Part shown: piece after piece, positions 1 to 64,000 of the stretch | Layout: every line of letters starts with the position of its first letter | Position numbering within the stretch: the first letter of the stretch is position 1 | Notes under the pieces: model-generated | Database searches by the model: none | What the model saw: the letters and a program-made list of their open reading frames with translations, nothing else | Told to the model about the DNA's origin: nothing | NCBI GenBank assembly: GCA_003220315.1 | Contig: QHSA01000133.1 | Span: 14,843 to 78,842 of the forward strand | Origin: Candidatus Rokuibacteriota bacterium | GTDB lineage: Bacteria > Methylomirabilota > Methylomirabilia > Rokubacteriales > CSP1-6 | Length of the DNA stretch: 64,000 nt | Direction of reading: 5' to 3' | Made by a program: the position numbers and the translations under genes

Positions 1-784
1 GTTGGAGGAAGACCGCCCCGAGCGACTCCGCGACCGAGACGAGCAGCCCCCCGACGAACGCGCCGAGGAGGCTCCCCATCCCGCCGATGATCACGATGTT
101 GAACGAGGCCACCGAGAGCGAGAGCCCGGTCGCCGGCTCCCAGGGCAGGATCGGTGCGACCAGCGCCCCCGCCGCCCCCACGCACGCCGCGCCGACACCG
201 AACGCGACCGCGTACACCCGTCGCACATCGGTGCCGATCACGAGGGCGCCGAAGGTGTTGTCCGCCGTGGCGCGCATCAGCCGACCGAGCTCGGTCCGGA
301 ACAGAAAGAGCCAGAGCGCCGCCGTCAGGGCGAGCGCGACGCCGAAGGCGATGAGGCGCGCGACGTCCACGAACACCGGGCCGAGCCAGATCGTCGCCGC
401 CGCGAGCGTCGAGCGGGCGCGCGTGGGCTCGGGGCCGAACGCGAGCAGCGCCGTGTTCTCGAGGATCAGCGCGACGCCGAGCATCAGGAGGATCTGCATC
501 TCGTGCGGCGCGTCGAGGACGCGGTCGACGAGCCCCCGCTGGACGACGAGTCCGAGGACGAAGAGCGCCGCGGCGGCGGCGCCGAACGCCACGTAGGGGT
601 CCACGCCGGCCCGCGACGCGAGGAGGAACGTGACGTACATTCCCCACACCATCATGTCGCCGTGGGCGAAGTTCACGACGCGCATGACGCCGAAGATGAG
701 CGTGAGGCCGACGGCCATGAGGCTGTAGACACCACCGAACAGGAGCCCGCTGACCAGGGACTGGAGGACCAGCGTGAGGTCCAG
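1..784 (-). CDS. livH: Branched-chain amino acid ABC transporter permease (LivH family), 3' end truncated by window edge
   Basis: Reverse translation gives LDLTLVLQSLVSGLLFGGVYSLMAVGLTLIFGVMRVVNFAHGDMMVWG..., the typical LivH N-terminus and TM helices. Lies immediately downstream of the SBP gene stop (TAG 786-788). No in-frame ATG/GTG/TTG near the homologous N-terminus; the only candidate start is CTG at 784. Confidence 0.75.
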   Translation of the reverse strand, partial: MDLTLVLQSLVSGLLFGGVYSLMAVGLTLIFGVMRVVNFAHGDMMVWGMYVTFLLASRAGVDPYVAFGAAAAALFVLGLVVQRGLVDRVLDAPHEMQILLMLGVALILENTALLAFGPEPTRARSTLAAATIWLGPVFVDVARLIAFGVALALTAALWLFLFRTELGRLMRATADNTFGALVIGTDVRRVYAVAFGVGAACVGAAGALVAPILPWEPATGLSLSVASFNIVIIGGMGSLLGAFVGGLLVSVAESLGAVFLQ

Positions 785-785
785 G

Positions 786-2072
786 CTAGACCTTGGGCCG
801 CGGGAACACGAACTTCTGCACCGCGGCGTCTCTGGGCCACACGACGACCGGCTTCTGGCCGAGGATCTGGATCATCGCCGTCGAGGCGTTCGGGTTGTCG
901 CCGATCTCGTTGAACACGACGGGACCCGCCGCCACGGCGAGGATGTCCTTGACGTTGGTCTTCTTCATCGCCTCCACGATGGCCTCCGGACCGTCGGGGT
1001 CCGCGAGCGCCTCCCGCCCGGCGCGCTCCAGGACGTCGGCGATGGTCAGCATCCCGTCGTACGACGCGACGGAGTTCGTGTCGAAGGTCTTTCCGCCCGA
1101 TCGCTTGCGGTACTCCTCCGCGACCGCCTGCGTGCGCGCCTTCTTGAAGTTGGGCCACGACGGCACGTTGTCCATCACGTACTCCAGATCGTCCTTGAGC
1201 GCCGCGAGTTGGCCCGCCTCGTAGAGACCGGGACTGCCGGGGCCGACGATGCCCATGACCTCGACACGCTGCTTCCGGATCTCGGGCAGCAGGAGCTGCG
1301 CGCTCGCCGGGCGCGTGATCGGCGCGATGACGTCGGGCTTCGCCGCCTTCGCCCGCGAGACCTCCGTGGAGAGGTCCGAGGGCGGCTCCGACCAGGGGAT
1401 GACCTCGACGATTTCCCACGACGGGCTCGCCGCTTTGTGGGCCGCGATGAACCCCTTCGACTGGTTCTGGCCGAAGAGGTCGTTCGTGTACATGAGCACG
1501 ACCCGCCTCGGCGCGACGCGGGCCGCCGCAAAGATCTCGTTGAAGTACCGGACCGCGAGGCGGCCGAAGCTCGAGCCGGTCGGGAAGTTCCGGTAGACGT
1601 ACTGGACCTTCTGCTGCCCGTCCTTCACCGCCTTCGCGACGTTCGCCGTGATCGGGTCGGCCGCCGCGATGTCCACGAGGAACGGCACGCGCTTCTGCTG
1701 GGCGACCGACACCATGGCCGCCGTCGAGCCGGAATCGAACGATCCCATGAGCATCCGCGCGCCCTGGTTGACGACGCGCTCCGCCTCGAGGCGCCCGAGA
1801 TCGGGCTTCGTCTGCGTGTCGCCCAGCAGCAGCTCCAGCTTCATCCCGCCGAGCGACTTGATGCCGCCCGCCGCGTTGATCGCGTCCGCGGCCATCTGAG
1901 CGCCGAGGCGGCACGCCTGGCCCGGCTCGGCGAGCGGGCCCGTCACGGGATGGATGACGCCAAGCTTGAAGGTCGCCGGCTGGGCGCGCAGCGCGCGCGG
2001 CGCGAAGCCGAGCGCCGCGCCCGTCGCGGTGGTGTTGAGGAACATCCGACGGCTGAGTCGGGTCAGTGCCAT
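786..2072 (-). CDS. Branched-chain amino acid ABC transporter substrate-binding protein (LivJ/LivK family) with Tat/Sec-type signal
   Basis: 428-aa ORF; N-terminal RRMFLNTTATGAALGF twin-arginine-like signal; periplasmic binding protein type-I fold motifs; same-strand neighbour of the permease. Confidence 0.9.
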   Translation of the reverse strand: MALTRLSRRMFLNTTATGAALGFAPRALRAQPATFKLGVIHPVTGPLAEPGQACRLGAQMAADAINAAGGIKSLGGMKLELLLGDTQTKPDLGRLEAERVVNQGARMLMGSFDSGSTAAMVSVAQQKRVPFLVDIAAADPITANVAKAVKDGQQKVQYVYRNFPTGSSFGRLAVRYFNEIFAAARVAPRRVVLMYTNDLFGQNQSKGFIAAHKAASPSWEIVEVIPWSEPPSDLSTEVSRAKAAKPDVIAPITRPASAQLLLPEIRKQRVEVMGIVGPGSPGLYEAGQLAALKDDLEYVMDNVPSWPNFKKARTQAVAEEYRKRSGGKTFDTNSVASYDGMLTIADVLERAGREALADPDGPEAIVEAMKKTNVKDILAVAAGPVVFNEIGDNPNASTAMIQILGQKPVVVWPRDAAVQKFVFPRPKV

Positions 2073-2147
2073 GCACTCCTCCCCCAGTGGTGTCGGTGGA
2101 TTATAGCCCCCTCGGCGGTCGAGTCGGATTCCGCGGGCGGACGTCGC

Positions 2148-3296
2148 TCAGTCGTCGAGCAGCTCCTTGGCGATGATCAGCCGCTGGATCTGGTTCGTCC
2201 CCTCGTAGATCTGCATGATCTTCGCGTCCCGCATGAAGCGCTCGACGGGGTACTCGCGTGTGTAGCCGTAGCCCCCGAAGACCTGGATGGCGTCGGTCGC
2301 GACCTTCATCGCGGCGTCGCCGGCCCAGCACTTCGCCATCGACGCCTCGTACGTGTTGCCTCGGATCCCCGCGTCCACCTGACGGGCGGCGTGGTGGACC
2401 ATGAGGCGCGCGGCGTGGACCTGCATCGCCATGTCGGCGAGCATGAACTGGATACCCTGAAAGGCTGCGACCGCCCGCCCGAACTGGTGTCGCTCCCGGG
2501 CGTACGCCACCGCGGCGTCGAGCGCCGCCTGCGCGATGCCGACGGCCATCGCGCCGGTCGCCGGGCGCGTGACGTCGAGGGTCTCCATGGCGATCGTGAA
2601 TCCCTCGCCCTCCTCGCCGAGGCGGTTCGCGACCGGTACGGCGCAGTCGGTGAAGTGGAGCGCCACGGTGGGCGAGGCTCGGATGCCCATCTTCTTCTCC
2701 TTCTTACCCACGGCGAAGCCGGGCATGCCTCGCTCGACGAGGAACGCGGTGACGCCCTTCGCGCGCAGCTTCGGGTCGATCGTGGCGAAGACGACGATGA
2801 CGTCGGCGTGGTCGCCGTTGGTGCACCACTGCTTGGAGCCGTTCAGGACGTAGCGGTCACCCCTCCGCACCGCGGTCGTCCGGAGGCCCGCCGCGTCCGA
2901 GCCGGCGCCGGGCTCCGAGAGCGAGTACGCGGCGAGGAGCTCGCCCGTCGCCAGGCGCGGCAGGTACTTCGTCTTCTGCGCTTCGGTGCCGAAGCGGAGG
3001 ATCGGGAGCCCGCCGAGCGGCTGGTCGAGGTACTGGGTCGCCGTCGCCGCGCACGCCCACGCGATCTCCTCGCACACGAGCGCGAGCGCGAGGCACCCCG
3101 CATCGGTCCCGCCGTACCGCTCGGGCACCCAGATCCCGTAGAGCCCCGCGTCGATGAGCGCTCGGATCGAGTCCTCGGGGTACTCCTCGGCGTCGTCGTA
3201 CCGGGCCGCGTGCGGCGCCACGCGCTCACGCGCGATCGTGCGCGCGAGGTCACGGATCAGCCGCTGGTCCTCGGTCAGGTAGAAGGCGTCGTTCAC
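2148..3296 (-). CDS. Acyl-CoA dehydrogenase
   Basis: ACAD motifs ([23 protein letters not shown], [12 protein letters not shown]). Start set at GTG 3296 ([11 protein letters not shown]) preceded by GAGGGGGA; the upstream ORF-track extension is spurious. Confidence 0.9.
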
Positions 3297-3307
3297 GGGC
3301 GTCCCCC

Positions 3308-4483
3308 TCAGATGATCCGCTGGCGCCGGAGATCGACGAGCCGCTCCGGCGGGTACCCGAGCGTCTCGCCGTAGATCTTGTCGTTGTGCTCGCCGAGACG
3401 CGGCGGGAAAGTGAGCGACGGCGGGTCGCCGACCGGAGGCGCGGGCAGCGCGACGGTGAGGCCGGTGCGCGGGTCCCGGACGTGGACGAGCCGAGGAGCC
3501 ACCAGCGGGTCGGCGACCACATCGGCCAGCGTGTTGACCCGCGAGATCGGGACCCCCGCCTCGCGCAGGAGGGCCTGCGCCTCGGCGGTCGGGAGCCGCG
3601 CGACGCGCTCGCCCAGCTCCCGATGGAGCCGCCCCACATCGGCGATGCGCCCGGCGTTCGCGGCCCACTCGGGCCGGTCGAGCCCGGCGAACGCGCGGAG
3701 CTTCGCCAGCGCGGCCCACTGCGCGTCGTTGCCGACGGCGACGTACACGTAACCGTCGCGGGTCTGAAAGACCGCCACGGGGGCAAAGAATGGATGGATG
3801 GTCCCCGTCCGTGTGATCCGCTCGCCCAGGCTCGCCGACAGGAGGACCGGTGAGACCATCCAGGAGACCGCGCTTCGCAGCATCGAGACGTCGAGCCGCG
3901 CCCCCGTCCCCGTCACGGCCCGGTGGTAGAGCGCCCGCATGATCGCGCCATAGCCGTGCTCCGCGGCGCCGAGGTCCACCATCGGCAGCCCGAACACCAT
4001 GGGCGGGCCGTCGGGCGCGCCGGTGAGCTCCATGAACCCCGCGCGGGCCTGGAGGATCGGGTCGTACGCGGCCTCGTCGTGGTCGGGCCCGAAGCCGGTG
4101 ACGCCGAGCCAGATCAGGTCGGGCTTGACGGCCCGGAGCGTGGCGTCGTCGATGCCGAGCTTCGCGTAGCTCCGCGGGCGCTGGTTGGTGGCGAAGACGT
4201 CCACCCGGAGCGCGCGGACGAGCTCACGGAGGATCCGGCGCCCCTCGGCCTCGCCGAGGTTCAGGGTAACCGCTTCCTTGCCACAATTGTTCGGCAGGAA
4301 ATAGCTCCGCATGTCGGCCTCGCCCAGCACGTCACGGCCGACGAATCGGTTCGGGTCCGGGCGCCCGGCGTTCTCGACGCGGATCACGCGCGCGCCGTCG
4401 CATGCGAGCCGATAGGTGAGGAACGGCAGGACCGTCGCCTGCTCGAGCGAGAGGACCGTGACGCCCTCGAGGGCTCGCGTCAC
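3308..4483 (-). CDS. CoA-transferase family III (CaiB/BaiF-like)
   Basis: [17 protein letters not shown]...[11 protein letters not shown]-terminus typical of family III CoA transferases. GTG start 4483 overlaps the TGA of the upstream ligase gene (GTGA). Confidence 0.9.
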
Positions 4484-5751
4484 CGGACGGTGCGGCGGTC
4501 CACGACCCGGACCGCCTTGCCCTGAGATCGCTCGAGCTCGCCGAGCCTCGCGAAGCGGACCTCCGGGGAGAGCGCCAGGAGGTCGGAGAGCTCGCGGCGA
4601 ATCCGCGCGCCCACGGCGGGATCGCAGCCGGCCTCGGCCTCGACGTGGATCGTCAGGCGCTCGCCCCCGCCCTCGCCCTCGAGGACGATCTGGTACTCGT
4701 GGCTCAGGTTGGGCTGGCGCAGGAGGACGGTCTCCACCTGGCGCGGGTAGAAGTTCACGCCCTTGAAGATCACCATGTCGTCGGTCCGGCCGCGCAGCCG
4801 GTCGAGCCGGAGCGCCGTCCGGCCGCAGTCGCACCTCGCGCGCGAGAGCACGCGCGTGAGGTCGTGGGTGCGGTAGCGGACGAGCGGCAGCCCGACGCGC
4901 GTCAGCGTCGAGACGACCAGCTCACCCTCGGTGCCGTCCGGCACGACGGCGCCGGTCGCCGGGTCCACGATCTCGGGATGGTAGTGGTCCTCCCAGACGT
5001 GGATCCCCGCACGCGCCCCGCAATCGATCCCCATGCCGGGTCCGCCGGTCTCGGTCATGCCGATGATGTCGAAGCTCTGGATCGCGAGCTCCCGCTCGAT
5101 GCGCAGGCGCAGCTCGTCGGACCACGTCTCCGAGCCGAAGATCCCGACGCGGAGCGAGAGCGAGGCGAGGTCGAACTGCTCCTCGCGCGCCACCTCGACG
5201 AGCCGCAGCGGGTAGGTCGCGATCGCGGTCACGACGGTGGCCTTGAGGTCCCGCATGAGCCGCAACTGGAGGGAGGTGCGCCCCGCGCCCGTGGGAATCA
5301 CCATCGCGCCGAGGCGCTCGGCCCCGTAGTGGAAGCCGAAGCCGCCCGTGAAGAGGCCGAACGACGGCGTGATCTGGATGACGTCGCTCCGGCCGACGCT
5401 CGCCGCGACGTAGCAGCGCGCCATGACCTCGCCCCACTGCGCCACGTCCTCGGCGGTGTACGGGTTGAGGATCGGGTTCCCCGTCGTGCCGCTCGACATG
5501 TGGACCCGGCGGTAGGCCTGCTCCCGCCCGCACGCGAGGGCGAAGGGGTAGGCGTCGCGCAGCTCGGCCTTCGTGAGGAACGGCAGCCGGCGCCAGTCCT
5601 CGAGCCGCCGGAGGTCTTCCGGCCGCGCGCCGCCGAGCCGGCGTGCGTGCGCTGGGTGATCGCTGAGGCGAGCGAGCGTGGCGCGCATCCGCTCGAGGAC
5701 CAGGCGCTCGAGCCGCTCGCGGTCGAGAGCTTCGAGCTCGGGCTGGAACAT
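4480..5751 (-). CDS. paaK: Phenylacetate-CoA ligase-like adenylate-forming enzyme (PaaK / F390 synthetase family)
   Basis: MFQPELEALDRERLERL... SSGTTGNP AMP-binding motif and C-terminal PaaK-type domain. Start chosen at the ATG giving the homologous N-terminus. Confidence 0.85.
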   Translation of the reverse strand: MFQPELEALDRERLERLVLERMRATLARLSDHPAHARRLGGARPEDLRRLEDWRRLPFLTKAELRDAYPFALACGREQAYRRVHMSSGTTGNPILNPYTAEDVAQWGEVMARCYVAASVGRSDVIQITPSFGLFTGGFGFHYGAERLGAMVIPTGAGRTSLQLRLMRDLKATVVTAIATYPLRLVEVAREEQFDLASLSLRVGIFGSETWSDELRLRIERELAIQSFDIIGMTETGGPGMGIDCGARAGIHVWEDHYHPEIVDPATGAVVPDGTEGELVVSTLTRVGLPLVRYRTHDLTRVLSRARCDCGRTALRLDRLRGRTDDMVIFKGVNFYPRQVETVLLRQPNLSHEYQIVLEGEGGGERLTIHVEAEAGCDPAVGARIRRELSDLLALSPEVRFARLGELERSQGKAVRVVDRRTVR

Positions 5752-5773
5752 CCGCTCGCGGGCGACCGCCTGT

Positions 5774-6499
5774 CTACGCGGGCGTGAGGTTGCGGAGCCC
5801 GCCGAGCTTCCGGAGACCCAGCGCATAGGGAAGGGCCCGGAGCACGACGCCCAGCGTCTCGCGCTGGCGCGCGAGCCAGGTGACCTCGGGACGGGGCGGG
5901 AGCGGCGCCGCGAGCGCGGCGAGGTCGAGGTACCAGGTGCGAGCCCGACCCACGCCCTCGAGCTCCTCCTCGAGCGGCCGGGCGCCCGTGCGCAGACGTT
6001 CGTCCGCGCGCTCCCACAGCGGCTCGGACATCAGGAGGTACTCGCGAACCGGGACGGAGTTCTTCAGCATCCGATGGACGAAGATGACGTCGAAGCCCGC
6101 GAGCCTCGTGAGCCGCTTGACCCGCTGGGGCGCCACGTCGCCCAGGTGGGCGACGAACTTGACCTTGAGGTTCCCGACCTGGGCGCACCCCTGGCACGGG
6201 CAGTTGTTGAGGCAGGCGATTTTCTGCTGGAGCGCGTGAAAGGCGCCGTGCATGGCCACCGACTGGCCAAGCGCCGACTCCACCAGCTCCGGGCCCGTGC
6301 CGCCCGGCAACGGGCGGTACATGAACGCGGCGTCCCCCTCCACCTCCACGAGATCGAGGGCCGAGGTGGCGTCGATCATCGCCTCGAGCAGTCGGGCCAC
6401 GACATCCTGGGCGTGCGCCAGGTCCGTCCGGTGGAACTCCATGAAGCGGGTATAACCCGCGATGTCGGCGATGAGGAGGAGCCCGCGCTGGACCGCCAT
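5774..6499 (-). CDS. DUF2652-family protein (nucleotidyl-cyclase-like fold)
   Basis: 241 aa; LLIADIAGYTRFM motif resembling the class III cyclase core; CxxC motifs; recalled as DUF2652, moderate certainty. Confidence 0.6.
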   Translation of the reverse strand: MAVQRGLLLIADIAGYTRFMEFHRTDLAHAQDVVARLLEAMIDATSALDLVEVEGDAAFMYRPLPGGTGPELVESALGQSVAMHGAFHALQQKIACLNNCPCQGCAQVGNLKVKFVAHLGDVAPQRVKRLTRLAGFDVIFVHRMLKNSVPVREYLLMSEPLWERADERLRTGARPLEEELEGVGRARTWYLDLAALAAPLPPRPEVTWLARQRETLGVVLRALPYALGLRKLGGLRNLTPA

Positions 6500-6511
6500 G
6501 CCGCCTCCATC

Positions 6512-7267
6512 CTACACCCCGAGCCCCCCTCGACGGGCGCCGGCGTGCGCCGCCAACCCGAGGTAGGCGGCACGGACGCGCGGGTCCTCACCGAGCTCCT
6601 GGCTCGTCCCCGCGACGACGACGCGACCCGTCTCGAGCACGTAGCCGCGGCTCGCGAGCCGGAGCGCCCGGCGCGCGTTCTGCTCGACGAGCAGGACGGC
6701 CACGCCCGTCGCGTTGATCCGCTGGATGGTTCGGAAGATCTCGCGCGAGAGCATCGGCGCCAGGCCGAGCGAGGGCTCGTCGAGCAGGAGCAGGCGCGGC
6801 CGGGCCACGAGCGCCCGGGCGATCGCGAGCATCTGCTGCTCGCCGCCGGAGAGCGTGCCCGCGAGCTGGCGCCGCCGCTCGCGCAACACGGGGAAGAGCT
6901 CGAACGCGTCCTCGAGTCGCGCCGCCAGGTCGCGCCGGGGAACCGTATGGCCACCGACGAGCAGATTCTCGAGCACGGTGAACTCGACGAAGACGTCGCG
7001 CCCCTCCGGCACGTGCCCGACACCGGCCGCGACGATCCGGTCCGCGGGCTCACGCGTGATGTCGCGCCCCTCGTAGAGCACGCGGCCTTGCGCGGGCCTC
7101 ACCAGTCCCGAAATCGTTCTCAGCGTCGTGGACTTGCCACTGCCGTTCGCCCCGAGGAGCGCGACGATCTCGCCGCGGCCCACCGTGAGCGAGACGCCCT
7201 CCACCGCGCGGCGCTTGCCGTAGGACACCGCGAGGTCCTCGACCGCGAGCGTCGCCGGCATCCTCAT
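6512..7267 (-). CDS. livF: Branched-chain amino acid ABC transporter ATP-binding protein LivF
   Basis: Walker A GANGSGKST, signature LSGGEQQML, Walker B LLLLDEPS. Start ATG 7267 (MRMPATLAVEDL) preceded by GAGGCGAGCC and overlapped by the TGA of the R2 mini-ORF. Confidence 0.9.
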   Translation of the reverse strand: MRMPATLAVEDLAVSYGKRRAVEGVSLTVGRGEIVALLGANGSGKSTTLRTISGLVRPAQGRVLYEGRDITREPADRIVAAGVGHVPEGRDVFVEFTVLENLLVGGHTVPRRDLAARLEDAFELFPVLRERRRQLAGTLSGGEQQMLAIARALVARPRLLLLDEPSLGLAPMLSREIFRTIQRINATGVAVLLVEQNARRALRLASRGYVLETGRVVVAGTSQELGEDPRVRAAYLGLAAHAGARRGGLGV

Positions 7268-7391
7268 AGGCTCGCCTCGCACGGCGGGGCCGATTTGTAT
7301 CGCTCGCCTCGGGCCTGGGGGCCCCAGCCCCCGGTCGGCCCTGCGGCTCGCCCTGCGGCCCCGCGACGTGCTGCGGCTCGCACTGCCATCC
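7264..7391 (-). repeat. R2-family intergenic element forming a 41-codon mini-ORF between livG and livF
   Basis: ATG 7389 lies 2 nt after the livG stop (TGA 7392-7394). The mini-ORF MAVRAAARRG...PPCEASL ends with TGA 7264-7266 overlapping the livF ATG (ATGA). Shares CTGCGGCTCGCACTGCCATC and GGCGAGGCGAG blocks with 14117-14228 and 23602-23868. Confidence 0.7.
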
Positions 7392-8153
7392 TCAGTCGTC
7401 CTCGCGGCCCAGATAGGCCTCGACCACCGCCGGCTCGACGGCGATCGCGCGCGGCTGGCCCTCGGCGATCTTCCGCCCGTAGTTCAGCACGGCCACGCGG
7501 TCGGAGACGCCCATCACGAGCTCCATGTCGTGCTCGACGAGCAGGATCGTGAGCCCCCGCTCGTCCCGCAGCCGCACGATCAACCCCATGAGCGCCTGGG
7601 TCTCGGTGGGATTGAGGCCGCCGGCGGGCTCGTCGAGCAGCAGGAGCCTGGGCTCCGCGGCGAGCGCGCGCGCGAGCTCGAGGCGCTTCTGGAGCCCGAG
7701 CGGCAGGCTGCGCGCCTCGACGCCGGCCTGGCCCTCGAGCCCCAGGCGCGCCAGGAGCGCGCGCGCGGTCGCGCGCGCCGCGCCCTCCTCCCGAAGGACC
7801 GCGGGGAGCCCGAGCGCGCCGCGGAGCGCGCCCGCGCGGAGGTGGGCGTGGCAGCCGATCAGCACGTTGTCGAGCACGGTGAGCTGGCGAAAGACCTCGG
7901 TGTTCTGGAAGGTGCGCGCGATCCCGCACCGCGCGATCGCGTGCGGTCCCATGGCCAGGAGGTCACGGCCGAGGAAGGTGACGCGACCGGACGCGGGGCG
8001 TTCGAGGCCGGTCACGATGTTGAAGACCGTCGACTTCCCCGCCCCGTTGGGGCCGATCAGCGCCACGATCTCCCGCGCGGCGACCTCGACGGAGAAGCCA
8101 CTCAGCGCGGCGAGGCCGCCGAAGCTGATCGAGAGGTCCTCGACGCGGAGCAC
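7392..8153 (-). CDS. livG: Branched-chain amino acid ABC transporter ATP-binding protein LivG
   Basis: Walker A GPNGAGKST, LSLGLQKRLELARAL signature region, Walker B LLLLDEPAGG. Confidence 0.9.
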   Translation of the reverse strand: MLRVEDLSISFGGLAALSGFSVEVAAREIVALIGPNGAGKSTVFNIVTGLERPASGRVTFLGRDLLAMGPHAIARCGIARTFQNTEVFRQLTVLDNVLIGCHAHLRAGALRGALGLPAVLREEGAARATARALLARLGLEGQAGVEARSLPLGLQKRLELARALAAEPRLLLLDEPAGGLNPTETQALMGLIVRLRDERGLTILLVEHDMELVMGVSDRVAVLNYGRKIAEGQPRAIAVEPAVVEAYLGREDD

Positions 8154-8159
8154 CGCGCG

Positions 8160-9323
8160 CTACTCGGCCCTGAGCCAGTCGGTGAGCTGCTTGAAGCGGC
8201 CCCGCTCCACGCGCACCCAGAACCCCTGCCGCTGGGTCTCGTGGTCCGGGCCGATCGTGACCGGCGGCAGGATGCCGCTCTCGAATCCACGGATCCCCTC
8301 GAGCGCGACGACGAGTCCCTCGCGCGTGAGGCGGCGGCCCGCGCGCGTGGCGCCCTCCGTGAAGAGCATCGCCGCGAAGTAGCCCGAGAGGGAGTAGCGG
8401 TTGGGCTCGTTCTTCGGGAGGTACGTCTTTAAGTCATCGCGATATCGCTTGACGCCCGGCCGGTCCGAGGTCAGCGGGTCGGGCCAGAGCGACAGTCCCT
8501 CGACGCCCTCCGACGCGTCTCCCGCGAGCGCGAGGTAACGCTCGTCGGTGAGCGGGCCGGAGGAGACCATGACGACCTCGCTCCAGCCGATCTTCTGGCG
8601 CTCGCGGAGCGCCTGGGCGCCCGGGCCGGGCGTGAGGACGAGGAAGAGCACGTCGGGCCTGGCCGCCTGAAGCTTGGCCATCTGGGCGCTCACGTCGGTG
8701 ACGCCGCGCTTGACCGACTCCGTCGCCACCAGCTTGAGCCCGTGGCGCCCGAGGTCTTTCTCGAGGGCGGTGAGGAACGACTTGCCGTACTCGTCGTCCT
8801 GGTAGAGCGTCGCGAACTTCCCGAACTTCCGCGCGCCCACGAGGTAGTCGATCATCATGCGCGACTGCCGGTCGTAGAGCGTCATCCCGCTGAAGACCCA
8901 CTTCCGCCCGCGCGTGATCGGCGAGCCCTGGAACGGGAAGAGCAGCGGGACACGGTTCTCCTCGAGGTACTCGAGCGTCGCCACCACCGGCGGCGTGCCC
9001 TGCGGGGCGATGATCGCGAAGACTCCATCCTGCTCGAGGAGCTTCCGCGTGTTGGCGACCGCCTCCTGCGGCTTGTAGCCGTCGTCGTAGTACACCGTCC
9101 GCACCTTCCGGCCGTGGATGCCCCCGCCGTCGTTGACGGCCTTGAAGTAGAGGTCCACCCCGAACCTCGTCGCCTGCTCGCCCGTGAAGGCGAGCGGGCC
9201 CGAGAACGAGTTCGAGCCGCCGAGCAGGATCTCGGCGTCGGTCACGCCCTGCTGCGCCCGGGCGGGCAGCGGAGTGGCGCCCGTGGTGAGGCCCGCGATG
9301 ACGAGGGCCAGGAGGACTCGCAT
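8160..9323 (-). CDS. Branched-chain amino acid ABC transporter substrate-binding protein (paralog 1)
   Basis: 387 aa, signal peptide MRVLLALVIAGLTTGATPLPARA; about 75% identical to the next gene upstream. Confidence 0.9.
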   Translation of the reverse strand: MRVLLALVIAGLTTGATPLPARAQQGVTDAEILLGGSNSFSGPLAFTGEQATRFGVDLYFKAVNDGGGIHGRKVRTVYYDDGYKPQEAVANTRKLLEQDGVFAIIAPQGTPPVVATLEYLEENRVPLLFPFQGSPITRGRKWVFSGMTLYDRQSRMMIDYLVGARKFGKFATLYQDDEYGKSFLTALEKDLGRHGLKLVATESVKRGVTDVSAQMAKLQAARPDVLFLVLTPGPGAQALRERQKIGWSEVVMVSSGPLTDERYLALAGDASEGVEGLSLWPDPLTSDRPGVKRYRDDLKTYLPKNEPNRYSLSGYFAAMLFTEGATRAGRRLTREGLVVALEGIRGFESGILPPVTIGPDHETQRQGFWVRVERGRFKQLTDWLRAE

Positions 9324-9344
9324 ACGTCGTCTCCTTCTCGTCGG

Positions 9345-10505
9345 CTACTCCGACTTGAGCCAGTCGGTGAGCTGCTTGAAGCGGCCCCGCTCCACACGCA
9401 CCCAGACCGCCTGCTTTTGGGTCTCGTGGTCCGGGCCGATGGTGAGCGGCGGCAGGATCCCGCTCTCCCAGCGCTTGACGGACTGGAGGGCGGCGATCAA
9501 CGACTCGCGGGTCAGCCGGGCCCCCGCGCGCGTGGCGCCCTCCGCGAAGAGCATCGCGGCGAAGTAGCCCGCGAGGGAATACCGGTTGGGCTCGTTCCGC
9601 GGGAAGTAGTTCTGCATGTGCTCGCGGTAACGCCGCACGCCTGGCAGGTCCGAGGTGAGCGGGTCGGGCCAGAGCGACAGCCCCTCGACACCCTCGGCAG
9701 CGTCGCCGGCGAGCGAGAGATACCGCTCGTCGGTGAGCGGGCCGGTGGACACCATGAGCGTGTCGGTCCAGCCGATCTTCTGCCGCTCCCTGAGCGCCTG
9801 CGCGCCCGGGCCGGGTACGAGGACCAGGAAGGTCACCTCGGGCTTCGCGGTGTGGAGCTTGGCGATCTGGGCGCTCACGTCGGTGACGCCGCGCTTCACC
9901 GATTCGACCGCGAGCAGCCTGAGGCCGTGGCGCGCCAGGTCCTTCTCGAAGGCCGTGAGGAACGACTTGCCGTACTCGTCGTCCTGGTAAAGCGCGGCGA
10001 ACTTCCTGTACTTTCGCCGACCCACCAGATAGTCGATCATCATCCGTGACGAGCGGTCGCTCATCGTCATGCCCTGGAAGACCCAGTGCCGGCCGCGCGT
10101 GACGGTCGAGCTCTGGTACGGGAACAGGAGCGGGACACGGTTCTGCTCGAGGTACTCGAGCGTCGCCACGACCGGTGGGGCGCCCTGCGGGATGATGACC
10201 GCGAACACCTGGTCCTGCTCGACGAGCTTGCGTGTGTTTGCCACCGCGTCCTGCGGCTTGTAACCGTCGTCGTACCAGATCGTCCGCACCTTCCGGCCGT
10301 GGATGCCCCCGCCGTCGTTGACGGCCTTGAAGCCGAGATCCACCCCGAACTTCGTGATCTGCTCGCCCGTGAAGGCCAGCGGGCCCGAGAACGAGTTCGA
10401 GCCGCCGAGCAGGATCTCGGTGTCGGTGACGCCCTGCTCGGCGCGCGCCGGCGCCGCGACCATCACGACGAGGGCGAGCAGCGGAAGGAGCCATCCGGAT
10501 CTCAT
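9345..10505 (-). CDS. Branched-chain amino acid ABC transporter substrate-binding protein (paralog 2)
   Basis: Start ATG 10505 (MRSGWLLPLLALVVMVAAPARA), overlapped (ATGA) by the stop of the R1 mini-ORF; the ORF-track N-terminal extension is repeat-derived. Confidence 0.9.
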   Translation of the reverse strand: MRSGWLLPLLALVVMVAAPARAEQGVTDTEILLGGSNSFSGPLAFTGEQITKFGVDLGFKAVNDGGGIHGRKVRTIWYDDGYKPQDAVANTRKLVEQDQVFAVIIPQGAPPVVATLEYLEQNRVPLLFPYQSSTVTRGRHWVFQGMTMSDRSSRMMIDYLVGRRKYRKFAALYQDDEYGKSFLTAFEKDLARHGLRLLAVESVKRGVTDVSAQIAKLHTAKPEVTFLVLVPGPGAQALRERQKIGWTDTLMVSTGPLTDERYLSLAGDAAEGVEGLSLWPDPLTSDLPGVRRYREHMQNYFPRNEPNRYSLAGYFAAMLFAEGATRAGARLTRESLIAALQSVKRWESGILPPLTIGPDHETQKQAVWVRVERGRFKQLTDWLKSE

Positions 10506-10740
10506 GGTCGTTCTCCTTGTAGCGGGGTCCGCGAGCCCGGCGCCATCGGTGGGTGGCCTGAGACCAGGCGCGCCCCGGCTCCGGTCCCCCTGCCGCCGCT
10601 CATTCCAGTCCACGCCGCGAGCCCGGCGCCATCGGTGGGTGGCCTGAGACCAGGCGCGCCCCGGCTCCGGTCCCCCTGCCGCCGCTCATTCCAGTCCACG
10701 CCGCGAGCCCGGCGCCATCGGTGGGTGGCCTGCCCACCGT
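10502..10740 (-). repeat. R1-family tandem repeat (86-bp unit x ~2.35) forming chained mini-ORFs between livM and the SBP gene
   Basis: Units 10531-10616 and 10617-10702, plus a partial unit 10703-10732 that lies inside the livM 3' coding end. The livM TGA (10686-10688) overlaps ATG 10689 of a 28-codon mini-ORF (MSGGRGTGAGARLVSGHPPMAPGSRRGLE). Its TGA overlaps ATG 10603 of a 33-codon mini-ORF whose TGA (10502-10504) overlaps the SBP ATG 10505. Confidence 0.8.
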
Positions 10741-11651
10741 GTGCGGAGCCGCCGCACGGCACTCGCGATGCCGCCCGGCATGAACAGCATCGAGGCGATC
10801 AGGATCGCGCCAAAGATCAATGGGCGGTAGTTCTGGAAGCCCGCGAGGGAGTCGTTCAGGACCGTGAGCACCGCCGCGCCGGCCACCGAGCCAGGGACCG
10901 ATCCGAGGCCGCCGAGGATGATCATCGCCACGAAGTCCACCGACAGGAACACGTCGAAGGCGTCGGGCGAGAGGAAGCCGACGACGAAGGCGAAGAGCCC
11001 GCCGGCGACGCCCGTGTAGAGCGCCGAGATCGCGAACGCGAGCGTCTTGTACCGCGCCACGTGGATCCCGCTCGCCTGCGCCGCGACCTCGCTCTCGCGG
11101 AGCGCGAGGAGCGCGCGCCCGGTCCGCGTCCGCGCGAGGTTTCCGGCGGCCCACACCATCACCGCGCCCACCGCGAGGACCAGATAGTAGCGCGCCGTGT
11201 CGGTCGCGAGCACCCACGGCCCGAGGCGCGCGGCTGGGACCCGGAGCCCGTCGTTGCCGCGCGTGAGCCCGTCGAGGTTCAGGATCGCCTCGACGACGAC
11301 GAACCCGAAGGCGAGCGTCGCCATCGCGAGATAGAGGCCCTCGAGCCTGAGGCACGGCACCCCGAGCAGGAGTCCGACCGCCGCGGTGACGAGCGCCGCC
11401 GCGAGGAGCGCCACGACGACCGGGACGCCGGGCGAGCGCGTGGCCACGATCGCGGCGGTGTACGCGCCCACTGCGAGGAACCCCGCGTGGCCGAACGAGA
11501 GCTGGTTCGTGTACCCGGAGAGGAGGTTGAGCCCGATCGCCACGATCGCGTTGACGACGATGAGGCTCGCCAGGAAGACGAAGTAGCGCGGCGCCGCCCA
11601 CGGCCAGAGGAGCAGTCCCGCCGCGCCGATCGCCAGCGCGAGGAGCCGCAT
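10686..11651 (-). CDS. livM: Branched-chain amino acid ABC transporter permease LivM
   Basis: Start ATG 11651 (MRLLALAIGAAGLL) overlaps the TGA of livH (ATGA); LivM-type TM profile; the last ~18 codons are encoded by R1 repeat sequence. Confidence 0.85.
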   Translation of the reverse strand: MRLLALAIGAAGLLLWPWAAPRYFVFLASLIVVNAIVAIGLNLLSGYTNQLSFGHAGFLAVGAYTAAIVATRSPGVPVVVALLAAALVTAAVGLLLGVPCLRLEGLYLAMATLAFGFVVVEAILNLDGLTRGNDGLRVPAARLGPWVLATDTARYYLVLAVGAVMVWAAGNLARTRTGRALLALRESEVAAQASGIHVARYKTLAFAISALYTGVAGGLFAFVVGFLSPDAFDVFLSVDFVAMIILGGLGSVPGSVAGAAVLTVLNDSLAGFQNYRPLIFGAILIASMLFMPGGIASAVRRLRTRWAGHPPMAPGSRRGLE

Positions 11652-12529
11652 CAGACCTTCCGCCGCGCCACCCGACCGAGCATGCCGCCCGGACGGATCA
11701 GGAGGATCGCGATCAGCGCGAGGAAGGGCACCGAGTGCTTGATCGACGACGGGAGGTAGAGCGGCGCGAGGTTCTCGATCACGCCGAGCAGCATGCCGCC
11801 GACGACGGCGCCGGGCATCGAGCCAAAGCCGCCCAGGACCGCCGCGATGAAGCCGTTGATCGCGACGAGGCCCATCTGCGAGGAGAGGAAGACCACCGGA
11901 GCGATCAGGACGCCGGCGATCGCGCCGACGACCGATGCCAGGATCCACGACGCCGCGTAGACCCGCTCGACGCTGATCCCCACGAGCCGCGCCGCGCGCT
12001 GGTTCTGAGCGACCGCGCGCATCGCTCGGCCGAGCCGGGTGCGCGTGAAGAGCGCCCAGAGGCCGAGCATGAGCGCGAGCGAGGCGCCGATGATCCCGAG
12101 CGACACGGGTGCCACGCGCACGGGGCCCAGGACGATGGGGCGGGTCCCGAAGAACGACGGGAACGGGAACTCGTCGTGCGTCCACGCGAGGCCGGCCGCC
12201 GAGCGCAGCACGAGCGACAGGCCGAGGGTGATGATCAGCACGTCGAAGTGCGTCGCCCCGATCGCGTGGCGGATGATCACACGCTCGATCACCCACCCGA
12301 GGAGCGCCGCCGCGGCGACCGCGATCAACATCACGACCACCAGGGGCAGCTTCACGTGCGCGTAGACCGTGAAGCCCGCGAAGGTCGAGACCATCAGCAT
12401 CTCGCCCTGCGCAAAGTTCAGCGTGCGCGTCGCGTTGTAGACGATGACGAGGCTCAGCGCCACGAGCGCGTAGATCGAGCCGGTCGCCAGCCCGCTCACG
12501 ACGACGTGGACGAGCGCTGCGATTGTCAC
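11651..12529 (-). CDS. livH: Branched-chain amino acid ABC transporter permease LivH
   Basis: GTG 12529 (VTIAALVHVVVSGLATGSIYALVALSLVIVYNATRTLNFAQGE) overlaps the upstream TGA (GTGA); typical LivH. Confidence 0.85.
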   Translation of the reverse strand: MTIAALVHVVVSGLATGSIYALVALSLVIVYNATRTLNFAQGEMLMVSTFAGFTVYAHVKLPLVVVMLIAVAAAALLGWVIERVIIRHAIGATHFDVLIITLGLSLVLRSAAGLAWTHDEFPFPSFFGTRPIVLGPVRVAPVSLGIIGASLALMLGLWALFTRTRLGRAMRAVAQNQRAARLVGISVERVYAASWILASVVGAIAGVLIAPVVFLSSQMGLVAINGFIAAVLGGFGSMPGAVVGGMLLGVIENLAPLYLPSSIKHSVPFLALIAILLIRPGGMLGRVARRKV

Positions 12530-13014
12530 CGGACGCGCGCGACGAAGCGGCAGGCCGGCGCGCCGGTCGCCGCGCAGGCCGTCTCGGTGGCGACGGCGGG
12601 CGCGCCGAGCGCCACCTCGGCGAGCCGCTCGAGGACGCCGCGCGTGAGGTGACACACCGGCGTCACGGCGGCGCCGTACGCCCGGGCGAACGGCGAGTTC
12701 CGTACGCTGACCACCAGCTCGTCCGACCCGAGGCGCTCGAGCGCGAACGCGCCCCAGCCGATCTCGCCGCCCATCGCCAGGAGTCGCGCGACGATCTCCT
12801 CCGCCGCGCCCTCGAGAGCCTGGAGCGCCGTGCCGCCGCCCGCCCGGCCGCCCGCGGCGAGGCACGCCGCGGCGCGCTCGCCCAGCACCGCCTCGACCGC
12901 CTTCTGCAGCGCGACGAGCGTCTCGGGGCGCACGAGGAGATAGCACGACCCCTGGTAGGTGAGGCCGCCCGCGCCATCGGCCTCCACCCTCGACGGCACG
13001 CGGTCGGCGGTCAC
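12526..13014 (-). CDS. V4R (4-vinyl reductase) domain protein
   Basis: 162 aa from GTG 13014 (GTGA overlap with upstream gene); C-terminal region resembles the V4R small-molecule binding domain; start is uncertain. Confidence 0.55.
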   Translation of the reverse strand: MTADRVPSRVEADGAGGLTYQGSCYLLVRPETLVALQKAVEAVLGERAAACLAAGGRAGGGTALQALEGAAEEIVARLLAMGGEIGWGAFALERLGSDELVVSVRNSPFARAYGAAVTPVCHLTRGVLERLAEVALGAPAVATETACAATGAPACRFVARVR

Positions 13015-14120
13015 TGGATCGCCTTCCGCCACATCGGCGAGGCCCACCCGTCCCGGAGGAACGCAAGAATCTCGCGCCGGCTCAGGTCGCCGAGCCCCAG
13101 GTGCTCGAGCGCGCGGCCGCGGCCCGAGAGCTCGCGCCCGAGCAGCGCGCCGTACACGAGAAGGAGCCCCGTGATCGCGGGCGTCACCGCGCCCGCCGCC
13201 CGCGCGGCCGACTCGAGGAGCGCCAACCCGAGAACCGCGTCCTCGGTGACGTAGCGGTGCTCGAACGTGACGATCTCGCTCCAGAGGCCGCTCGCCACGA
13301 GTTTCGTCTTCGCCCCGGCGCCGTAGAGCCCCTCGGCCGCCCGCGTCTCGTCGTAGTACGTCGCGAGCTCGTAGTGGGGCGCCGCGTAGCCCCAGCCCCG
13401 GCGAGTCGCGACCCGCTCGGCGTCCACGGCGTCGATGAGCCGGCGCACGCTCGGCGTCGTGCCAGCCGCGTGGACGTCGAAGCTGCCACCGTCGATCGCG
13501 CCGGTATTCAGGAGAACGAGCGGGGGGTGGATCACGGGCCCGGCGTTGGTGAGCGCGACATCGAGGGAGTCCGCGCACGGGCGGACGGCCGGGAAGAGCT
13601 CGGCGAGCCGCGGCAAGACGCGCGGGCCCCGCGACGCGGGAAACACGCCGATCGGCAGGTTGGCGGCGCGCAGGGGCGCCTTGACGACCGCGGGCGCCGT
13701 CTTCCGCGTGAGATAGGGCAGCGTCCCGGTCTCGGCGAGGGCGAGCGGTAAGGGGCCGCCGGCGCGCGCAATCCCCCGCGCCATCGCGTAGCTACCGAGC
13801 GTTCCCGGTGTGAGCAGGATGATCTGTCGGTCGTTGAGACACGGCGCCAGGCGCTTGGCGAGCTCCTCGTGGCTCGTCGCGGGTAGCGGGACGATCAGGA
13901 CCTCCGCGCCCTCGACCGCCTCGCCGAGGTCGGTCGTGGCGCGCTCGAGCTGCGCCGTCCCGTGCCGCCCCTCGGCGTCGAGCGTGATCGTCGCGCGCTC
14001 CACGAGCGGGCCGAGCGCGTCCGCCGAGCGGCTCCAGAGCCTGACGCGGTGGCCGGCCAGCGCGAGATCGGCCGCCGTCGCGAAGCCACCATTGCCCGCG
14101 CCCAGGACTGCTAGCTTCAC
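13011..14120 (-). CDS. NAD/NADP-dependent octopine/nopaline (opine) dehydrogenase family oxidoreductase
   Basis: GTG 14120 gives MKLAVLGAGNGGFATAADLALAGHRV, a classic Rossmann N-terminus of the opine dehydrogenase family. The GTG is overlapped by the TGA of the R2 mini-ORF. Confidence 0.7.
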   Translation of the reverse strand: MKLAVLGAGNGGFATAADLALAGHRVRLWSRSADALGPLVERATITLDAEGRHGTAQLERATTDLGEAVEGAEVLIVPLPATSHEELAKRLAPCLNDRQIILLTPGTLGSYAMARGIARAGGPLPLALAETGTLPYLTRKTAPAVVKAPLRAANLPIGVFPASRGPRVLPRLAELFPAVRPCADSLDVALTNAGPVIHPPLVLLNTGAIDGGSFDVHAAGTTPSVRRLIDAVDAERVATRRGWGYAAPHYELATYYDETRAAEGLYGAGAKTKLVASGLWSEIVTFEHRYVTEDAVLGLALLESAARAAGAVTPAITGLLLVYGALLGRELSGRGRALEHLGLGDLSRREILAFLRDGWASPMWRKAIQ

Positions 14121-14228
14121 AGACTCGCCTCGCCTGTGGCTGCGGCTCGCACTGCCACGACGTTCATAAGCTCGCCTCGCACGGCGGGGCCCCAGCCCCA
14201 CGACGTGCTGCGGCTCGCACTGCCATCA
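14117..14228 (-). repeat. R2-family element forming two chained mini-ORFs (20 and 16 codons)
   Basis: The CoA-transferase TGA (14226-14228) overlaps ATG 14226 (TGATG). Mini-ORF1 MAVRAAARRGAGAPPCEASL ends with TGA 14164-14166 overlapping ATG 14167 of mini-ORF2 MNVVAVRAAATGEASL. Its TGA 14117-14119 overlaps the GTG 14120 of the next gene. Confidence 0.7.
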
Positions 14229-15419
14229 CGCCACGACTCCGGCGGCGCGCAGCTCGGCGATCCGCGCGGCGGAGTATTCGAGGACACCGCCGAGCACGGC
14301 CTCGGTGTGCTCGCCGAGTGTGGGCGGCGGCGCCGTCTCGAGCCCCATCGCGCCGTCCACCTTGACCGGCGTGCCGAGCGCCGGGAGCTTGCCGTGGACC
14401 GGATGCGCCGTCTCGAGGACCATGCCGCGCTGGCGCACCTGGGGGTCGGCGAGGACGCGATCGACGGAGCGGATGGGCGCGCCGGGCACGCCCTCCGCCC
14501 CGAGCCGCGCGAGCCAGTCGTCGGTCGTCCGCCGGCGGAAAGCGGCCTCGATCAGCGGGACCAGCACGCCACGGTTCGCGACGCGATCACGATTGGTCCC
14601 GAAGCGCAGGTCGCGCTCCCACTCCGGGTGCTCGACCACGCGGCAGAACCCCGACCAGAACTTCTCGGCGAAGACGGCGACGACCAGGTGACCATCACGC
14701 GTCGCGAGGGCCTGATAGGGGACGACCGAGGCGTGGCTCGAGCCGAGCGGCCCGGGGACGCGACCGTTCGTCCAGAAATACTGCGCAATATACGTGAGGA
14801 GCGAGACCTGGCAGTCGAGCAGCGACAGGTCGAGGTGGGCGCCCTCGCCAGTCCGCTCGCGACGGAAGAGCGCTCCGGCCACCGCAAACGCGCCGAAGAT
14901 CCCGCCCGTGAGGTCGCCCATCGGCAGGCCCATGCGCACCGGCGCCCTCCCCGGCTCGCCCGTGATGGACATCGCCCCGGCCATCGCCTGGAGCGCCAGG
15001 TCGAAGGCCGGCCAGTCGCGATACGGCCCCTCCTGGCCGTAGGCGGAGATCGAGCAGAGGATCACGCGCTGGTTGAGGGACCAGAGCTTGGAGTACGCGC
15101 AGCCGAGACGCTCCATCACGCCGGGGCGGAAGTTCTCCCAGACGACGTCGGCCCGACGGACGAGGTCGTAGAAGACCTCGCGCCCGGCATCCCTGGTGAG
15201 GTCGAGCGCGACGGACTTCTTGCTGCGGTTGATCGCGAGGAAGTACGCCGACTCGCCGTCGGCGAGGAACGGCGGACCCATGACCCGCATCGGGTCGCCG
15301 CCGTCGGGGTCCTCGATCTTGATCACCTCGGCGCCCATGTCGGCGAGCAGCATCGAGCCGTACGGCCCCGCGAGCATGCGGGAGAGGTCGAGCACGCGGA
15401 CGCCCGCGAAGAGCTTCAC
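14226..15419 (-). CDS. CoA-transferase family III (CaiB/BaiF-like)
   Basis: MKLFAGVRVLDLSRMLAGPYGSMLLADMGAEVIKIE, the canonical family III N-terminus. Confidence 0.9.
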   Translation of the reverse strand: MKLFAGVRVLDLSRMLAGPYGSMLLADMGAEVIKIEDPDGGDPMRVMGPPFLADGESAYFLAINRSKKSVALDLTRDAGREVFYDLVRRADVVWENFRPGVMERLGCAYSKLWSLNQRVILCSISAYGQEGPYRDWPAFDLALQAMAGAMSITGEPGRAPVRMGLPMGDLTGGIFGAFAVAGALFRRERTGEGAHLDLSLLDCQVSLLTYIAQYFWTNGRVPGPLGSSHASVVPYQALATRDGHLVVAVFAEKFWSGFCRVVEHPEWERDLRFGTNRDRVANRGVLVPLIEAAFRRRTTDDWLARLGAEGVPGAPIRSVDRVLADPQVRQRGMVLETAHPVHGKLPALGTPVKVDGAMGLETAPPPTLGEHTEAVLGGVLEYSAARIAELRAAGVVA

Positions 15420-15467
15420 GCTGTCTCCGCTTGACGTCGGCGTTGCAGGCCGATACCTTTACTTTCA

Positions 15468-15716
15468 ATGAGTATTGTAAAGCGCGTCCGCACGCGCGGC
15501 CGCACGCGGATCAGTGCGAAGAACCAGACGACGATCCCGGTCGCCGCGCTCAGGCGCGCCGGGCTCAAGCCCGGGGACGAGCTGCGGGTGGAGGCTGCCG
15601 GCGCGGGCCGCATCGTTCTCACCCGGGTCGAGGAGACGCTGGCCGGCTACGCCGGCCGCCTGACGGGAGTGTATCCAAAGGGATCCCTACAGAAATTGCG
15701 CCGCGAGTGGCGATAG
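15468..15716 (+). CDS. vapB: VapB/AbrB-MazE family antitoxin
   Basis: 82 aa; SpoVT/AbrB-like swapped-hairpin N-terminus (RISAKNQTTIPVAALRRAGLKPGDELRV); overlaps the downstream PIN gene. Confidence 0.8.
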   Translation: MSIVKRVRTRGRTRISAKNQTTIPVAALRRAGLKPGDELRVEAAGAGRIVLTRVEETLAGYAGRLTGVYPKGSLQKLRREWR

Positions 15717-16096
15717 TCGTCCTCGACGCGAGCATCGTCATCGCGTTCCTCGACGCGCGCGACCCGCACCACGCCGCCGCGGTCGCGGCCGTCGGCCAGT
15801 CCCGCCGGGAGGAGCTGGTCCTACCGTCGAGCGCGTACGCCGAGGTCCTCGTCGACCCCTGGCGCCGCGGACCCGACGCGGTCGCGGTCGTCAGGCGACT
15901 CGTGACCGACGTGGGCATCCGCATCGAACCGCTCAACGAGCAGATCGCCGAACGCGCCGCCAGGCTCCGGGCCCACCACCGCGCGCTCCGGCTTCCCGAC
16001 GCGCTCGTGCTTGCGACCGCGGATGCGCTCGACGCCACCGCCTTCACGTGCGACCGGTCGTGGCAGCGCCTGAGCCGTCGGGCCCGGGTCGTCTGA
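15707..16096 (+). CDS. vapC: VapC PIN-domain toxin
   Basis: GTG start overlapping vapB by 10 nt; IVVLDASIVIAFLD... PIN acidic residues (D, E, D) present. Confidence 0.8.
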   Translation: MAIVVLDASIVIAFLDARDPHHAAAVAAVGQSRREELVLPSSAYAEVLVDPWRRGPDAVAVVRRLVTDVGIRIEPLNEQIAERAARLRAHHRALRLPDALVLATADALDATAFTCDRSWQRLSRRARVV

Positions 16097-16106
16097 CCGG
16101 CCCCCA

Positions 16107-18392
16107 TCACCGGGCGTCCTTCGAGGCGACATGGCCGGCGAGCGCCGCGCGCACGCGGGCGGGCGTGATCGGCAGCTCGGTGAAGCGAACGCCGAGCGCG
16201 TCCTTCAGGGCGTTCGCGACCGCGGCGGCGACGGGGATGACGCCCGACTCGCCGAGCCCCTTGGCGCCGAACGGGCCCTCCGCGTCCACCGTCTCGATGA
16301 GGCGCACGACGATCTCGGGCATGTCGGCGGCCTTGAAAACCGCGTAGTCCATGAAGCTCTGCGTCAGGATCTGGCCCTCCTCGACGACCAGCTTCTCGGT
16401 GAGCGCGTAACCGAGCCCCATGTGGATGCCGCCGTGCACCTGACCTTCCGCGGCGCCGGGGTTGAGCGCGCGGCCGACGTCGTGCGCGGAGACGATCTTG
16501 CGCACCTCGATCTTGCCCGTCTCCGGCTCGACGTCGACGAGCACCGCCTGACACGCCGAGGCGTACGCGGCGGAGACGTTCCCCTGGAAGTCTTTGTCGA
16601 GCATCACCGTCGGCGGGTCGTAGAAGGCCTCGGCGACGAGCACGCGCCCTCCGTGCCTGAAGTGTCCCGCCCGCACCACCTGCTCGTACGGAAGCCGCCG
16701 GTGCGGCTCGCTCCGCACGAACACGACGCCGCCCGCGACGTCGAGCCGCTCCGCCGGCTCCTCGAGCTCCACGGCGGCGAACTCGAGGAGCTGCGCCTTC
16801 ACCTTCTCGGCGGCGAGTCGCGCGGCGTTGCCGGCGACGAACGTCGTCCGGCTCGCGTGCGTCCCCACGTCCCACGGCCGCACGCTCGTGTCGGAGTTGA
16901 CCACGTCCACGCGCTCGAGCGGGACGCCGAGCGTCTCGGCCACGATCATCGCGAGGACGGTCTCCGACCCCTGGCCGATCTCGCTCGCGCCGGTAAGCAG
17001 CGCGACCTTGCCGAAGTCGTCGAGCTTGACGATCGCGCCGCAGCCGTCGGAGCGGTAGATCCGCGCGCCACCACCGACGTGGAACATGCCCGCGTACCCG
17101 ACCCCGCGCTTCCAGCCGGGCCTGAGCGGCGGCGGGTCTCGCCGCATCTCCTCGGCGGCGGCGTCGATGCACTCGGTCATCGCGAACGACGTGAGCACGA
17201 AGCCCTGCGGGTTCACGTCGCCCGGCTTCGACGCGTTCCGGCGGCGCACGTCGAGCCGGTCCAGCCCGAGACGTTCGGCGAGGTCGTCCATCTGAGACTC
17301 CACGGCGAACGTGGACTCGGGGTTGCCGTAGCCGCGCATCGAGCCGGAGTACGGGTTGTTCGTGTACACGATCGTTGTATCGAAGCGGACGCTCGGGACG
17401 CGGTAGAGCCCGGCGACGGTCGCGAGCATCACGTACGGCGTCGTCGAGCCCCAGGAGGTGTACGCCCCGTTGTCGATCGTCACGTGCGCGTCGCGCGCGA
17501 GCAGCCGGCCGTCCCGGTCGGCCGCGGTGCGCAGCCGGATCGTGCAGGGCTCACGCCCGGGGCACGCGATGAATTCCTCCACGCGGTCGAACTCGATCTT
17601 CACCGGACGGCGGCAGTGGAGCGCCAGCAGCGCGGCGATGACGTCGATCGGGTACAGGTCGAGGCCGCGGCCGAAGTTGCCGCCCACGGGGGGCTGCAGC
17701 ACCCGCACGCGGTCACCGCCGATCCCGAGCGCCTCGCCGAGATCGCGCCGGTAGAGGAACGGCACCTGGGTCGTCGTCCACATCGTCAGGTTCCCGGCGG
17801 GGTCCCAGTCGGCGAGCGCGACCATCGTGCCCAGGCACGCCTGCGTGACGAAGGGGAGCCGGTAGGTGTCTTCGACGACCACCGCCGCCTCGGCGAGCGC
17901 GCGGTCCACGTCGCCGCGGCTGAACTGATAGCGCAATGTGTGCGCGTTCCTCCCGAGCTCCTCGTGCACGAGCGGCGCGCCCGGGACCAGCGCCACGCGC
18001 GGGTCGAACACCGCCGGGAGCTCCGCGTACTCGACGTCGATGAGCGCGAGCGCCGCCTCGGCGAGCTCGGGCGTCTCGGCGGCGACCGCGGCCACCTCGT
18101 CGCGGACCGAGCGCACCTTGCCCCGCTTGAGCGCGGTCTGGTCCTTGGCGACGCCGAACAGACGCGGCTCCACGTCGTCCCCGGTCAGCACGGCCAGGAC
18201 GCCGGGGAGCGCGCTCGCGCGGCGCGTGTCGACCCGGACGAGGCGCGCGTGCGGGTGCTGCGATCTCAGAATCTTGCCGTGGGCCAGGCGCGGCAGGACA
18301 AGGTCGTGGAGGTAACGCGTGCGGCCGGTGACCTTCTCCGCGCCGTCCCGCTTCGGGACCGTCGTGCCGATGACGTCGAAGGAGCGCGTCAT
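16107..18392 (-). CDS. Xanthine dehydrogenase/aldehyde oxidase family molybdopterin-binding subunit
   Basis: 761 aa; a/b hammerhead and MoCo-binding domains; no adjacent FeS or FAD subunit genes. Confidence 0.85.
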   Translation of the reverse strand: MTRSFDVIGTTVPKRDGAEKVTGRTRYLHDLVLPRLAHGKILRSQHPHARLVRVDTRRASALPGVLAVLTGDDVEPRLFGVAKDQTALKRGKVRSVRDEVAAVAAETPELAEAALALIDVEYAELPAVFDPRVALVPGAPLVHEELGRNAHTLRYQFSRGDVDRALAEAAVVVEDTYRLPFVTQACLGTMVALADWDPAGNLTMWTTTQVPFLYRRDLGEALGIGGDRVRVLQPPVGGNFGRGLDLYPIDVIAALLALHCRRPVKIEFDRVEEFIACPGREPCTIRLRTAADRDGRLLARDAHVTIDNGAYTSWGSTTPYVMLATVAGLYRVPSVRFDTTIVYTNNPYSGSMRGYGNPESTFAVESQMDDLAERLGLDRLDVRRRNASKPGDVNPQGFVLTSFAMTECIDAAAEEMRRDPPPLRPGWKRGVGYAGMFHVGGGARIYRSDGCGAIVKLDDFGKVALLTGASEIGQGSETVLAMIVAETLGVPLERVDVVNSDTSVRPWDVGTHASRTTFVAGNAARLAAEKVKAQLLEFAAVELEEPAERLDVAGGVVFVRSEPHRRLPYEQVVRAGHFRHGGRVLVAEAFYDPPTVMLDKDFQGNVSAAYASACQAVLVDVEPETGKIEVRKIVSAHDVGRALNPGAAEGQVHGGIHMGLGYALTEKLVVEEGQILTQSFMDYAVFKAADMPEIVVRLIETVDAEGPFGAKGLGESGVIPVAAAVANALKDALGVRFTELPITPARVRAALAGHVASKDAR

Positions 18393-18399
18393 GCTCGCG

Positions 18400-19995
18400 T
18401 CAGAACTTCACGGGCTCCTTGTGCTCCCCGAAGACGTCCTTCAGGGCGCGCGCGATCTCGCCGAGCGTCGCGTACGCCTTCACGGCCTCCACGATCGGGT
18501 CCATGAGATTGCCCGCGGCCCGCGCTTCGTCACGGAGGCGCGCGAGCGCGCGCGCCACGGCGCCCCCGTCCCGGTCCCGGCGAATCCGTTCGAGTCGTGC
18601 GATCTGGGCGGCGGCGACCTGCGGGTCGGAGGCGTACAGCTCGACCTCGCGGTCGGCCGCGGCGGGCGTGTCGCCGACGTGGCAGTTGGCGCCGACCTTC
18701 GGGATCTCACCGGAGGCGAGCTTCTGCTCGAAGCGGTACGCCTGGCGCGCGACCTCGGCCTGGAGGGCGCCGCTCTTCACGGCCTCGACGATGCCGCCCA
18801 TCCGTTCGACCCGGGCCATCTCCTCGAGGATCTCCGTCTCCATGGCGCTCGTCAGCGCCTCGACATAGTACGAGCCCCCGAGCGGGTCCACCGTGTCTGC
18901 CGCGCCGGACTCCTCGGCACAGATCTGCATGGTGCGGAGCGCGATGAGCTGCGCCTTCGCCGACGGGATCGTGTACGCCTCGTCGTAGGTCGGCAAGGCC
19001 ATGGTCTGCGCGCCGGCCAACGCCGCGGCGAGCGCGATGTACGCGCCCCGGACGATGTTGTTCTCGGGCTCCTGGACCACGAACGCCGAGCCGCCGCCCC
19101 CGATCAGCGTCCGAAACATCCACGACTTCGGATTCGTCGCGCCGAACCGCTCGCGCAGCATGCGCGCGTACAGGCGCCGGCCCGCGCGGAATTTCGCGAC
19201 CTCCTCGAAGATCTTCCCCCATGCCGTGAAGTTGAACGAGATCCGCGGGGCGAAATCGTCGACGGAGATCCCGCGCGCGAGCATGCGCTCGATGTACGCG
19301 GCCGCGATCAACAGCCCGTACGCCATCTCCTGCGCCGTCGTGCAGCCCGCCTCGCGGATGTGGTAGCCGCACACCGAGACCGGATTCGAGCGCGGATAAC
19401 GCTTCGCCGAGAACTCGACGAGGTCCGCCACGAGCCGCAGGGACGGCTCGACGGGGTAGATCCACGTGCCCCGCGCGACGAATTCCTTGAGGATGTCGTT
19501 CTGGGGTGTCGTGACGACCCGGTCGGCCGCGGCGCCCTGCTTCTCGGCGACGACGTAGTACATGGCCGTGATCGGCGCCGCCATCCCGTTGATCGTGAGG
19601 GAGACGCTGACGCGGTCGAGCGGAATGCCAGCGAACGCGTCCTCCATGTCGGCCAGCGTGTCGATCGCCATCCCGACCCGGCCCACCTCGCCCTCGGCGC
19701 GCGGGTCGTCGGAGTCGAGACCCAACTGAGTGGGCAGGTCGAAGGCGACGTTCAGGGCGTCCTGTCCGTGCGCCATCAAGTACTTGAATCGGCCATTCGT
19801 CTCCGTCGGTGTGCCGAAGCCGACGTACTGGCGCATCGTCCAGAGGCGCTCGCGGTACATCGTCGAGTGGATGCCCCGCGTGAACGGGTACTCGCCGGGG
19901 CGGCCGATGTCGCGCCCGACGTCGACGTCGGCCAGGTCCTCGGGCCCGTAGAGGGGCTTGATCGGAAAGCCCGCGTGCGTTCGTAGCTCCTTCAT
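18400..19995 (-). CDS. Methylmalonyl-CoA mutase family catalytic (substrate-binding) subunit
   Basis: 531 aa; MCM N-terminal TIM-barrel motifs (RGIHSTMYRERLWTMRQYVGFGT); lacks a B12 domain, which is supplied by the upstream gene. Confidence 0.9.
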   Translation of the reverse strand: MKELRTHAGFPIKPLYGPEDLADVDVGRDIGRPGEYPFTRGIHSTMYRERLWTMRQYVGFGTPTETNGRFKYLMAHGQDALNVAFDLPTQLGLDSDDPRAEGEVGRVGMAIDTLADMEDAFAGIPLDRVSVSLTINGMAAPITAMYYVVAEKQGAAADRVVTTPQNDILKEFVARGTWIYPVEPSLRLVADLVEFSAKRYPRSNPVSVCGYHIREAGCTTAQEMAYGLLIAAAYIERMLARGISVDDFAPRISFNFTAWGKIFEEVAKFRAGRRLYARMLRERFGATNPKSWMFRTLIGGGGSAFVVQEPENNIVRGAYIALAAALAGAQTMALPTYDEAYTIPSAKAQLIALRTMQICAEESGAADTVDPLGGSYYVEALTSAMETEILEEMARVERMGGIVEAVKSGALQAEVARQAYRFEQKLASGEIPKVGANCHVGDTPAAADREVELYASDPQVAAAQIARLERIRRDRDGGAVARALARLRDEARAAGNLMDPIVEAVKAYATLGEIARALKDVFGEHKEPVKF

Positions 19996-20378
19996 GTCTC
20001 CCTCGCCTCCTTCGTGAACGCGGCGACGATGTCCGGCAGCGGTGTGCCCATCGGGAACACGCGCGCGACGCCGAGCTTCCGGAGCTCCTCCACGTCGCGC
20101 GGCGGGATGATGCCGCCCACGACGACCCTGACCTCCCCGGCGCCGTGCGCCCGCAGCCCCTCGAGCACGCGGCGCGAGAGGAGCACGTGGGCGCCCGACA
20201 GCACCGAGAGCCCGACCACGTCTACGTCCTCCTGGATCGCCGCCCGCACGATCTCGTCCGGCGTCCGCTTGAGCCCCGAGTAGACGACCTCGACCCCCGC
20301 GTCGCGGAGCGCCTGCGCCACGACCTTCGCGCCGCGGTCGTGGCCGTCGAGCCCCGGCTTGGCGATCAGGACCTTCAC
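19992..20378 (-). CDS. Cobalamin (B12)-binding domain subunit of acyl-CoA mutase
   Basis: 128 aa; DGHDRG B12-binding motif; GTG start 20378 overlapped by the TGA of the R1 mini-ORF; its TGA overlaps the mutase ATG (ATGA). Confidence 0.9.
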   Translation of the reverse strand: MKVLIAKPGLDGHDRGAKVVAQALRDAGVEVVYSGLKRTPDEIVRAAIQEDVDVVGLSVLSGAHVLLSRRVLEGLRAHGAGEVRVVVGGIIPPRDVEELRKLGVARVFPMGTPLPDIVAAFTKEARET

Positions 20379-20652
20379 TGTAGCGAAGTCCGCGAGGCCG
20401 GCGCCATCGGTGGGTGGCCTGAGACCAGGCGCGACCCGGCTCCGGTCCCCATGTCGTGTCTCATTCCAACAGGGTCCGCGAGGCCGGCGCCAGCGGTGGG
20501 TGGCCGTCGGACTGACCGCCCTTCGAGCGCGGGCTTCGCCCGCGCAACCGATCCTGGGGGAGGCTCGGAGGGGGCCGTCGAGGCCCCCTTCGATGAGGTG
20601 GGTGGCCTGAGACCAGGCGCGACCCGGCTCCGGTCGTCCCGGCGCTATTCAT
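20375..20652 (-). repeat. R1-family element (two units, the distal one interrupted by a nested R3 element) forming 63- and 29-codon chained mini-ORFs
   Basis: ATG 20652 lies 2 codons before the metallophosphoesterase TAG (ATGAATAG). Mini-ORF1 reads through R1-partial, R3 and R1 to TGA 20461-20463, which overlaps ATG 20464 of mini-ORF2 (MRHDMGTGAGSRLVSGHPPMAPASRTSLQ). Its TGA 20375-20377 overlaps GTG 20378 of the B12 subunit. Confidence 0.75.
20496..20607. mobile_element. R3 MITE-like element (92 bp) with 10-bp direct target duplication GTGGGTGGCC, nested in R1
   Basis: Insert 20506-20597 flanked by GTGGGTGGCC at 20496-20505 and 20598-20607. Two internal hairpins (GCGCGGGC-TTC-GCCCGCGC; GGGGGCC-GTCGA-GGCCCCC). 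A near-identical copy (3 differences) sits at the same position of a diverged R1 at 27445-27556. Confidence 0.7.
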
Positions 20653-21124
20653 TCGGGAGCTCGAGGATGCGGCCCCGCACGCGCCCATCCTCGACGGTGA
20701 GTCGTCCCACTGCCACGGGAAGCTTGAAGCGGCGGGGGCCGGCGCTTCCCGGATTGAAAAACAGCACGCCGTCCCGCTCCTCCTGCCGCGGCTGGTGACT
20801 GTGGCCGGAAATGACCACGCCGAACCCCGCCGCGCGCGGGTCAAGGCCCAGCGCCGTCACGTCGTGCAGCACGTACAGGAGCACGCCCCCGATCTCGAGA
20901 ACCTGAGTGGACGGAACCTTCTCGGCCCACGCGCCGCGATCATTGTTGCCACGAACGGCCGTCACCGGCGCGATCGCGCCGAGTCGCTCCAGCACGTCCG
21001 GCGTGCCGATGTCCCCGGCGTGGACGATCGCATCGACGCCCCGGAGCGCCACGACCGCCTCGGGCCTCAACCGTCCGTGAGTGTCGGAGATAACGCCCAC
21101 CGATCGCACGCGCGAGCCGCTCAT
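20645..21124 (-). CDS. Metallophosphoesterase (YfcE/MJ0936 family)
   Basis: 159 aa from ATG 21124 (ATGA overlap with upstream DUF35 gene); GVISDTHG ... GDIG ... GNND ... GHSH motifs. Confidence 0.8.
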   Translation of the reverse strand: MSGSRVRSVGVISDTHGRLRPEAVVALRGVDAIVHAGDIGTPDVLERLGAIAPVTAVRGNNDRGAWAEKVPSTQVLEIGGVLLYVLHDVTALGLDPRAAGFGVVISGHSHQPRQEERDGVLFFNPGSAGPRRFKLPVAVGRLTVEDGRVRGRILELPNE

Positions 21125-21549
21125 GCCGGGGCGAACGCCGGCAGCCATCGGGCGTTGCCCTTGGGGTCGTCGGCGACGCGAAGCGGCGCGAGCCGGACGC
21201 GCTGGCCGATCCTGAGCGCCGCCGGGTCGGCGTCGACGAGGGCCGTGAAGACCCGATGGACGTCGACCTTCACGATCGCAAAGACGCGCGGCCCGTCGAA
21301 GCCCGCGGGAAGCCCCGCCTCCTGCAGCGTGAAGGCGTGGAGCGTTCCCTCGCCCGGGAGGTCCACCCATTCGAACCGGTCCGACGCGCACTCGCCGCAG
21401 AAGCCGCGGGGTGGCCACGCCGTCGTGCGGCAGTCGCGGCAGCGGGTGGTCATGAGCCGCCCCGACGCCAGGCGCGTGTAGAACTCGTGAAGCTTCGTGT
21501 GGTCCGCCGACTCCAGCGGGAAGGGGTCGACCGCGCGGAAATAGGTCAC
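21121..21549 (-). CDS. Zn-ribbon/OB-fold protein (DUF35 family, thiolase-associated)
   Basis: GTG 21549 (GTGA overlap); CRDCRTTAWPPRGFCGEC zinc ribbon followed by an OB fold; the family normally partners SCP2-type thiolases. Confidence 0.75.
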   Translation of the reverse strand: MTYFRAVDPFPLESADHTKLHEFYTRLASGRLMTTRCRDCRTTAWPPRGFCGECASDRFEWVDLPGEGTLHAFTLQEAGLPAGFDGPRVFAIVKVDVHRVFTALVDADPAALRIGQRVRLAPLRVADDPKGNARWLPAFAPA

Positions 21550-22645
21550 GCGCCGACCACCGGCCACTTCGACTCGATGGGGAGTCCCGCGCGCGCGATC
21601 TGCCGCCGGGCGAGCTCTTCCACACGTGCGTAGAGCGCCTGCTCGTCGAGCGTCGTGAGCCGCCCCTCGTCGAGGACGATCCGCCCGTCGATCAGCACGG
21701 TCCGCACACTCGCGCCCGTCGCCGCGTAGACGAGGTTGTTCAACGGATTGAGGAGCGGGCGCCACTCGGGAGTGTCCAGGTCGTAGAGCACCAGGTCGGC
21801 GCGCTTGCCCCGCTCGATCGAGCCGATCTCGCGCTCGAGCAAGAGCGCCGCGGCGCCGTGGAGCGTCGCCATCTCGAGGACGCGCTCGGGGCCCATCACG
21901 CCCACGTCGAGGCGCGCGTCCTTGGAGATCGTGGCGGTGAGGTACATGAGCCGCAGCATGTCGAAGTGGTTCGAGCCGTTCCCGCTGTCGCCCCCGAGCG
22001 AGACCGAGACGCCGGCGTCGAGCATCTCGGGGAACCGGCCGTGGGCGACGAGCCCCTTCGTGTGCTTGAGCGCCGCCGACGGGCAGTGAGAGACCTTCAC
22101 GCCACGCGGACCGCGGCGAGCATCTCCTCGTTCGCGCGGAGCGCGTCGGCCGTGGTCTGGCGCATCCGTCCGGATCCGCCCGCGAGGTCCCACGACCAGC
22201 GCCCGAGGATCGCGCGCATCCCGATCGCCTCGACCGCGTCGGCGACCGCCGCGACGTCGAAGAGCGTGCCCGCCTCACAGAAGGTCGTCGTCCCCGTGCG
22301 GATCATCTCGACGCACGCGAGCTGCGCGGAGACCTGCTCCTCCTCCGGGGTCATGACCGCGTAGAGCGGGATGAGCCAGTCGGGGAGGTAGCGGTCCACC
22401 GGGATGTCGTCGAGGAGGAGGCCGCGATTCAAGTGCTCCGAGAGGTGGACGTGCGTGTCGACGAAGCCGGGGAGCACGAGGCGTCGGCGACCGTCGATCA
22501 CCCGGTCGGGCGCACGCGGCGGCCGCACGTCGACGGCGGGGCCCACGTCCACGATGTCCCGGCCGTCCACGAGCACGGCGCCGTCGCGCAGGATGCGCCG
22601 CTCGCGGTCCACGGTGACGACGGTCGCGTGCTCGATGAGGATCAC
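21546..22645 (-). pseudogene. Amidohydrolase (chlorohydrolase / MTA-SAH deaminase family) disrupted by an internal ~75-aa deletion with frame change
   Basis: Frame A 22097-22645 encodes the N-terminal half, from the HxH metal site region (FVDTHVHLSE) to ...RANEEMLAAVRVA*. Frame B resumes at GTG 22100 with VKVSHCPSAALKHTKG (the HxPxSNxKL region) and continues to 21546. The segment that should carry two metal-ligand His motifs is absent. The fragment junction is a GTGA overlap. Confidence 0.5.
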
Positions 22646-23604
22646 TGGTACGCAGCGTCCTCTCGCACCCGCCTGAGCTGCCGGAGCAGCGCACGGACCT
22701 TGGCGGTCTCGAACGTCTCGCGCCGGTCGCCGGCGTAGTCGAAGAACCCGCGCCCCGTCTTCGGGCCGAGCTCTCGCCTCGCGATCTTCTCCTCGACCAG
22801 GCGCGCCGGCTTGAAGCGGTCGTCACCGAGCGCGTCGGCGAGGAAGCGGCTCGCACGGTGGAGGATGTCCACGCCGCCCCAGTCGATGAACTCGAAGATC
22901 CCGACCTGCGCGTAACGGAAGCCCATCCCCGCCCTGAACGCCCGGTCCACGTCCTCGGGCGACGCGACGCCCTCCTCGACGAGGCGGACCGCCTCGTTCA
23001 TGAGCAACGCCTGTAGCCGCGGCCCGATGAACCCCGGCGAGTCGGCGCACCGCACGGGGACCTTCCCGAGCGCCTCGAGGACCTCGATGGCGCGGTCGAC
23101 GACGGCGGCCGTGGTCGCCTGGCCGGCGACGACCTCCACGAGCGGGACGATGTGGGCGGGGTTGAGCCAGTGCGCGACGAGGAAGCGCTCCGGACGCTCT
23201 ACCGCGTCGGCGAGGTGCCTGGGCGCGATCGTCGAGCTCGTCGAGGCGATGATCGCCCCGGCGCCGACGCGGGTCGAGAGGCGCCCCAGCACCTCGCGCT
23301 TGAGGTCGAGCAGCTCCGGCAGCGCCTCCTGCACGAAAGCGCACGCGTCGAGGCCGTCGAGCCCCGTGCGGTCCTCGATCCGGTCGAGCGCCGACGCGAC
23401 GTCGCCGCCCGCGATCACACCCTCCTCGGTCATGAGCCGGAGGTCGCGGGTGATCTCGCGCCGCGCGTCGGCGAAGACGGCGCGCCGCTCCTCGGGCGTG
23501 CGGGCCTTGACGTCGACGAGGAGGACACGGCGCCCGCCCAAGGCGAAGGCGAGCGCGATCTGGCGCCCGATCCTCCCGGGGCCGAGAACCGCGACTGTAT
23601 TCAT
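22642..23604 (-). CDS. 3-hydroxyacyl-CoA dehydrogenase (NAD-binding, HBD/FadB-type)
   Basis: MNTVAVLGPGRIGRQIALAFALGG Rossmann N-terminus; C-terminal 3HCDH dimerisation domain; ATG 23604 is the last start of the R2 tandem array. Confidence 0.9.
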   Translation of the reverse strand: MNTVAVLGPGRIGRQIALAFALGGRRVLLVDVKARTPEERRAVFADARREITRDLRLMTEEGVIAGGDVASALDRIEDRTGLDGLDACAFVQEALPELLDLKREVLGRLSTRVGAGAIIASTSSTIAPRHLADAVERPERFLVAHWLNPAHIVPLVEVVAGQATTAAVVDRAIEVLEALGKVPVRCADSPGFIGPRLQALLMNEAVRLVEEGVASPEDVDRAFRAGMGFRYAQVGIFEFIDWGGVDILHRASRFLADALGDDRFKPARLVEEKIARRELGPKTGRGFFDYAGDRRETFETAKVRALLRQLRRVREDAAYQ

Positions 23605-23868
23605 AGACTCGCCTCGCCGGCGGCTGCGGCTCGTACGACCACGTTCATAGACTCGCCTCGCCGGCGGCTGCGGCTCGTACGACCACGCTCATAGACTCGC
23701 CTCGCCGACGGCTGCGGCTCGTACGACCACGTTCATAGACTCGCCTCGCCGACGGCTGCGGCTCGTACGACCACGTTCATAGACTCGCCTCGCCGGCGGC
23801 TGCGGCTCGTACGACCACGTTCATAGACTCGCCTCGCCGACGGCTGCGGCTCGTACGACCACGTTCAC
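23602..23868 (-). repeat. R2-family 44-bp tandem array (6 ATG units plus 1 GTG unit), each unit a 15-codon mini-ORF
   Basis: Unit CATAGACTCGCCTCGCCG(G/A)CGGCTGCGGCTCGTACGACCACG(T/C)T at 44-bp period, with start codons at 23604, 23648, 23692, 23736, 23780, 23824 (ATG) and 23868 (GTG). On the minus strand each unit reads (M/V)NVVVRAAA(A/V)GEASL-TGA, with the TGA overlapping the next ATG (ATGA). The thiolase TGA (23865-23867) overlaps the first GTG; the last TGA overlaps the dehydrogenase ATG. Confidence 0.85.
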
Positions 23869-25034
23869 GCCGGTTCGCGCCCGTAAATCATCACGACGTG
23901 CTCGCCCATCCCGCTGTTGTTGTGCGTGAGCCCGATCGCCGCGCCGGGCACCTGGCGGGCGCCGGCCTCGTCGCGGAGCTGGACGAAGACCTCCGCCGCC
24001 TGGGCGACGCCGGTGGCGCCGAGCGGGTGACCGCATCCGATCAGCCCGCCGCGCGGGTTCACGACCACGTCGCCGCCGTAGTCGCCGCGCCCCGCGGCGA
24101 CGAACGCGCCCGCCTCGCCCTTGCCGCAGAAGCCGAGCTCCTCGCACGCAATGAGCTCCGCGATCGCGAAGCAGTCGTGTACCTCGGCGAGGTCGACCTC
24201 GCGCGGCGCGATGCCGGCCATCCGGTACGCGGCCTGCGCCGCACGCCTGAGCGCGGGCCACTGGGCGTAGTCCTCGTGGAGCGAGGTGAGCTGGAAGCCG
24301 TCCAGCGCCTGGCCCGTCCCTCGGATCCAGACCGGCTTGTCGGTCAGCCCGCGCGCCCGCTCCTCGCTCGCGAGGATCACCGCCGCGGCGCCGTCGGTGA
24401 TCGGCGAGCACATGAACAGGCGCAAGGGCGTCGCGATCATCCGCGAGCCGAGCACCTGGTCGAGCGTGGCGCCCTTGTTGAAGTGGGCGTTCGGGTTCTT
24501 GGCGGCATGGGTATGGTTTTTCACGCCGACCATCGCGAGCTGCTCCTCGGTCGTCCCGTACGCGGCCATGTGGCGCTGGGCCGCGAGCGCGAAACAGGGC
24601 GGCGCCGTGAGCCCGAAGGCCGCCTCCCACTCGCGGTCCACCCCGGTGCCCATGTTGAGGATCGCCTCCTCGCCCGTCGGCGCGTTGAGCTTCTCGACGC
24701 CGAGCACCATGACGAGGTCGGCGAGCCCCGCGGCGATGAAGGCGTACGCGTAGCGGATCGCGACGGTGCCCGAGGCGCACATGTGCTCGGTCCGCGCGCT
24801 GAGCGCGCTCGGCTTGATTCCGAGCGCCTCGGCGGCGAGCGAGGAAATATGGGACTGGAAGGCCGTGCGCTCCGGCATCACGGAGCCGACGACGAGACCC
24901 TCGACGTCCTTCGGCTTCACCGCAGGGATCGAGTCGAAGCACGCCTTGCCCGCCTCCCAGATGAGGTCGCGGTAGCTCGCCCGGCGCACGCCGAACTTCG
25001 AGACCCCCGCGCCGACCAGCGCGACTCGTCTCAT
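23865..25034 (-). CDS. Thiolase-like protein (SCP2-type thiolase / lipid-transfer protein family)
   Basis: 389 aa; MRRVALVGAGVSKFG N-terminus; active-site Cys region (EHMCASGT); C-terminal GCGHPLGATG. Confidence 0.9.
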   Translation of the reverse strand: MRRVALVGAGVSKFGVRRASYRDLIWEAGKACFDSIPAVKPKDVEGLVVGSVMPERTAFQSHISSLAAEALGIKPSALSARTEHMCASGTVAIRYAYAFIAAGLADLVMVLGVEKLNAPTGEEAILNMGTGVDREWEAAFGLTAPPCFALAAQRHMAAYGTTEEQLAMVGVKNHTHAAKNPNAHFNKGATLDQVLGSRMIATPLRLFMCSPITDGAAAVILASEERARGLTDKPVWIRGTGQALDGFQLTSLHEDYAQWPALRRAAQAAYRMAGIAPREVDLAEVHDCFAIAELIACEELGFCGKGEAGAFVAAGRGDYGGDVVVNPRGGLIGCGHPLGATGVAQAAEVFVQLRDEAGARQVPGAAIGLTHNNSGMGEHVVMIYGREPA

Positions 25035-25711
25035 CTCATCCTCCCGCGCGCACCCGCGTCGATCGCTTCGGCGATCGCCGCGTGTCCGGCCTGGCGGGCC
25101 ACATCCGCCGGCGTTTGCCCCTCGTGGTTCCCGGTCTCTGGATCCGCGCCCGCCGCGAGCAGCAGCCGCACGACCTCGGCGTCGCCGCCGAGCGCAGCCT
25201 CGTGCAGTGGCGTGTGTCCGCCGCTCTGCCGCGCGTTCACGCGCGCGCCCGCGTCGAGCAGGCGACGCATGAGCGCGGCGCCAGCGCGACCGGCTGCGGC
25301 CGCGTGCAACGGCGCGTTGGCGTGGCCGTTGCGCGACGTCGCGTTCACGTCGGCGCCACGCGCCAGCAACACGTCCACCATCGCCGTGTGGCGAAAGTGA
25401 CCCGCGAGGTGCAGCGGCGTCCAGCCATCCGGCGCATGCGCGTTCACGAGCGTCGGGTCGGTGTCGAGCAGCGCGCGCACGCGGTCGACGTCGCCCGCCG
25501 CGGCGGCCTCGAACACGTCGAGCGTGGCGCCCCGGGCGCGCAGGAGCGTCAGGACGTCGGGCGCCCGATGATAGATGGCGAGCAAGACCGGGGTCTCACC
25601 CGACGCGGTGCGCGCGGTCACCAGGCTCGGGTCACGGTCGAGGGCGGCCACCGCCGCCGCTCGATCCCGACCCCTGACCGCCGCCAGCAGTTCGTCCACC
25701 GGGCGCGTCAC
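25031..25711 (-). CDS. Ankyrin-repeat protein
   Basis: GTG 25711 (GTGA overlap); 4-5 ANK repeats (GWTPLHLAGHFRHTAMVDVLLARGADVNA..., GHTPLHEAALGGDAEVVRLLLAAGADPE). Confidence 0.8.
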   Translation of the reverse strand: MTRPVDELLAAVRGRDRAAAVAALDRDPSLVTARTASGETPVLLAIYHRAPDVLTLLRARGATLDVFEAAAAGDVDRVRALLDTDPTLVNAHAPDGWTPLHLAGHFRHTAMVDVLLARGADVNATSRNGHANAPLHAAAAGRAGAALMRRLLDAGARVNARQSGGHTPLHEAALGGDAEVVRLLLAAGADPETGNHEGQTPADVARQAGHAAIAEAIDAGARGRMR

Positions 25712-26184
25712 GGGCGCCTCCGCATGAGGACGCTCTCCTCGTAGCCGCACACGGTGTCGCCCCGCTGGTTCTTCACGACCGCGCTCAAGATCACGACGCC
25801 ACGGTCGGGCCTGGACGTCTCGCGGCACGCCGTGACGGTCATCTCGGTGTGCACGGTGTCGCCGAACTTGACGGGCGCGGTGAAGCGGACCCGGTCGAGC
25901 CCGAGGAGCGCGAGCGTCGTCCCCTCGAACCAGCCCGCGAGGTTCTGCGCGCCGTTGGAGACCGCGAGCGTGAGGATGCCGTGGGCGACGCGCGCGCCAA
26001 ACGGCGTCGTCGTCGCGTACTCCTCGTCCGTGTGGAGCGGGTTGAAGTCGCCCGTGAGCCCGGCGAAGCGCGAGACGTCGCCGCCGTCCACCGTGCGCCG
26101 TCCGGTCACGAGCACCTCGCCGACCTCGAAATCCTCCCAGTAGCGTCCGCGTGGTCGCGACGTCCCTCCCCGTGTCGTCGTCAT
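25708..26184 (-). CDS. MaoC-like (R)-specific enoyl-CoA hydratase / hotdog dehydratase
   Basis: 159 aa; DFNPLHTDEEYA hydratase motif. Confidence 0.85.
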   Translation of the reverse strand: MTTTRGGTSRPRGRYWEDFEVGEVLVTGRRTVDGGDVSRFAGLTGDFNPLHTDEEYATTTPFGARVAHGILTLAVSNGAQNLAGWFEGTTLALLGLDRVRFTAPVKFGDTVHTEMTVTACRETSRPDRGVVILSAVVKNQRGDTVCGYEESVLMRRRP

Positions 26185-27344
26185 CACGCGAACGCCTGAC
26201 CACGGTCCCAGTCGAGGTCGCGGTCGATCACGACGCGCAGGATCTCCGAGGTCCCGCCACCGGGCAAGAGGAAGCGCGCGTCACGGAAGTAGCGCTGGAT
26301 CGGGTACTCCATCGCGAGTCCGTACGAGGCGAAGATGCGCGCCGCCTCGTCCGTGACGCGCACCGCCATCTCCGACGCGAAGAGCTTCACCATCGCCGCC
26401 TCACGGGTGATCGCGCGTCCGGCGTCGAGCCGGGCCGCGGCCTGGTAGGTCATGAGCGTCGCCGCGTGGAGCCGGGTGAGCATGTCGGCGAGCTTGAAGC
26501 CGATCGCCTGGTGCTCGACGATCGGCTTCCCGAACGCGACCCGCTCCCGGGCGTAGGCGAGCGCGGCCGTGTACGCGGCGCGCGCGATCCCGACGGAGAT
26601 CGCCGCGGTCATCACCCGGATCTCCGAGAGGACGGACCCGATCTTCTCGACACCACCCGTTTCACCACCGAGGAGATACTCGGGAGGAACTTCCACGTCG
26701 TCGAGCCGGATCTCCCCCGTCACGGAACCACGCACCGCCATCTTGTCGATCGACTTCCCGAGCGCGATCCCGCGCATCGCCGAGCGGTCCAGGAGGAAGA
26801 GCGCGATGTTCTTCATGCCGCGCTCGGCAGAGGTCTTCGCCGCGACCGTCAGGACGTCGGCCACCGGCGCGTTGGTCACCCAGGTCTTGCCCCCGCGGAG
26901 CACCCAGCGGTCGCCGCGTCGCTCGGCGCGCGTGGTGATGTTGGCGACGTCGGAGCCGGCGCCGGGCTCGGTGAGCGCGAAGGTCGCGACCAGGTCGCCC
27001 CGGAGCGCGGGCACGAGGTACTTCCGGCGGAGCTCTTCGGTGCCGTACTTGTAGATGAAGTAGGTCCCCATCAGCGACTGCATGGCCACCGTCGCGGCCA
27101 CCGAGAGCGAGCCCCGGGCGAGCTCCTCGGCGAAGAGACAATAGGTGACCATGTCCGCGTCGGCGCCGCCGTACGCCGCCGGGTAGCGGAGACCGAGATA
27201 GCCGAGCTCGCCGAGGCGCTTGAACAGCGTCCACGGGAACTCCGCGCGCTCGTCGATCGCCTCTGCGGCCGGCACCACCTCGGCGTCGACGAGCCGCGCG
27301 ACCGCCTTGCGAAATTCTTCTTGCTCTGGCGTGAAGGCGATCAT
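26184..27344 (-). CDS. Acyl-CoA dehydrogenase
   Basis: ATG 27344 (MIAFTPEQEEF) overlapped by the TGA of the R1 mini-ORF; ACAD motifs throughout. Confidence 0.9.
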   Translation of the reverse strand: MIAFTPEQEEFRKAVARLVDAEVVPAAEAIDERAEFPWTLFKRLGELGYLGLRYPAAYGGADADMVTYCLFAEELARGSLSVAATVAMQSLMGTYFIYKYGTEELRRKYLVPALRGDLVATFALTEPGAGSDVANITTRAERRGDRWVLRGGKTWVTNAPVADVLTVAAKTSAERGMKNIALFLLDRSAMRGIALGKSIDKMAVRGSVTGEIRLDDVEVPPEYLLGGETGGVEKIGSVLSEIRVMTAAISVGIARAAYTAALAYARERVAFGKPIVEHQAIGFKLADMLTRLHAATLMTYQAAARLDAGRAITREAAMVKLFASEMAVRVTDEAARIFASYGLAMEYPIQRYFRDARFLLPGGGTSEILRVVIDRDLDWDRGQAFA

Positions 27345-27625
27345 TGTAACGGGGGCCGCGGGGCCGCCACACTCCGTGGGTGGCCTGAGACAAGGCGCGA
27401 CCCGGTTCCGTTCCGTAACGGGGGCCGCGGGGCCGCCACACTCCGTGGGTGGCCGTCGGACCGACCGCCCTTCGAGCGCGGGCTTCGCCCGCGCCACCGA
27501 TCCTGGGGGAGGCTCGGAGGGGGCCGTCGAGGCCCCCTTCGATGAGGTGGGGGGCCTGAGACGAGGTGCGACCCGGGCCCGTTCGGCACGCCGCCGCGTT
27601 TCATTCCACCGGGCGCGGCACTCAT
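27341..27625 (-). repeat. R1-family element (two units, the distal one carrying a nested R3) forming a 94-codon mini-ORF
   Basis: ATG 27625 overlaps the hyuB TGA (ATGA); the ORF reads through R1, R3 and R1 (…HLVSGPPPHRRGPRRPPPSLPQDRWRGRSPRSKGG…RLVSGHP…) to TGA 27341-27343, which overlaps the ACAD ATG 27344. Confidence 0.75.
27445..27556. mobile_element. R3 MITE-like element (92 bp) with 10-bp target duplication (GTGGGTGGCC / GTGGGGGGCC), nested in R1
   Basis: Insert 27455-27546; differs from the 20506-20597 copy at 3 positions, whereas the flanking R1 sequences differ extensively. Confidence 0.7.
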
Positions 27626-29427
27626 GACGTCTTCCGCTCCGCTCTCATCGCGCCGCGGAGCTCGCGCGTGGCGTGCTCGTCCACACGAAGGTCGACCCCC
27701 GTCCCCGCGATCACGACGCCGTAGTCCGCGCGCGCCGCCGCGATCGAGACGTAATCGTCCAGGACGTCCTCGAGCACGCGCCGGGGGTCGCGCTCGAGCG
27801 GGTCACCGTAGCCCCCGGCGCCGGGCTGCTGGAACGAGATGACGTCACCGAACGCGAACTCGCGAGAGGCCTTCCCGTGGACGAGCTGTTCGTCCGGGCC
27901 GGGATTGATCACCGTTCGGCCGAGCGTTCCCGGCCGGCCACCGAACAGGCCGTATGGCGCGAACGTCTGCCGGTCGGCGAGATTCGTGAGCTTGCCGTCG
28001 TCGGCGAGGAAGCGCATGTCGCGGCGGACGCCGCAGCCGCCCCGGAACTTCCCCGCGCCGGCGGAGTCACGGAGCAGCTCGAAGCGCTCGACGATGATCG
28101 GCAGGTTCGCCTCCTGCGCCTCGACGGGGATGTTCGAGGCGTTGAACGCCCACGCCATCGCCTCGCACCCGTCCCGCGTCGCGCGCGCGCCCGTGCCCGA
28201 GAGCACCAGCTCGTACGCGACGAAGCGGCGCCGACGCGCGCGGTCCGAGCCGCCGAAGGTCGGATTCGCCATGTGCGACGCGGCCGCCGCCACTCGGTCG
28301 GGCACCGCCCGCGCGAGCGCGCCGATCACCGACTCGAACGTGCGGTAGCAGATGATCGCGCGCGGCCCCCCGCCCGCCGGCGGCCGCGGGTTGAGGAACG
28401 ACCCCTCGGGCGCCGTCACGGTGATGGGGCGCAGCGCGCCGTCGTTCATCGGGCCGAACGGGTCGGTCAGGCACTTGACCGCGGCATACGAGTAGGAGCG
28501 CGTGTAGTTGATGTAGGAGTTCATGCCCGACGCGGTCTGCGGGCTCGAGCCCCCATAGTCGATCACCATGCCGTCGCCCGCGACCGTCACCGCGACGGCC
28601 ACGCGGAGCGGCGCGGTCCCCGGCCCCGAGTCGTCCATGAAGTCCTCGAACGTGTAGACGCCGTCCGGGACGGCCCGGATCGCGGCGCGCATGTTCGCCT
28701 CGGTCCGCTCGATGATCTCGTCCATCGCGCGGACGAGCAGGTCGCGGCCGTAGCGCGCGCCGAGCTCTTGGAGTCTCAGCTCCCCGACGCGCAACGCGCT
28801 CCGCTGGGCGCGCAGGTCGCCGAGGACCTTCTCGGGCGTGCGCGTGTTCGCGGCGATGATCCCGACGATCCCAGCGTCCTCCTCGTACGCCCTCCACACC
28901 TTGGTCGGCGGGATACGGAGCCCTTCCTGGAAGTAGTCGAAGATGCCCTCGACGCCCTGGCTGCCGGGGCGCTGGCCGCCGACGTCGGTGTGGTGGAGGA
29001 TGTTCACCGCGAAACCGACCAGCTGACCCTCGTGGAACGCGGGCTGCGTGACGAAGAAGTCCGGCAGGTGCCCCGAGCCGAGCAGCGGATCGTTCATGAG
29101 AATGGCATCGCCCGGACGCAGCGACTCGACGGGGTGCGCGGCGAGCGCGTTCTTGACGGCGACGGACATGGCCCCCATGTGCCCGGGACTGTACGGCCCC
29201 TGAGCGACCATGCGCCCCTCGGGGTCGAAGACCGCCACGGAGAAGTCCTGGCCCTCACGCGCCTGCTCGGAGTAGGCGGTCTTATGGACCGTCGTCCCGA
29301 TCTCGACCGCGATCGACTGGAGCGCGCCCCAGATGACGCCGAGGGTGATCGGGTCCGTTGTCGCGGAGGCGGCGAGGCCGGCGCACTCCGTAGGTGGCGT
29401 GCTGTGGGTGCGGTCTGGCTCCGTCAT
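27622..29427 (-). CDS. hyuB: Hydantoinase B / 5-oxoprolinase subunit (HyuB family)
   Basis: 601 aa from ATG 29427 (ATGA overlap with hyuA); DPITLGVIWGALQSI... HyuB N-terminal motif. The first ~20 codons (MTEPDRTHSTPPTECAGLAAS) are encoded by a partial R1 unit. Confidence 0.85.
   Translation of the reverse strand: MTEPDRTHSTPPTECAGLAASATTDPITLGVIWGALQSIAVEIGTTVHKTAYSEQAREGQDFSVAVFDPEGRMVAQGPYSPGHMGAMSVAVKNALAAHPVESLRPGDAILMNDPLLGSGHLPDFFVTQPAFHEGQLVGFAVNILHHTDVGGQRPGSQGVEGIFDYFQEGLRIPPTKVWRAYEEDAGIVGIIAANTRTPEKVLGDLRAQRSALRVGELRLQELGARYGRDLLVRAMDEIIERTEANMRAAIRAVPDGVYTFEDFMDDSGPGTAPLRVAVAVTVAGDGMVIDYGGSSPQTASGMNSYINYTRSYSYAAVKCLTDPFGPMNDGALRPITVTAPEGSFLNPRPPAGGGPRAIICYRTFESVIGALARAVPDRVAAAASHMANPTFGGSDRARRRRFVAYELVLSGTGARATRDGCEAMAWAFNASNIPVEAQEANLPIIVERFELLRDSAGAGKFRGGCGVRRDMRFLADDGKLTNLADRQTFAPYGLFGGRPGTLGRTVINPGPDEQLVHGKASREFAFGDVISFQQPGAGGYGDPLERDPRRVLEDVLDDYVSIAAARADYGVVIAGTGVDLRVDEHATRELRGAMRAERKTS
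29381..29427 (-). repeat. Partial R1 unit fused to the 5' end of hyuB
   Basis: GCCGGCGCACTCCGTAGGTGGC... encodes the PPTECAGLAA peptide shared with other R1 frames; ends with ...CATTCCA at the hyuA stop. Confidence 0.6.
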
Positions 29428-31487
29428 TCCAACTCCACCAGGAGACTCGCGTACTCGTCCACAGCCGCCGAGGCGCCGGGCGGAAGGACGGTCGTGGACT
29501 CGCGCTCCTCCACGATCGCCGGCCCCGTGAGGCGCGCCCCTGCCGCGAGCGCGTAGCGGTCGTAGACCGGCGTGTCCACGTAGCCGCGCGCCTCGGGAAA
29601 GTAGGCGCGACGGCTCCCCTTCACCGCGCGGCCACGGTCCTCGGTCTGCGCCTTCGCGAGCGCGATGCGGGGCGAGCCGCCGACCGCCGAGAGCTTCCAC
29701 GTGACGACCTCCACGGGCTCGCGCGGGTTCGCATAGCCGTAGCGGGCGGCGTAGACCTCGTCGAACGTCGCGCGCACCCGGGCGAGCGCGGCGGCGTCGA
29801 GCTCGCCCGACGGCACGGGAACGGTCAGCTCGTACCCCTGGCCCACGTAGCGCGCGTCGGCCGAGCGCGCCACGTGGATCTCACCGGCGACGGCGGACTC
29901 GCGGACGACCTCCGTCGCCTGCCGCGCCATCTCCGCGTACATCCGACCGAGCTGCGCGAGATCCACGGCGTCGAGCCGGCGGACGTAAGTGCGCGCCACG
30001 TCGAACCGGAGCTCCGCGGCCAGCAGGCCGATCGCGGCCGTGACCCCGGCGGCCGCGGGGAGAATCACGCGCGGGATGCCGAGCGCCTGGGCGAGTCGGC
30101 AGCCGTGCACGGGGCCCGAGCCGCCGAAGGCGACGAACGTGAGGTCGCGCGGGTCGCGGCCGCGCTCGATCGAGACCACGCGGGTCGCCAGCTCCATGTT
30201 GGTGGTGACGATCGCGTGGATCCCCCACGCCGCGTCCTCGAGCGACAGGCCGAGCGGCGCCGCGACCTTCGTCTCGATCGCCCGCGTCGCCGCCGCCGGC
30301 TCGAGCTTGACCGAGCCGCCCGCGAAGTAGTCGGGGTTGATATAGCCGAGCACCACGTTCGCGTCGGTGACCGTGGGCTCGACACCACCGCGCCCGTAGC
30401 AGACGGGCCCCGGCACCGACGAGGCGCTCTCCGGGCCCACGGCGATCACGCCGAGCCGCGCGCGGGCGATCGAGCCGCCGCCCGCACCGATCTCGACGAG
30501 GTCGATCGCCTGAATGTTCATCGGCAGGCCGCTGCCCGGGGCGTTGTTGACGCGGTGGAGCTCGAACGCCGTCGTCGTGGAGGGCCGCCCGCGCTCGACG
30601 AGTGCGAGCTTGGCGGTCGTGCCCCCCATGTCGAACGCGATCAGGTCGCGGTGGCCGGTGAGCTCGCCGTACGCCGCCGCCATCAGGGCGCCCGCGGCGG
30701 GACCCGACTCGATCATCCGCACGGGGTAGCGCTGCATCGCCTCCGCCGTCGCGACGCCGCCGGAGGACTGCATGACGAAGAGCCGGCCCCGGTAGCCGCG
30801 CTCGGCCAGGGCGGCGGCGAGCCCGCGCAGGTACTCGCGCACGGCCGTCATCACGTAAGCGTTGACCACGGTCGTCGAGGTCCGCTCGTATTCGCGGAAG
30901 GTCGGCGACACCTCGTGCGACATCGTCACCGTCACGTGCGGAGCCTCTTCTCCGACGATCTCCGCCAGGCGCCGCTCGTGGAGGGGGTTCAGGTACGCGT
31001 GCAGGAGGCAGATCGCGAGGGTCGTGACCTCGCGCGCGACGAGCTCGCGGACGGCCCGACGGGCGTCGGCCTCGTCGAGCGGGCTCCGCACCGAGCCGTC
31101 CGCCAGGACGCGCTCGGTCACCTCGCCGATCAACCGGCGAGGGATCAGCGGCGCGGGCTTCTCGATCTGGAGGTCGTAGACCTGGTAGCGCTTCTCGCGC
31201 CCGATCAGGAGCACGTCGCGGAAGCCCCGCGTGGTGAGGAGCCCGACGCCTCGCGCCTTGCGCTCGATGACGACATTGGAGCCGAGTGTCGTCCCGTGGA
31301 CCGCCTGGGCCACGTCGCGCCACGTGACACCGCTCCGGGCGACGAGCTCGTCGAGCCCCGCGAGGCAGGCCTCGGAGGGGTCCGGGTAGGTCGTCAGCCG
31401 CTTCGCGATGAGGAGCTCCCCCGACGGCGACTGCAGCACCAAGTCGGTGAACGTCCCCCCGACGTCGAACCCGATCCGGTAGGGCAT
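29424..31487 (-). CDS. hyuA: Hydantoinase A / 5-oxoprolinase subunit (HyuA family)
   Basis: 687 aa; MPYRIGFDVGGTFTD N-terminus; ATG 31487 overlaps the TAA of the R1 mini-ORF (TAATG). Confidence 0.9.
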   Translation of the reverse strand: MPYRIGFDVGGTFTDLVLQSPSGELLIAKRLTTYPDPSEACLAGLDELVARSGVTWRDVAQAVHGTTLGSNVVIERKARGVGLLTTRGFRDVLLIGREKRYQVYDLQIEKPAPLIPRRLIGEVTERVLADGSVRSPLDEADARRAVRELVAREVTTLAICLLHAYLNPLHERRLAEIVGEEAPHVTVTMSHEVSPTFREYERTSTTVVNAYVMTAVREYLRGLAAALAERGYRGRLFVMQSSGGVATAEAMQRYPVRMIESGPAAGALMAAAYGELTGHRDLIAFDMGGTTAKLALVERGRPSTTTAFELHRVNNAPGSGLPMNIQAIDLVEIGAGGGSIARARLGVIAVGPESASSVPGPVCYGRGGVEPTVTDANVVLGYINPDYFAGGSVKLEPAAATRAIETKVAAPLGLSLEDAAWGIHAIVTTNMELATRVVSIERGRDPRDLTFVAFGGSGPVHGCRLAQALGIPRVILPAAAGVTAAIGLLAAELRFDVARTYVRRLDAVDLAQLGRMYAEMARQATEVVRESAVAGEIHVARSADARYVGQGYELTVPVPSGELDAAALARVRATFDEVYAARYGYANPREPVEVVTWKLSAVGGSPRIALAKAQTEDRGRAVKGSRRAYFPEARGYVDTPVYDRYALAAGARLTGPAIVEERESTTVLPPGASAAVDEYASLLVELE

Positions 31488-31567
31488 TATTGGTGGCCTG
31501 AGACGAGGTGCGCCCCGGCTCCGTTCCGCCCGCCGCTTCCCATTCCAGCGAGCCGCAAGGCCGGCAT
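31487..31567 (-). repeat. Single R1 unit forming a 26-codon mini-ORF between the GntR gene and hyuA
   Basis: ATG 31567 lies 1 nt after the GntR TAG (31569-31571); MPALRLAGMGSGGRNGAGAHLVSGHQ-TAA, with the TAA overlapping the hyuA ATG. Confidence 0.65.
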
Positions 31568-31568
31568 G

Positions 31569-32294
31569 CTAGCTCCGGCGTTCGGCTCGGGAGAGGACGA
31601 GACGATAGGGGTAGCGCCGGGGCGTCTGGTAGGTCATCGCGTACTCGACCGGCTCACCACTCGCCGCAAAGTACGTGCGCTCGAAGAGGAGCAGTGGCGT
31701 GCGCGGCCGCACCTGGAGCAGCTCGGCGATCTGCCGCGGCGCGAGGGCCGCGTCGACCACCTGCTCCATGAGCTTGATCGGCACGCCGAGCACGCGCTCG
31801 ATCGCGCCGATGAGCGAGGTCTTCGAGAGGTCCTCGTCGGAGAGCGCCGTGCCGATCGTGAGCGGCACGTACGCGGTCACGTGCTGGAAGGGTCCGTTGT
31901 CCGCGTGGCGGACGCCGCTGATCTGGTAGACCGACGAGCGCGGCGGCAGACGCAGCGCGTGCGCGATGTTTGCCGGGACCGGGACGATCTCGCGCGCCAC
32001 CAGCTTGAACCACGACTCGTCGCCGAGCGCCATCATGTCGCCGACCGAGCCGATCACGCGGAGCTTCGGGTCGGCTCCCGCCGACGGCGTCGAGAAGGTC
32101 CCGCGCCCGGCGTGACGGTAGAGGAGCCCCTCCTCCACGAGGACGTCGAGCGCCTGCCGGATGGTCGGCCGGCTGACCTTGAAGCGCTTGCAGAGCGCGT
32201 GCTCGGAGGGGATGCGCTCGCCCTCCCCGCGCAGATCCTGGCGGATCGCGTCGGCGATCTGGAGGTACCGGGGAATCCCTGGACGGTAGTTCAC
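31569..32294 (-). CDS. GntR-family transcriptional regulator (HutC/UTRA subfamily)
   Basis: N-terminal wHTH (RIPSEHALCKRFKVSRPTIRQALDVLVEEGLL) followed by a UTRA effector domain. Confidence 0.9.
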   Translation of the reverse strand: MNYRPGIPRYLQIADAIRQDLRGEGERIPSEHALCKRFKVSRPTIRQALDVLVEEGLLYRHAGRGTFSTPSAGADPKLRVIGSVGDMMALGDESWFKLVAREIVPVPANIAHALRLPPRSSVYQISGVRHADNGPFQHVTAYVPLTIGTALSDEDLSKTSLIGAIERVLGVPIKLMEQVVDAALAPRQIAELLQVRPRTPLLLFERTYFAASGEPVEYAMTYQTPRRYPYRLVLSRAERRS

Positions 32295-32317
32295 GCGCCG
32301 AACCTCCCGCTGTCAGG

Positions 32318-32329
32318 ATGTCTAGACAT
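32318..32329. promoter_or_regulatory. Perfect 12-bp palindrome ATGTCTAGACAT (candidate GntR/HutC operator)
   Basis: Located 24 bp upstream of the GntR start codon; matches the GT-N-TA-N-AC logic of HutC-subfamily operators. Confidence 0.5.
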
Positions 32330-32382
32330 CTAGCACCCCGCCTCTACGTCGTCAACGACCGAGACGGATGCCACCGTGCGGA

Positions 32383-33012
32383 TCACCCACACGCGAGCAT
32401 CGCGCGCACCTCGTCGTCCGGCACGGGCGAGAAGTCGAGGTAGTACTGCCCGACGGCCTGGAACTCCGGGTCGACGACGAGGCTCACGAAGCGATCGGCG
32501 GCGCGCTCGAATTCTCCCGCGGCCTGCGCGGAGGCGCAGGGCACCGCCACGGTAACGTCGCGCGCCCCGTGTCGGCGCGCGTACGCGAGGGCGACGCGCA
32601 TCGTGAGGCCAGTGGCGAGGCCGTCGTCCACCAGCACCACGCCGGGGCCCGGGAGGTGGGCGCCGAGGGACCGCGCGCCGTACGCCGCCATCCGGCGCTG
32701 GATCTCTCCGCGCACCCGGGCCTTCGCCTGCTCCACCTCCGCCGGCGAGAGCCCGAGCATCGCGACCGACTCGGCCTTGACGTACGCCTCGCCGTCCTCG
32801 TCGAGCGCGCCGAAGGCGAACTCGGGCGCGACCGCCGCGGTCAGCTTGCCCGCGTAAACGAGCGCGAGCGGCGCGCGGAACCGCTCGACAAGGGGCAGGG
32901 CGACCGTCACGCCGCCCCGCGGGATCGCGCCGACGACGAAGGGCGGCGCCGGCGTCGGGACCAGCGCGTCGGCGAGCGCTCGCCCGGCGTCGGCCCGGTC
33001 CCGGAAGGTCAT
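32383..33012 (-). CDS. Phosphoribosyltransferase-domain protein
   Basis: 209 aa; PRTase type-I motif (VVLVDDGLATGLTM). Confidence 0.75.
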   Translation of the reverse strand: MTFRDRADAGRALADALVPTPAPPFVVGAIPRGGVTVALPLVERFRAPLALVYAGKLTAAVAPEFAFGALDEDGEAYVKAESVAMLGLSPAEVEQAKARVRGEIQRRMAAYGARSLGAHLPGPGVVLVDDGLATGLTMRVALAYARRHGARDVTVAVPCASAQAAGEFERAADRFVSLVVDPEFQAVGQYYLDFSPVPDDEVRAMLACG

Positions 33013-33051
33013 GGCGCCTCGGCGTTCATCGGCTCGCTTCGGACGGCGGGG

Positions 33052-34200
33052 CTAGGCGCGCACCAGCTCGCGCGCGATCACGACCCGCTGGATCTGGTTC
33101 GTGCCCTCGTAGATCTGCGTGATCTTGGCGTCGCGCATGAAGCGCTCGACGGGATACTCGCGCGTGTAGCCGTAGCCGCCGAAGATCTGCACGGCGTCCG
33201 TCGTGACCCGCATCGCCGCGTCGCCCGCGAAGCACTTGGCCATCGACGACTCGAACGCCGTGCGGGGAGCGCCGCGGTCCAGGAGCGCTGCGGCGTGGTG
33301 GACCATGAGGCGCGCCCCGTGCGTCTGCATCGCCATGTCCGCGAGCATGAACTGAATCCCCTGGAAGGCCGCGATCGGCTGGCCGAACTGCTGCCGCTCT
33401 TTGGCGTAGGCGACGGCGGCGTCGAGCGCGGCCTGGGCGATCCCCACGGCCTGGGCGCCCACGGCCGGGCGCGAGCCGTCCAGGACGCGCAGCGCGATCC
33501 TGAACCCCTCGCCCTCGTCGCCGAGACGGTTCTCGACGGGCACCTCGCAGTCGCTCAGATGGAGCGCAACCGTCGGGGACCCGCGAATCCCCAGCTTGCG
33601 CTCGAGCTTGCCGAGGGCGAACCCGGGGAACGTCGGCTCGACCAGGAACGCGGTGACCCCGCGGTGGCCCTTGCCGCGGTCCACGGTGGCGAAGAGGGTG
33701 ATGACGCCGGCGTGACTGCCGTTCGTGACCCACATCTTGGTCCCGTTGAGAAGGTAGCGGTCGCCCCGGCGCACGGCGGTCGTCGTGAGCGCGCCGGCGT
33801 CGGACCCGGCGCCAGGCTCCGAGAGGGAGAACGCCGCGGTGATCTCGCCCGCAGCGAGCCGCGGCAGGTAGCGCCGCTTCTGCGCCTCGCTGCCTGCCGT
33901 GACGATCGGGAACCCGCCGGTGTACTGGACGAGATAGATGACGGCGGTGGACGCACACGCCCAGGCAATCTCCTCGACCGCCAGGCAGAAGGCGAGCGCG
34001 CCGAGCCCGGCGCCGCCGTAGGCCTCGGGGATGTAGAGCCCCATGAGCCCCTGCTCGCCGAGTGACGTGAGCTGGTCGGTCGGATACGTCTCCGTCTCGT
34101 CCACCTGCGCGGCGAGTGGCGCGACCCGTTCGCGGGCGAGAGCCCGGACGAGGTCGCGCACCTGGCGCTGCTCGGCGGTCAGATCGAAGAGGTCGCGCAT
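33052..34200 (-). CDS. Acyl-CoA dehydrogenase
   Basis: Start ATG 34200 ([14 protein letters not shown]); about 65% identical to the ACAD at 2148-3296. Confidence 0.9.
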
Positions 34201-34361
34201 TCCGGAAGCATTATCGGCCACACCGGGCCCGCTGACAATTCTCGTCACGCCGGCCGTGTAACTTTGGGTCATGCGCGAGGCGGCCGGTGCGGCGCCCTCG
34301 GGCAAGTGCTTGAGTTCCCGAACCCCCCATCGTTGGCACCGGCCGTGCATTTTTCGCTGAC

Positions 34362-35162
34362 GTGAAATCAGACGCGAAGGTCATCGTGGTCATGCCCGCG
34401 TACAACGCGGGCCGCACCCTTCGGATGACGTACGAGGAGCTGCCCAAGGACGCCGTCAGCATGGTGATCCTCGTGGACGACGGCTCGACCGACGCGACGC
34501 TCGAGATCGCCCGGCAGCTCGGGCTGGAGATCTTCGTCCACAACCGGAATTACGGCTACGGCGCCAACCAGAAGACCTGCTACGCGGAAGCGCTCCGCGC
34601 CGGAGCCGACGTCGTCGTCATGGTTCACCCCGACTATCAGTACGACCCGCGGCTCGTCCCTCAGATCATCGAGCCGATCCTCCGCGGCGAGGCCGACGTG
34701 GTGCTGGGCTCACGGCTCAAGACGGGCTCGGCGCTCCGGCAGGGGATGCCGTGGTGGAAGTACGTCTCGAACCGCTTCCTCACGGCGCTCGAGAACCGGG
34801 CGTTCCGCCTCCGGCTCTCGGAGTTCCACACCGGATACCGCGCGTTTCGCCGCGAGGTGCTCGAGCGCGTGAACTTCGTCCTGAACTCCGACGGCTTCGT
34901 CTTCGACCAGGAGATCATCGCGCAGGTCGTGGCCGCGCGCTTCCGGATCGCCGAGATCGCGGTCCCGACGCGCTATTTTCCCGAGGCGTCGTCGGCGAGC
35001 TTCTGGGCGTCGATCACGTACGGGCTCTCCATCCTCGTCCTGCTCGCGCGCTACGTCCTCCACCGTCGAGAGCTCCTGCGGACCCGCCGCTTCGACAGCC
35101 TCCGTGGCCGCTACACGCGCCTCGCGCCGCCGGAGCGCGTCGCGGCCCGCGCGCGCTCTTGA
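34362..35162 (+). CDS. Family-2 glycosyltransferase (dolichyl-phosphate mannosyltransferase-like)
   Basis: [11 protein letters not shown]...VDDGSTD...DAD; GT-A fold motifs with a C-terminal TM helix; GTG start. Confidence 0.85.
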
Positions 35163-35290
35163 CGATCCCCCGCCCCTAGACGATCATCGGGCGTCGCTCG
35201 GTCGTCCCACCCGACGCGGAGCCCGTGCACCTCCGGCAGGCCACCTGCCGTGGAGGTGGGCACCCGGCCCCCGCGACAAGGAGACGCGCC

Positions 35291-36418
35291 ATGGCGGAGC
35301 TCGCGGCGACGAAGCGTCTGGTCACGACCCTCGCGATCCTCGTCCTCGTCCTCGCGGCCGGCTTCTATGCGGTCGCCCAGCAGATGGACGAGTCGAAGCG
35401 CGACCGCACCGTCCCCGTGCTCGGCGGTAAGTACCACGTGCTGCCGGCGACGCTCGAGACGACGCAGTGGGGCTGGCTCGACCCCAAGGAGCCGCCCAAG
35501 CTCGTCGTCAACTCCGGCGACACGGTCGCGGTCGAGACGATGATGCACGCGCACAACAAGATCCAGCCCGGGACGACGATGGAGGAGATCGTCGCCCTCC
35601 GCAAGGCGAACCCGGGGGGCGGGCCCCACTCCCTGACCGGGCCGATCTACGTGAACGGCGCCGAGCCCGGCGACGTGATGGAGATCCGGATCCTCAAGAT
35701 CACTCCCAAGGCGTTCGGCGTGAACTTCAACCTCCCCGGCAGGGAGTTCCCGACGATCGGCGCGCTCGCCTCAGAGATGCCCGACGGCTTCGTCAGGTAC
35801 TTCTACCTCGACTGGGACAAGCGTCAGGCGGAGTTCAAGCCCGGCATCGTCGTCGACCTCCAGCCGTTCCCGGGGACGCTGGCCGTCGGCATCGACCCCA
35901 AGGACCCCTCGCCGCGCAAGGGCGGCGCGACCGATCCGATGGCGCCGGTGTCGACGCTCCGGCCCTGGAAGAACGGCTCGAACATGGACATCAACGAGCT
36001 GCAGGAGGGCACGACGATCTACATCCCGATCTTCCTCAAGGGCGGCCTCGTCTGGACGGGCGATTCCCACTGCCGCCAGGGCAATGGCGAGGTCAACCTC
36101 ACCGCGCTCGAGTGCGCCTACCGCGAGATCGTGATGCAGCTCATCGTGCGCAAGGACCTGAAGCTCGACTGGCCGCGCGTGGAGACGAAGACGCACTGGA
36201 TCATGCTGGGCTTCGACGAGGACCTCAACCGGGCGATGGTGAGCGCCGTCCGCGAGACCGTCGACTTCCTCGCGAGCCAGAAGATGGCGCCGCTGACCCG
36301 CTACGAGGCTTACTCGCTCGTCTCGATGGTGGGCGACTGCCGCGTGACGCAGGTGGTGGACGTGCGCAAGGGTGTCCACTGCATGATCCCGAAGTCGATC
36401 TTCGTCAAGCCGTCGTAG
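35291..36418 (+). CDS. Acetamidase/formamidase (FmdA/AmdA family), membrane-anchored
   Basis: N-terminal TM helix followed by the FmdA_AmdA fold (HAHNKIQPG, DxCRQGNGEV). Confidence 0.85.
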   Translation: MAELAATKRLVTTLAILVLVLAAGFYAVAQQMDESKRDRTVPVLGGKYHVLPATLETTQWGWLDPKEPPKLVVNSGDTVAVETMMHAHNKIQPGTTMEEIVALRKANPGGGPHSLTGPIYVNGAEPGDVMEIRILKITPKAFGVNFNLPGREFPTIGALASEMPDGFVRYFYLDWDKRQAEFKPGIVVDLQPFPGTLAVGIDPKDPSPRKGGATDPMAPVSTLRPWKNGSNMDINELQEGTTIYIPIFLKGGLVWTGDSHCRQGNGEVNLTALECAYREIVMQLIVRKDLKLDWPRVETKTHWIMLGFDEDLNRAMVSAVRETVDFLASQKMAPLTRYEAYSLVSMVGDCRVTQVVDVRKGVHCMIPKSIFVKPS

Positions 36419-36419
36419 G

Positions 36420-37319
36420 GTGCGCGCCGCGCTGCTGGTCCTGCTCGCGGCCGTCCCGGCCTGGGCGGGCGGCGCGCTCTCCGTCGTGACGACCTCGACC
36501 GACCTCCAGGCCCTCGTCGAGGCCGTCGGCGGCGACCGCGTGCGGGTCGAGAGCCTGGCGCCCGCCGCGCACGAGCCGCACGCGGTTACAGTCACGCCCG
36601 GGCAGTTCGAGAAGCTCAAGGCCGCCGCGCTCCTCGTGCGGATCGGGCTCGACCACGAGCCCTGGCTCGCCCGCGTCCTCCGCGCCGCGAACGATCCCCG
36701 CTTCGCGCCGGGGAGCGCGCACGACCTCGACGTCTCGAAGTCCGTCGACCTGCTCCAGACGGCGACCGCGCGCGTGAGGGGCGAAGGGGTTGCCCACGTC
36801 CACGGCTTCGGCAACCCGCACTACTGGCTCGATCCCGCGAACGCGCGGCCGATGACCGGGGCGATCCTCGAGGCCCTCGTCCGGCTGGCGCCGGACGGCC
36901 GCGACGTCTTCGCCAAGAACCGCGCGCGCTGGCTCGCGCGGCTCGACGACTCGCTCGCCCGCTGGACACGGGCGCTGGCGCCCTATCGCGGCACGCGCGC
37001 CGTCGTCGTGCACGACAGCTGGCCGTACTTCGCCCGACGCTTCGGGCTCGTCGTCGTCGCCGCGGTCGAGCCCGCGCCCGGCGTGCCCCCGTCGGCGGCG
37101 TCGCTCGCTGCGCTCACCGCGAAGATGCGCCAGGCGCGGGTCCGGCTCGTGATCGGCGAGCCGTCGTCGAACGCGTCACTCGTGAGTCACGTGGCGGCGC
37201 GCGGCGGCGCCCGGGCGGTCGTGCTCGTCCCCTCCGTCGGGGCCGACCCCGAGGCGGGCGACTACGTAGCCCTCTTCGAGCTCGACGTGCGGCGCCTCGT
37301 CGAGGCGCTCGGACCGTGA
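36420..37319 (+). CDS. Metal ABC transporter substrate-binding protein (ZnuA/TroA family)
   Basis: Signal peptide; His-rich metal site (AHEPH, HVHGFGNPHYWLDP); GTG start 1 nt after the formamidase stop. Confidence 0.8.
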   Translation: MRAALLVLLAAVPAWAGGALSVVTTSTDLQALVEAVGGDRVRVESLAPAAHEPHAVTVTPGQFEKLKAAALLVRIGLDHEPWLARVLRAANDPRFAPGSAHDLDVSKSVDLLQTATARVRGEGVAHVHGFGNPHYWLDPANARPMTGAILEALVRLAPDGRDVFAKNRARWLARLDDSLARWTRALAPYRGTRAVVVHDSWPYFARRFGLVVVAAVEPAPGVPPSAASLAALTAKMRQARVRLVIGEPSSNASLVSHVAARGGARAVVLVPSVGADPEAGDYVALFELDVRRLVEALGP

Positions 37320-38593
37320 TCGAGTTCCTCGCGCTCCCGTTCCTCGCCTGCCTCGTGCTCACCGCGATCCACGTCTACCTCGGGCTCCACGTGCTCGCGC
37401 GTGGCGTCATCTTCGTGGACCTGGCGCTCGCCCAGACGGCGGCCCTCGGGATCACCGTCGCCCTCCTCGCGGGCCACGCGATCCAGAGCGACGCGGCGTA
37501 CTGGTACGCGCTCGTCTTCACACTGGCGGGCGCCGGGCTCTTCGCCGTGAGCCGGACACATCGCGGACGTGTTCCGCAGGAGGCCCTCATCGGTATCGTC
37601 TACGCGGTGTCGGCTGCGGCGGCCGTGCTCGTCGTGGATCGGGCCCCGCAGGGGAACGAGCACATCAAGCAGCTCCTGGTGGGAAGCATCCTGACGGTCA
37701 CGGGGGACGAGGTGCGCGCGCTCGCCCTCCTCTACGCCCTGATCGGCGCCATTCATTGGGTCGTGCGCCGCCCGCTCCTCCGCATCTCGTTCGACCCGAA
37801 CGGCGCCGCCGGGCGGCACGCGGTCCGCGCGTGGGACTTCGTTTTCTACGCCTCGTTCGGGCTGGTGGTGACCAGCTCGGTGCGAGTCGCGGGCGTGCTC
37901 CTCGTCTTCTCGTACCTCGTCGTGCCCGCGACGGTGGGGGCGTTGCTCACGGGCTCCGTGCGCGGCCGCCTCCTCCTCGGCTGGGCCGCGGGCGCCGGGG
38001 TGAGCGCCGCAGGGCTCGCGGCCTCCTACGCCTGGGACCTCCCGACCGGCGCCACCGTGGTCACGACCTTCGGCGCGTTGCTCGCCGTGGTCGGGCTGGC
38101 GCTCGCGGCGCGCGGGCTCGGCCGCGCGGTCCGGACGCGCGGCGCCTCGGCGCTCCGCTCGCTCGGCGCCGGCGCGTGCGCCCTCGTCGCGCTTGCCGGA
38201 CTCCTCGTGGCGCTCTTCCCGCGAATGGACCATGTCTGGCTCGACTGGATCGAGGCGCCCCTGCCCGTCGTCGAGCTCGCGTTCCTCACGCCGCGGGAGC
38301 GCGAGACGTACCGCGAGAGCCACGCGGCGATCGCGCAGGCCACCGCCGACCTCGCGCGGCTACGCGCGCTGCAGCAGGAGGTCCTGTGGGGCGCCCGAGC
38401 GATGCCCGAGGAGACGACGGAGCGGCTCAGGCAGTTCGTGGCGGGCCGGAGCGAGCTCACGGCTGGCGACCGGATGGTGCTACGCACCCTGCGGACCAGG
38501 GCCCGCGAGCGCCAGCGCTACTGGATCGGCGTCCCGTTGCTCCTCGCCGGTGCCGTCGGCGCCCTCGTCCTCGCGCGCGCCCGCCGCGTCTAA
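37316..38593 (+). CDS. Metal ABC transporter permease (ZnuB family) with ~140-aa C-terminal cytoplasmic extension
   Basis: GTGA overlap with the SBP gene; 8 predicted TM helices followed by an Arg/Glu-rich helical tail; no ATPase gene adjacent. Confidence 0.8.
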   Translation: MIEFLALPFLACLVLTAIHVYLGLHVLARGVIFVDLALAQTAALGITVALLAGHAIQSDAAYWYALVFTLAGAGLFAVSRTHRGRVPQEALIGIVYAVSAAAAVLVVDRAPQGNEHIKQLLVGSILTVTGDEVRALALLYALIGAIHWVVRRPLLRISFDPNGAAGRHAVRAWDFVFYASFGLVVTSSVRVAGVLLVFSYLVVPATVGALLTGSVRGRLLLGWAAGAGVSAAGLAASYAWDLPTGATVVTTFGALLAVVGLALAARGLGRAVRTRGASALRSLGAGACALVALAGLLVALFPRMDHVWLDWIEAPLPVVELAFLTPRERETYRESHAAIAQATADLARLRALQQEVLWGARAMPEETTERLRQFVAGRSELTAGDRMVLRTLRTRARERQRYWIGVPLLLAGAVGALVLARARRV

Positions 38594-38597
38594 CCCG

Positions 38598-38690
38598 TGC
38601 GTCGGAATCACCGCTGTTCGAGCGCCGGCTCCGCCGGCGCAACCGATCCGGGGGGAGGCATCGGAAGGGGGGCGAAGCCCCCCTCCGAGT
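38598..38690. repeat. R3-like hairpin element at convergent gene ends (probable bidirectional terminator)
   Basis: GTCGGAATCACCGCTGTTCGAGCGCCGGCTCCGCCGGCGCAACCGATCCGGGGGGAGGCATCGGAAGGGGGGCGAAGCCCCCCTCCGAG; same architecture as R3, with compensatory stem changes (GCGCCGGC/GCCGGCGC versus GCGCGGGC/GCCCGCGC). Confidence 0.6.
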
Positions 38691-38693
38691 TAC

Positions 38694-39548
38694 CTAGCCC
38701 GTGTAGGCGTAGAAGCCGCGGCCCGTCTTCCGTCCGAGGTGGCCCGCGATCACCATGCGCTTGAGAAGCGGCGGCGGCGCGTAGCGAGGCTCGCGGAACT
38801 CCTCGAACATCACCTCGGCGACGTACATCGCGGTGTCGAGCCCGACGAGGTCCAGGAGCGTGAACGGCCCCATGGGGTAGCCACAGCCGAGCTTCATCGC
38901 CGTGTCGATGTCCTCGAGCGAGGCGAGGCCGCTCTCGTAAAGCCGGACCGCGTCGAGCAGGTACGGCACGAGCAACCGATTCACGATGAACGCCGTCGAG
39001 TCCTTCGTCTGGACCGGGGTCTTGCCGACCGCGCGGACCCACTCGGTCGCCGTCGCGACCACCGCCTCGTCGGTCAGGATCGTCCGCGCCACCTCCACGA
39101 GCTTCATCAGCGGCACGGGGTTGAAGAAGTGGAGCCCGAGGACCTGGCGGGGGCGCGTGGTCGCCGCGGCCAGGGCCGTGACGTTGCACGACGAGGTGTT
39201 GGTCGCCAGGATCGCGTGGGGCGGGCAGATCCGGTCGAGCTTCGCAAAGGTCTCGTTCTTGAGCTGCTGGTTCTCCGTCATGGCCTCGACGACGAGGTCG
39301 CACCCCTTGAGGTCCTCGAGTCGCGGCGTGCCGCCGATGCGCGCGAGCGCGGCGTCTTTCGTGGCGGCGTCGAGCTTGCCCTTCGCCGCGAGCCCCTCGA
39401 AGACCTCACGGAGCCGGCTGAGGCCCCGCTTGACCAGCTCGGCACTCGCCTCGACGAAGAGCACGGGGAACCCCGCCTGGGCCGCGACCTGGGCGATGCC
39501 CGAGCCCATGAGACCACAGCCGATGACGCCGACGTTTTTGATGGTCAT
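38694..39548 (-). CDS. 3-hydroxybutyryl-CoA dehydrogenase
   Basis: MTIKNVGVIGCGLMGSGIAQVAA Rossmann N-terminus; full-length 3HCDH. Confidence 0.9.
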   Translation of the reverse strand: MTIKNVGVIGCGLMGSGIAQVAAQAGFPVLFVEASAELVKRGLSRLREVFEGLAAKGKLDAATKDAALARIGGTPRLEDLKGCDLVVEAMTENQQLKNETFAKLDRICPPHAILATNTSSCNVTALAAATTRPRQVLGLHFFNPVPLMKLVEVARTILTDEAVVATATEWVRAVGKTPVQTKDSTAFIVNRLLVPYLLDAVRLYESGLASLEDIDTAMKLGCGYPMGPFTLLDLVGLDTAMYVAEVMFEEFREPRYAPPPLLKRMVIAGHLGRKTGRGFYAYTG

Positions 39549-39574
39549 GAGCGTCTCCCGGGGGCCGGCGGAGG

Positions 39575-39937
39575 CTAGTTGCGCGCGCGACGACCCGGCA
39601 GGGACGGCGGCTCGTAGTGGGCCGTCCCCGGCGGGCACGGATTCCGCACGGTGACCGCCACGGAGCCGGCGCCGGTGCCGCAACGGACGCTGCCATCGGC
39701 CTGCGGTGTGCACTCGGCGGCGCGAGGTGGCGGACCGTCCTCTCTGAGCGCCTGATCGAACGCCGACACGCGCGGCTCGATGGGCTGCGCGAAAATGCTC
39801 AGGATCATCGACGCGCTGACCGGCGTCTTCGCCTCCTCGGCGGAGGCGCCGGGCGCCCACGCGCCGAGCGTCAGGAGGGTGCCGGCCAGGAGCGTGGCGC
39901 CACCGCGCACGAGAGCGATCCGTGTCGAGATTCCCAC
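39575..39937 (-). CDS. Hypothetical small secreted protein
   Basis: 120 aa; signal peptide (LLAGTLLTLGAWAPGASA); several Cys residues; no recognisable family. Confidence 0.4.
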   Translation of the reverse strand: MGISTRIALVRGGATLLAGTLLTLGAWAPGASAEEAKTPVSASMILSIFAQPIEPRVSAFDQALREDGPPPRAAECTPQADGSVRCGTGAGSVAVTVRNPCPPGTAHYEPPSLPGRRARN

Positions 39938-39950
39938 CTGTGATGCCTCC

Positions 39951-40475
39951 TCAGTCGTAGACGATGAGGGAATGGAGCGGGAAGCTCTTGAGCTTGTCGC
40001 GGCCGTGGAGGAAGGCGAGCTCGATCAGGAACGCCACGCCGACGATGTGGCCCCCGAGCTGCTCGATCAGCCGGAGCGTCGCGGCCATCGTGCCGCCCGT
40101 GGCGAGCAGGTCATCGACGGCGAGTACGCGCTGCCCCGGCTTGACCGCGTCCTCGTGGATGGCGAGCGCGTCGCGCCCGTACTCGAGCTCGTACTCGACC
40201 TCGATGGTCTTGCCCGGGAGCTTGCCGAGCTTCCGCACGGGGACGAAACCCGCGCTCAGCTCGTGGGCGAGCGCCCCGCCGAAGATGAACCCACGCGACT
40301 CGACGGCGACCACGACGTCCACGCGCTCCTTCTGATAGCGGCCCGCGAGCACGTCGATCACGTAGCGGAACGCCGGACCGTCCTTGAGAAGGGTGGTGAT
40401 GTCCTTGAAGAGGATCCCCTCGGTTGGGAAGTCCCTGATGTCACGGATCTTCGCCCTGAGGTCGGCGATGTTCAT
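39951..40475 (-). CDS. apt: Adenine phosphoribosyltransferase
   Basis: 174 aa; PRPP-binding motif VLAVDDLLATGGT; Apt-length with matching N-terminus. Confidence 0.9.
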   Translation of the reverse strand: MNIADLRAKIRDIRDFPTEGILFKDITTLLKDGPAFRYVIDVLAGRYQKERVDVVVAVESRGFIFGGALAHELSAGFVPVRKLGKLPGKTIEVEYELEYGRDALAIHEDAVKPGQRVLAVDDLLATGGTMAATLRLIEQLGGHIVGVAFLIELAFLHGRDKLKSFPLHSLIVYD

Positions 40476-40774
40476 CGCGCGCCTATCTTACGCGCTCCAT
40501 GTCGCAGCGCGCAAGACGCCGCATCACATCAAAATTTAGGTTACCGAGCGGGAGGTCGTACATCCTGAATTATGAGTTCCTACGGACGCCGCGCGACGGC
40601 GCCGACGTGCCCGCGTGACACCCAATGGACGGCCATCCGTCAGGTCACCGACGAGCGTCCGACGAGCGCCGCCGCTCAACCCACGAATTTCCTAGCGCCG
40701 ATGCCACGTGGAGTTCTACGTGGCACTCAACTTGCTTCGTTCGAGGGTGAGGCAAGTTTCGACACGAGACACCC

Positions 40775-41143
40775 ATGCTGCTCCCGGAGCAAGTCCACCG
40801 GCTCTTCCAACTCGCCCTGGTCGAGTTCGCGCCCGACTGGGAGATCAGCGGAGCCTGCACGGAGCTCAGTCTACACAGGGCGGAGCACTGGGCTTCCGGC
40901 CTCGGGACATTCGGGCTCGTCCTCCACAACCGGGTGACCGGCGCCACGAAGGTTCTCGGCCGGCGGACGGGAGAGCTCCCGAACGCGACCTACCACCGTG
41001 GCATCTCGTATCGCGTCCTCGAGGCATACGCCGACCGGATCACGGACCCGATCCGGCGCTACTTCGAGGAGATCGGCGTCGTCGCCCCGCCGGAGGCGCG
41101 GTTCCAGAAGCCGCCGGCGGGCTCCGGCCTCAAGCACGCCTGA
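40775..41143 (+). CDS. Hypothetical protein
   Basis: 122-aa ORF downstream of a ~300-bp lower-GC, ORF-free region; no family recognised. Confidence 0.4.
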   Translation: MLLPEQVHRLFQLALVEFAPDWEISGACTELSLHRAEHWASGLGTFGLVLHNRVTGATKVLGRRTGELPNATYHRGISYRVLEAYADRITDPIRRYFEEIGVVAPPEARFQKPPAGSGLKHA

Positions 41144-41187
41144 CGCGTCGCCCGCGCGCCGACTTCCCCACCGCCCGACTGCCACGC

Positions 41188-41934
41188 TCATGACTCGAGC
41201 CGTGCGATCGCGTCGGGCAAGCCGCCGAGCCGCGGGATCGCGTCGTCGGGACGCCACAGGCCGACCGCCCGCGGCGCTTCGCTCGTGACGTGGATGACCC
41301 GCATGCCGGCGGCGCGCGCGCCCTGGATGTCGAGCACCTCGTCGTCGCCGACGTGCACCGCGCTCTCGGGGACGGCGCCGACGGCGCGCAGCGTGAGGGC
41401 GAAGATCTCGGGGTCCGGCTTGCGCACGCCCACTTCGTCCGAGAAGGTCGTATGCCGGAAGTAGCCGAGCAGCCCGAAGCGCTCGAGGAGCTTGCGCAGC
41501 GTGACGCCGGGCGTCCGCATGATGTTCGACACGACGGCGAGCGTGTATCCGCGCGCCGCGAGCGCCTCGAGGGCCGCGCGCGCGGACTCGTCCACCGCCG
41601 GCGGCACCAGGAGCGCGGGGCGCGCGTAGGCCTCGACGAGCATCGCCATCGTCTCGCTGGTCACCCGGCGGGGAAGTCCGGCATCGGCCGCGGCGAGGAT
41701 CGCCCGGACGTGCTCCGTCACCGGCACGTCGCGGTTCCGACTCCAGACTTTCGAGAGGAACGCGCCCGACTCCTCGTAGCCGCGCTCGAGCGCCCTGGCC
41801 GCGACGCGCAGGCCCGCCGCGGCGAGGACCGTCCCGAAGTCGGCCATGCGGCGCTTCTTGTAGCGGTTGTCGCTCGATGGCGGGTCGTGGAGCAGCGTTC
41901 CCCAGAAGTCGAGCGTGACCGTCGTGATCTTCAG
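41188..41934 (-). CDS. HAD-family hydrolase
   Basis: Homologous N-terminus LKITTVTLDFWGTL (motif I DxxG as D-F-W-G) ... VGDDEVLDIQGARAAGM (motif IV). The only start candidate is CTG 41934, overlapping the ECH TGA (CTGA). Confidence 0.65.
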   Translation of the reverse strand: MKITTVTLDFWGTLLHDPPSSDNRYKKRRMADFGTVLAAAGLRVAARALERGYEESGAFLSKVWSRNRDVPVTEHVRAILAAADAGLPRRVTSETMAMLVEAYARPALLVPPAVDESARAALEALAARGYTLAVVSNIMRTPGVTLRKLLERFGLLGYFRHTTFSDEVGVRKPDPEIFALTLRAVGAVPESAVHVGDDEVLDIQGARAAGMRVIHVTSEAPRAVGLWRPDDAIPRLGGLPDAIARLES

Positions 41935-42707
41935 CGTCGGCTCCTGAACTTCGGCGGCCGCTTCTCGAGGAACGCGCTCATCCCCTCGAAGGGCTCGTCG
42001 GTCGCGTAGGCCGCGACAAACGCGTCGACCCCCGAGCGCACCGCCGTCCTCAGGTCGGTCGCGCGCCAGCGGACGATCAGCTCCTTCTGCAGGCGGACCG
42101 CCTCGGGACCGCACGCGAGGATCGCGTCCACGCGCGCCTGCACGGTCGCGCGCAGGCGCTCGGCCGGCACGACGTCGTTGACGAGCCCCCACTCGTGCGC
42201 CCGCTCCGCCGTGATCGGCTCGCCGGTGAGGAGCAGTTCCGCGGCGCGGCCGGGACCGACCAGGGGCGGCAGGAGCGCCGCCTGGATCACGGACGGCACG
42301 CCCACGCGGACTTCCGGCAGGCCGAGGGGCGCCCCCGCGACGGCCACGCGCAGGTCGCACGCGAGCGCCAGCTCGAAGCCGGCGCCGAGGCACGCGCCGT
42401 TCACCGCGGCGATCACCGGGCACGGCGCCCGGTGCACGGCGTCGATCGCGTCGTGCAACGCGGTGATCAGCTCCATCGCCCGCGCCGCGTCGAGATCGCG
42501 CAAGACCCGCACGTCCATGCCCGCCGTGAACGCGCGCCCGCTGCCGGTCAGGACCACCACGCGCGTGGCGCGATCGGCGGCGAACGCGTCGAAGGCCGCG
42601 CGCACGGCGTGGATCACCCCGGGGTCGAGGAGGTTGAGCGGCGGACGGTCCAGCGTGCACCAGACGGCGACACCGGCCCGCTCGACGTGGAGCCCCGCGT
42701 CCGCCAC
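41931..42707 (-). CDS. Enoyl-CoA hydratase/isomerase
   Basis: 258 aa from GTG 42707; crotonase-fold motifs (VVVLTGSGRAFTAGMDV, AAVNGACLGAGFELALACDLRVA). Confidence 0.85.
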   Translation of the reverse strand: MADAGLHVERAGVAVWCTLDRPPLNLLDPGVIHAVRAAFDAFAADRATRVVVLTGSGRAFTAGMDVRVLRDLDAARAMELITALHDAIDAVHRAPCPVIAAVNGACLGAGFELALACDLRVAVAGAPLGLPEVRVGVPSVIQAALLPPLVGPGRAAELLLTGEPITAERAHEWGLVNDVVPAERLRATVQARVDAILACGPEAVRLQKELIVRWRATDLRTAVRSGVDAFVAAYATDEPFEGMSAFLEKRPPKFRSRR

Positions 42708-42802
42708 TAGTCGCTTGCCGGGCTTGGATCTCGCACGGAGCGGACCCAGCGGTGTCGCGCCGAATGGCGAGCCAGGGGCCGCCCGAGGGAGGAGCCCGAC
42801 AC

Positions 42803-43120
42803 TTAATACCGGCGCATGGTCGGGTCGACCGTCCGCGCCCAGTGATCGAGGCCCCCGACGAGGTTCTTCACGTTCTTGAAGCCGAGCTGGCGCAGGTAGT
42901 CGGCGACCGCCGCGCTCCGCACGCCCTGATGGCAGTAGACGACGATCTCGTCGTCGGAATTGAGCTCGCCCGCCCTGACCTCGATCTCCTCGATCGGGAT
43001 GTGCACCGAGTTGTCGAGGCGGCAGAGCCGCGTCTCCCAGTCCTGGCGCACGTCGAGCAGGAGGGGCCGGTCGTTCCGGTCCAGTCGCGCTTTCAGGTCT
43101 TGCGGCGTGATGCCGTCCAT
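42803..43120 (-). CDS. Rhodanese-domain protein
   Basis: 105 aa; active-site loop CHQGVRS. Confidence 0.8.
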   Translation of the reverse strand: MDGITPQDLKARLDRNDRPLLLDVRQDWETRLCRLDNSVHIPIEEIEVRAGELNSDDEIVVYCHQGVRSAAVADYLRQLGFKNVKNLVGGLDHWARTVDPTMRRY

Positions 43121-43132
43121 GACGATCTCCGC

Positions 43133-43984
43133 TCAGCGGGGCGCGGGCCGCCCGACCAGGAAGTCCACGAGCCAGCGGTTCACGGTCTCGGCCTGCTCGA
43201 TCTGGGGGAAGTGCCCGCACTCGTCCACCCAGCGGACCGTCGCGTGCGCGAAGCCTTCGGCGACCAGCGCGCAGTGCGCCGACGGCACGACGCGGTCCTG
43301 GCGGCCGTGGATCAGCAGGACGGGGAGGTCGAGGGTCGCGATCGCGCGGCGGTAGTCCTCAGCGTGGACTTCGAAGTCCGTCCGCACGTGGCGGAGCGTG
43401 GCGAGGTACGCCGCGCGCGCCTCGGCGGCGGTCCGCGCCGCGAATCCGAAGTCGACGAAGAAGTCGACCTCCTCGCGGACCGGCCGGTGGAAGCAGCGCG
43501 CGAGCGCGGCTTTGTAGAGCGCCGCCGAGCCGCAGCGCGCGAGCGCCTCACCGATGAGCGGTAGGGCGACGAGCCGGTAGACCCATGAGGGGCGATAGCC
43601 GAAGCCAGGGACGACGCCGCCCACGAGGGCGAGCCGCTCGACCCGCGCCGGATGGGTGACCGCGTACGTGACGGCGACGGCCGCGCCGAGCGAGTGGCCC
43701 ACGAGCGAGGCCCCCTGGATTCCGAGCGCTTCCATGAACCCGTGGAGCGCGCCGGCGAAGTAGGGCAGCCGGTAGCGCGTGCGGGGCTTCGCGGAGGCGC
43801 CGAAGCCAGGGAGGTCGAGCGCGTACACGGTCGTCCGCGCCGCGAGCCCGCGCAGGGTGTGGCGCCAGGACTCGGCGAACCCGCCCAGGCCGTGCACCAG
43901 GACGACGGCGGGCCCACGCCCCTCGACGAGGTAGTGGAGATCGAGCCCGTCGACTTCGCCGCCCCGAAGCCGGAGTTCTGGCAT
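43133..43984 (-). CDS. Alpha/beta-fold hydrolase
   Basis: HGLGG oxyanion motif, GHSLG nucleophile elbow, C-terminal His. Confidence 0.85.
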   Translation of the reverse strand: MPELRLRGGEVDGLDLHYLVEGRGPAVVLVHGLGGFAESWRHTLRGLAARTTVYALDLPGFGASAKPRTRYRLPYFAGALHGFMEALGIQGASLVGHSLGAAVAVTYAVTHPARVERLALVGGVVPGFGYRPSWVYRLVALPLIGEALARCGSAALYKAALARCFHRPVREEVDFFVDFGFAARTAAEARAAYLATLRHVRTDFEVHAEDYRRAIATLDLPVLLIHGRQDRVVPSAHCALVAEGFAHATVRWVDECGHFPQIEQAETVNRWLVDFLVGRPAPR

Positions 43985-44061
43985 GAGGCTACGATTCTAC
44001 CAAACCGCCGCCGCCCGACTCGGGACATCGGAGGCGCGCCGGCCGCCCGGGCGTCACTCTC

Positions 44062-45006
44062 TCAGGCGAACAGGTCGGGAGGCGAGGAATCGGCCGCCGG
44101 GCTGAGCGGCCGTCCGAGGAGCCGCCTCAGCATGAGCGCGTTCCGGACCGGGTAGTCGCGGTTGTTGTTGTTGAAGGAGATGAAGACCTGCTCGGCCTCC
44201 TCTCCGATCCGCCCGATCTCGGGGACGAGCTCCCGGAGCTCCGCCTCGCTGTAGAGGTAGTCGTACTTCTCACGCACGGTCGGCTCCTCCCCTCGGAGCT
44301 GGCGGAGCCATCCCTCGGCGTTCCGCCCGTGCAGACGGAACACGGCGCTCGGCGCGGTCGCGGCCGTCACGCGCGGCACCGCGCCGGCGGCGACCGGCGC
44401 GTCGACGATCACGTGGGCGAGCCGCGCTCCAGCGAGCGCCGCGAGCGTCTCGGCCGCGTGCTCGGGGAACCACGAGCGATGGCGGAACTCGACCGCGATC
44501 GTGAAGCCCGGCAGGCGCTCAACGAGGGAGGCGAGGTAGTCGAGCCACGCGGCGCCGAAGCGAACCCACGGCGCGAACTGGAAGAGGACGTAGCCGAGCT
44601 TCCCCGCCTCGGCCAGCGGTGCCACGGCCGCGCGGAAGAGCCGCACCGCGGCGTCCACCGCCTCGGGCGGAAAGCTCGTGGCCTCGATCTCCCCGCGCCG
44701 CGTCCGCCGGGGCTGTCGGGGCAGGAGGGCCACGAGCTCCGCCGGGAGGCTCTCGGGCTTCGGGTGGTGCCCCGTCAGCAGCGCGTAGGCCTTGACGTGG
44801 AAGACGAACCCGGGGGGCGTGCGCTCGACCCAGCGGACGGTGTTGCGGACGTCGGGAATCGCGTAGTAAGAGCTGTTCACCTCGACGGTGTCGAAGACGC
44901 TCGCGTAATAGCGCAGGCGCGCCTCCGCCGACATGGACCGCCTCGGATAGAAGCCGCCGCTCTCGATGAGCGCAGGATCCGCCCAGGAGCAGATCCCGAC
45001 TCGCAC
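44062..45006 (-). CDS. DUF72 (YecE-like) family protein
   Basis: 314 aa; conserved DUF72 N-terminus (MRVGICSWADPALIESGGFYP...YYASVFDTVEVNSSYY). Confidence 0.85.
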   Translation of the reverse strand: MRVGICSWADPALIESGGFYPRRSMSAEARLRYYASVFDTVEVNSSYYAIPDVRNTVRWVERTPPGFVFHVKAYALLTGHHPKPESLPAELVALLPRQPRRTRRGEIEATSFPPEAVDAAVRLFRAAVAPLAEAGKLGYVLFQFAPWVRFGAAWLDYLASLVERLPGFTIAVEFRHRSWFPEHAAETLAALAGARLAHVIVDAPVAAGAVPRVTAATAPSAVFRLHGRNAEGWLRQLRGEEPTVREKYDYLYSEAELRELVPEIGRIGEEAEQVFISFNNNNRDYPVRNALMLRRLLGRPLSPAADSSPPDLFA

Positions 45007-45019
45007 GCGCTCGGTGGGG

Positions 45020-45568
45020 CTAGAGGATCTTTTCGTAGATGCCGGGTGAGATGACGCGGTAGACGTGGATCGGCTGCGAGACGTTCTTGAAGGTCTTCTC
45101 CCCGACGCTCTCGAGGACGAAGTGATGACGGATGCGCTCGGCCGTCGTCGGGTCGAGCGCCTGCGCGAAGAGCGGCCCGCTCATCGGCGCACCCGGCGCT
45201 CGTTGCATCTTCGAGATGTTCGCGAGGACCTCGGGCGCGAGGCCGGCCCTCCGTGCGACATCCCCCGCGGTGGCGAGGTCGGTGAACGCCTCGACGCCGT
45301 TGCGACGGTAGATGGTGAACCCTTCGACGAGCGACGAGGACTTGAGCTCCTGGATCATCGTGCGCGTGACGTCCGGACGCTCCTGCAGCATGGCGCCCTC
45401 GATGGACGCGACCACGGCCGTCGTGAGCCGGCGGGCCGCGATCTTGTTCTGGTCGATCAAGGCATCCGACTCGCGCCGGATCGTGACGATCGTCGAGGCG
45501 CCGAAGCCAAGGATGAGCACGATCACGATGAGCAGCCCGATCTTGATCGCGAGCCGGGAGCGGAACAT
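45020..45568 (-). CDS. Hypothetical membrane-anchored protein
   Basis: 182 aa; N-terminal TM helix; C-terminus GEKTFKNVSQPIHVYRV resembles the last strand of class III cyclase domains, but no cyclase core is present. Confidence 0.5.
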   Translation of the reverse strand: MFRSRLAIKIGLLIVIVLILGFGASTIVTIRRESDALIDQNKIAARRLTTAVVASIEGAMLQERPDVTRTMIQELKSSSLVEGFTIYRRNGVEAFTDLATAGDVARRAGLAPEVLANISKMQRAPGAPMSGPLFAQALDPTTAERIRHHFVLESVGEKTFKNVSQPIHVYRVISPGIYEKIL

Positions 45569-45578
45569 CGCGGAGCGG

Positions 45579-46064
45579 TCAGCGCTGCGCGGCCTGCGCG
45601 ATCGCCTGCGCGAGCTCGTCCGCCTCTTTCGGATCGAGCGGCCTGAGGCGCGCGAGCACCTCTCGCGCCTCCGCGAGCCGGCCCATCCGCACGTACGCCT
45701 CGCCGAGGTACTCGAGCGCCTGCGGGTACTGCGGGCGGAGTCGCAGCGCTTCCTGGTAGGCCTTCACGGATTCCTCGAACTTCCCCCGCTTCCGCAGCGC
45801 GTGGCCGAGCCCGTTCCACGCCTCTGGAAACGCGGGCCGGACCCGGGTCGCCTCGCGGTAGGCCTGCTCGGCTCCCGCCCAGTCGCTCTGGCGCGCGAGG
45901 GCCTGGCCCTGGTTGAAGTATGACTCGGCGGTGACGGCAGCGGGCTGGCCGGGTGCGGAGGCGTCGTCGTCGGGGTTCGCCGCGACCCCGGTCGCCAGGA
46001 GGAGCACGAGCGACACGAGGGCGAGACGCATGGCCGATCCTACCATGAAGGAGGCTCCGGTCAC
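45579..46064 (-). CDS. Secreted TPR-repeat protein
   Basis: Signal peptide followed by 3 TPR motifs (AEQAYREATRVRPAFPEAWNGLGHAL...); start could also be ATG 46031. Confidence 0.7.
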   Translation of the reverse strand: MTGASFMVGSAMRLALVSLVLLLATGVAANPDDDASAPGQPAAVTAESYFNQGQALARQSDWAGAEQAYREATRVRPAFPEAWNGLGHALRKRGKFEESVKAYQEALRLRPQYPQALEYLGEAYVRMGRLAEAREVLARLRPLDPKEADELAQAIAQAAQR

Positions 46065-46144
46065 GGACCGCCCGCCGCACCGACCCCGCGTGCGGCGCGC
46101 GCGGGGCGGCGCGCGCGGTCAGGGTCTGCTAGAATTCGTCTCCG

Positions 46145-46372
46145 ATGGCGCGAGCCGACAACTTCGAGGAGTTCGAGGCGACGAGCCTCTTCTGTCCGCG
46201 CTGCCGGCGCGCGACGCCGGTGCGCAAGAAGCTGCTCCTCGTCCTCCCGAGCGGCAACAAGTACGACTACGTCTGCGCCGAGTGCGGTGCGACGGTCGGT
46301 GGCAAGACGGACAACGACGCGAGCGCGTTTCACACGACGATCCCTCCCGCGTCGCCGCGCGATTTCCGGTAG
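46145..46372 (+). CDS. Small zinc-ribbon protein
   Basis: 75 aa; CPRC...CAEC four-Cys ribbon. Confidence 0.45.
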   Translation: MARADNFEEFEATSLFCPRCRRATPVRKKLLLVLPSGNKYDYVCAECGATVGGKTDNDASAFHTTIPPASPRDFR

Positions 46373-46462
46373 CAGCTAACTCCGCGCCAGATCAGTCGCG
46401 CAGGTCTCGGGTGTCAGCCCGTTGACACCGCCCGTTGTGGTCGTCGTCCTCATCTCAACATC

Positions 46463-46497
46463 CTGTTGCATAACACGACGCGTCTTGGCATACTCTC
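46463..46497 (+). promoter_or_regulatory. Candidate sigma70-type promoter (TTGCAT-17-CATACT) in a low-GC island upstream of the transglycosylase gene
   Basis: ~200-bp region of ~50% GC versus ~70% overall. Also contains TTGACA at 46423 and a perfect SD (AAGGAGG) 7 nt before ATG 46576. Confidence 0.35.
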
Positions 46498-46575
46498 TCA
46501 ACTTCATTCTTCTTTTTTCCTTCCCGCGTCCATCGAACAGCGGACTCCGTAGTTGAAATAGTAAGGAGGAACCGT

Positions 46576-47223
46576 ATGAGTAGGTACGGCAAGGCGGTTC
46601 TCGTTTTGGCGTTCGCGCTCACCGTCGCGGTGGGTGGGCTCATCCTCACGCGCCAAGTCATCGCCGTCGCAGGAGAAGCCGACGCCGAGCGGCTCAGCCG
46701 CGCGGTGCTCGAGTACATCGCCGAGAAGAACCCGCAGGCGCCGATCAAGGCGTTTCAAAAGTTTCCCGAGGTGCTCATCGCCGAAGCCCAGCGCGCGAAC
46801 ATCGACCACTGCCTGGTGCTCGCGCAGGCGGAGGTCGAGTCCGAGTTCCGTCACGATGCGGTCGGCCGGGCCGGAGAGGTCGGCCTGTTCCAGATGCTGC
46901 CGTCCACGGCGGTGCTCTTCGAATCGACCGTCGGTCCCTTCCGGCGCCCGGTGCTCAAGGGCCAGCGCGATCTCGGCGACCTCGCCGACCCGCGGGTCAG
47001 CGCGCGCTTCGCGTTGGCCTACCTCCGCGACATCATGAGCCGCAAGCCGAACATCAAGGACGCACTCACCGAGTACAACGGGGGTCCTGCGGGCCGTCAC
47101 CCGCACTACTATCGGATGGTCATGGGCGCGTACGTCGAGATTCTGGAGCGGAGTGAGCTGCGGTGCCGCCTGCAGCCCGCGCCGAAACGGCTCCCGGTCC
47201 TCGCGTTCCTGACTCGCGTCTGA
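46576..47223 (+). CDS. Lytic transglycosylase (SLT domain) protein, membrane-anchored
   Basis: SLT catalytic motifs (AQAEVESEF...GLFQMLPSTA); N-terminal TM helix. Confidence 0.8.
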   Translation: MSRYGKAVLVLAFALTVAVGGLILTRQVIAVAGEADAERLSRAVLEYIAEKNPQAPIKAFQKFPEVLIAEAQRANIDHCLVLAQAEVESEFRHDAVGRAGEVGLFQMLPSTAVLFESTVGPFRRPVLKGQRDLGDLADPRVSARFALAYLRDIMSRKPNIKDALTEYNGGPAGRHPHYYRMVMGAYVEILERSELRCRLQPAPKRLPVLAFLTRV

Positions 47224-47276
47224 TCCGTGCCGCGGCCCCCGGACGCGCGTGATCGGGGAGCGCTCGCGCCCGCCGT

Positions 47277-47640
47277 CTACGTGCGGCTGGCGCTCGTGAT
47301 GAAGACGAAGCCGGCGCGGCCGGTCGCGAGCACCCGACTGCTCGAGAACTCTTCGATCCGTCCCTCGCCGTCCGCGTAGCGACCGTGATCGGCGACGAGC
47401 CGGGCGCGGCCGACGTCGCGACGATCCCTCCATGGGCCGTGCCCGGCGGGCCCCCGTACTGGCGGCTGACGATGCTGGGCGAGACGCCGCCGTCGTCCTT
47501 GAAGGACCGGACGCGAAGTCCGACCGGGTGGCCCGGTCCGCAGCCGAAGCAGTGATAATAGAGGTCGGCGGGCGTGCGGTGAAACGCTGCGCCTCGAGCC
47601 CGGCGAGTCGCTCGCGGACGACGCGGAGATCGGTGAGCGC
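47277..47640 (-). pseudogene. Hotdog-fold (PaaI-type) thioesterase remnant: frameshifted and internally deleted
   Basis: One frame encodes ...DLYYHCFGCGPGHPVGLRVRSFKDDG...GTAHGGIVAT (HGG motif). A -1 frame continues with GRARLVADHGRYADGEGRIEEFSSSRVLATGRAGFVFI-TAG (stop 47277-47279). About 20-50 residues between the two pieces are missing; no start codon is present. Confidence 0.45.
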
Positions 47641-47686
47641 CGTACGGCCGAGCCGCAGAGACGCTCCCGGCCTGGAGGGAGGAGAA

Positions 47687-48109
47687 ATGCGAACCCGACG
47701 GTCCCTGACGCTCGTTCTCGCCGGTCTGCTGGCGCTTGGCGGGTGCGCCTCGAGCCAGTCGCCAGTGCTCTACCCCAACGAGAAGCTGAAGCAGGCCGGC
47801 CGGGAGCAGGCCGACCGCGAGATCACGGAATGCCGCAAGCTCGCGGACGCCTACGTGCAGAGCACCGCCGGCAAGGACGTCGCCAAGGGTGCGGCCGTCG
47901 GCGGAGCGGCGGGCGCGGCGATCGGCGCCGTCGGTGGCGCGGTCAGCGGCCGCGGTGCCGGAACCGGGGCGGCGGTCGGGGCCGCGACCGGTGCGACGGC
48001 GGGCGCCGCCCACGGCGTCGTCAAGCAGACGGCGCCGAGCCCGGTCTACAAGGCCTACGTAAACCGCTGCCTGCGGGAGCGGGGCTACGAAGTCATCGGC
48101 TGGCAGTAG
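47687..48109 (+). CDS. Glycine-zipper lipoprotein (SlyB/YMGG-like)
   Basis: Lipobox LALGGC followed by a Gly/Ala zipper (GAAVGGAAGAAIGAVGGAVSG); SD GGAGGGAGGAG upstream. Confidence 0.7.
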   Translation: MRTRRSLTLVLAGLLALGGCASSQSPVLYPNEKLKQAGREQADREITECRKLADAYVQSTAGKDVAKGAAVGGAAGAAIGAVGGAVSGRGAGTGAAVGAATGATAGAAHGVVKQTAPSPVYKAYVNRCLRERGYEVIGWQ

Positions 48110-48112
48110 GCG

Positions 48113-48394
48113 CTACGCCAGGACCGCGTCGATCTTGCGCGCGAGCGCAAAGTCCTTGGCGGTGAGACCGCCCGCCGAGTGCGTCCAGAGGGAGAGCGTG
48201 ACCGCGTTCCCGTGGATCGCGATGTCCGGGTGATGTCCGGCGCTCTCCGCGAACGCCGCGACGGCGTTGACGAAGAACATCGCGTCTTTGAAGCTCTGGA
48301 ACCGGTACGTGCGATCGATCGTCTTGCCCACCCGCGTCCAGTCCGGCGTCCGCTCGAGCTCGGCCACGACCGCCGCATCGCCCAGGAGGGTCAT
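48113..48394 (-). CDS. Pterin-4a-carbinolamine dehydratase
   Basis: 93 aa; HHPD...THS motifs (ESAGHHPDIAIHGNAVTLSLWTHSAGGLT); ATGA overlap with the upstream HD gene. Confidence 0.85.
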   Translation of the reverse strand: MTLLGDAAVVAELERTPDWTRVGKTIDRTYRFQSFKDAMFFVNAVAAFAESAGHHPDIAIHGNAVTLSLWTHSAGGLTAKDFALARKIDAVLA

Positions 48395-48957
48395 CGGTCG
48401 AACCAGCACCGGATCAGCGGCGCCCACGCGCTGAGGGGGCGGGCGGCTTTGCCGACCGCCTTCGCGTCGTCGTCCCAGCGCCTGAGGGCGAGCGCGGCGG
48501 CGAGCCACGGATGCCCGGCGAGCCGCGCGATCTCCGCGGCCGCCATGACCCCGCCCTGGAGCCGCAGCGTGTGCCGCGAGCCCGCGGAGAGCCGGCCGAA
48601 GTAGTCGGGCTCGGTCGCGCACAGGTAGCGTTTGGCGTCGGCGTGCATGCGCACGCACCACGCGACGCGCTCGGGCACCCACGGCGCGATCAGCTCGGCA
48701 CCGACCTCGTGGTGCCCACGGGCGTCCGGTCCCGCGCGCGTCGGCTCGGTGGCGTCGGAGACGAGCGATTGATCCACGGCATAGCGGCCGACGTCGTGCA
48801 GGAGGCACGCGAGCTGGAGCTCGTCGTCGGCGCCCGCGTCCCACGCGAGCTCGGCGCACTGGAGGGCGTGCTCCAGCTCCGACACGGCCTCGCCTCCATA
48901 GCCGCGCGCCGCGGCGCGCGCCATGGCGTCGAGCAGCCGGTCGGCCATCGTGCTCAC
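48391..48957 (-). CDS. HD-domain phosphohydrolase
   Basis: LQCAELA...LLHDVGRY HD motif; ATGA overlap with the NHL gene. Confidence 0.75.
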   Translation of the reverse strand: MSTMADRLLDAMARAAARGYGGEAVSELEHALQCAELAWDAGADDELQLACLLHDVGRYAVDQSLVSDATEPTRAGPDARGHHEVGAELIAPWVPERVAWCVRMHADAKRYLCATEPDYFGRLSAGSRHTLRLQGGVMAAAEIARLAGHPWLAAALALRRWDDDAKAVGKAARPLSAWAPLIRCWFDR

Positions 48958-49877
48958 ACGCGGATGAACTTCTGCAGCGAGCGGATCTCGCGCGGCGGCG
49001 TCTCGTTCCTCCCCTGCGCGGTCCAGGACACCTCGGCCACGTAGAGCGCGCCGCGCGAGTCGACGGCGCAGCCGTGCGGCGCCACGAACTCACCCGGCTT
49101 CTCGCCCGCGAAGGGGCCACCGAGCCGCCCCACCAGATCGCCCTTGAGGGTGAGGATGCTCACGCGCGCGCCGAGGTTCGGCACCTGAGCGTTCACGGCG
49201 AGGTGCGTCGGCAGCTCGCCGACGTAGAGCAGCCCGCCGTCGCGTCGCTCCGCGAAGAGCCCGCACGGGCGATGCAGGTTGCTGAGCTGCGCGAGGTACT
49301 GCCCCTTCCCGTCGAAGACCTGCACGCGGTGATTCTCGCGATCGGCGACATACACCAGGCCGTCCGCGTCGGTGGCGAGGTTGTGCGGGACGTTGAAGCA
49401 GCCGGGGTCGGTGCCCGGCGCGCCCCACGAGTGGAGGTGCCGGCCCGTGGGGTCGTACTTGTGCACGCGCGAGTTGCCGTAGCCGTCGGAGACGTAGACG
49501 TCGCCGCTCTTCGGGCAGAGCGCCACGTGGGTCGGCCGGTTGAACGGCTTGCCGCCCTGGAGCGTGGACGGGGTGTCGGGATCACCGATCGTCAGCAGCA
49601 GCTTCCCCGCGGCGGTGAACTGGCGGATCGTGTGGTGCAGATCGTCCGTCAGCCAGAGCGTGTCGTTCGGGCCGATCGTGATCCCGTGCGGCCGGCGGAA
49701 GATCCCCTCGCCCCACGAGCGGAGGAAGTTCCCGTCCCGGTCGAAGACGATGACCGGGTGCGCGCCGCGGTTGAAGACGTAGACGTTGTCTGCCGCGTCG
49801 ACGGCCACGCTCGTGGCCTCGACGTAGGACCACCCCTCGGGCAGCCTGCCCCACCCCGCCACCGGACGGTAGTTCAT
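48954..49877 (-). CDS. NHL-repeat beta-propeller protein
   Basis: Repeated ...VYV(S/A)D... blades (six-bladed NHL type). Confidence 0.75.
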   Translation of the reverse strand: MNYRPVAGWGRLPEGWSYVEATSVAVDAADNVYVFNRGAHPVIVFDRDGNFLRSWGEGIFRRPHGITIGPNDTLWLTDDLHHTIRQFTAAGKLLLTIGDPDTPSTLQGGKPFNRPTHVALCPKSGDVYVSDGYGNSRVHKYDPTGRHLHSWGAPGTDPGCFNVPHNLATDADGLVYVADRENHRVQVFDGKGQYLAQLSNLHRPCGLFAERRDGGLLYVGELPTHLAVNAQVPNLGARVSILTLKGDLVGRLGGPFAGEKPGEFVAPHGCAVDSRGALYVAEVSWTAQGRNETPPREIRSLQKFIRV

Positions 49878-49983
49878 GACCGACCCTCCCCCGCTCGGAG
49901 CCCCATACTGCCACAAGCGGACCACACGGGCCATCGCCGGACGGAGCCGGAGTCACGCCGTCCGCTCGCGTAGAATATCCGGG

Positions 49984-52900
49984 ATGCGGTGCCCCGCGTG
50001 TCGAACCGAGAACCGCCCCGGCGTGAGGTTCTGCGAGGAGTGCGGCGCGACGCTCGACGTGCTGTGTCCCGCGTGCGGCGCCGGCGTCCCGACGGGAAAG
50101 AAATTCTGCGGCGCGTGCGGCGCCCCGCTCGCCGCCGCCGTCCCCCCGGCGCCCGCCGTGGCGTCCCCGCGGTTCGAGTCGCCGCGTGCGTACACCCCCG
50201 CGCATCTCGCGGCGCGGATCCTGAAGGACCGCGCGGCGCTCTCGGGGGAGCGCAAGCAGGTCAGCGTGCTCTTCGCCGACGTCTCCGGCTTCACGTCCAT
50301 CTCCGAGCGCCTCGACCCCGAGGAAGTCCACGCGCTCATCAACCGCGCGTTCGAGCTGATGCTGGCCGAGATCCACCGCTACGAGGGCACGGTCAACCAG
50401 TTCCTGGGGGACGGACTCATGGCGCTCTTCGGCGCACCGATCGCGCACGAGGACCATGCCCAGCGCGCCGCTCACGCCGCGCTCGCCATGCAGCAGACGC
50501 TTTCGCGCTACCGCGACGAGCTCCAGGCGACGCGCGCGATCGACTTCCGCGTCCGCCTGGGCCTCAACACGGGGCTCGTCGTCGTGGGCGCCATCGGCGA
50601 TAACCTCAGGATGGACTACACGGCGGTCGGGGACACGACGAACACGGCGGCCCGGATGCAGCAACTCGCCGAGCCCGGCGCGATCGTGGTGGCCGAGGCC
50701 AGCCAGAAGCTGATCGCGCCGTACTTCGCCACGCGGGCGCTCGGCGCAGTCCCCGTGAAGGGCAAGAGCCAACCCGTGGCCGCGTACGAGCTCCTCAAGG
50801 CGCTCGAGGGGGTCACGCGTCTCGACGCCCGCGCGGCACGCGGCCTGTCGCCGTTCGTCGGGCGTGACGACGCGCTCGAGACCCTGGCGCGCGCCTGGGC
50901 GCAGGTCCGGAGCGGCCGCGGGCAGGCCGTTTTCGTCCTCGGCGACGCGGGCATCGGCAAGTCGCGGCTCCTCTTCGAGTTCCGGCGGCGAATCGGGGAC
51001 ACGGTGACGTGGATCGAGGGCGACTGTATCTCGTTCGGGCAGTCGATCCCGTTCCTCCCGATCGTCCAGATGCTCAAGCGGAACTTCGGTATCGAGGATC
51101 ACGACTCCGAAGAGCGGATCGTCGCCCGGGTCCATCACGGCGTCGCGTTCCTCGGCGAGGAGGCCGCGAGCGTCGAGGCCCTGCTGCGGTACCTCCTCGC
51201 CGTCGATCCGGGCGATCCGGCCGTCGCCGCGCTGGACCCGGTGCAGCGGCGTGCCCGCGTCGTCACCGCGATCCACCGGCTGACCGCGACGGGCAGCCGC
51301 CGGCGCCCGATCGTGCTCGTCGTGGAGGACGCGCACTGGATCGACGGCGCCTCGGAGGACTTCCTGAAGTCCCTGACGGAGAATCTGCCCGGCATGGCGG
51401 TGCTGCTGATCGTCACGTATCGCCCGGTCTACGCGCAACCGTTCGGCGATCGCACCTACTACTGGCGCATCGGGCTTCAACCGGTCGATGAGGGCGCCGC
51501 GACGCACATCGTGCGCGCGACGCTCGGCGTCGCGGAGCTCCCGCGCGAGCTGGCCGTCACCATCGCGGGCAAGGCGGAAGGCAATCCGTTCTTCCTCGAG
51601 GAGATCGGCCGCACCCTCGAGGAGACGGGCGCGGTCCGGGTCGAGAATGGCCGGCTCGTGCTGGCGCAGGCGGCGTCGACGATCACCGTGCCCGAGACCG
51701 TGCAGGACGTGATCGCCGCGCGCCTGGACCGACTCGCGGACTCGCAGAAGCGGACCGTGCAGACGGCGTCCGTCATCGGCCGCGAGTTCGCGCTGGCGCT
51801 CCTCAAACGCGTCTCCGATCTCCAAGAGCAGCTCGAGCAGAGCTTGAGCGAGCTCAAGCGAATCGAGTTGATCTACCAGAAGGGCGGCTTCGGCGAGCTC
51901 GAGTACGTCTTCAAGCACGCGCTGACCCAGGACGTCGCCTACGCCTCGCTGCTCCAGTCCGAGCGGCGTCGCTTGCACGCGCTGATCGGTGCGGCGATCG
52001 AGGAGGTCTACGCCGGTCGCCTCGAGGAGCGGACCGAGGAGCTCGTCTACCACTTCACCCGCGGCGAGGTCTGGGACAAGGTCGTCCGGCACGCGCGGGT
52101 GGCCGCCGAGCGCGCGGCGGCGCTCTGCGTGGACGACAAGGCCGTCGAGTTCTACGAGATCGCCCTCGAGGCGCTGCGGCAGGCGGCAGAGACGCCGGAG
52201 ACGGCGCGGGCCGGCATCGACCTCCGCCTGGCCATGCGAGCGCCGCTCTGGCGGGCCGGACGACTCGATCCGCTGTATGAACGGTTCCGGGAGGCGGAAG
52301 ACCTCGCCACACGGCACGGCGTGGCGGAGGTCCTGGACACGATCTACGCCTATCTCGTCCAGTATCACTGGGCCAAGGGCAACCCCGACGAGGCCTTGAC
52401 GTACGGGCGGCGCTGCCTCGAGCGGGCCGCGGCGCGAGACGATCTGGGGCTCGCGGTCACCGGGCACTACTACCTCAGCCGCACCTACCAGACGGTGGGG
52501 CGACACCGCGAAGCCGTCGGTGAAGCCGAGGCGCTGCTGTCCCTGCTCGCCGGCCGGGAGCACGAACGGTTCGGGTTGTCCGGTCTACCCTTCTCCGGCG
52601 CCTGCGCCCTGGCGGCCTTCTCCCTCGCCGAGCTCGGGGACACCACCGGAGCCCTGGCGATGATCGAGCGAGGGAGGGCGGCCGTCGACGCGGCCGGGCA
52701 CCAGTACAGCGCGGCCGTCATCGACGTCAATCACGCGTTCGTCCTCGCGCGGGCTGGCCGTCTCGAGGAGGCGGTTCGGATCGGCGAGTCGGTGGTCGCC
52801 ACCTGCCAGGAGAAGAAATTCGCCGGTCAGTTCATGCTGGGCGCCTGCGCGTTGGCGCACGCGTACGCGGCGCTCGGCCGCGGGCGGGAGGCGGCCGCGC

Positions 52901-53229
52901 TGGCGGGCGCGGCGATCGAGCGGCAAGACACGGCGCAGGCCTTCTCCGACCGCGCGTGGATGCACTCCACCAAGGCGCTCGGGCACGTCGCAGCGGGCGA
53001 ACTGGACGAGGCCGCCCGCGACGTGGCGCGCGGACTCGAGTTCGCCGAGCGTCACCGCGAGCGCGGCTGGGAGGCGTGGACGCGCTACGTCGCCGGACTC
53101 ATCGCCGAGCGGCGTGGTGATCGTGCCGGCGCCGCGCGCGACGTCGACGAGGCACAGGAGATCGCGGAAGAGCTCGGGATGCGGCCCCTCCTCGAGCGCT
53201 GTCGCGCGGCGCTCGCGAAGCTCGGCTGA
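49984..53229 (+). CDS. Multidomain adenylate/guanylate cyclase: double zinc-ribbon, class III cyclase (CHD), AAA/STAND ATPase and TPR domains
   Basis: N-terminal CPACRTENRPGVRFCEECGA / CPACGAGVPTGKKFCGACGA ribbons. CHD motifs (VLFADVSGFT, FLGDGLMALFGAP, VGDTTNTAARM, LGAVPVKGKSQPVAAYEL). Walker A GDAGIGKS and Walker B LVVEDAHW. Long C-terminal TPR/helical region. Confidence 0.85.
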   Translation: MRCPACRTENRPGVRFCEECGATLDVLCPACGAGVPTGKKFCGACGAPLAAAVPPAPAVASPRFESPRAYTPAHLAARILKDRAALSGERKQVSVLFADVSGFTSISERLDPEEVHALINRAFELMLAEIHRYEGTVNQFLGDGLMALFGAPIAHEDHAQRAAHAALAMQQTLSRYRDELQATRAIDFRVRLGLNTGLVVVGAIGDNLRMDYTAVGDTTNTAARMQQLAEPGAIVVAEASQKLIAPYFATRALGAVPVKGKSQPVAAYELLKALEGVTRLDARAARGLSPFVGRDDALETLARAWAQVRSGRGQAVFVLGDAGIGKSRLLFEFRRRIGDTVTWIEGDCISFGQSIPFLPIVQMLKRNFGIEDHDSEERIVARVHHGVAFLGEEAASVEALLRYLLAVDPGDPAVAALDPVQRRARVVTAIHRLTATGSRRRPIVLVVEDAHWIDGASEDFLKSLTENLPGMAVLLIVTYRPVYAQPFGDRTYYWRIGLQPVDEGAATHIVRATLGVAELPRELAVTIAGKAEGNPFFLEEIGRTLEETGAVRVENGRLVLAQAASTITVPETVQDVIAARLDRLADSQKRTVQTASVIGREFALALLKRVSDLQEQLEQSLSELKRIELIYQKGGFGELEYVFKHALTQDVAYASLLQSERRRLHALIGAAIEEVYAGRLEERTEELVYHFTRGEVWDKVVRHARVAAERAAALCVDDKAVEFYEIALEALRQAAETPETARAGIDLRLAMRAPLWRAGRLDPLYERFREAEDLATRHGVAEVLDTIYAYLVQYHWAKGNPDEALTYGRRCLERAAARDDLGLAVTGHYYLSRTYQTVGRHREAVGEAEALLSLLAGREHERFGLSGLPFSGACALAAFSLAELGDTTGALAMIERGRAAVDAAGHQYSAAVIDVNHAFVLARAGRLEEAVRIGESVVATCQEKKFAGQFMLGACALAHAYAALGRGREAAALAGAAIERQDTAQAFSDRAWMHSTKALGHVAAGELDEAARDVARGLEFAERHRERGWEAWTRYVAGLIAERRGDRAGAARDVDEAQEIAEELGMRPLLERCRAALAKLG

Positions 53230-53242
53230 GCTCGGACGGAGC

Positions 53243-53551
53243 CTACTTCCCGTACGCCGTCGACAGGTACCGGACGATCGCCTTCGCGTCCTCGTCGCTG
53301 ATCGAGGCGCCGAAGACCTTGATCATCTTCGTGACGACCGCTTCCCACTGCTTCGCGTCGCCCCGTGGCTGCATCACGATGTAGTCCGTCGAGTGGCACG
53401 AGCGGCACGCGCGCTGCGCCACCTCGACCCCCGGGCCGGGCGTGAGATCCCCGTACGCGTGGTCCGGCGGGAGCGTGATCGCCTTGGTCTGCGCCGCGGC
53501 CGTGAGCGGGAGCGCCGTCACGAGCGCCGCGAGGACGAGCGTGCGTCGCAT
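53243..53551 (-). CDS. Monoheme cytochrome c (SorB-like)
   Basis: Signal peptide; haem-binding CRSCH motif; immediately downstream of the molybdoenzyme gene. Confidence 0.7.
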   Translation of the reverse strand: MRRTLVLAALVTALPLTAAAQTKAITLPPDHAYGDLTPGPGVEVAQRACRSCHSTDYIVMQPRGDAKQWEAVVTKMIKVFGASISDEDAKAIVRYLSTAYGK

Positions 53552-53561
53552 GGCGCGCCTC

Positions 53562-54782
53562 CTAGCCCGCGTGAACGCCGCAGTGCTCGACGACGTTGCG
53601 CAGGTAGCCGGCGGGGTTCCAGAGGGGCTCGGACCCCTGCGACTCGCCGATCGCGTTGAGCGCCCGGACCATGAGCGTGTAGTCGCCCGCCCCTGGCGGC
53701 GTCCAGACCGCGCTCCACTCACGGAACGAGCACCGGCCGAGGTCCGGCCCGAGCTGCGCGCGCCGCCATGTGGCGCCGCCATCGTCGGAGACCTGGACCT
53801 CGCGGACGCCATAGCCTCCGTCGAACGCGATACCCTTGAGCGCCACGGGTCGCCCGGCGGCGACGCGCGCGCCGCTCGGGGGCGCGACGATGAAGGAGCG
53901 GACCGTCATGCGGTGGATCGGCACGGTGCTCTTCGGCGCCGTGCCGGGCTCGACGCAGCCGCACGGCGTGTCGGGAATGCGGTAGGCCGGTTTCATCCAG
54001 AACTTCTCGAACACGTGGTCGACGACCGCGATCTCCGAGAGATTCTTCACCCAGTAGGTCGCATACCACCCGGGCACGACCAGGCGGGCCGGGAAGCCGT
54101 TCAGCATCGGGAGCTCGCGCCCGTTCATCTGGTAAGCCACGATGACGTCGGGATCCTCCATGATGCGCCGGAGGTCGAGGCTCTTCACGAAGTGGGGGAC
54201 GCTCGGGAAGGCAGGCTTGTCCAGGCCCTCGAACGTCGCCTGCACGGCCCCCTGGCGGACGCCGGCCGCGGCGAGGAGATCCCTGAGGCGCGCGCCCACC
54301 CATTCGGCATTCCCCATGGCGCCGTCACCCCACTCCCCGCCGAGGACGCGGGGCGAGAACCGTCCCCGGCTGTTGCCGGCGCACTGGGTGACCGCGGTCA
54401 CCGCCGCCTTCGGGAACCTGGTCTTGAGGTCCTCGAACGAGAGCTCGAGGGGCCGCTCCACGAGCCCCGTCACCCGCAATCGCCAGGTCCCGAGGTCCAC
54501 GCCGGTCGGCACGGGGAAGGTGTGGTAGCGGACGAAGAACGCCTCGTTCGGCGTGATCGCCCGGTCGAAATACGTCATCGGGGTCTCGAGTTGCGGGGGT
54601 CTCGACGTCATGAGGATGAGGTCGGTCTTCTCGGGATAGCGGACGAGCGGCCGCCCGGCGAGGATCGGATCTGCCTGCTGCGAGAACGCCCGGGGCGCCC
54701 GCCAGAGCATCTCTGCCGAAACGGCGAACGCGCCGAGTCCGCCAACTGTTCTCAGGAAGTCCCTGCGAGGGCTCCGCGCCAT
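53562..54782 (-). CDS. Sulfite-oxidase-family molybdopterin oxidoreductase (SorA/YedY-like), Tat-exported
   Basis: Tat signal (RRDFLRTVGGLGAFAVS); Mo-Cys motif (VTAVTQCAGNSR); C-terminal dimerisation domain. Confidence 0.85.
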   Translation of the reverse strand: MARSPRRDFLRTVGGLGAFAVSAEMLWRAPRAFSQQADPILAGRPLVRYPEKTDLILMTSRPPQLETPMTYFDRAITPNEAFFVRYHTFPVPTGVDLGTWRLRVTGLVERPLELSFEDLKTRFPKAAVTAVTQCAGNSRGRFSPRVLGGEWGDGAMGNAEWVGARLRDLLAAAGVRQGAVQATFEGLDKPAFPSVPHFVKSLDLRRIMEDPDVIVAYQMNGRELPMLNGFPARLVVPGWYATYWVKNLSEIAVVDHVFEKFWMKPAYRIPDTPCGCVEPGTAPKSTVPIHRMTVRSFIVAPPSGARVAAGRPVALKGIAFDGGYGVREVQVSDDGGATWRRAQLGPDLGRCSFREWSAVWTPPGAGDYTLMVRALNAIGESQGSEPLWNPAGYLRNVVEHCGVHAG

Positions 54783-54880
54783 GGCTCCCCTCCTGATCCG
54801 GGTGAACGCCCCCCGACTCTATCCGGACTCGAGATCGTCTTCCACCCTCTCGAATTCCCTCGTGCGTATACCCTTTCAGC

Positions 54881-55360
54881 ATGGACGAGCGCGCGTTCAG
54901 CCGTGTGGCCGAGGCGTACGCCGGCCGGCTCTACGCCGTCGCCTACCGGCTCCTCAGGAACCGTGCGGACGCCGAGGACGCCGTGCAGCGCGCCCTCATG
55001 AAGGCGTTTGCGGCGCGCGCGTCGTACTCGCCGCGCTGGGCGGTCTCCACGTGGCTCTACCGCGTGCTCTCGAACGTCTGTATCGACGAGCTGCGCCGGC
55101 GCCGCCCCCCGCCCGACCCGGCGCCCGCCCACGGCGGCCGTGACTCGGGCGACGTCGAGCGCGTGGACCTGGCCCGCGCCCTGGACGCCGTGCCGCGAGA
55201 GGCGCGGCTCCTGTTGGCGCTCCACTACGTCAACGGTCTCTCGTACCGGGAGCTCGCCCGGGTCCGCGGAATCTCGGTCAACACGGTCAAGAGCCAGCTC
55301 GCCCGGGGCAAGACGATTCTCCGGCGGGCGCTGGGGGATCGGCGATGGATCTCGACCTGA
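54881..55360 (+). CDS. ECF (sigma-70 family) RNA polymerase sigma factor
   Basis: Region 2 (DAEDAVQRALMKAF... WLYRVLSNVCIDELRRR) and region 4 (YRELARVRGISVNTVKSQLARGKTIL). Confidence 0.85.
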   Translation: MDERAFSRVAEAYAGRLYAVAYRLLRNRADAEDAVQRALMKAFAARASYSPRWAVSTWLYRVLSNVCIDELRRRRPPPDPAPAHGGRDSGDVERVDLARALDAVPREARLLLALHYVNGLSYRELARVRGISVNTVKSQLARGKTILRRALGDRRWIST

Positions 55361-56052
55361 CGCTCAGGGAGTTCTTCACGGCCGCGGCTCCGCCACGCCA
55401 CGCGCTCGCCCGCCTGTTTCGGGGACTCGGGGGTCGCTCGCCACGGCTCGAACCGCTCGCCGATCGATTCCGCATTGAGGCGAGCGACCACGGCGTGACG
55501 CGCCTCCGACCGGGGCGGGGCCTCGGCGCGGCGTCCCCACGCGCCCGCGGCCACGCCGAGCAGGCGCGCGAGGAGCTCCGCGAATACCTCGCGGGCCGCC
55601 GGACGTTCTTTCGGGTCCCCCTGGACCTCGACGGGGTGCCCGAGTTCCAGGCCACGGTGCTGGCGGAGGCCGCGCGCATCCCGTTCGGCGAGGTCGTCGC
55701 GTACGCGACGCTCGCGCGGCGCATCGGCCACCCACGCGCCGCGCGCGCCGTCGGCAACGCCCTCGGCAGGAATCCGGTGCCCGTGATCGTCCCCTGCCAC
55801 CGGGTCGTCCGCGGGGACGGGAGCTGGGGGCACTACGCCTTCGGCCACGCGATGAAGACGTTCCTGCTCGGGCTCGAGCGCGCGACGCCGCTCCTCGTCG
55901 GCTGCGCGACGAGCCGGATCGTCTGCCGACGCGGCTGCGCGCACGAGCGGCGTGTCGCCGAGGGGAATCGCGTCGTCTTCGCCTCGCTCCGCGACGCGCG
56001 GAGCGTCGGCTACCGCCCCTGCCGCGTGTGCCGGCCGGCCCGCGTCGCGTGA
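55345..56052 (+). CDS. Methylated-DNA-protein-cysteine methyltransferase (Ogt) fused to a C-terminal Ada-type Cys4 zinc domain
   Basis: Overlaps the sigma gene by 16 nt (anti-sigma position). Ogt DNA-binding domain with PCHRVV active site. C-terminal CRRGC...GYRPCRVCRP matches the Ada N-terminal methylphosphotriester-repair zinc motif. Confidence 0.7.
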   Translation: MDLDLTLREFFTAAAPPRHALARLFRGLGGRSPRLEPLADRFRIEASDHGVTRLRPGRGLGAASPRARGHAEQAREELREYLAGRRTFFRVPLDLDGVPEFQATVLAEAARIPFGEVVAYATLARRIGHPRAARAVGNALGRNPVPVIVPCHRVVRGDGSWGHYAFGHAMKTFLLGLERATPLLVGCATSRIVCRRGCAHERRVAEGNRVVFASLRDARSVGYRPCRVCRPARVA

Positions 56053-56090
56053 TCGGCGGCTTGCCGTGATCGGCCGCGTGCTAGGAGCGT

Positions 56091-56220
56091 GTCGGAGAAA
56101 GGGCTGTCGACCGGGGTTCGAGCGCCGGCTTTGCCGGCGCACCGATTCCTCGGGGGTTCGCTCCCTCTCGGGAGCGCTCCCCCGGCCTCGGAGGGGGCCG
56201 TCGCGCCCTTAGGGCGCGCC
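56091..56220. repeat. R3-like hairpin element (extended variant)
   Basis: GTCGGAGAAAGGGCTGTCGACCGGGGTTCGAGCGCCGGCTTTGCCGGCGCACCGATTCC...CTCGGAGGGGGCCGTCGCGCCCTTAGGGCGCGCC; shares the TTCGAGCGCCGGC-loop-GCCGGCGC-ACCGAT core and GGAGGGGGCC hairpin with other R3 copies. Lies in frame with the downstream gene, giving a spurious N-terminal extension. Confidence 0.55.
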
Positions 56221-56250
56221 TGTGAAGTCGCCCCCGCCGACTCTGCTAGG

Positions 56251-57084
56251 ATGCCGACGATGACGGCCCGCGGCTCGCTCGTCTCGTTCGCCGTCGCGCT
56301 GCTCCTGGTCGGCGGCCCACGGCCGGCCGCCGCCCAGTACCCGGTCTTCGACGCCCACATCCACTATAGCCGCCCCGACTGGGACGCGTACCCGCCGGAG
56401 CGCGCGCTCGCCCTCCTCGCTCGGGCGGGTGTGCGTCGCGCGCTCGTGTCGAGCACGCCCGACGACGGCACGCTCAAGCTCTACGAGCGCGCGCCGACGG
56501 TGGTCGTGCCGTTCCTCCGGCCCTACCGCAGGCGCGAAGACATGGGCGGCTGGCACGCAGACGCGGGCGTTGCCGAATACGTGGAGGAGCGACTCAAGCG
56601 CGGTATCTACCGCGGCATCGGCGAGTTCCACCTCGGTGGCGCCGACGTGGACGCGCCCGTCGTCCGGCGGATCGCCGAGCTGGCGGCGGAGCGCGACCTG
56701 TTCCTGCACGCCCACGTGGACGCCGACACGATCGAGAAGCTCCTGGCGCGCTACCCGAAGGTCCGCTTCCTCTGGGCCCACGCGGGCATGTCGGCGGACG
56801 CCAGGACCGTCGGCCGGCTGCTCGACCGATTCCCGAAGCTCTGGGTGGAGCTGGCGCTCCGCAGCGACGTCGCGCCGGGCGGCCGGCTCGACCCCGAATG
56901 GCGCGCGCGCTTCCTGCGTCACGCCGATCGTTTCATGGTCGGGACCGACACGTGGGTGACTTCTCGCTGGGAGGCCGTCGAGTCCTCCACGCGGGACGTC
57001 CAGGAGTGGCTCGCCGAGCTCCCGGCGGAGGTCGCCGAGCAGATCGCGTGGAGGAACGGCGCGCGTCTCTTCCCGGCGCCTTAG
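56251..57084 (+). CDS. Amidohydrolase-2 family (TIM-barrel metal-dependent hydrolase), secreted
   Basis: Signal peptide; FDAHIHY metal motif; HAHVD and WAHAG motifs. Confidence 0.7.
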   Translation: MPTMTARGSLVSFAVALLLVGGPRPAAAQYPVFDAHIHYSRPDWDAYPPERALALLARAGVRRALVSSTPDDGTLKLYERAPTVVVPFLRPYRRREDMGGWHADAGVAEYVEERLKRGIYRGIGEFHLGGADVDAPVVRRIAELAAERDLFLHAHVDADTIEKLLARYPKVRFLWAHAGMSADARTVGRLLDRFPKLWVELALRSDVAPGGRLDPEWRARFLRHADRFMVGTDTWVTSRWEAVESSTRDVQEWLAELPAEVAEQIAWRNGARLFPAP

Positions 57085-57121
57085 TTGAGGTCAGGGGGAG
57101 CGGCGCTGGCGCCCGACACGC

Positions 57122-57541
57122 TCAGCGGCCCTGAGCCTCGACGAGGTGGCGGTCCGAGTCGTAACGGAGCCGGCCGAGCGCCGCGTCGCGCTCGAGCCAC
57201 GCGACTTCGTCCACCTCGTGGTCGTGCTCGCCGACCTTCTCGAGCGGTCGCATGAGGAACCAGCGCACCGTCTTCCGGATCCGCTGCCCGTCGCGCTGAA
57301 ACCAGTACGTCGCGGTGTCCAGCTCGCGCACGACCTCGCAGCGGTACCCGGTCTCCTCGCGCACCTCGCGGAGGGCCGCGTCCGCGCTCGACTCGCCGGG
57401 GCCGAGCGTCCCCTTCGGCAGCGTCCACACGGGCTGGTTACGCAGATCACGCGCGCGGATCAGCAGCACCCGGCCACGCTCGTCGACGACCAGCCCGCCC
57501 GCCGAGAACTGCAGCACCGGCCGCGTCTGCTTCTCCGCCAT
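57122..57541 (-). CDS. NUDIX hydrolase
   Basis: Nudix box GPGESSADAALREVREETG. Confidence 0.85.
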   Translation of the reverse strand: MAEKQTRPVLQFSAGGLVVDERGRVLLIRARDLRNQPVWTLPKGTLGPGESSADAALREVREETGYRCEVVRELDTATYWFQRDGQRIRKTVRWFLMRPLEKVGEHDHEVDEVAWLERDAALGRLRYDSDRHLVEAQGR

Positions 57542-57555
57542 ACGCCCATGATACG

Positions 57556-59238
57556 ATGCGACGCGAGACCCAGCTCGAAGGGAGAACGGACGCGCTCGAC
57601 CTTCTCGCGCACTTCCCGGCGGGCGTGACGCCGCGTCCCGAGCAGGCGCGTCTGCTCGCCGCCGTCGCCGATGCGATCGCGGAGGCCCTGGACGACCCGG
57701 CGGCCGCGCGCGTGGTCCTCGTCGAGGGGCCGCCGGGCGTGGGCAAGAGCCACATCGCGATGACGCTCGCGCGGTGGAGCGGTGACGCCTACCTGCTGAC
57801 CTCGCAGAAGCTGCTCCAGGATCAGTACGAGCGCGAGTTCGGCGCCGAGCTCCAGATCGTGAAGGGCCGCGACAACTACGCGTGCGACCGCTATCCCGGC
57901 GCGCACGTCCCGACCTCGCGCGGCGCCTGCCGCCGGCCGCGCGGCCCGCTCTGCCAGTGCCCGTACGTCCGCGCCAAGACGGCCGCCCTCGGGGCGCCGA
58001 TCTTCTGCGCCAACACCACCTACTTCGCCACGCTCCGCCACTGGCACGCCGAGCGACTCCGGCGGCGCCGTCTCTTGATCGTCGACGAGGCGCACAACCT
58101 CGAGGCGCAGCTCGCCGGCGTCTACACCGCCGGCTTCCCGCCGGCCGAGATGCGCGCGTGGTTCGGCGGGCCGCTGCCGCACCTGGCCTCCGCCGACGAC
58201 TACCGCGCGCTGCTCGTCGAGCACCTCGACCGGCTCGAGGCGCGACGCGCGGCGATCGGGCGCGAGCTGGAGGCGCTCCGTCCGCCCGAGCTCGCCGCCG
58301 ACCTCTTCCTGCGCATGCCCCCGTCCCGGGCCGAGCAGGAGCTGATCGCGCAGCGCGATAATCTAGAATCGGCGTTCGCGCGCGTCCGCTTCTTCCTCGA
58401 CGATGCGGGAGAGTGGATCATGCGCTACCCACCCGATCCCGACGCCACGCTCGAGCTCGTGCCCCTGAGCGTCGCCGTGATGGCGCGCGAGCTGTTCGCC
58501 GAGTCCGCGGAGCTGGTCGTGCTCTCCTCGGCGCACCTCGGCCCGAAGAGCGTCCTGGCGGAGTGCTTCGGCCTCGACGCGGGCGGGATGCGCGCCTTCG
58601 CCAGCCCCTCCCCCTTCCCCGTCGAGCAGCGCCCCATCGTGTACCGTCCGGTGGGCGCGCTCTCGCGCTCAAGCCTCGCCGCGCTCGAGCCCGCCCTCTT
58701 CGCGGCGATCGCCACGATCCTCGACGTCCATCGCGCCGAGAAGGGGCTCATCCACGCGCCCTCGTACGCCGCCGGCGCCCGCCTGGTCCGCGACCTCGCG
58801 GCGCGCGCGCCGGCCCACGCGCGCCGTCTGATCTGGGTGGAGTCGACCGAGGCGAAGGCGCGTGCCCTCGACGCGCACCGCGCCTCGTCGGTCCCGACCG
58901 TCCTCGTCTCGCCGTCCCTCCGTGACGGCGTGGACCTGCCGGACGATTTCCTGCGCTTCCAGATCGTGACGAAGATGCCGTTCCCCGACCTCGGTGATCC
59001 GTGGACCGCGGCGCGGCGGGAGCGCGATCCGCGCTGGTACGCGCTCGAGACCGCCAAGGCGCTCGTGCAGGCGTACGGGCGCTCGTGCCGCCACGCCGGC
59101 GACCACGGGGTCAGCTATGTCCTCGACGCGCAGTTCGAGCGCTTCCTGGCCCGCTATCGTGTGCTCCTGCCCGAGTGGTTCCTGGACGCCGCGGAGCCCG
59201 CGCTCCGCGCGCGGGGCTCGTCGGACGGGACCGAGTGA
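57556..59238 (+). CDS. XPD/Rad3/DinG-family Fe-S ATP-dependent DNA helicase
   Basis: Walker A GPPGVGKS; four-Cys FeS insert (C-D-R ... C-R-R-P-R-G-P-L-C-Q-C-P); DEAH box LIVDEAHNLE; HD2 motifs near the C-terminus. Confidence 0.8.
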   Translation: MRRETQLEGRTDALDLLAHFPAGVTPRPEQARLLAAVADAIAEALDDPAAARVVLVEGPPGVGKSHIAMTLARWSGDAYLLTSQKLLQDQYEREFGAELQIVKGRDNYACDRYPGAHVPTSRGACRRPRGPLCQCPYVRAKTAALGAPIFCANTTYFATLRHWHAERLRRRRLLIVDEAHNLEAQLAGVYTAGFPPAEMRAWFGGPLPHLASADDYRALLVEHLDRLEARRAAIGRELEALRPPELAADLFLRMPPSRAEQELIAQRDNLESAFARVRFFLDDAGEWIMRYPPDPDATLELVPLSVAVMARELFAESAELVVLSSAHLGPKSVLAECFGLDAGGMRAFASPSPFPVEQRPIVYRPVGALSRSSLAALEPALFAAIATILDVHRAEKGLIHAPSYAAGARLVRDLAARAPAHARRLIWVESTEAKARALDAHRASSVPTVLVSPSLRDGVDLPDDFLRFQIVTKMPFPDLGDPWTAARRERDPRWYALETAKALVQAYGRSCRHAGDHGVSYVLDAQFERFLARYRVLLPEWFLDAAEPALRARGSSDGTE

Positions 59239-59252
59239 TAGCATAGGCGGTC

Positions 59253-60143
59253 GTGAACGCGCGCGACGTCGACGCGGTCCTCCAGGCGGTCCGCTTCGAG
59301 CTCTATCGGGAGAACGTCTCCGGCGCCCTCGAGCTGGCCGAGCGCGCTCACGCCGCCCATCCCGACCCCCGGTACGCCGAACAGGCGGCGCGGATCCGGT
59401 CGTGGCTCACGCACCTCGAGAGCCGCGAAGCCTATATCGCGGCCCAGGAGGCGCAGTACAGGCGGCTCCGCTGGCGGGTCGGGCTGAAGCTCCTCGAGCG
59501 GCGGATCCGGATCCTCCTCGGCCGGAAGACGCGCAAGATGATCGGGCGACGCGGGCGTGATCCCGAATTCCAGGAGCTCGAGCGCGAGGTCGCCAGCGTG
59601 CGGCCGCGGCGCGCGCTCGACGCCGGAAGCGGCGAGGGGGGCGTGGCGATGGCGCTGGGCGCCCGCCACCCCGACGTGCGCGTCGAGGGCGTCGAGGTGT
59701 CGGCGACGAACGTCAGGATCGCGCGGCAGCTCAACCGGTTCAAGAACGTCGACTTCCGCCCGGGCCTCGCCGAAGAGGTCCACCTCCTCTTTCCGGCCGC
59801 GTCGTTCGACCTCGTGTACTCGTTCGCCGTCCTCGAGCACGTGCGCGACGTGAACGCGACGGTGCGCGCGATCGAGACGGTGCTGCGTCCAGGCGGGCGC
59901 TTTGCGTTCGTCGTTCCCATGCACGAGCTCCGCGCGCGGGGCCCGATCCCCGACTATGCGCCGGTCCACGGCTACGCCGACCACTGTCGCGTCTTCACGG
60001 AGGCGGAGCTGCGCGCGCGCTTCGGCGGTCGGAAGGGTTTTCGACTGGTGAAGATCCCGGGAGCCTGGAAGCACGGCGAGCTCCCGGACTGCTTCGAGCC
60101 GATCGAGTTCGGCTCGTTCTTCGTGTCGTACGCGACGGATTAG
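59253..60143 (+). CDS. Class I SAM-dependent methyltransferase with ~100-aa N-terminal helical extension
   Basis: Motif I LDAGSGEGG; small-molecule MTase type (no DNA-MTase catalytic motif); GTG start. Confidence 0.8.
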   Translation: MNARDVDAVLQAVRFELYRENVSGALELAERAHAAHPDPRYAEQAARIRSWLTHLESREAYIAAQEAQYRRLRWRVGLKLLERRIRILLGRKTRKMIGRRGRDPEFQELEREVASVRPRRALDAGSGEGGVAMALGARHPDVRVEGVEVSATNVRIARQLNRFKNVDFRPGLAEEVHLLFPAASFDLVYSFAVLEHVRDVNATVRAIETVLRPGGRFAFVVPMHELRARGPIPDYAPVHGYADHCRVFTEAELRARFGGRKGFRLVKIPGAWKHGELPDCFEPIEFGSFFVSYATD

Positions 60144-60149
60144 TCGTCG

Positions 60150-60200
60150 GGTGGAGCGGCGCCGCTCCCCCCAACGCCCCCCACCAGATCAGAGGGGGCG
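60150..60200. repeat. Partial R3-like hairpin element at convergent gene ends, overlapping the 3' coding end of the flavoprotein gene
   Basis: GGAGCGGCGCCGCTCC palindrome, then GAGGGGGCG-AGG-CGCCCCCTC hairpin and CCGAGCCGGCGCTCGAC (reverse of the R3 core); the last ~15 codons of the TcuA-like gene lie in it. Confidence 0.5.
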
Positions 60201-61691
60201 AGGCGCCCCCTCCGAGCCGGCGCTCGACGCCGCCGAGCGCCCCGCGATCCGGCCGAACACGGCGCCCGCCATGAGGCCGGCGCCACCCGGATAGTTGTGG
60301 TAGAAGAGCCCGCCCACGAGCTCGCCGGCCGCGAAGAGCCCGGGAATCGGCCGCTGCTCGGTGTCCACGACCTGCGCGACGTCGGTGATGCGGACGCCGC
60401 CGAACGTGAACGTGATGCCGGTCGTGACCGCGTAGCCGACGTAGGGCGGCGCGTCGAGGGGGAGCGCCCAGTTCGACTTGGGCGGCGCGATCCCGCGCGT
60501 GCGCTTGCCGTCCTTGATCGCCGGGTTGAACGCGCCGGGCATGACGGCGGCGTTGAAGGCCGCGACCGTGCGCAGGAACCCCTCGACGTCGATCTCGAGC
60601 TTCCGCGCCAGGCCCTCGAGCGTCGGGTCCTCGGCCTTCGTCACCTCGCGGATCCGGTACTCCTCCCGCAGCAGGTGGAGAACCTTCGCGTCGAAGATCT
60701 GAAACGCGGCGCGCCGCGGCTGCTCGATGACCGCGCGTCCGTACTTCACGTAGGTGTAGTTGCGGAAGTCGGCGCCCTCGTCCACGAAGCGCTCGCCGCG
60801 GAGGTTCACGATGAGTCCCAGTGGGTACGAATGCTTCTGAAAATTGTCGCCGACCTTCCGGTCGCCGTGCCACGGCGCGTTTAGATCCCACTGGACGGCG
60901 TGGCAGCCGCTCCAGTGGCCCCACGGGAGCGCGCCGATCTCGAGCGCCATCCGGATGCCGTCGCCCGTGTTGTACGGCGTGCCGCGGACGCGGGCGAGGT
61001 CCCAGTTGCGGCCCAGATAGCGCGTGCGCATCTCGGGGTTCGCCTCGAAGCCGCCCGCCGCAAGCACGACGGCCCGCGCCGGGATGGTCTCCGCGCCCGC
61101 CGGCGTCCGCACGGCGATGCCGGTCACCGCCCCACGGTCGTCCGTGAGAAGCCGTATCGCCTTCGTCTCGAAGCGCACGTCGATCCCGGCCTTGGCCGCC
61201 GCCTGGTACTCCATGTCGATGAGTCCGGGCCCGCCGCCCACCGCCTCGAGGACCAGCCCGCCCCAGAACCTGAATCGCCCGTCGACCTTGTAGGCCTGAC
61301 GGCCGAACATCGGGATCCAGCGGACGCCGCGGTCCCGCATCCACCGGACCGTCGGCTGCGACTGGCGCACGAGCAGCATCGCCAGGTCGGGGTCGGCGCA
61401 GTCCTCGGTGACGCGCATGAGGTCGTCGTAGAACGTCTCCTCGGTGTACGGATCGACCTCCATCGACGCCTTCTCCTCGTCGGACAGATCGCCGACGAGG
61501 TCACACAACTCCTCGAAGCTCTTGAAGGCGAACCGGAAGCCGCCCGCCGTGAAGAAGCCGTTGCCCCCGCGCCACGCCTCCGGCGCCTTCTCCACGACGA
61601 GCACGCGCGCGCCCGCCTCGCGCGCGGAGAGGGCGGCGCACATGGCGGCGTTGCCGCCCCCGACCACGACGACGTCGTACACGGCGGGCAC
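60189..61691 (-). CDS. FAD-dependent oxidoreductase (tricarballylate dehydrogenase TcuA / fumarate-reductase flavoprotein-like)
   Basis: N-terminal VVVVGGGNAAMCAALSARE dinucleotide fold; 500 aa. Confidence 0.85.
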   Translation of the reverse strand: MPAVYDVVVVGGGNAAMCAALSAREAGARVLVVEKAPEAWRGGNGFFTAGGFRFAFKSFEELCDLVGDLSDEEKASMEVDPYTEETFYDDLMRVTEDCADPDLAMLLVRQSQPTVRWMRDRGVRWIPMFGRQAYKVDGRFRFWGGLVLEAVGGGPGLIDMEYQAAAKAGIDVRFETKAIRLLTDDRGAVTGIAVRTPAGAETIPARAVVLAAGGFEANPEMRTRYLGRNWDLARVRGTPYNTGDGIRMALEIGALPWGHWSGCHAVQWDLNAPWHGDRKVGDNFQKHSYPLGLIVNLRGERFVDEGADFRNYTYVKYGRAVIEQPRRAAFQIFDAKVLHLLREEYRIREVTKAEDPTLEGLARKLEIDVEGFLRTVAAFNAAVMPGAFNPAIKDGKRTRGIAPPKSNWALPLDAPPYVGYAVTTGITFTFGGVRITDVAQVVDTEQRPIPGLFAAGELVGGLFYHNYPGGAGLMAGAVFGRIAGRSAASSAGSEGAPRPL

Positions 61692-61700
61692 AGCCGGGCT

Positions 61701-62015
61701 CTACCCGATGATCTCGCTGATCTGGACCTGCGGCTGGATGTTCGTGTAATTCGGGATGTCGCCCATGATCTCCTTGCCGTGCTCGCCCATCCCCTTCTGG
61801 AAGTCGGCGACCCTGTTGAAGTAGACGTGCGCGACGGCGACGTAGGGCGCCGGCGCGCCGGGCGCGCCGCCCGCGACGCCCTTGTCCGCCTCGGTCCGCA
61901 CGAGGCCGAACTTGCCGAGGCGCTCGCGGACCAGCGCCAAGTGCTTCCGGACGAAGTAGTCGTGGTCGAACTTCTTGCCCTCGCCGGCAGGGTACAGGAC
62001 CGTGATGCGGACCAT
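61701..62015 (-). CDS. EthD/Dabb-like small alpha+beta barrel protein
   Basis: 104 aa from MVRITVLYPA...; start inferred by homologous N-terminus. Confidence 0.6.
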   Translation of the reverse strand: MVRITVLYPAGEGKKFDHDYFVRKHLALVRERLGKFGLVRTEADKGVAGGAPGAPAPYVAVAHVYFNRVADFQKGMGEHGKEIMGDIPNYTNIQPQVQISEIIG

Positions 62016-62062
62016 GGGAACCTCCTCGTCTGGGGATTCTCGCTCCAGGGAGTGGCAGTGTA

Positions 62063-63304
62063 CTACGGAACCGCGTTCACGCCGGCGGGCGCTGCGCGCT
62101 CGGCCCTGAAAAGACCTCGCAGCCGGACGCCGAGCGGCGTACCGGCGAGCGCCGCCCCTGCCCAGAGCCAACCGTGCAGGCTCGTCGACGCGATCCCGCC
62201 GAAGAGCGCGCCGATGTTACAGCCATAGGCGATCCGTGAGCCGTACCCGAGGAGGAGCCCGCCCAGGACCGCCGCGGCGACGCGGCGCGCCGGGACGCGA
62301 CGCCGCGGGGCGAAGCGGCCGGCGAGCCCCGCGCCGAGCAGCGCGCCCAGGACCAGCCCGAGGTCCATGACCGACGTGACGTCGGCGAGGATGGGCGCCG
62401 CGAGCGCCGTCTGCTGGAACTCGCCCGACCAGAACGCGACGCCCGAGAGGTCGTATCCCATCGCGACGAGCGCCTTCGCGCCCCAGAGCGCGAAGGCCCA
62501 GGTGATGGACCACGGCGTGCCCGCCACGACGAGCGTGACGAGGTTGAGGAGCGCGAGGAGGACCGCGCCCACGCCGAGCGGCCACGGCCCCTGAACGACC
62601 CGCCGCCACCCGGTCACCGGCACCGGGAGCGACGAGCGCGCGTCGACGCGCCGGCGCTCGACGGTCCAGGAGACAAGGGCCAGCAGTGCGCACGCGGCGA
62701 GCTGGAGGACGACGGCGCCGGTCCAGCCGAGGCTCTCGGCGAGGGAGACGTCGCCCAGCGACGGCGTCGCCCACCAGAACGGCATGTGGAAGGTCGCGAG
62801 CACCGCGCCCGCGACGAAACCGACGAGCGTGGCCAGCATCGGCGTGACGCCCGCGCCGAGGTGGTAGAGCATCCCGGACCCGCACCCGCCGGCGATCTGC
62901 ATCCCGACTCCGAAGACGAACGCGCCCACGAGCACCGACACGCCCGCCGGGGCGACCGCGCCGGCCACGGAGGCGCCGAAGATCTCGCCGGCGGCGAGGA
63001 CGGGCGCGAAGAGCACGGTCGCCACCGCGAGCATCAAGAGCTGCGCCCGCACGCCGCGACCGTCGCCCACGGTCACGAGGGCGCGGTACGCCGCGGTGAA
63101 GCCGAAGACGGCGTGATGGAGCGTGAGGCCGAGCGCGGCGCCGACGAGGAGGAGGGCGCCCTGCCGTGGGCCGTAGCGCGCCGCGAGCCAGAGGGCGCCG
63201 ACCGTGAGGAAGCCTGCGGCGCCCGTGGCGACCGACACCTGGACGGGCCCGTTGGCGAGCGCGGCCGGCGGGGCGGCGACGGGTGGGGCGACGACGCGGC
63301 TCAT
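62063..63304 (-). CDS. YeeE/YedE-family sulfur-compound (thiosulfate) transporter
   Basis: Duplicated 4-TM units with conserved Cys (GGCGSG, YGCNIG). Confidence 0.8.
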   Translation of the reverse strand: MSRVVAPPVAAPPAALANGPVQVSVATGAAGFLTVGALWLAARYGPRQGALLLVGAALGLTLHHAVFGFTAAYRALVTVGDGRGVRAQLLMLAVATVLFAPVLAAGEIFGASVAGAVAPAGVSVLVGAFVFGVGMQIAGGCGSGMLYHLGAGVTPMLATLVGFVAGAVLATFHMPFWWATPSLGDVSLAESLGWTGAVVLQLAACALLALVSWTVERRRVDARSSLPVPVTGWRRVVQGPWPLGVGAVLLALLNLVTLVVAGTPWSITWAFALWGAKALVAMGYDLSGVAFWSGEFQQTALAAPILADVTSVMDLGLVLGALLGAGLAGRFAPRRRVPARRVAAAVLGGLLLGYGSRIAYGCNIGALFGGIASTSLHGWLWAGAALAGTPLGVRLRGLFRAERAAPAGVNAVP

Positions 63305-64000
63305 CGCGACGGCGCGTCGCCTCGCGCGCGGCGAAGCATCTCGATCAGCACCTCACGGCTCTCACCCGCAGTCCGCACCTCGCGCGGGAAGGCGATGCGC
63401 ACGCTCGAGAGGCGATCGCCCCGGCGCACGCGCAGCTTGAAGCCGAGGCGGTCGACCGCGACCATCGTCGCCGCGTCGGCCTCCTCGCCCGCGTAGAGGC
63501 GCGCATAAGCGACCAGCGCGTCGGCGTGGTCGCGGTTCATGTGCTCCACGATCCCGTCTGCGACGTCGGCGAGCGGATCGGGCGCCGCCGCAAAGTAGGC
63601 CGCCGCGGACACCCAATCCATCGCCGCGAAGCCGCCGACGAAGTAGAGGTCCGTGACCTCGAGGCGCCAGAACGCAAAATCCTCGAAGTCCACCCAGTAC
63701 GCGGCCCGCGCGTGGCGCGCGAGATAGGCGGCGCGCGCCGCGCTCACCTCCGCCGGCGGCACGACGCGCGCGTCGCCCATCAGCGTGAGGCGCGCGCGGG
63801 CGAGCGGGTCGTCCGATTCTTCACGCTGGGGGCCCAGGCCGGGCTGGGTCACGAGGAGGCTCGCGCGCGGGTCGGCCTGGAGGTTCTGGGTGTGCATGGC
63901 CATCGAGCTGATCAGGACGGCCGGCCGCCCGGCGTCATCGAGCGCGTACGGCATGACCGATGCGAACGGGTGGCCGGGGTGCCGCCGCGAGAGCGTCGCG
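63301..64000 (-). CDS. Pyridoxamine-5'-phosphate-oxidase-like FMN-binding / HugZ-family protein, 5' end beyond window
   Basis: Frame is open to the window edge (…HPGHPFASVMPYALDDAGRPAVLISSMAMHTQNL… is the conserved split-barrel region); C-terminal DUF2470-like part. Confidence 0.7.
   Translation of the reverse strand, partial: ATLSRRHPGHPFASVMPYALDDAGRPAVLISSMAMHTQNLQADPRASLLVTQPGLGPQREESDDPLARARLTLMGDARVVPPAEVSAARAAYLARHARAAYWVDFEDFAFWRLEVTDLYFVGGFAAMDWVSAAAYFAAAPDPLADVADGIVEHMNRDHADALVAYARLYAGEEADAATMVAVDRLGFKLRVRRGDRLSSVRIAFPREVRTAGESREVLIEMLRRARGDAPSR

Follow-up and report, generated by a model that had tools for sequence, protein, structure and literature searches.

In an operon of Candidatus Rokubacteria, the gene for a metallophosphoesterase and the gene for the B12-binding small subunit of a methylmalonyl-CoA-mutase-type enzyme are separated by a spacer filled with repeats, and two small open reading frames run through these repeats from the stop codon of the first gene to the start codon of the second. 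The question that this locus raises is whether the chain is a by-product of mobile DNA with a high GC content, or whether the repeats carry translation from one gene to the next. We consider it probable that the main repeat, R1, is the counterpart in Candidatus Rokubacteria of the MIRUs, an intercistronic repeat that relays translation between operon genes. The features of the junction are given below in the coordinates of the window, by which we mean the whole stretch of 64,000 nucleotides that was analysed.

20645..21124, minus strand: metallophosphoesterase gene, 159 aa from ATG 21124 (Pfam Metallophos_2 PF12850, E 5e-35; ORF list)
20597..20654, minus strand: R1 unit 1, 5' half, made up of boundary GAATGAATAG, conserved core GGAGCCGGGTCGCGCCTGGTCTCAGGCC and the left duplication copy (nhmmer, core alignment)
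20461..20652, minus strand: relay ORF 1, 192 nt, 63 codons plus TGA (translation)
20607-20597 (left copy) and 20505-20495 (right copy), minus strand: 11-nt target duplication GGCCACCCACC
20506..20596, minus strand: R3 nested in R1, 91 nt (repeat family, fold)
20461..20494, minus strand: R1 unit 1, 3' half; its terminal TTGGAATGA doubles as the 5' boundary of unit 2
20375..20464, minus strand: R1 unit 2, identical with relay ORF 2, 29 codons plus TGA in the canonical R1 frame
19992..20378, minus strand: B12-binding small subunit of a methylmalonyl-CoA-mutase-type enzyme, 128 aa (Pfam PF02310, E 9e-26)
18400..19995, minus strand: mutase large subunit (Pfam MM_CoA_mutase, E 1e-187), the next gene in the overlap chain

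The ATG of the metallophosphoesterase gene overlaps the TGA of a ChsH2-like gene upstream (ATGA). At its 3' end the gene reads ...CTC CCG AAT GAA TAG, with the stop at 20647-20645, and these final codons and the stop fall inside the R1 5' boundary variant GAATGAATAG; the orthologue at locus L140 has a different C-terminus (...LPSGT and stop). Relay ORF 1 starts at ATG 20652-20650, which sits in ATGAATAG while 8 nt of the upstream gene are still to come, and encodes MNSAGTTGAGSRLVSGHPPHRRGPRRPPPSLPQDRLRGRSPRSKGGQSDGHPPLAPASRTLLE followed by the stop. Its path leads through the 5' half of R1, the entire R3 element and the 3' half of R1 to TGA 20463-20461, which overlaps ATG 20464 of relay ORF 2 (ATGA). 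Relay ORF 2, the best nhmmer match of the whole family (E 1e-23), encodes MRHDMGTGAGSRLVSGHPPMAPASRTSLQ followed by the stop; its TGA at 20377-20375 overlaps GTG 20378 of the B12-binding subunit (GTGA), and the stop of that subunit overlaps the ATG of the large subunit (ATGA, 19995-19992). The original prediction had drawn this chain of small ORFs, formed by an R1 pair and a nested R3, from the metallophosphoesterase stop to the B12-subunit start, and every coordinate of it was confirmed. It had further claimed that the R3 insertion preserved the reading frame, which is correct; its division of the insertion into 92 nt plus a 10-bp duplication is an equivalent reading with the correct sum of 102, and we read 91 + 11 = 102 nt = 3 x 34 codons. 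R3 contains no stop codon in any sense frame; since the insertion lengthens the frame by exactly 34 codons, none of them a stop, the metallophosphoesterase gene and the B12 gene are still joined by an unbroken chain. The arrangement of relay ORF 1 is identical in the orthologous contigs L046 and L073, and an assembly artefact is excluded by the occurrence of the same arrangement in independent MAGs and metagenome assemblies.

Other signals are scarce at this junction. No Shine-Dalgarno (SD) motif lies upstream of GTG 20378, neither the 63-aa nor the 29-aa relay peptide has a match in Pfam, and a scan of 20250-20800 for sigma-70-like promoters and intrinsic terminators found nothing. The whole window gave no match to Rfam at gathering thresholds, and a permissive Rfam search of 20250-20800 gave a chance-level match alone (E 0.56). 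The fold of the whole spacer has a z of -1.8 relative to shuffles, a value that is driven by R3. One open frame of this length is unremarkable in DNA with a GC content of 71.6%. The start/stop overlaps of R1 recur at dozens of independent loci, which makes them a family-level pattern far beyond chance.

The R1 unit is 86 nt long, a length with remainder 2 on division by 3, and has an ATGA at each end. At the 5' end an ATG overlaps a TGA (GGAATGA) and is followed by no stop in its frame, while at the 3' end a TGA overlaps the next start codon (CAATGA or CAGTGA). Units are found in arrays of one to four, with 271 nhmmer hits in 158 arrays. The R1 core pattern matches at least 120 soil metagenome contigs and otherwise, one spurious partial hit aside, only Rokubacteria/Methylomirabilota MAGs. 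When flanking genes were called coding by a simple codon-usage model, which is not a curated annotation, R1 was co-directional with the genes at 48 of 61 distinct loci, antisense at 4 and situated in a divergent leader at 1. Exceptions to the R1 rule are two strong antisense arrays, one operon-end copy and one leader locus with sub-units of 66/67 nt.

Within its 64 kb the window contains five R1 loci and two loci of R2, a 44-nt repeat unrelated to R1. Besides the B12-gene junction, the following R1 loci bear on the argument.

10502..10752, minus strand: R1 array, a partial unit that extends the upstream permease gene in a C-terminal fusion and then two full 86-nt units
27341..27625, minus strand: second R1::R3 composite with a further R1 unit, together one 94-codon ORF
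31478..31565, minus strand: single truncated R1 unit, a 26-codon ORF ending in TAATG on the hyuA start

In the first of these the relay frames end at TGA 10688-10686, TGA 10602-10600 and TGA 10504-10502, and the last overlaps ATG 10505 of the downstream gene. The 94-codon ORF runs from the ATGA at the stop of the upstream gene to the ATGA at the start of an acyl-CoA dehydrogenase gene, and its R3 occupies the same site and frame of R1 as the copy at 20506..20596. The R2 array at 23604-23868 joins the stop of a thiolase gene to the start of a dehydrogenase gene through six 15-codon ORFs, with an ATGA every 44 nt; MNVVVRAAAAGEASL is an example of an R2 peptide. Orthologous loci differ in the number of R1 units: the partial unit and two units at 10 kb correspond to a partial unit and one unit carrying a further element, R4, at L013, the one truncated unit at 31 kb corresponds to two units at L002, and relative to the 27 kb locus L112 has one R1 unit fewer and L135 has an internal deletion.

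A complete, unbroken chain from upstream stop to downstream start was found in 33 of 33 R1 arrays with coding flanks on both sides, and 21 of the 30 arrays that were tested strictly achieve it through -4 or -1 overlaps alone. Dinucleotide shuffles that kept the junctions and the length are expected to give 22 complete and 11.8 strict chains in 30 (about 39% strict), so that this null is too lenient to decide the matter, and open frames alone prove little at this GC content. More informative are the reverse-complemented arrays, in which a strict chain was found in 3 of 30, and the match between the spacing of units and the boundary that follows. Spacings of remainder 2 (83, 86, 89, 143 and 188 nt) are followed by a stop at the next ATGA, those of remainder 0 (84, 87 and 135) by fusion, and the spacing of remainder 1 (85) by a stop at the TAG of ATGA(A/C)TAG; the boundary variant ATGAATAG offers one start together with stops in both other frames. 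Among 70 unit endings, 48 are -4 or -1 stop/start overlaps, and in-frame fusions account for 9. An SD-like motif at -20 to -4 is absent from every gene whose start codon lies in an R1-terminal ATGA or GTGA (0/32), whereas GGAG-type motifs are present before genes that follow an antisense R1 array or repeat-free spacers. It should be noted that a preference of R1 for insertion at ATGA/GTGA junctions, and not selection for coupling, could explain part of this regularity.

A census of R1 units with and without R3, tabulated by length modulo 3, had been suggested with the original prediction. We measured 132 units without an insert, and all true nested inserts and internal deletions were multiples of 3, which bears out the original prediction: R3 (+102) at three loci, R4 (+48) at about five, and changes of +96, +162, +9, +3 and -42. 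Lengths of 57, 66, 67, 80 and 131 nt were rejected as nested inserts, being tandem sub-units or rearranged R1 sequence, and those of 66, 67 and 131 nt all occur at one leader locus. A check for hidden broken cases among the 48 R1 5' halves that have no called 3' half showed most of them to be ordinary units whose 3' half has diverged, or to stand where a contig ends. The three R3 insertions should not be counted as separate tests of selection on the frame, because the 102 nt of R3 and its duplication are fixed.

R3 itself consists of two GC-rich hairpins, GGGGGCC-TCGAC-GGCCCCC and GCGCGGGC-GAA-GCCCGCGC, closed by an outer TCGA/TCGA stem. The consensus fold (RNAalifold) is -31.7 kcal/mol, and each hairpin contains compensatory pairs; in 5 of 15 copies CG and GC are exchanged at pairs 25/54 and 90/100, which represents no more than about two independent events. 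The 11 solo copies all start 5 nt or less from a TAA or TAG stop at the end of a gene, in a single orientation, and R3 is also found between convergent genes (window 38600-38690). The nested copies at 20506..20596, at 27454-27544 and in L042 are 96-98% identical, and each has the same target and an 11-nt duplication. The R1 halves around them are 62-74% identical, and a single R1::R3 composite that was copied as a unit was rejected on this difference in identity; R3 was inserted independently into three R1 copies at one site.

The same junction in relatives suggests what preceded the repeats. At L143, a repeat-free relative, the GTGA start of the B12 gene directly overlaps the stop of the gene upstream, and comparison of the loci shows this overlap at the empty site as the apparent ancestral state. 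Elsewhere the B12 gene is preceded by a spacer with an SD motif (L144), by a relay of a single R1 unit (L141) or by a mini-ORF of 10 codons that begins and ends in an ATGA (L140).

The course of events at an R1 array would probably be as follows. A ribosome that ends the upstream gene would reinitiate at the ATG of the R1 unit, make a peptide of about 29 codons that has no function of its own, terminate, and reinitiate once more, on either the following unit or the gene downstream. Coupling that was once achieved by a direct ATGA or GTGA overlap would thereby be carried over the inserted DNA, and the coupled mini-ORF would let the repeat persist and expand in operons at little cost. R3 is a separate, strongly folded element of 91 nt that normally lies just after gene-end stops and was here inserted at GGCCACCCACC in R1; its stable fold could impede ribosomes instead of aiding their passage. 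What can be read directly from the DNA is the anatomy, together with the regularities across the family, the strand bias, the lack of SD motifs and, at the empty site, the ancestral overlap; it is from this architecture that we infer that ribosomes translate the relay, and that the relay is the reason why the arrangement has been kept.

It is possible to read the same DNA in other ways. R1 and R3 could be selfish, untranslated miniature mobile elements that target ATGA/GTGA junctions (R1) or GGCCACCCACC (R3), in which case the small ORFs would be a by-product of target duplication and of the low frequency of stop codons at 72% GC, and each downstream gene would be initiated independently without an SD motif. 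Substitutions among 20 R1 units are distributed over the codon positions as 0.187, 0.206 and 0.167, that is, without periodicity, and the R1 core is conserved at the nucleotide level, as would be expected of a recognition site; together with the yield of strict chains from the shuffle null and the clean 11-nt duplications of three independent R3 insertions at one site, this agrees with selfish DNA. We consider this reading unlikely, however, as target preference alone does not explain a strand bias of about 12:1, and selfish DNA leaves unexplained why length variants of remainder 0, 1 and 2 have boundaries that keep the chain, why every indel has a length divisible by 3, why the unrelated 44-nt repeat conforms as well, and why SD motifs are absent from R1-fed genes but present after repeat-free spacers or an antisense array. 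The lack of codon periodicity is compatible with pure ribosome delivery, and equally with no translation.

What the lack of periodicity does argue is that the R1 peptides, of which GAGSRLVSGHPP... is an example, are not selected as proteins. At many loci the frame keeps its length and part of its sequence (G-A-G-S-H/R-L-V-S-G-H-P), as might be expected of functional small proteins, but conservation is at the nucleotide level without a third-position excess, dozens of copies per genome stand at unrelated operon junctions, the same R1 DNA is read in other frames where it is fused to neighbouring genes (L005, L019 and window 29.4 kb), and Pfam has no match. That the 63-aa and 29-aa products function as proteins is therefore extremely improbable. 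The spacer could also act as RNA in the manner of REP/BIME elements, through processing, 3'-end stabilisation, partial termination or an internal promoter, tuning the ratio of metallophosphoesterase to mutase expression mainly by way of the R3 hairpins, with the ORFs irrelevant. The conserved fold of R3 with its compensatory pairs and the position of all solo copies directly after gene-end stops in one orientation are in keeping with this, as is the report that the MIRU spacer of senX3-regX3 drives independent expression of the downstream gene (PMC4213456). R1, on the other hand, accounts for the larger part of both spacer and family, and a conserved RNA structure for it was rejected (consensus -6.2 kcal/mol, no compensatory pairs); the scan of 20250-20800 revealed no sigma-70-like promoter or intrinsic terminator, no Rfam family was matched, and the frame regularities would go unexplained. 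We regard an action at the RNA level as the main explanation as very unlikely; it could nevertheless accompany a relay, as translation through R3 may modulate the folding of R3.

Returning to the translational relay, a more far-reaching form of it would treat R1, R2 and the nested R3 and R4 as a system of frame-aware intercistronic repeats that goes beyond mere tolerance, with attenuator-like control by R3. A ribosome arriving in any frame would be stopped and restarted (at ATGA or ATGAATAG) or read through into the next gene, and operons could be stretched by hundreds of nucleotides, with up to six serial events of termination and reinitiation, while coupling is kept. The fold of R3 within a translated frame would tie downstream expression, or the fate of the transcript, to translation of the relay, amounting to repeat-borne, attenuator-like control of expression ratios within operons. 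We put this forward tentatively and think it quite unlikely in this full form.

If the relay is translated, these loci provide natural constructs for studying the efficiency of reinitiation without SD motifs and the number of consecutive short ORFs that can be passed, and the strategy of MIRUs would be no mycobacterial curiosity, having arisen in an unrelated, uncultured soil phylum with more than one repeat family. The repeats also yield spurious small genes and N-terminal or C-terminal extensions in the annotation of MAGs. In public data, the called lengths of homologues of the 128-aa B12 subunit range from 136 to 218 aa, a candidate example of such an extension. The repeats furthermore offer VNTR-like markers for the typing of Rokubacteria strains in metagenomes.

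Among known systems, the closest likeness is to the MIRUs, which PMC12548453, citing Supply 1997, describes as mobile repeats whose insertion takes place at start codons and whose internal ORF is coupled at -4 nt; the copy number of their units, which measure 77 and 53 bp, is variable (PMC4213456). Both are short direct repeats whose lengths leave a remainder of 2 on division by 3 (53 and 77 bp for MIRUs, 86 nt for R1 and also 44 nt for R2). R1 is likewise often in tandem, lies between operon genes on the gene strand, encloses an ORF that overlaps both the stop before it and the start after it at -4 nt, and differs in copy number between orthologous loci as MIRUs do between strains; the role proposed for both is to keep translational coupling so that insertion is cheap. 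In contrast to the MIRUs, which are found in the M. tuberculosis complex and M. leprae, R1 belongs to Rokubacteria/Methylomirabilota, the local density of R1 and R2 is much higher, R1 hosts other elements (R3 and R4) nested in frame, its boundary variant ATGAATAG has a start and stops in both other frames, and one Rokubacteria genome has two or more unrelated families that obey the rule. The literature that we searched contained nothing relevant on Rokubacteria repeats or on MIRU-like elements outside mycobacteria. R1 appears to be of a known kind, a further example of the MIRU architecture, with putatively translated relays, in an uncultured soil phylum; on this analogy we call it MIRU-like by architecture and do not file it in the MIRU sequence family.

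R3 resembles REP/BIME elements in being short, GC-rich and stably folded, with compensatory changes in its stems and a place just downstream of stops, and it shares with them the conserved stem-loops and, nested copies excepted, the extragenic site downstream of genes. It differs in that the copies inside R1 have an 11-nt target duplication, whereas REP/BIME elements are recognised by their association with a RAYT (IS200/IS605-like) transposase and by insertion without duplication, in folding into three helices and not a single imperfect palindrome, and in its fixed orientation relative to the upstream gene; R1 has no palindromic structure. Like MITEs, R3 is small, non-coding and multi-copy, with near-identical copies and a target-site duplication. 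Terminal inverted repeats were seen neither in R3, from its ends, nor in R1, from the alignment fold, and this sets both apart from MITEs. Finally, short coupling ORFs that deliver ribosomes are known as natural leader ORFs and from the engineered 'bicistronic design' (PMC12548453, section 11), in which, as proposed for R1, a functionless short ORF terminates at the start codon of the gene proper and passes ribosomes on to it. The difference is that in R1 and R2 the delivering ORF is carried on a repeated and expandable element, with up to six such ORFs in series.

The interval between the metallophosphoesterase gene and the gene for the B12-binding mutase subunit is bridged on the minus strand by two small ORFs, the first of which runs through R1, an 86-nt intercistronic repeat with ATGA at both ends, and through R3, a folded element nested within it. 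The features, in the order in which they are read, are:

20652 to 20463-20461, minus strand: relay ORF 1, from the ATG inside ATGAATAG to TGA; 63 codons, 192 nt, by translation
20647-20645, minus strand: TAG ending the metallophosphoesterase gene (...CTC CCG AAT GAA TAG; calcineurin-like, Pfam Metallophos_2, E 5e-35)
20596-20506, minus strand: R3, 91 nt, flanked by GGCCACCCACC at 20607-20597 and 20505-20495
20464 to 20377-20375, minus strand: relay ORF 2, 29 codons, its ATG within the ATGA shared with the TGA of ORF 1
20378, minus strand: GTG of the B12-binding subunit gene (128 aa; Pfam B12-binding, E 9e-26), in a GTGA shared with the TGA of ORF 2

The original prediction of a 63-codon plus 29-codon chain was matched in every detail when 20200-20900 was read and translated on the minus strand, and the 102 nt (34 codons) that it attributed to R3 were measured as a 91-nt element plus an 11-nt duplication. 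That interpretation of the spacer holds, and the finding is real. The stop of the B12-binding subunit gene shares bases with the start ATG of the gene for the mutase large subunit (MM_CoA_mutase, E 1e-187), and the metallophosphoesterase ATG (21124) overlaps the stop of the preceding ChsH2-like gene in an ATGA at 21124-21121. Since short overlaps occur at successive genes, the whole operon is chained, the 280-nt spacer being the sole site at which two small ORFs replace direct overlap.

A repeat search found both R1 and R3 in multiple copies within the window. The 86-nt R1 unit has the consensus nTGGAATGAGAAGCGACATGCGGAACGGAGCCGGGTCGCACCTCGTCTCAGGCCACCCACCGA..GCGCCGGCCTCGCGGCCCCCGCTACAATGA in the element sense, and its window copies are:

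10.5-10.75 kb, gene strand: a partial unit and two tandem units
20.4-20.65 kb, gene strand: the spacer described here, R1::R3 plus R1
27.3-27.6 kb, gene strand: R1::R3, then another R1 unit
29.4 kb (29364-29435), gene strand: a degenerate copy absorbed into a hyuB-like N-terminus
31.5 kb, gene strand: one truncated unit

At these sites the element frame, M-R-S-D-M-R-N-G-A-G-S-H-L-V-S-G-H-P-P-x-A-P-x-S-R-x-P-L-Q*, is joined to its neighbours through ATGA, GTGA or TAATG. At 27341-27625 a single 94-codon frame leads from the ATGA of the upstream stop through R1::R3 and R1 to the ATGA on the start of an acyl-CoA dehydrogenase gene. When prokaryotic genomes, one for each species, were scanned for the exact pattern, the R1 core turned up in MAGs of Candidatus Rokubacteria, Rokuibacteriota or Methylomirabilia and, setting aside a single spurious partial match, nowhere else in that set; the core was also present in at least 120 soil contigs from metagenomes. 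A profile search of the window and 139 loci (1.07 Mb) gave 271 matches in 158 arrays, or 61 distinct loci after orthologous contigs were merged. The conserved part of R1 is a nucleotide core of about 35 nt. Variability by codon position (0.187, 0.206 and 0.167) gave no sign of peptide selection, and RNAalifold found no conserved fold in R1 (-6.2 kcal/mol, zero compensatory pairs).

The history of the junction was followed by comparing the DNA upstream of the B12 subunit gene in five relatives (83-91% identity). Here and below, L-numbers denote loci or contigs from other MAGs or metagenomes.

L143: the ancestral direct overlap, repeat-free; the ChsH2-like gene ends ...CCG TCG TGA and the B12 gene begins at the overlapping GTG
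L144: a 10-nt spacer with GGAG before the B12 gene
L141: a single R1 unit, degenerate, whose 29-codon ORF leads from ATGA to GTGA before the B12 gene
L140: metallophosphoesterase neighbour as in the window; a 10-codon ORF (MSRSRPVAEV*) with ATGA at both ends in a 25-nt spacer (1470-1505)
Window and its orthologues L046 and L073: R1::R3 plus R1 before the B12 gene

The start codon and its overlapping stop are constant; the DNA ahead of the start varies. The 10-codon ORF of L140 is possibly the footprint of an R1 loss. The metallophosphoesterase gene separates the ChsH2-like gene from the B12 subunit gene in the window (20645-22278 region) and in L140, and is absent from L141-L144.

The same regularities extend across the family. 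Coding strands were assigned to the 240-nt flanks by a codon-usage model for which five confidently called genes of the window served as the training set. Among the 61 distinct loci, R1 lay in the sense orientation at 48 (on both sides at 27) and antisense at four (two strong and two weak matches), with one divergent leader region and one operon end; for 48 sense versus 4 antisense, P is of the order of 1e-10 under equal odds. Two clear arrays, at L036 10669 and L134 3759, run antisense to both flanking genes. In 33/33 arrays with sense-coding DNA on both sides, ORFs followed one another without a break from the stop of the gene before to the gene after; of the 30 arrays put to a strict test, 21 had nothing but -4 or -1 overlaps at their junctions. 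Shuffled inter-gene DNA, with junction bases and length kept, still gave complete chains in 22/30 and strict chains in 11.8/30, so open frames are cheap in DNA of 72% GC; reverse-complemented inter-gene DNA gave strict chains in 3/30. It is the ATGA ends that the unit carries, its length class and its orientation that are informative.

The endings of 70 R1 units were tabulated. In 37 the TGA of the last unit lay over an ATG, GTG or TTG, two had a one-base overlap, and nine internal units ended on the ATGA of the next unit; seven ran on in frame into the following unit and two into the downstream gene, and nine ended otherwise, five of these at contig ends. The outcome matched the spacing modulo 3: at 83, 86, 89, 143 and 188 nt (remainder 2) the frame stops on the TGA of the following ATGA, at 84, 87 and 135 nt (remainder 0) it reads through, and at the two 85-nt spacings (remainder 1) it stops on the TAG of an ATGA(A/C)TAG boundary with an 8-nt overlap. 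This boundary variant, which also terminates the metallophosphoesterase gene, gives one frame a start and each of the other two a stop. None of the 32 genes starting at an R1-terminal ATGA or GTGA had GGAG, GAGG or AGGA at -20 to -4. A GGAGGAG Shine-Dalgarno motif precedes the gene downstream of the antisense array in L134 (gene strand), and GGAG-type motifs precede genes after repeat-free spacers (L144) and at solo R3 loci (L025, L007).

R1 units without an insert numbered 132. That R3 insertion preserves the frame, as originally proposed, was borne out more widely: all true nested inserts and internal length changes in R1 are multiples of three. R3 adds 102 nt at three loci, where being in frame reflects element length plus duplication and does not amount to three separate tests, since target and duplication are the same in all three. 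R4 adds 48 nt at L013, L025, L047, L008 and L011, and the other changes are +96 (L004), +162 (L053), +9 (L034), +3 (L032) and -42 (L121). R4 itself is a 48-nt element (GACTCACGCAGGCTCGCCTCGCGCGTCGGACGCGCTGCGGCTTCGCAC) whose nesting site lies a few bases away from that of R3; it occurs in R1 units of L004, L008, L011, L013, L025, L047 and L053 with the R1 frame kept in all, carries a CGCGTC/GACGCG palindrome and is sometimes tandem-duplicated (96 nt).

Aligned, 15 distinct R3 copies share a fold (-31.7 kcal/mol) of two GC-rich hairpins and a closing TCGR/TCGA stem; in five copies each hairpin shows a compensatory CG<->GC switch. Nested R3 at window 20.5 kb, window 27.5 kb and L042 is 96-98% identical between copies, all at one and the same duplicated 11-nt target, while the R1 halves around them share 62-74%, a pattern that points to three recent site-specific insertions and not to copying of a composite. 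Solo copies, at window 38600-38690 and 56110-56155 and in L007, L025, L029, L030, L055, L056, L080, L089 and L117, lie in one orientation in 11/11 cases, directly (within 5 nt) behind a stop codon that is TAA or TAG, usually as CGCTA(A/G). Sites between convergent genes (window 38600-38690) are among them, as are sites between co-directional genes, the next of which has its own Shine-Dalgarno motif. TGA is expected to be the commonest stop in a genome of 72% GC, in contrast to this preference, and the stop codon that ends the upstream gene may either come from R3 or serve as its target. Unlike the nested copies, solo R3 has no obvious target duplication; nested R3 has TCA where solo copies have the stop, and no stops in any sense frame.

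R1 was also seen outside its standard setting. Remnants are fused in frame to downstream N-termini at window 29364-29435 (hyuB, MTEPDRTHSTPPTECAGLAASATT-DPITL...), at L019 5100-5200, in L017 (an SDR gene) and in L135. These fusions read an element frame other than the canonical one, and repeat DNA is therefore being absorbed into coding sequence. R1-like segments also lie in frame within genes at L005 6152-6239 and L019 4821-4887, one in the linker of an EamA-like transporter and the other in a variable loop of a hyuA-like protein, which has about 18 residues more there than the window hyuA. At a single locus (L029 4948; L037, L083, L105, L118, L124, L131), a leader or divergent promoter region and not an intercistronic one, R1 sub-units, 66 or 67 nt long and in tandem, vary in copy number between samples, and frames are not kept. 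Lengths of 67, 80 and 131 were considered as out-of-frame nested inserts and rejected, since 67 and 131 reflect sub-units repeated in tandem at a single leader locus and 80 (L105) reflects the duplication of a sub-unit.

A second family, unrelated to R1 in sequence, has the same arrangement. Between the thiolase and 3-hydroxyacyl-CoA dehydrogenase genes (23604-23868, minus strand), a 44-nt tandem repeat places GTGA or ATGA at 23868, 23824, 23780, 23736, 23692, 23648 and 23604, giving six serial 15-codon ORFs (V/MNVVVRAAAxGEASL*) from the thiolase stop to the dehydrogenase ATG; 44, too, leaves remainder 2 modulo 3. A single copy at 14120-14167 sets its terminal GTGA on the start of another dehydrogenase. 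The unit opens with codons for MNVV, similar to those that begin the dehydrogenase gene downstream (MNTVAV).

The best-supported reading is that R1 spacers act as a translational relay, the path of the ribosome being suggested by their anatomy. A ribosome would terminate at a stop that overlaps a start, reinitiate, cross the short ORF and repeat the cycle. The arrangement would be maintained by selection to keep the genes coupled and by a preference for insertion at start codons. Each R1 reading frame would then have a productive outcome: a ribosome in the canonical frame would finish at the start codon of the following gene, one still in the frame of the preceding gene would finish at the ATGA of the unit itself, and one in the third frame would continue in phase into the following gene, an outcome matching the fusions in L017, L019, L135 and the window hyuB.

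The core idea of coupled intercistronic repeats has already been published, and relay translation in the present case is proposed from sequence. The architecture of R1 is that reported for mycobacterial MIRUs, which are described as mobile repeats inserting at start codons and carrying an internal ORF with -4 nt coupling (Supply 1997, as cited in PMC12548453). The senX3-regX3 spacer contains 77-bp and 53-bp MIRU units in strain-dependent number, and has also been reported to drive independent expression of regX3 (PMC4213456). R1 agrees with MIRUs in every architectural feature tested, namely repeat size, operon location, strand, overlapping ORF and copy-number variation. However, its host belongs to another phylum and the likeness is one of architecture, not of sequence comparison, so R1 would be MIRU-like in its working but a new family, outside the MIRU sequence family. 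By its fold and placement R3 is similar to REP-type structured repeats, from which its target duplication sets it apart, and its lack of inverted ends separates it from MITEs. The Rokubacteria case is more elaborate than that of the mycobacterial MIRUs, with nested in-frame elements, a three-frame boundary variant, at least two families in one genome and a high density.

Follow-up and report, generated by a model that had tools for sequence, protein, structure and literature searches.

A short hairpin-rich repeat, R3, is present in four or five copies (as scored by a covariance model) in the 64-kb stretch of DNA analysed here, which we refer to as the window. It is probably a non-autonomous, MITE-like mobile element that generates 10-bp target duplications, that prefers a 10-mer within a second repeat, R1, and whose family has spread through Candidatus Rokubacteria (Methylomirabilota). 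The R3 family inserts and duplicates its target, and does so with a length of 10 bp at a site that is unrelated to the R1 10-mer, GTGGGTGGCC. Copies 1 and 2 lie within R1 arrays (loci 1 and 2), copies 3 and 4 lie outside R1, and the coordinates of all of these features are listed in Table 1. The acyl-CoA dehydrogenase encoded in the window is also encoded, with 100% identity, by Candidatus Rokubacteria bacterium 13_1_20CM_4_70_14; the sequences used for comparison (numbered with the prefix L) are metagenome contigs from several related populations and not one closed genome. A preliminary description of the window had already read R3 as MITE-like, and with regard to its size, copy number, duplication and filled and empty sites this reading is largely right.

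Table 1. Positions of R3 copies, their flanking repeats and R1 arrays in the window
Feature	Position	Strand	Sequence or remark	Basis
R1 array without R3	10502..10730	-	2.3 units of 86 bp; paralogous empty R1	
R1 array of locus 1	20375..20652	-	host of R3 copy 1; two predicted mini-ORFs	
Left copy of 10-bp target duplication, locus 1	20496..20505	+	GTGGGTGGCC	sequence reading
R3 copy 1	20506..20597	+	92 bp	repeat finding, covariance model (82.5 bits), folding
Right copy of duplication, locus 1	20598..20607	+	GTGGGTGGCC	sequence reading
R1 array of locus 2	27341..27625	-	host of R3 copy 2; one 94-aa ORF	
Left copy of duplication, locus 2	27445..27454	+	GTGGGTGGCC	sequence reading
R3 copy 2	27455..27546	+	92 bp; 90/92 identical to copy 1	covariance model (80 bits)
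Right copy of duplication, locus 2	27547..27556	+	GTGGGGGGCC	sequence reading
Left target duplication of copy 3	38590..38599	+	CTAACCCGTG; contains the TAA stop of the ABC-3 permease gene	
R3 copy 3	38600..38693	+	94 bp; between convergent genes	covariance model (82.3 bits)
Right duplication of copy 3	38694..38703	+	CTAGCCCGTG; contains the stop codon of the minus-strand 3-hydroxybutyryl-CoA dehydrogenase gene	
Left flank repeat of copy 4	56081..56090	+	CTAGGAGCGT; first 6 nt equal the right repeat	
R3 copy 4	56091..56245	+	155-bp variant with extra hairpins	covariance model (36.7 bits)
Right flank repeat of copy 4	56246..56255	+	CTAGGATGCC	
Distant R3-like two-hairpin element	60147..60215	-	begins a few bases past the TAG stop at 60141-60143	28.1 bits

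Each of the two R1 loci that carry R3 is a tandem pair of R1 units, near-identical within the locus, in which the first unit is empty and the second contains the insert. The two 92-bp inserts are located where they had first been placed, but they differ at two positions rather than the three originally counted. The direct repeats reported on both sides of them are present, three of the four being exact copies of GTGGGTGGCC and the fourth departing from it as GTGGGGGGCC; in the strain variants L122, L189 and L235 this right-hand repeat of locus 2 is also an exact GTGGGTGGCC. The R1 sequences are diverged outside of the duplication, as had been noted, with 19/30 positions identical between the loci in the 30 nt to the left and 24/30 in the 30 nt to the right, such that the R1 flanks of the two composites are 63–80% identical whereas R3 is ~97% identical. 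With one mismatch or none permitted, GTGGGTGGCC is present 15 times in the window against an expectation of 6.1, a count that was attained in none of 100 shuffles.

Copy 1 begins with a 5′ module (GTCGGACTGACCGCCC) followed by hairpin 1 (GCGCGGGC-UUC-GCCCGCGC), a G-box (GGGGGAGG), hairpin 2 (UCGGAGGGGGCC-GUCGA-GGCCCCCUUCGA) and the tail TGAG. The two stable hairpins that had been described are both there, and the folding energy of the element is unusual, at -54.1 kcal/mol (z = -3.2) for the plus strand and -50.4 kcal/mol (z = -2.4) for the minus strand. The terminal inverted similarity that had been described also exists, but it extends for only ~5 nt (TCGGA/TTCGA) and is subterminal. A reading of the hairpin 1 loop as a UNCG tetraloop, which would have favoured the plus strand, was dropped, as the loop is only 3 nt long (UUC, UUU or UCC).

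The earlier proposal that R3 is a small, non-coding, multi-copy element inserting with a 10-bp duplication is demonstrated directly by the orthologous empty site of a sister, copy 3. This copy separates convergent genes coding for an ABC-3 permease and a 3-hydroxybutyryl-CoA dehydrogenase (Hbd), and it is missing from the orthologous junction in the metagenome contigs L239-L246. In L239-L242, where the Hbd protein is 94% identical, the permease and Hbd genes overlap by 4 nt and read ...TACACGGGCTAGCCGCAGCGG..., and the reverse-complemented junction in the window reads ...TACACGGGCTAG[GTAACTCGGAGG...ATTCCGACG]CACGGGTTAGACGCGGCGG..., with the bracketed element being 94 bp long. Copy 3 is therefore a 94-bp insertion accompanied by a 10-bp duplication of CACGGGCTAG. 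Its two duplicates are 9/10 identical, one of them having changed from C to T after the insertion while still providing a stop codon.

Copy 4 is likewise missing between an Ada-like gene and an amidohydrolase gene in three relatives (L253-L255), whose empty sites are ATAGGATGCC or ATAGGATCCC, in the context ...CGTGATAGGATGCCGGCGATGACGG...; the corresponding junction in the window is ...CGTG CTAGGAGCGT [155 bp] CTAGGATGCC GACGATGACGG.... The sequence CTAGGA is present at both ends of copy 4 and the repeat is certain for these 6 nt, with the last 4 nt of the left repeat (GCGT) differing from the right one. These four nucleotides match a left-flank consensus, CTAGGAGCGY, that is found at unrelated loci. 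The duplication is thus 10 bp at loci 1 and 2, 10 bp at a third composite in L136 (described below), 10 bp for copy 3 and at least 6 bp for copy 4, and filled and empty orthologous sites are available for copy 3, for copy 4 and in the form of R1 arrays that lack R3. No such repeats stand out across the family as a whole: in 98 family copies lacking the 5′ module, flank repeats are not above chance in a geometry-constrained permutation test (mean 4.70 against a null of 4.70, p = 0.64), nor are they significant as a group in 13 copies that have the 5′ module, composites excluded (p = 0.27). An unconstrained comparison of flanks gives a weak signal (p about 0.001–0.004) driven by a few copies. 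The duplications are therefore visible for young copies only, and it is the orthologous empty sites on which we rely.

The host repeat R1 appears to be a MIRU-like intercistronic repeat, judging from predicted mini-ORFs on the minus strand that share start/stop overlaps with the flanking genes. At locus 1, one mini-ORF runs from 20652 to 20461 and passes through R3, and a second runs from 20464 to 20375; the two are joined by ATGA, and the TGA of the second overlaps the GTG start (as GTGA) of the gene for a B12-binding methylmalonyl-CoA mutase subunit. At locus 2, the single 94-aa ORF is overlapped at both ends, its ATG by the hydantoinase B TGA and its TGA by the acyl-CoA dehydrogenase ATG, and in the array at 10502-10730 each 86-bp unit is a 29-aa mini-ORF with ATGA overlaps. 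More generally, TCA[TC] is located directly before the R1 head at 29 of 56 distinct loci, which on the opposite strand is a TGA stop overlapped by an ATG or GTG start codon. The frame-preserving character of the mini-ORFs is borne out by translation in silico. R3 together with one duplicate is 102 bp, or 34 codons, and is free of stop codons, which leaves the coupled frame intact across the insert. Folding of an R1 alignment predicts a modest hairpin in which the 10-mer, as the 5′ arm, pairs with the right arm of R1, and R3 is situated between the 5′ arm and the loop. An insert of ~48 nt, 'R4', is also nested within the 10-mer of R1. R1 arrays rearrange as well, with one or two units in L189 and L235, an extra partial unit in L222 and an internal deletion in L210.

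R3 arrived after R1 was established, as relatives of both loci have R1 without R3. A metagenome scan with the R1 core returned at least 120 stretches, which together with the window contain 157 core matches. The preliminary description had proposed two checks on independent insertion, namely whether R1 copies all carry R3 and whether further R3 copies with the same duplication exist, and neither check refutes it. As to the first, just 10 of the 157 core matches carry R3, among the matches listed, each of them an orthologue of locus 1 or locus 2. R3 is missing from the relative of locus 1 in L028 (DNA identity about 80%), which has the 10-mer and the left arm of R1, and apart from this remnant R1 was not found in the at least 118 more distant Rokubacteria loci listed. 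Among relatives of locus 2, R3 is missing and the 10-mer intact in L247, where there is a single partial R1 unit, and in L248-L250, where there are two units; L251 and L252 (dehydrogenase 89–90% identical) lack both repeats, and there the end of the hydantoinase B gene overlaps the start of the dehydrogenase gene as ATGA. As to the second, a fuzzy search identified a third composite at another locus, in L136, which reads GTGGGTGGCC-R3-CTGGGTGGCC-TGAGAC and follows 84-bp R1 units. This composite, in which R3 matches the window copies at 87-89/92 positions, is part of a different R1 array and closely follows an unrelated gene's stop codon. Outside of the 10-mer, each of the three composites matches its own neighbouring R1 unit and not the other composites.

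Independent insertions into the same target, as first suggested, are the most economical explanation of these observations. The alternative is that R3 entered R1 a single time and that the composite then spread by gene conversion or short-homology recombination at GTGGGTGGCC(TGAGAC), or along with the dispersal of R1, the shared target being simply homology; we regard this as unlikely, though it deserves more weight than any other alternative considered here. Recombination would accommodate the facts that the three composites agree in their 10-mer, in orientation and almost entirely in R3 (87-90/92), that beside R3 the loci are identical only in the 10-mer and, to the right, TGAGAC, and that the R1 arrays clearly rearrange. 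However, 10–16 bases is a very short homology, and at each of the three loci the sequence is specific to that locus immediately outside the 10-mer, to the left as well as to the right. Moreover, locus-specific substitutions in R3 are stable across strains, which shows that the loci are not being homogenised, and with a 10-bp duplication demonstrated at an unrelated target no second mechanism is needed. An ancestral composite from which empty R1 units arose by deletion between the 10-mers was rejected, given that R3 is ~97% identical against 63–80% for the R1 flanks and that relatives have R1 without R3.

Related sequences were sought with the hairpin 1 pattern in one genome per prokaryotic species, yielding at least 118 stretches, nearly all of them from metagenome-assembled genomes of Candidatus Rokubacteria/Methylomirabilota, and a covariance model was built on 56 simple copies. 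Simple R3 copies are 92–94 bp long and open with a 5′ module, (C)GTCGGA..., which is followed by one GC hairpin, a G-rich box, another GC hairpin that closes with TYCGA, and a tail of 3–5 nt. The family consensus starts with the optional 5′ module GTCGGAGTAACCGCCG, TTCGA and hairpin 1 (GCGCSGGC, a 3-nt loop and GCCSGCGC), continues with AAYC, a short variable linker and the G-box GGGGGAGG, and closes with hairpin 2 (UCGGA(A)GGGGSC, a loop and GSCCCCYUCCGA); some members have extra hairpins between or within the modules. The inverted repeats at the ends are short: the window copies have TCGGA/TYCGA, a subterminal match of 5 nt, and some family members reach GTCGGAG...CTCCGAC at best.

The two-hairpin core of the family is conserved, with compensatory changes. 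Pair 10-20 is C-G in 33 copies and G-C in 23 and is never unpaired, 51 copies have U-A and 4 have C-G at pair 54-82, and 94% of cells are paired in the family alignment, compared with 44–51% when the 3′ partners are slid. A search of the whole window against Rfam gives no matches at gathering thresholds, and only chance-level ones at E <= 10 around locus 1, and R3 is therefore not a described RNA family.

With flanking genes assigned by codon-position GC, the gene at the TCCGA (right-hand) end of family members is encoded 49 times on the opposite strand and 7 times on the same one, and in 37 of those 49 its stop codon is 0–8 nt from the end of R3. The 38 assigned contexts comprise 17 co-directional (-,-), 16 convergent and 5 co-directional (+,+) arrangements and no divergent ones. 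The usual layout is therefore a gene, its stop codon, a few bases and then the reverse complement of R3, and this gene context favours the reverse complement as the putative transcribed strand. Since the minus strand carries the operons of loci 1 and 2, R3 is there in the family's usual orientation to the upstream gene, and the mRNA would carry the reverse complement of copy 1. No U-tract (T-run) follows either hairpin on either strand, as an intrinsic terminator would have. REPs, too, reportedly lie no more than 15 nt from stop codons (Liang, Rudd and Deutscher, 2015).

These features raise the question of whether R3 is mainly a host-selected structure, a REP-like 3′-end hairpin, terminator or mRNA stabiliser, with the flanking repeats being incidental. 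In keeping with this, the core has been conserved, with compensatory changes, throughout the phylum, R3 sits 0–8 nt past stop codons and in none of the 38 assigned contexts between divergent genes, and it forms stable folds on both strands. R3 resembles REP, BIME and REPIN sequences, for which RAYT proteins act as transposases, in being a GC-rich extragenic palindromic repeat of high copy number that is positioned after genes and forms mosaics with other repeats. REPs serve as landing sites for IS110-family elements such as ISPpu9 (PMC12288879), and R3 does so too, with an IS110-family element within one copy in L086. However, REPs are single palindromes of 20–40 bp that bear a GTAG or CGTC tag, usually come as inverted pairs and make no target duplication (PMC3733652, PMC3116915), whereas R3 is a 92-bp unit of two different hairpins in a fixed order that duplicates 10 bp, and no RAYT gene is present among the ~57 window ORFs. 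CGTC is present at the 5′ end of R3 copies 1–3, although their architecture differs from that of REPs (PMC3733652). The orthologous empty sites and the clean 10-bp duplication reflect insertion events, REPs and REPINs leave no such duplication, and no U-tract follows the hairpins in either orientation. A host function may coexist with mobility, yet it leaves the observation unexplained, and as the principal account of R3 we consider it improbable.

The preliminary description had called the insertion site-specific, which is too strong, as other R3 copies are placed in CTAGCCCGTG and (A/C)TAGGATGCC. There are three distinct targets, GTGGGTGGCC, CTAGCCCGTG and ATAGGATGCC, with a common pattern that is loose; because other copies use other targets, the R1 10-mer is a hotspot and not an obligatory site. 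That no transposase is encoded in the window was confirmed by a Pfam screen (E <= 1e-5) of its ~57 ORFs, in which no transposase, RAYT or Y1_Tnp domain was found and nine ORFs had no match at all. A search for an autonomous partner in 1.78 Mb of related loci, using the R3 5′ module without hairpin 1, gave chance coding matches only. The long element between two R3 halves in L086 was considered as an R3 parent and rejected, as it is an IS110-family insertion into R3 bounded by the R3 halves.

An IS200/IS605-type TnpA/TnpB partner had also been suggested. IS200/IS605 elements insert 3′ of a 4–5 nt target without target duplication. Although R3 is like palindrome-associated IS200/IS605 elements in having subterminal hairpins near both ends and no proper terminal inverted repeats, its derivation from one moved as single-stranded DNA by TnpA is very improbable, being contradicted by the 10-bp duplication where IS200/IS605 elements make none, and no Y1 transposase domain is encoded by the window ORFs; such a partner does not fit.

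A MITE-like element accords better with the properties of R3. MITEs and other small repeats (Correia/NEMIS, BOX, RUP, SPRITE, ERIC and QMITE) are, like R3, shorter than 200 bp, non-coding, multi-copy and mostly intergenic, and they share with it stable stem-loops, target-site duplications and filled/empty polymorphism (PMC10969869, PMC3184786). R3 is 92–155 bp long, with no capacity to code for a transposase (the MITE limit being about 400 bp), and has dispersed copies, a duplication and filled and empty sites; a related autonomous element was found neither in the window nor in the 1.78 Mb of loci. Section 3.3 of one review describes pneumococcal BOX, RUP and SPRITE elements as clustering and inserting into one another (PMC10969869). 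R3 differs from MITEs in that it lacks convincing terminal inverted repeats, its conserved parts being the two internal GC hairpins and the G-box, and in that its duplication is 10 bp, no parent IS is known and the family is phylum-wide rather than genus-wide.

R1 in turn is comparable to the mycobacterial MIRUs. Section 9 of a second review, citing Supply 1997, presents MIRUs as tandem 40–100 bp units between operon genes whose ORFs overlap the ends of adjacent genes, with filled sites flanked by tetranucleotide direct repeats in comparison with empty ones (PMC3184786). R1 is like them inserted at an ATGA gene overlap, with ATGA or GTGA kept at both ends, and has intercistronic overlapping ORFs; the empty junctions in L251 and L252 have a bare ATGA, and in the window an ATGA is present at each end of the array. 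It differs in coming from another phylum, in its unrelated sequence and in having nested inserts (R3 and the ~48-nt R4) within the 10-mer. A full-text literature search found no description of Rokubacteria repeats. R3 is of a known kind (MITE-like), with the family itself not found in the literature searched; what is less usual is R1 as a mini-ORF repeat and the nesting of an insert that preserves its frame.

For R3 as a non-autonomous element, a probable series of events may be outlined. A transposase encoded elsewhere in the genome would recognise the structured ends of R3 and cut with a 10-bp stagger, and R3 would have entered GTGGGTGGCC at least three times in this lineage, with the 10-mer as a preferred but not obligatory target. 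Within R1, the coupled reading frame would survive the 102-bp insert, and it is this preservation of the frame that would explain why R3 insertions there are tolerated. In family members located after stop codons, the transcribed reverse complement could act as a 3′-end hairpin, a stabiliser or a weak terminator. The main gaps in this account are the weak terminal inverted repeats and that no partner transposase was found. A broader and distinctly speculative proposal, which we offer only tentatively, is that the transposase recognises hairpin ends rather than inverted repeats, cuts with a 10-bp stagger and prefers the arm-loop junction of another repeat's hairpin, and that R3, R1 and a 44-bp array are Rokubacteria-wide intercistronic mobile modules retained because they preserve or tune mRNA 3′ ends and translational coupling, in which case survival within them would be limited to inserts that keep the frame, such as the 102 bp of R3 and its duplicate.

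Rokubacteria are abundant uncultured soil bacteria known solely from metagenomes. A phylum-wide repeat such as R3 is a recurring cause of assembly breaks in these genomes as well as a marker for strain typing, and its filled and empty sites supply the exact boundaries of the element and the length of its duplication, both of which are needed for seeking the transposase. The nesting of R3 in the MIRU-like R1 shows the type of insertion that is tolerated at an operon junction, and R1 and the 44-bp array would represent MIRU-type elements in a second, unrelated phylum beyond the mycobacteria.

R1, the repeat into whose 10-mer two copies of the hairpin-rich, MITE-like mobile element R3 (92-94 bp) are inserted in the window, is by analogy a MIRU-like repeat. 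Its tandem units are 69, 84, 86 or 135 bp long, and each can be read as a mini-ORF with the consensus peptide ...GAGSRLVSGHPP..., the start and stop codons being joined to those of the flanking genes through ATGA, GTGA or TAATG overlaps. Soil metagenome contigs of the window's lineage contain R1 in abundance, and it is not present at the ATGA gene overlap in relatives L251 and L252. A second mini-ORF repeat family is also found in the window; each of its units encodes the peptide MNVVVRAAA(V/A)GEASL*, again with ATGA overlaps, and its array starts with the GTGA at the stop of the upstream gene and ends where a 3-hydroxyacyl-CoA dehydrogenase gene begins, on its ATG. At the orthologous junction of L028, a comparison stretch from a relative, an R3-family copy lies in the array's place.

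Repeats, inserts and neighboring features in the window and in comparison stretches from related genomes and metagenome contigs (L numbers)
Feature	Location	Details
R1	window 10502-10730, 20375-20652, 27341-27625, 31490-31560; among listed metagenome matches, L119-L238	
Second mini-ORF repeat family	window 23600-23907, 14116-14159	44-bp units
YfcE-like metallophosphoesterase gene	window 20645-21115	PF12850
CTAGGAGCGY-like left flanks of R3	L010, L035, L050, L077, L084; window 56081-56090	
17-bp tandem duplication	window 56050-56079	GTGATCGGCGGCTTGCC / GTGATCGGCCGCGTGC
Distant R3 relative	window 60147-60215	28 bits; GGGGGGAGCGGCGCCGCTCC-type hairpin
Lone hairpin-1-like sequence	L112 2221-2245	TTCCAGCGCGGGCTCGGCCCGCGG
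IS110-family element	L086 2756-4296	~1.54 kb; PF01548, E = 3.7e-34
~48-nt insert	L218 7186-7233, 7321-7368; L123 7846-7893; also L139, L144, L174, L220, L224, L228	AGTGCGAAGCCGCAGCGCGTCCGACGCGYGAGGCGAGCCTGCGTGAGTC

The ten nucleotides 5′ of GTCGGAG in the full-length R3 copies listed above are alike across unrelated loci and different genomes, with the consensus CTAGGAGCGY, which comprises a stop codon and, after it, an AGGAG that resembles a Shine-Dalgarno sequence. This flank may represent a favoured target site, an extension of certain subfamilies at their 5′ end, or the product of conversion between copies. Immediately upstream of R3 copy 4 (window 56091-56245) is a 17-bp tandem duplication that is not found in the empty sites of L253-L255, the orthologous junctions without R3. 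The distant R3 relative in the window begins a few bases 3′ of the TAG stop of the methyltransferase gene, with similar variants in L025, L054 and L092. In relative L112, the lone hairpin-1-like sequence occupies the place that corresponds to locus 1 (the first R3-bearing R1 array) by orthology, upstream of the B12-binding subunit gene, and is perhaps what is left of an R3-family copy.

R3 is itself interrupted in L086, where an IS110-family element splits a copy precisely between AATCGATCC and GGGGGGAGG, much as IS110-family elements target REP sequences; the orthologous R3 is intact in L146 and L147.

The R1/R3 arrays of loci 1 and 2 differ among strains (L189, L210, L222, L235). The L189 array consists of one composite unit with no empty unit, an internal deletion has truncated R3 in L210, and L222 has one additional partial R1 unit. 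The YfcE-like gene between the locus 1 array and the next gene is missing from the syntenic region of L028, so one lineage or the other has undergone a rearrangement at this junction. Finally, a ~48-nt insert distinct from R3 splits the same R1 10-mer between GGTGGG and GGCC, without a clean 10-bp duplication; because this second insert also interrupts it, the 10-mer looks like a generally vulnerable site in R1.

Follow-up and report, generated by a model that had tools for sequence, protein, structure and literature searches.

Short repeats and translational coupling in bacteria

The REP/BIME, ERIC, Correia/NEMIS and MITE-like repeats of bacteria are imperfect palindromes or have terminal inverted repeats. 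The MIRU-type elements, which are used worldwide in strain typing, have to our knowledge been known since 1997 from essentially one genus. MIRUs are 40-100 bp in length and are found at 41 loci, of which 12 are polymorphic (PMC2734929). According to PMC12548453, which cites Supply 1997, they seem to be mobile and to insert at start codons in such a way that the MIRU ORF is coupled at a spacing of -4 nt. The same paper gives RTGA as the commonest natural coupling motif (PMC12548453). In its account of ref. 78, it presents a synthetic bicistronic design, in which the leader ORF is stated to deliver ribosomes and to lessen the dependence on local RNA structure.

The array between the thiolase and HADH genes

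The locus described here is in the window (the whole 64-kb stretch of DNA that was analysed), on the minus strand, between a thiolase gene and a 3-hydroxyacyl-CoA dehydrogenase (HADH) gene. The upstream thiolase (23865..25034, minus strand, 389 aa) has the Pfam domains Thiolase_N and Thiolase_C_1, and the identical protein is present on many soil contigs. The downstream HADH (22642..23604, minus strand, 320 aa) has the domains 3HCDH_N and 3HCDH, and its N-terminus, MNTVAVLGPGRIG, can be aligned with those of its relatives.

Reading of the sequence gives six 44-nt units, arranged head to tail on the minus strand from 23604 to 23867 (in order of translation, 23824-23867, 23780-23823, 23736-23779, 23692-23735, 23648-23691 and 23604-23647). 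The original prediction was of seven units, each with a mini-ORF. The array is real: TRF finds it with a period of 44, 6.1 copies and 97% matches (23600-23867), and a search with the 44-nt pattern gives exactly six matches, against none in 100 shuffles. However, there are six units and six mini-ORFs, and the start codon at 23604, which had been counted as belonging to a unit, is the ATG of HADH itself. The last unit is followed by TGAA (23600-23603, minus strand), which is identical to the opening 4 nt of the unit and is part of the HADH start region. The units are contiguous and have no spacers, so this is not a CRISPR array. On the minus strand the unit reads TGAACGTGGTCGTACGAGCCGCAGCCG[T/C]CGGCGAGGCGAGTCTA, and variation is confined, as predicted, to two positions, these being position 4 (A/G, in one unit) and position 28 (T/C).

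Translation confirms that the mini-ORFs are of 15 codons plus a stop, and that they are chained. Their peptide is (V/M)(N/S)VVVRAAA(V/A)GEASL. The first (23821-23868, minus strand) starts with GTG at 23868 and the other five (23777-23824, 23733-23780, 23689-23736, 23645-23692 and 23601-23648, minus strand) start with ATG at 23824, 23780, 23736, 23692 and 23648, the TGA of each mini-ORF sharing an ATGA with the start that follows. The chain is joined at both ends to the flanking genes, again as predicted: the thiolase TGA (23867-23865) overlaps the first GTG, and the TGA of the final mini-ORF (23603-23601) overlaps the HADH ATG (23604-23602), which is supplied by the last unit.

Each unit also contains the purine-rich block that had been likened to a ribosome binding site. 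This is the SD-like GGCGAGGCGAG, the most conserved stretch of the family core, which places GAGG 7 nt upstream of each ATG. In the last unit it is at 23608..23618, upstream of the HADH ATG, and in the others it recurs every 44 nt, at 23652-23662, 23696-23706, 23740-23750, 23784-23794 and 23828-23838 (all minus strand). It had been proposed that a ribosome leaving the thiolase would need seven serial steps of termination and reinitiation to reach the next gene. The total is right, with six steps leading into mini-ORFs and the seventh into HADH. The requirement is not supported: each unit has its own SD, and the last of these is at a constant distance from the ATG, so that initiation at HADH need not require seven reinitiations.

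Copy number variation and empty sites

The thiolase/HADH junction was found in 26 sequences from soil metagenome and MAG contigs (24 distinct contigs, from several assemblers and sites), with flanks that are approximately 99% identical. They have 1 (eleven sequences), 2 (five), 3 (one), 4 (three), 5 (one), 6 (three) or 7 units (two), where copy numbers above about 3 rest on short-read assemblies (k = 141) and may be mis-estimated. The commonest allele is therefore a single unit. The comparison of copy number, which had been suggested as a check, thus bears out the claim that copy number is variable, with between one and seven units in independent assemblies of one population. The internal order of the unit variants is common to independent assemblies, and the chain of mini-ORFs is unbroken in 26 of 26. 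Similar variation is found elsewhere, with 1-3 units at each of the ABC ATPase, HisH and WbqC-like junctions.

Six relatives, whose HADH proteins are 92, 90, 87, 84, 82 and 78% identical, have a direct overlap between the thiolase and HADH genes, with no unit. The empty overlap is GTGA in five of these and ATGA in one. The absence of the unit from the plain overlap of the relatives indicates that it was inserted at the stop/start overlap. These empty sites, together with the dispersed copies described below, rule out a local duplication of a native spacer. The proposal that the expansion is recent is supported both by the near-identity of the units and by the lack of any unit in the closest relatives.

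The comparison shows that the ancestor of this species acquired one 44-nt copy, exactly at the point where the thiolase stop and the HADH start overlapped as GTGA. TGA(A) was left on either side of the copy, and HADH gained a new SD and a new ATG. The inserted copy was amplified in tandem, and alleles of one to seven units coexist in soil populations. Amplification was probably by slippage or unequal recombination, as the TGAA repeated at either end of the unit would allow.

In the relatives, the 3' end of the thiolase gene has an SD (GGAG or GAGG) ahead of the GTG. This is absent in the present species (GCGAACCGGCGTGA), and the first mini-ORF therefore lacks an SD. The sequence thus suggests that selection for translating the chain itself may be weak.

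A dispersed family of repeats

The original prediction recommended a search for the unit in other genomes. This search rules out the idea that the unit is an invention of the one locus: it is one copy of a dispersed family. A 25-nt core is found in 23 stretches in species-representative genomes, nearly all of them Rokubacteria/Methylomirabilota MAGs, with several per genome, and in 97 matching stretches in metagenomes. The exact 25-mer occurs at two or three loci per MAG. In Rokubacteria MAGs and soil metagenomes, at least 20 further gene junctions contain the core, two of them within the window. The core was not found in viral contigs, giving no indication of carriage by phage.

The element is approximately 41-47 nt long, with the consensus TGA-(N)CGTGGNNGTG-CGAGCCGCAGCCGNCGGCGAGGCGAG-YCTR, followed by TGA. 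It starts with a stop codon, has the SD-like block inside and ends in RTG-A. Its length is 3n+2, with no in-frame stop, and the unit sizes seen (41, 44, 47 and 62 nt) are all 3n+2. A few junctions have off-frame units of 42 and 45 nt, and here the ORFs fuse to the next unit instead of stopping. There is a second subtype (b), which has the core in common and lacks the stop/start ending, with periods of 42 and 63 nt (loci L030 and L042).

The element is found between co-oriented genes and in 5' leaders. Among the 83 evaluable clusters of type a, 78 have the start of a same-strand gene either at the terminal RTG (63) or no more than 75 nt away (15). In 47 loci, at 20 distinct junctions, the chain runs without a break between the stop of the upstream gene and the start of the downstream gene. 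RTGA overlaps account for 135 of the 154 steps in the chains, and 73 of the 107 mini-ORFs counted are single-unit ORFs of 13-16 codons, the remainder being mostly short linkers (5-7 codons) or fused multi-unit ORFs. Strict chains are present at 18 of 20 junctions compared to 23% of length-preserving shuffles, a lenient control in that the spacer length is preserved, and the result is significant but not overwhelming.

The stop/start-overlap architecture, which recurs at 20 independent junctions, is not accidental. Since the element is dispersed at RTGA overlaps and in front of starts, the chained mini-ORFs are a built-in property of the element, and they are no evidence for a regulator evolved for the thiolase/HADH operon. 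Likewise, an intact chain is an automatic result of the structure of the element and of its youth, and the integrity of the chain within one array is no independent evidence of selection.

Structure and mobility

RNA folds of one and three units, and DNA folds of one unit on both strands, were no better than those of shuffles (z = 0.36 to 1.14). The unit has no terminal inverted repeats, the best terminal inverted match being 4/10. With no stable fold and no terminal inverted repeats, a REP/BIME, hairpin or MITE nature is ruled out. The REP/BIME, ERIC and Correia/NEMIS repeats are also short, abundant, lineage-confined intergenic repeats, often co-transcribed with the flanking genes; the unit here differs from them in having no palindrome or terminal inverted repeat, and in being strictly oriented with the genes and registered on their starts.

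An Rfam scan of 23400-24000 gave no match. No promoter- or terminator-like site was seen inside the array, nor any terminator-like site across 22500-25200, and there was no sign of an antiterminator. A leader-peptide transcription attenuator was rejected on the grounds that there is no terminator-like site, significant structure or Rfam match.

One locus (L152) has a perfect 15-nt direct repeat, TGATCGTGGCCGTGC, flanking a 29-nt core. Across 18 junctions, the 5' part of the unit matches its own downstream gene at a mean of 7.2/14 positions, versus 6.5/14 for the others, an excess that has a permutation p of 0.02 and is driven by two loci. A target-site duplication longer than TGA was rejected, and in view of the marginal similarity the 5' part is treated here as the element's own. 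No enzyme that mobilises the element was identified. A 65-aa ORF (MQRLQRS...) that recurs after the element is not a transposase: it is a single orthologous locus, consisting of the small ORF and a further conserved ORF.

Comparison with MIRUs and coupled genes

We conclude that the array is probably a cluster, variable in copy number, of a short, non-palindromic repeat that is interspersed in Rokubacteria (Methylomirabilota) and built like the mycobacterial MIRU. The element is of the MIRU type in its unit size, dispersal, orientation, overlapping small ORF, copy-number polymorphism and start-codon insertion. In both cases the units are short and non-palindromic (tens of nt), single or in tandem, and dispersed at many loci, where they are sited between co-oriented operon genes or in 5' leaders. 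Each unit has a small ORF that overlaps its neighbours at both the start and the stop codon (NTGA, -4 nt spacing). Insertion is apparently at start codons, with the orthologous sites of relatives empty (here at two junctions). Some loci differ between strains in the number of tandem copies, and there are related size classes (here 41, 44, 47 and 62 nt).

The differences are that the hosts belong to an uncultured phylum (Rokubacteria/Methylomirabilota) and not to Mycobacterium, that the units are at the short end of the MIRU size range or below it, and that the empty orthologous sites, which are plain RTGA overlaps, are documented directly here at two junctions. The element, being hosted by Rokubacteria/Methylomirabilota MAGs, is therefore classed as MIRU-like and not as a MIRU sensu stricto. 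It appears to be an independent and undescribed MIRU-like family, the likeness being one of design. A literature search found no account of repeats in Rokubacteria or Methylomirabilota, nor a MIRU-like family from any other phylum.

The chain also resembles natural NTGA translational coupling (PMC12548453), in that its steps use RTGA, with the SD upstream, inside the preceding ORF. However, natural pairs have one such junction, whereas here there are up to seven in series, by way of non-functional mini-ORFs. The synthetic bicistronic design, as outlined in PMC12548453 from ref. 78, similarly has a short ORF that contains the SD of the downstream gene and overlaps its start, but this is engineered, single-copy and immobile, while the element here is natural, repeated and dispersed.

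Every inserted or duplicated unit would create a mini-ORF whose start overlaps the stop before it (RTGA) and whose stop overlaps the start after it, and ribosomes could then either terminate and reinitiate, or load anew at each SD, all the way through to HADH. By virtue of the chained mini-ORFs, the intercistronic RNA would stay translated and HADH would keep a good initiation site. The stop-SD-start design would thus permit insertion and amplification within operons, with translation unbroken. We suggest that the element persists in operons thanks to this architecture, for the most part as a selfish or near-neutral passenger. The copy number may modestly shift the thiolase:HADH ratio, but this is unlikely to be the reason for the element's existence.

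It is possible, although we put this forward only tentatively, that this is an active non-autonomous mobile element which specifically targets RTGA overlaps and start codons, its design having arisen by convergence and independently of MIRUs, and that its copy number is a heritable, graded dial of stoichiometry. If so, the occupied and empty sites in metagenomes would make the movement and function of MIRU-type elements testable, and rapid tandem expansion and contraction would provide natural populations with graded control of the stoichiometry of operon products.

Alternative explanations

The array could be an adaptive control of expression, in line with the attenuator or coupler of the original prediction, in which the number of termination and reinitiation steps sets the amount of HADH per thiolase, and strains are selected for copy number. 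The copy number is indeed polymorphic in nature, and the efficiency of coupling depends on spacing and on the SD (PMC12548453). Moreover, in M. tuberculosis the level of fpg1 mRNA correlates with the length of the upstream MIRU-VNTR region (PMC2734929), and 'differential translation within a polycistronic operon' is mentioned in that paper, citing Supply 1997, as a proposal for MIRUs. We consider this explanation unlikely. Since the element is also found in 5' leaders and at no fewer than 20 unrelated junctions, it was not designed for the thiolase/HADH operon. The same SD and ATG, those of the last unit, precede HADH at any copy number. The commonest allele has one copy, and in the relatives a plain 4-nt overlap suffices. 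Finally, neither the folds nor the terminator scan revealed a structure of the attenuator type.

A second alternative is that a protein or RNA recognises the conserved core (for example an RNA-binding regulator, a DNA-binding protein, or an RNase that processes the RNA there), with the mini-ORFs incidental. The 25-nt core is almost exactly conserved across species and junctions, including its 5' half (CGAGCCGCAGCCG), although recent spread could equally give high identity. That one central position is free (N in GCCG-N-CGGC) would suit a binding site better than a peptide, and the second subtype keeps the core without the stop/start ending. On the other hand, the 3' part is the most conserved, and this is the purine block, which resembles an SD and stands as far from the start as an SD would. 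The constraint also appears to be on translation, given that the element is strictly co-oriented with genes and has its 3' end in register with start codons. We consider a recognition site improbable.

It is very improbable that assembly created the six copies, by expanding or collapsing the array. Arrays that exceed the k-mer or read length are hard to assemble, and most of the comparison contigs are short-read assemblies (with record names of the form k141_...). However, the alleles of one and two units (44 and 88 nt) fit within a single k-mer at k = 141, and they differ both from one another and from the longer alleles. JGI, ENA and NCBI MAG assemblies agree on integer multiples of the unit and on the order of the unit variants, the same variation is seen at other junctions, and one MAG contig contains a subtype-b array of at least eight copies (L030).

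It is hardly credible that the product of the mini-ORFs, (M/V)NVVVRAAAxGEASL, is a functional small peptide or leader peptide. The reading frames are open, starts and an SD are present, and many loci encode a similar peptide, but the conservation is at the nucleotide level, the free position of the core alters the amino acid (V/A/G/D), the endings vary (SL, SQ, SR, SP, RR), the N-terminal part differs by junction, and off-frame units are read in another frame without consequence (ASRSRRRGES, at L033 and L034).

Implications

With a second family in an uncultured soil phylum, apparently of independent origin, the MIRU design may be a general one for short repeats that colonise operons. The general design that we propose has a stop codon, an SD, a start overlapping the next stop, and a unit length of 3n+2. 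The family provides clean material for study, having precise empty orthologous sites, many occupied junctions and natural alleles of one to seven copies, and these are ready constructs for tests of serial termination and reinitiation. They are also a potential typing marker for Rokubacteria populations. In high-GC MAGs, such arrays give rise to inconsistent gene calls and assemblies.

Other loci in the window

The window holds three loci of the repeat family, including the thiolase/HADH array. The second locus (14120..14228, minus strand) has two units, of 62 nt (14167-14228) and 47 nt (14120-14166), and is between a CoA-transferase-like gene (stop at 14228-14226) and an opine-dehydrogenase-like gene (GTG at 14120), both on the minus strand. 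Its chain is GTGA, 21 codons, ATGA, 16 codons, GTGA. At this junction, units are present in the window and in relatives of 90% and 79% identity, and relatives of 88% and 84% have empty ATGA/GTGA sites. The third locus (7264..7394, minus strand), identified from partial nhmmer matches and from the sequence, is a degenerate long copy between two ABC-ATPase-like genes on the minus strand, the first having its stop at 7394-7392 and the second its ATG at 7267. Translation gives a mini-ORF of 41 codons, running from an ATG at 7389 to a TGA (7266-7264) that overlaps the ATG at 7267.

The thiolase/HADH junction

When the minus strand of 23400-24100 is read, the thiolase gene (389 aa, minus strand, upstream of the array) ends in ...CGC GAA CCG GCG TGA, and is followed directly by copies, joined head to tail, of TGAACGTGGTCGTACGAGCCGCAGCCG[T/C]CGGCGAGGCGAGTCTA. 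Tandem Repeats Finder reports this repeat at 23600-23867 (period 44, 6.1 copies, 97% matches, score 508) as by far the strongest tandem array in the window, and a pattern search finds six copies, against none in 100 shuffles. Translation from each start gives a mini-ORF, VNVVVRAAAVGEASL and a stop, opened by the GTG at 23868, and then five minus-strand mini-ORFs of the form M(N/S)VVVRAAA(V/A)GEASL and a stop, with ATGs at 23824, 23780, 23736, 23692 and 23648. The TGA of every mini-ORF overlaps the following ATG (as ATGA). The minus-strand 3-hydroxyacyl-CoA dehydrogenase (HADH) gene (320 aa, Pfam 3HCDH_N/3HCDH) starts at the ATG at 23604. The units differ only at position 4 (G in one unit) and position 28 (T or C). 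The original prediction was right about the repeat, the ATGA-chained mini-ORFs and the two variable positions; it counted seven units, and the translations and pattern search give six units and six mini-ORFs.

Copy-number polymorphism

When both flanking proteins were looked up by exact sequence, 20 contigs were recovered; their sources are several soil metagenome projects and one NCBI MAG (GCA_001919765.1). Over several kilobases these contigs match the window at about 99% identity, which places them in the same species-level population. Together with extra contigs from the metagenome scan they give 26 junction sequences (24 distinct contigs). The comparison of unit number across strains and metagenomes that had been proposed shows a natural copy-number polymorphism of one to seven units: one unit in 11 sequences, two in five, three in one, four in three, five in one, six in three and seven in two, where exact counts above about three are provisional and less secure than the one- and two-unit alleles. 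The latter, at least, are secure, because the k-mer length read from the contig names (k141) exceeds theirs. In all alleles each unit keeps its start codon, open frame and TGA. Independent assemblies share the order of unit variants (AT AC AT AT GC AC in the window, AT AC GC AT AT GC AC in L017, a comparison contig), a pattern that speaks for inheritance with units gained and lost internally, and against noise from the assembler.

Insertion at stop/start overlaps

The loci of six relatives were fetched after a search for HADH homologues (92, 90, 87, 84, 82 and 78% identity). Each of the six has a four-base overlap of thiolase stop with HADH start (GTGA in five, ATGA in one), and in none of them was the repeat unit found at this junction. 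The window species has ...GCG TGA [ACGTGG...GAGTCTA TGA] ATACAGTC, that is, 44 added bases with TGA(A) on either side, and the ATG that starts HADH is provided by the insert. The relatives have a Shine-Dalgarno (SD) motif, GGAG or GAGG, within the final thiolase codons. Because this motif is missing in the window species (GCGAACCGGCGTGA), the working SD of HADH is most plausibly GGCGAGGCGAG of the insert, whose GAGG lies 7 nt from the ATG. The remaining junctions in the operon are 1- or 4-nt overlaps, according to gene calls on the population contigs. The unit is inserted at ATGA or GTGA (RTGA) overlaps.

A consistent target duplication beyond the TGA was not found across the junctions compared, with the exception of locus L152. 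Here a single 44-nt unit (about 657-735) begins with 15 nt, TGATCGTGGCCGTGC, that recur unchanged in the downstream gene, immediately after the first base of its start codon, and a perfect 15-nt direct repeat flanks a 29-nt core. This is not general, but may hint at how the unit inserts, by target duplication or by homology-guided copying.

A dispersed family

The 44-nt unit is a member of a dispersed family. Its 25-nt core, GAGCCGCAGCCGNCGGCGAGGCGAG, scanned against one genome per species, gave 23 stretches, almost all of them in MAGs of Candidatus Rokubacteria, Rokuibacteriota or Methylomirabilota, with up to three loci per MAG and at many different gene junctions. Metagenome contigs hold 97 stretches with the core, and none was found in the viral contigs scanned. 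Core-bearing arrays have periods of 44, 41, 42 and 63 nt. Two further loci lie in the window, each on the minus strand like its neighbouring genes: units of 62 and 47 nt at 14120-14228, between CoA-transferase-like and opine-dehydrogenase-like genes, and a degenerate long copy at 7264-7394, between two ABC-ATPase-like genes. The 14-kb junction is an empty ATGA/GTGA overlap in the 88% and 84% relatives, and holds two units in the 90% relative and one in the 79% relative. Copy number ranges from 1 to 3 at at least three junctions besides thiolase/HADH.

Long unit forms (window 14167-14228 and 7264-7394; comparison loci L043, L105 and L116) have the core split by a G/C-rich insert, in the pattern ...GCAGCACGTCG(Y)GGGGC...GCCCCGCCGTGCGAGGCGAG. 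The insert holds a GGGGC/GCCCC inverted repeat, and these forms are reminiscent of the size classes of the mycobacterial MIRU. A second subtype (L030 5366-5855, L042 7058-7176, L031, L032 and L021) has the same core and continues ...GGCGAGGCGAGCGGAT.... Its period is 42 or 63 nt, both divisible by 3, and the units carry no stop of their own; L030, a MAG contig, has at least eight copies.

Stop-SD-start architecture

A chain test, starting at the upstream gene's stop codon and stepping through successive overlapping starts, shows the stop-SD-start architecture to be characteristic of the family. RTGA overlaps make up 135 of 154 chain steps, and 73 of 107 mini-ORFs are single-unit, of 13-16 codons, the others being mostly 5-7-codon linkers or fused multi-unit ORFs. 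All units of 41, 44, 47 and 62 nt have 3n+2 length. A few 42- and 45-nt units lack a stop and are fused to the following unit, the chain end still being correct. The strict chain holds at 18 of 20 junctions, against 23% of spacer-length-preserving shuffles, a lenient control. The family is co-oriented with genes and registered to their start codons: 78 of 83 evaluable clusters have a same-strand gene start, 63 at the terminal RTG and 15 within 75 nt. The downstream N-termini look genuine, judged by sequence: VIKVEGL... (ABC ATPase), VIAIIDYGRGNLG (HisH) and MNTVAVLGPGRIG (HADH). Some copies are found in 5' leaders, downstream of promoter-like sequences, and two loci (L106 and L140) have two oppositely oriented copies, each facing its own gene.

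At L024 (about 2340-2445) and L029 (about 30-125, element strand) the upstream ORF apparently runs in frame through the unit (...GGSEGVAVRAAAAGEASP and a stop); in these putative frames the unit appears to be a C-terminal tail of the upstream protein, not a separate mini-ORF.

Nature of the element

The best-supported reading is that the family is an interspersed intercistronic repeat built like the mycobacterial MIRU. MIRUs are apparently mobile and insert at start codons, with the MIRU ORF coupled to the gene at a spacing of -4 nt, which presumably keeps the impact on expression minimal (PMC12548453, citing Supply et al. 1997). They measure 40-100 bp, with 41 loci in H37Rv, 12 of them polymorphic, and 'Differential translation within a polycistronic operon' is among their proposed functions (PMC2734929). 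Each of these structural features was tested for and is seen in the unit family. We call it MIRU-like rather than MIRU, because the likeness established is one of architecture, and the host phylum differs. The literature searched gave no account of repeats of this kind in Rokubacteria or Methylomirabilota.

Slippage, or unequal exchange between units at their TGAA ends, would account for the tandem amplification. The mini-ORFs would be translated through termination-reinitiation, or ribosomes would initiate afresh at each SD, and the element may be tolerated because the intercistronic RNA stays translated and a good start site is supplied.

The original prediction also suggested that unit copy number attenuates HADH expression. 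This is possible but unsupported: HADH always faces the same SD and ATG from the last unit, the commonest allele has one copy, and the element is not specific to the thiolase/HADH operon. A fold-based element was rejected, since neither strand of the unit, folded as RNA or as DNA, does better than shuffles (z = 0.36 to 1.14), as was conservation at the peptide level: it is at the nucleotide level instead, given that the one free core position alters the amino acid, the mini-ORFs differ in their endings and off-frame units use another frame. The unit has no terminal inverted repeats that could be found and no matching Rfam family, and no promoter-like or terminator-like site was found in the array region.

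Other features of the window

All 20 population contigs have 262 nt (4501-4762 in L001) that are missing from the window at 22105-22107, within an amidohydrolase gene on the minus strand (about 21281-22645), giving a frameshift and a stop after 182 aa. The gene is a strain-specific pseudogene, or else the gap is a misassembly. Another repeat family is found at 10518-10735, 20472-20627 and 27425-27576. It comprises an 86-nt unit, 2.4 times in tandem with 100% identity (10529-10732), and related intergenic copies of about 150 nt, downstream of a metallophosphoesterase gene and upstream of an acyl-CoA dehydrogenase gene. Its copies come and go among population contigs: a copy carried by L002 and L004 is missing from L001. 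It is worth adding that an ankyrin-repeat gene lies upstream of the thiolase (about 25031-25714), inside the beta-oxidation-like operon, which is unusual in itself. Its gene calls vary across L008, L011, L012 and others compared with L001 and L003, as one 226-aa ORF or two (120 and 116 aa), which suggests a frameshift polymorphism.
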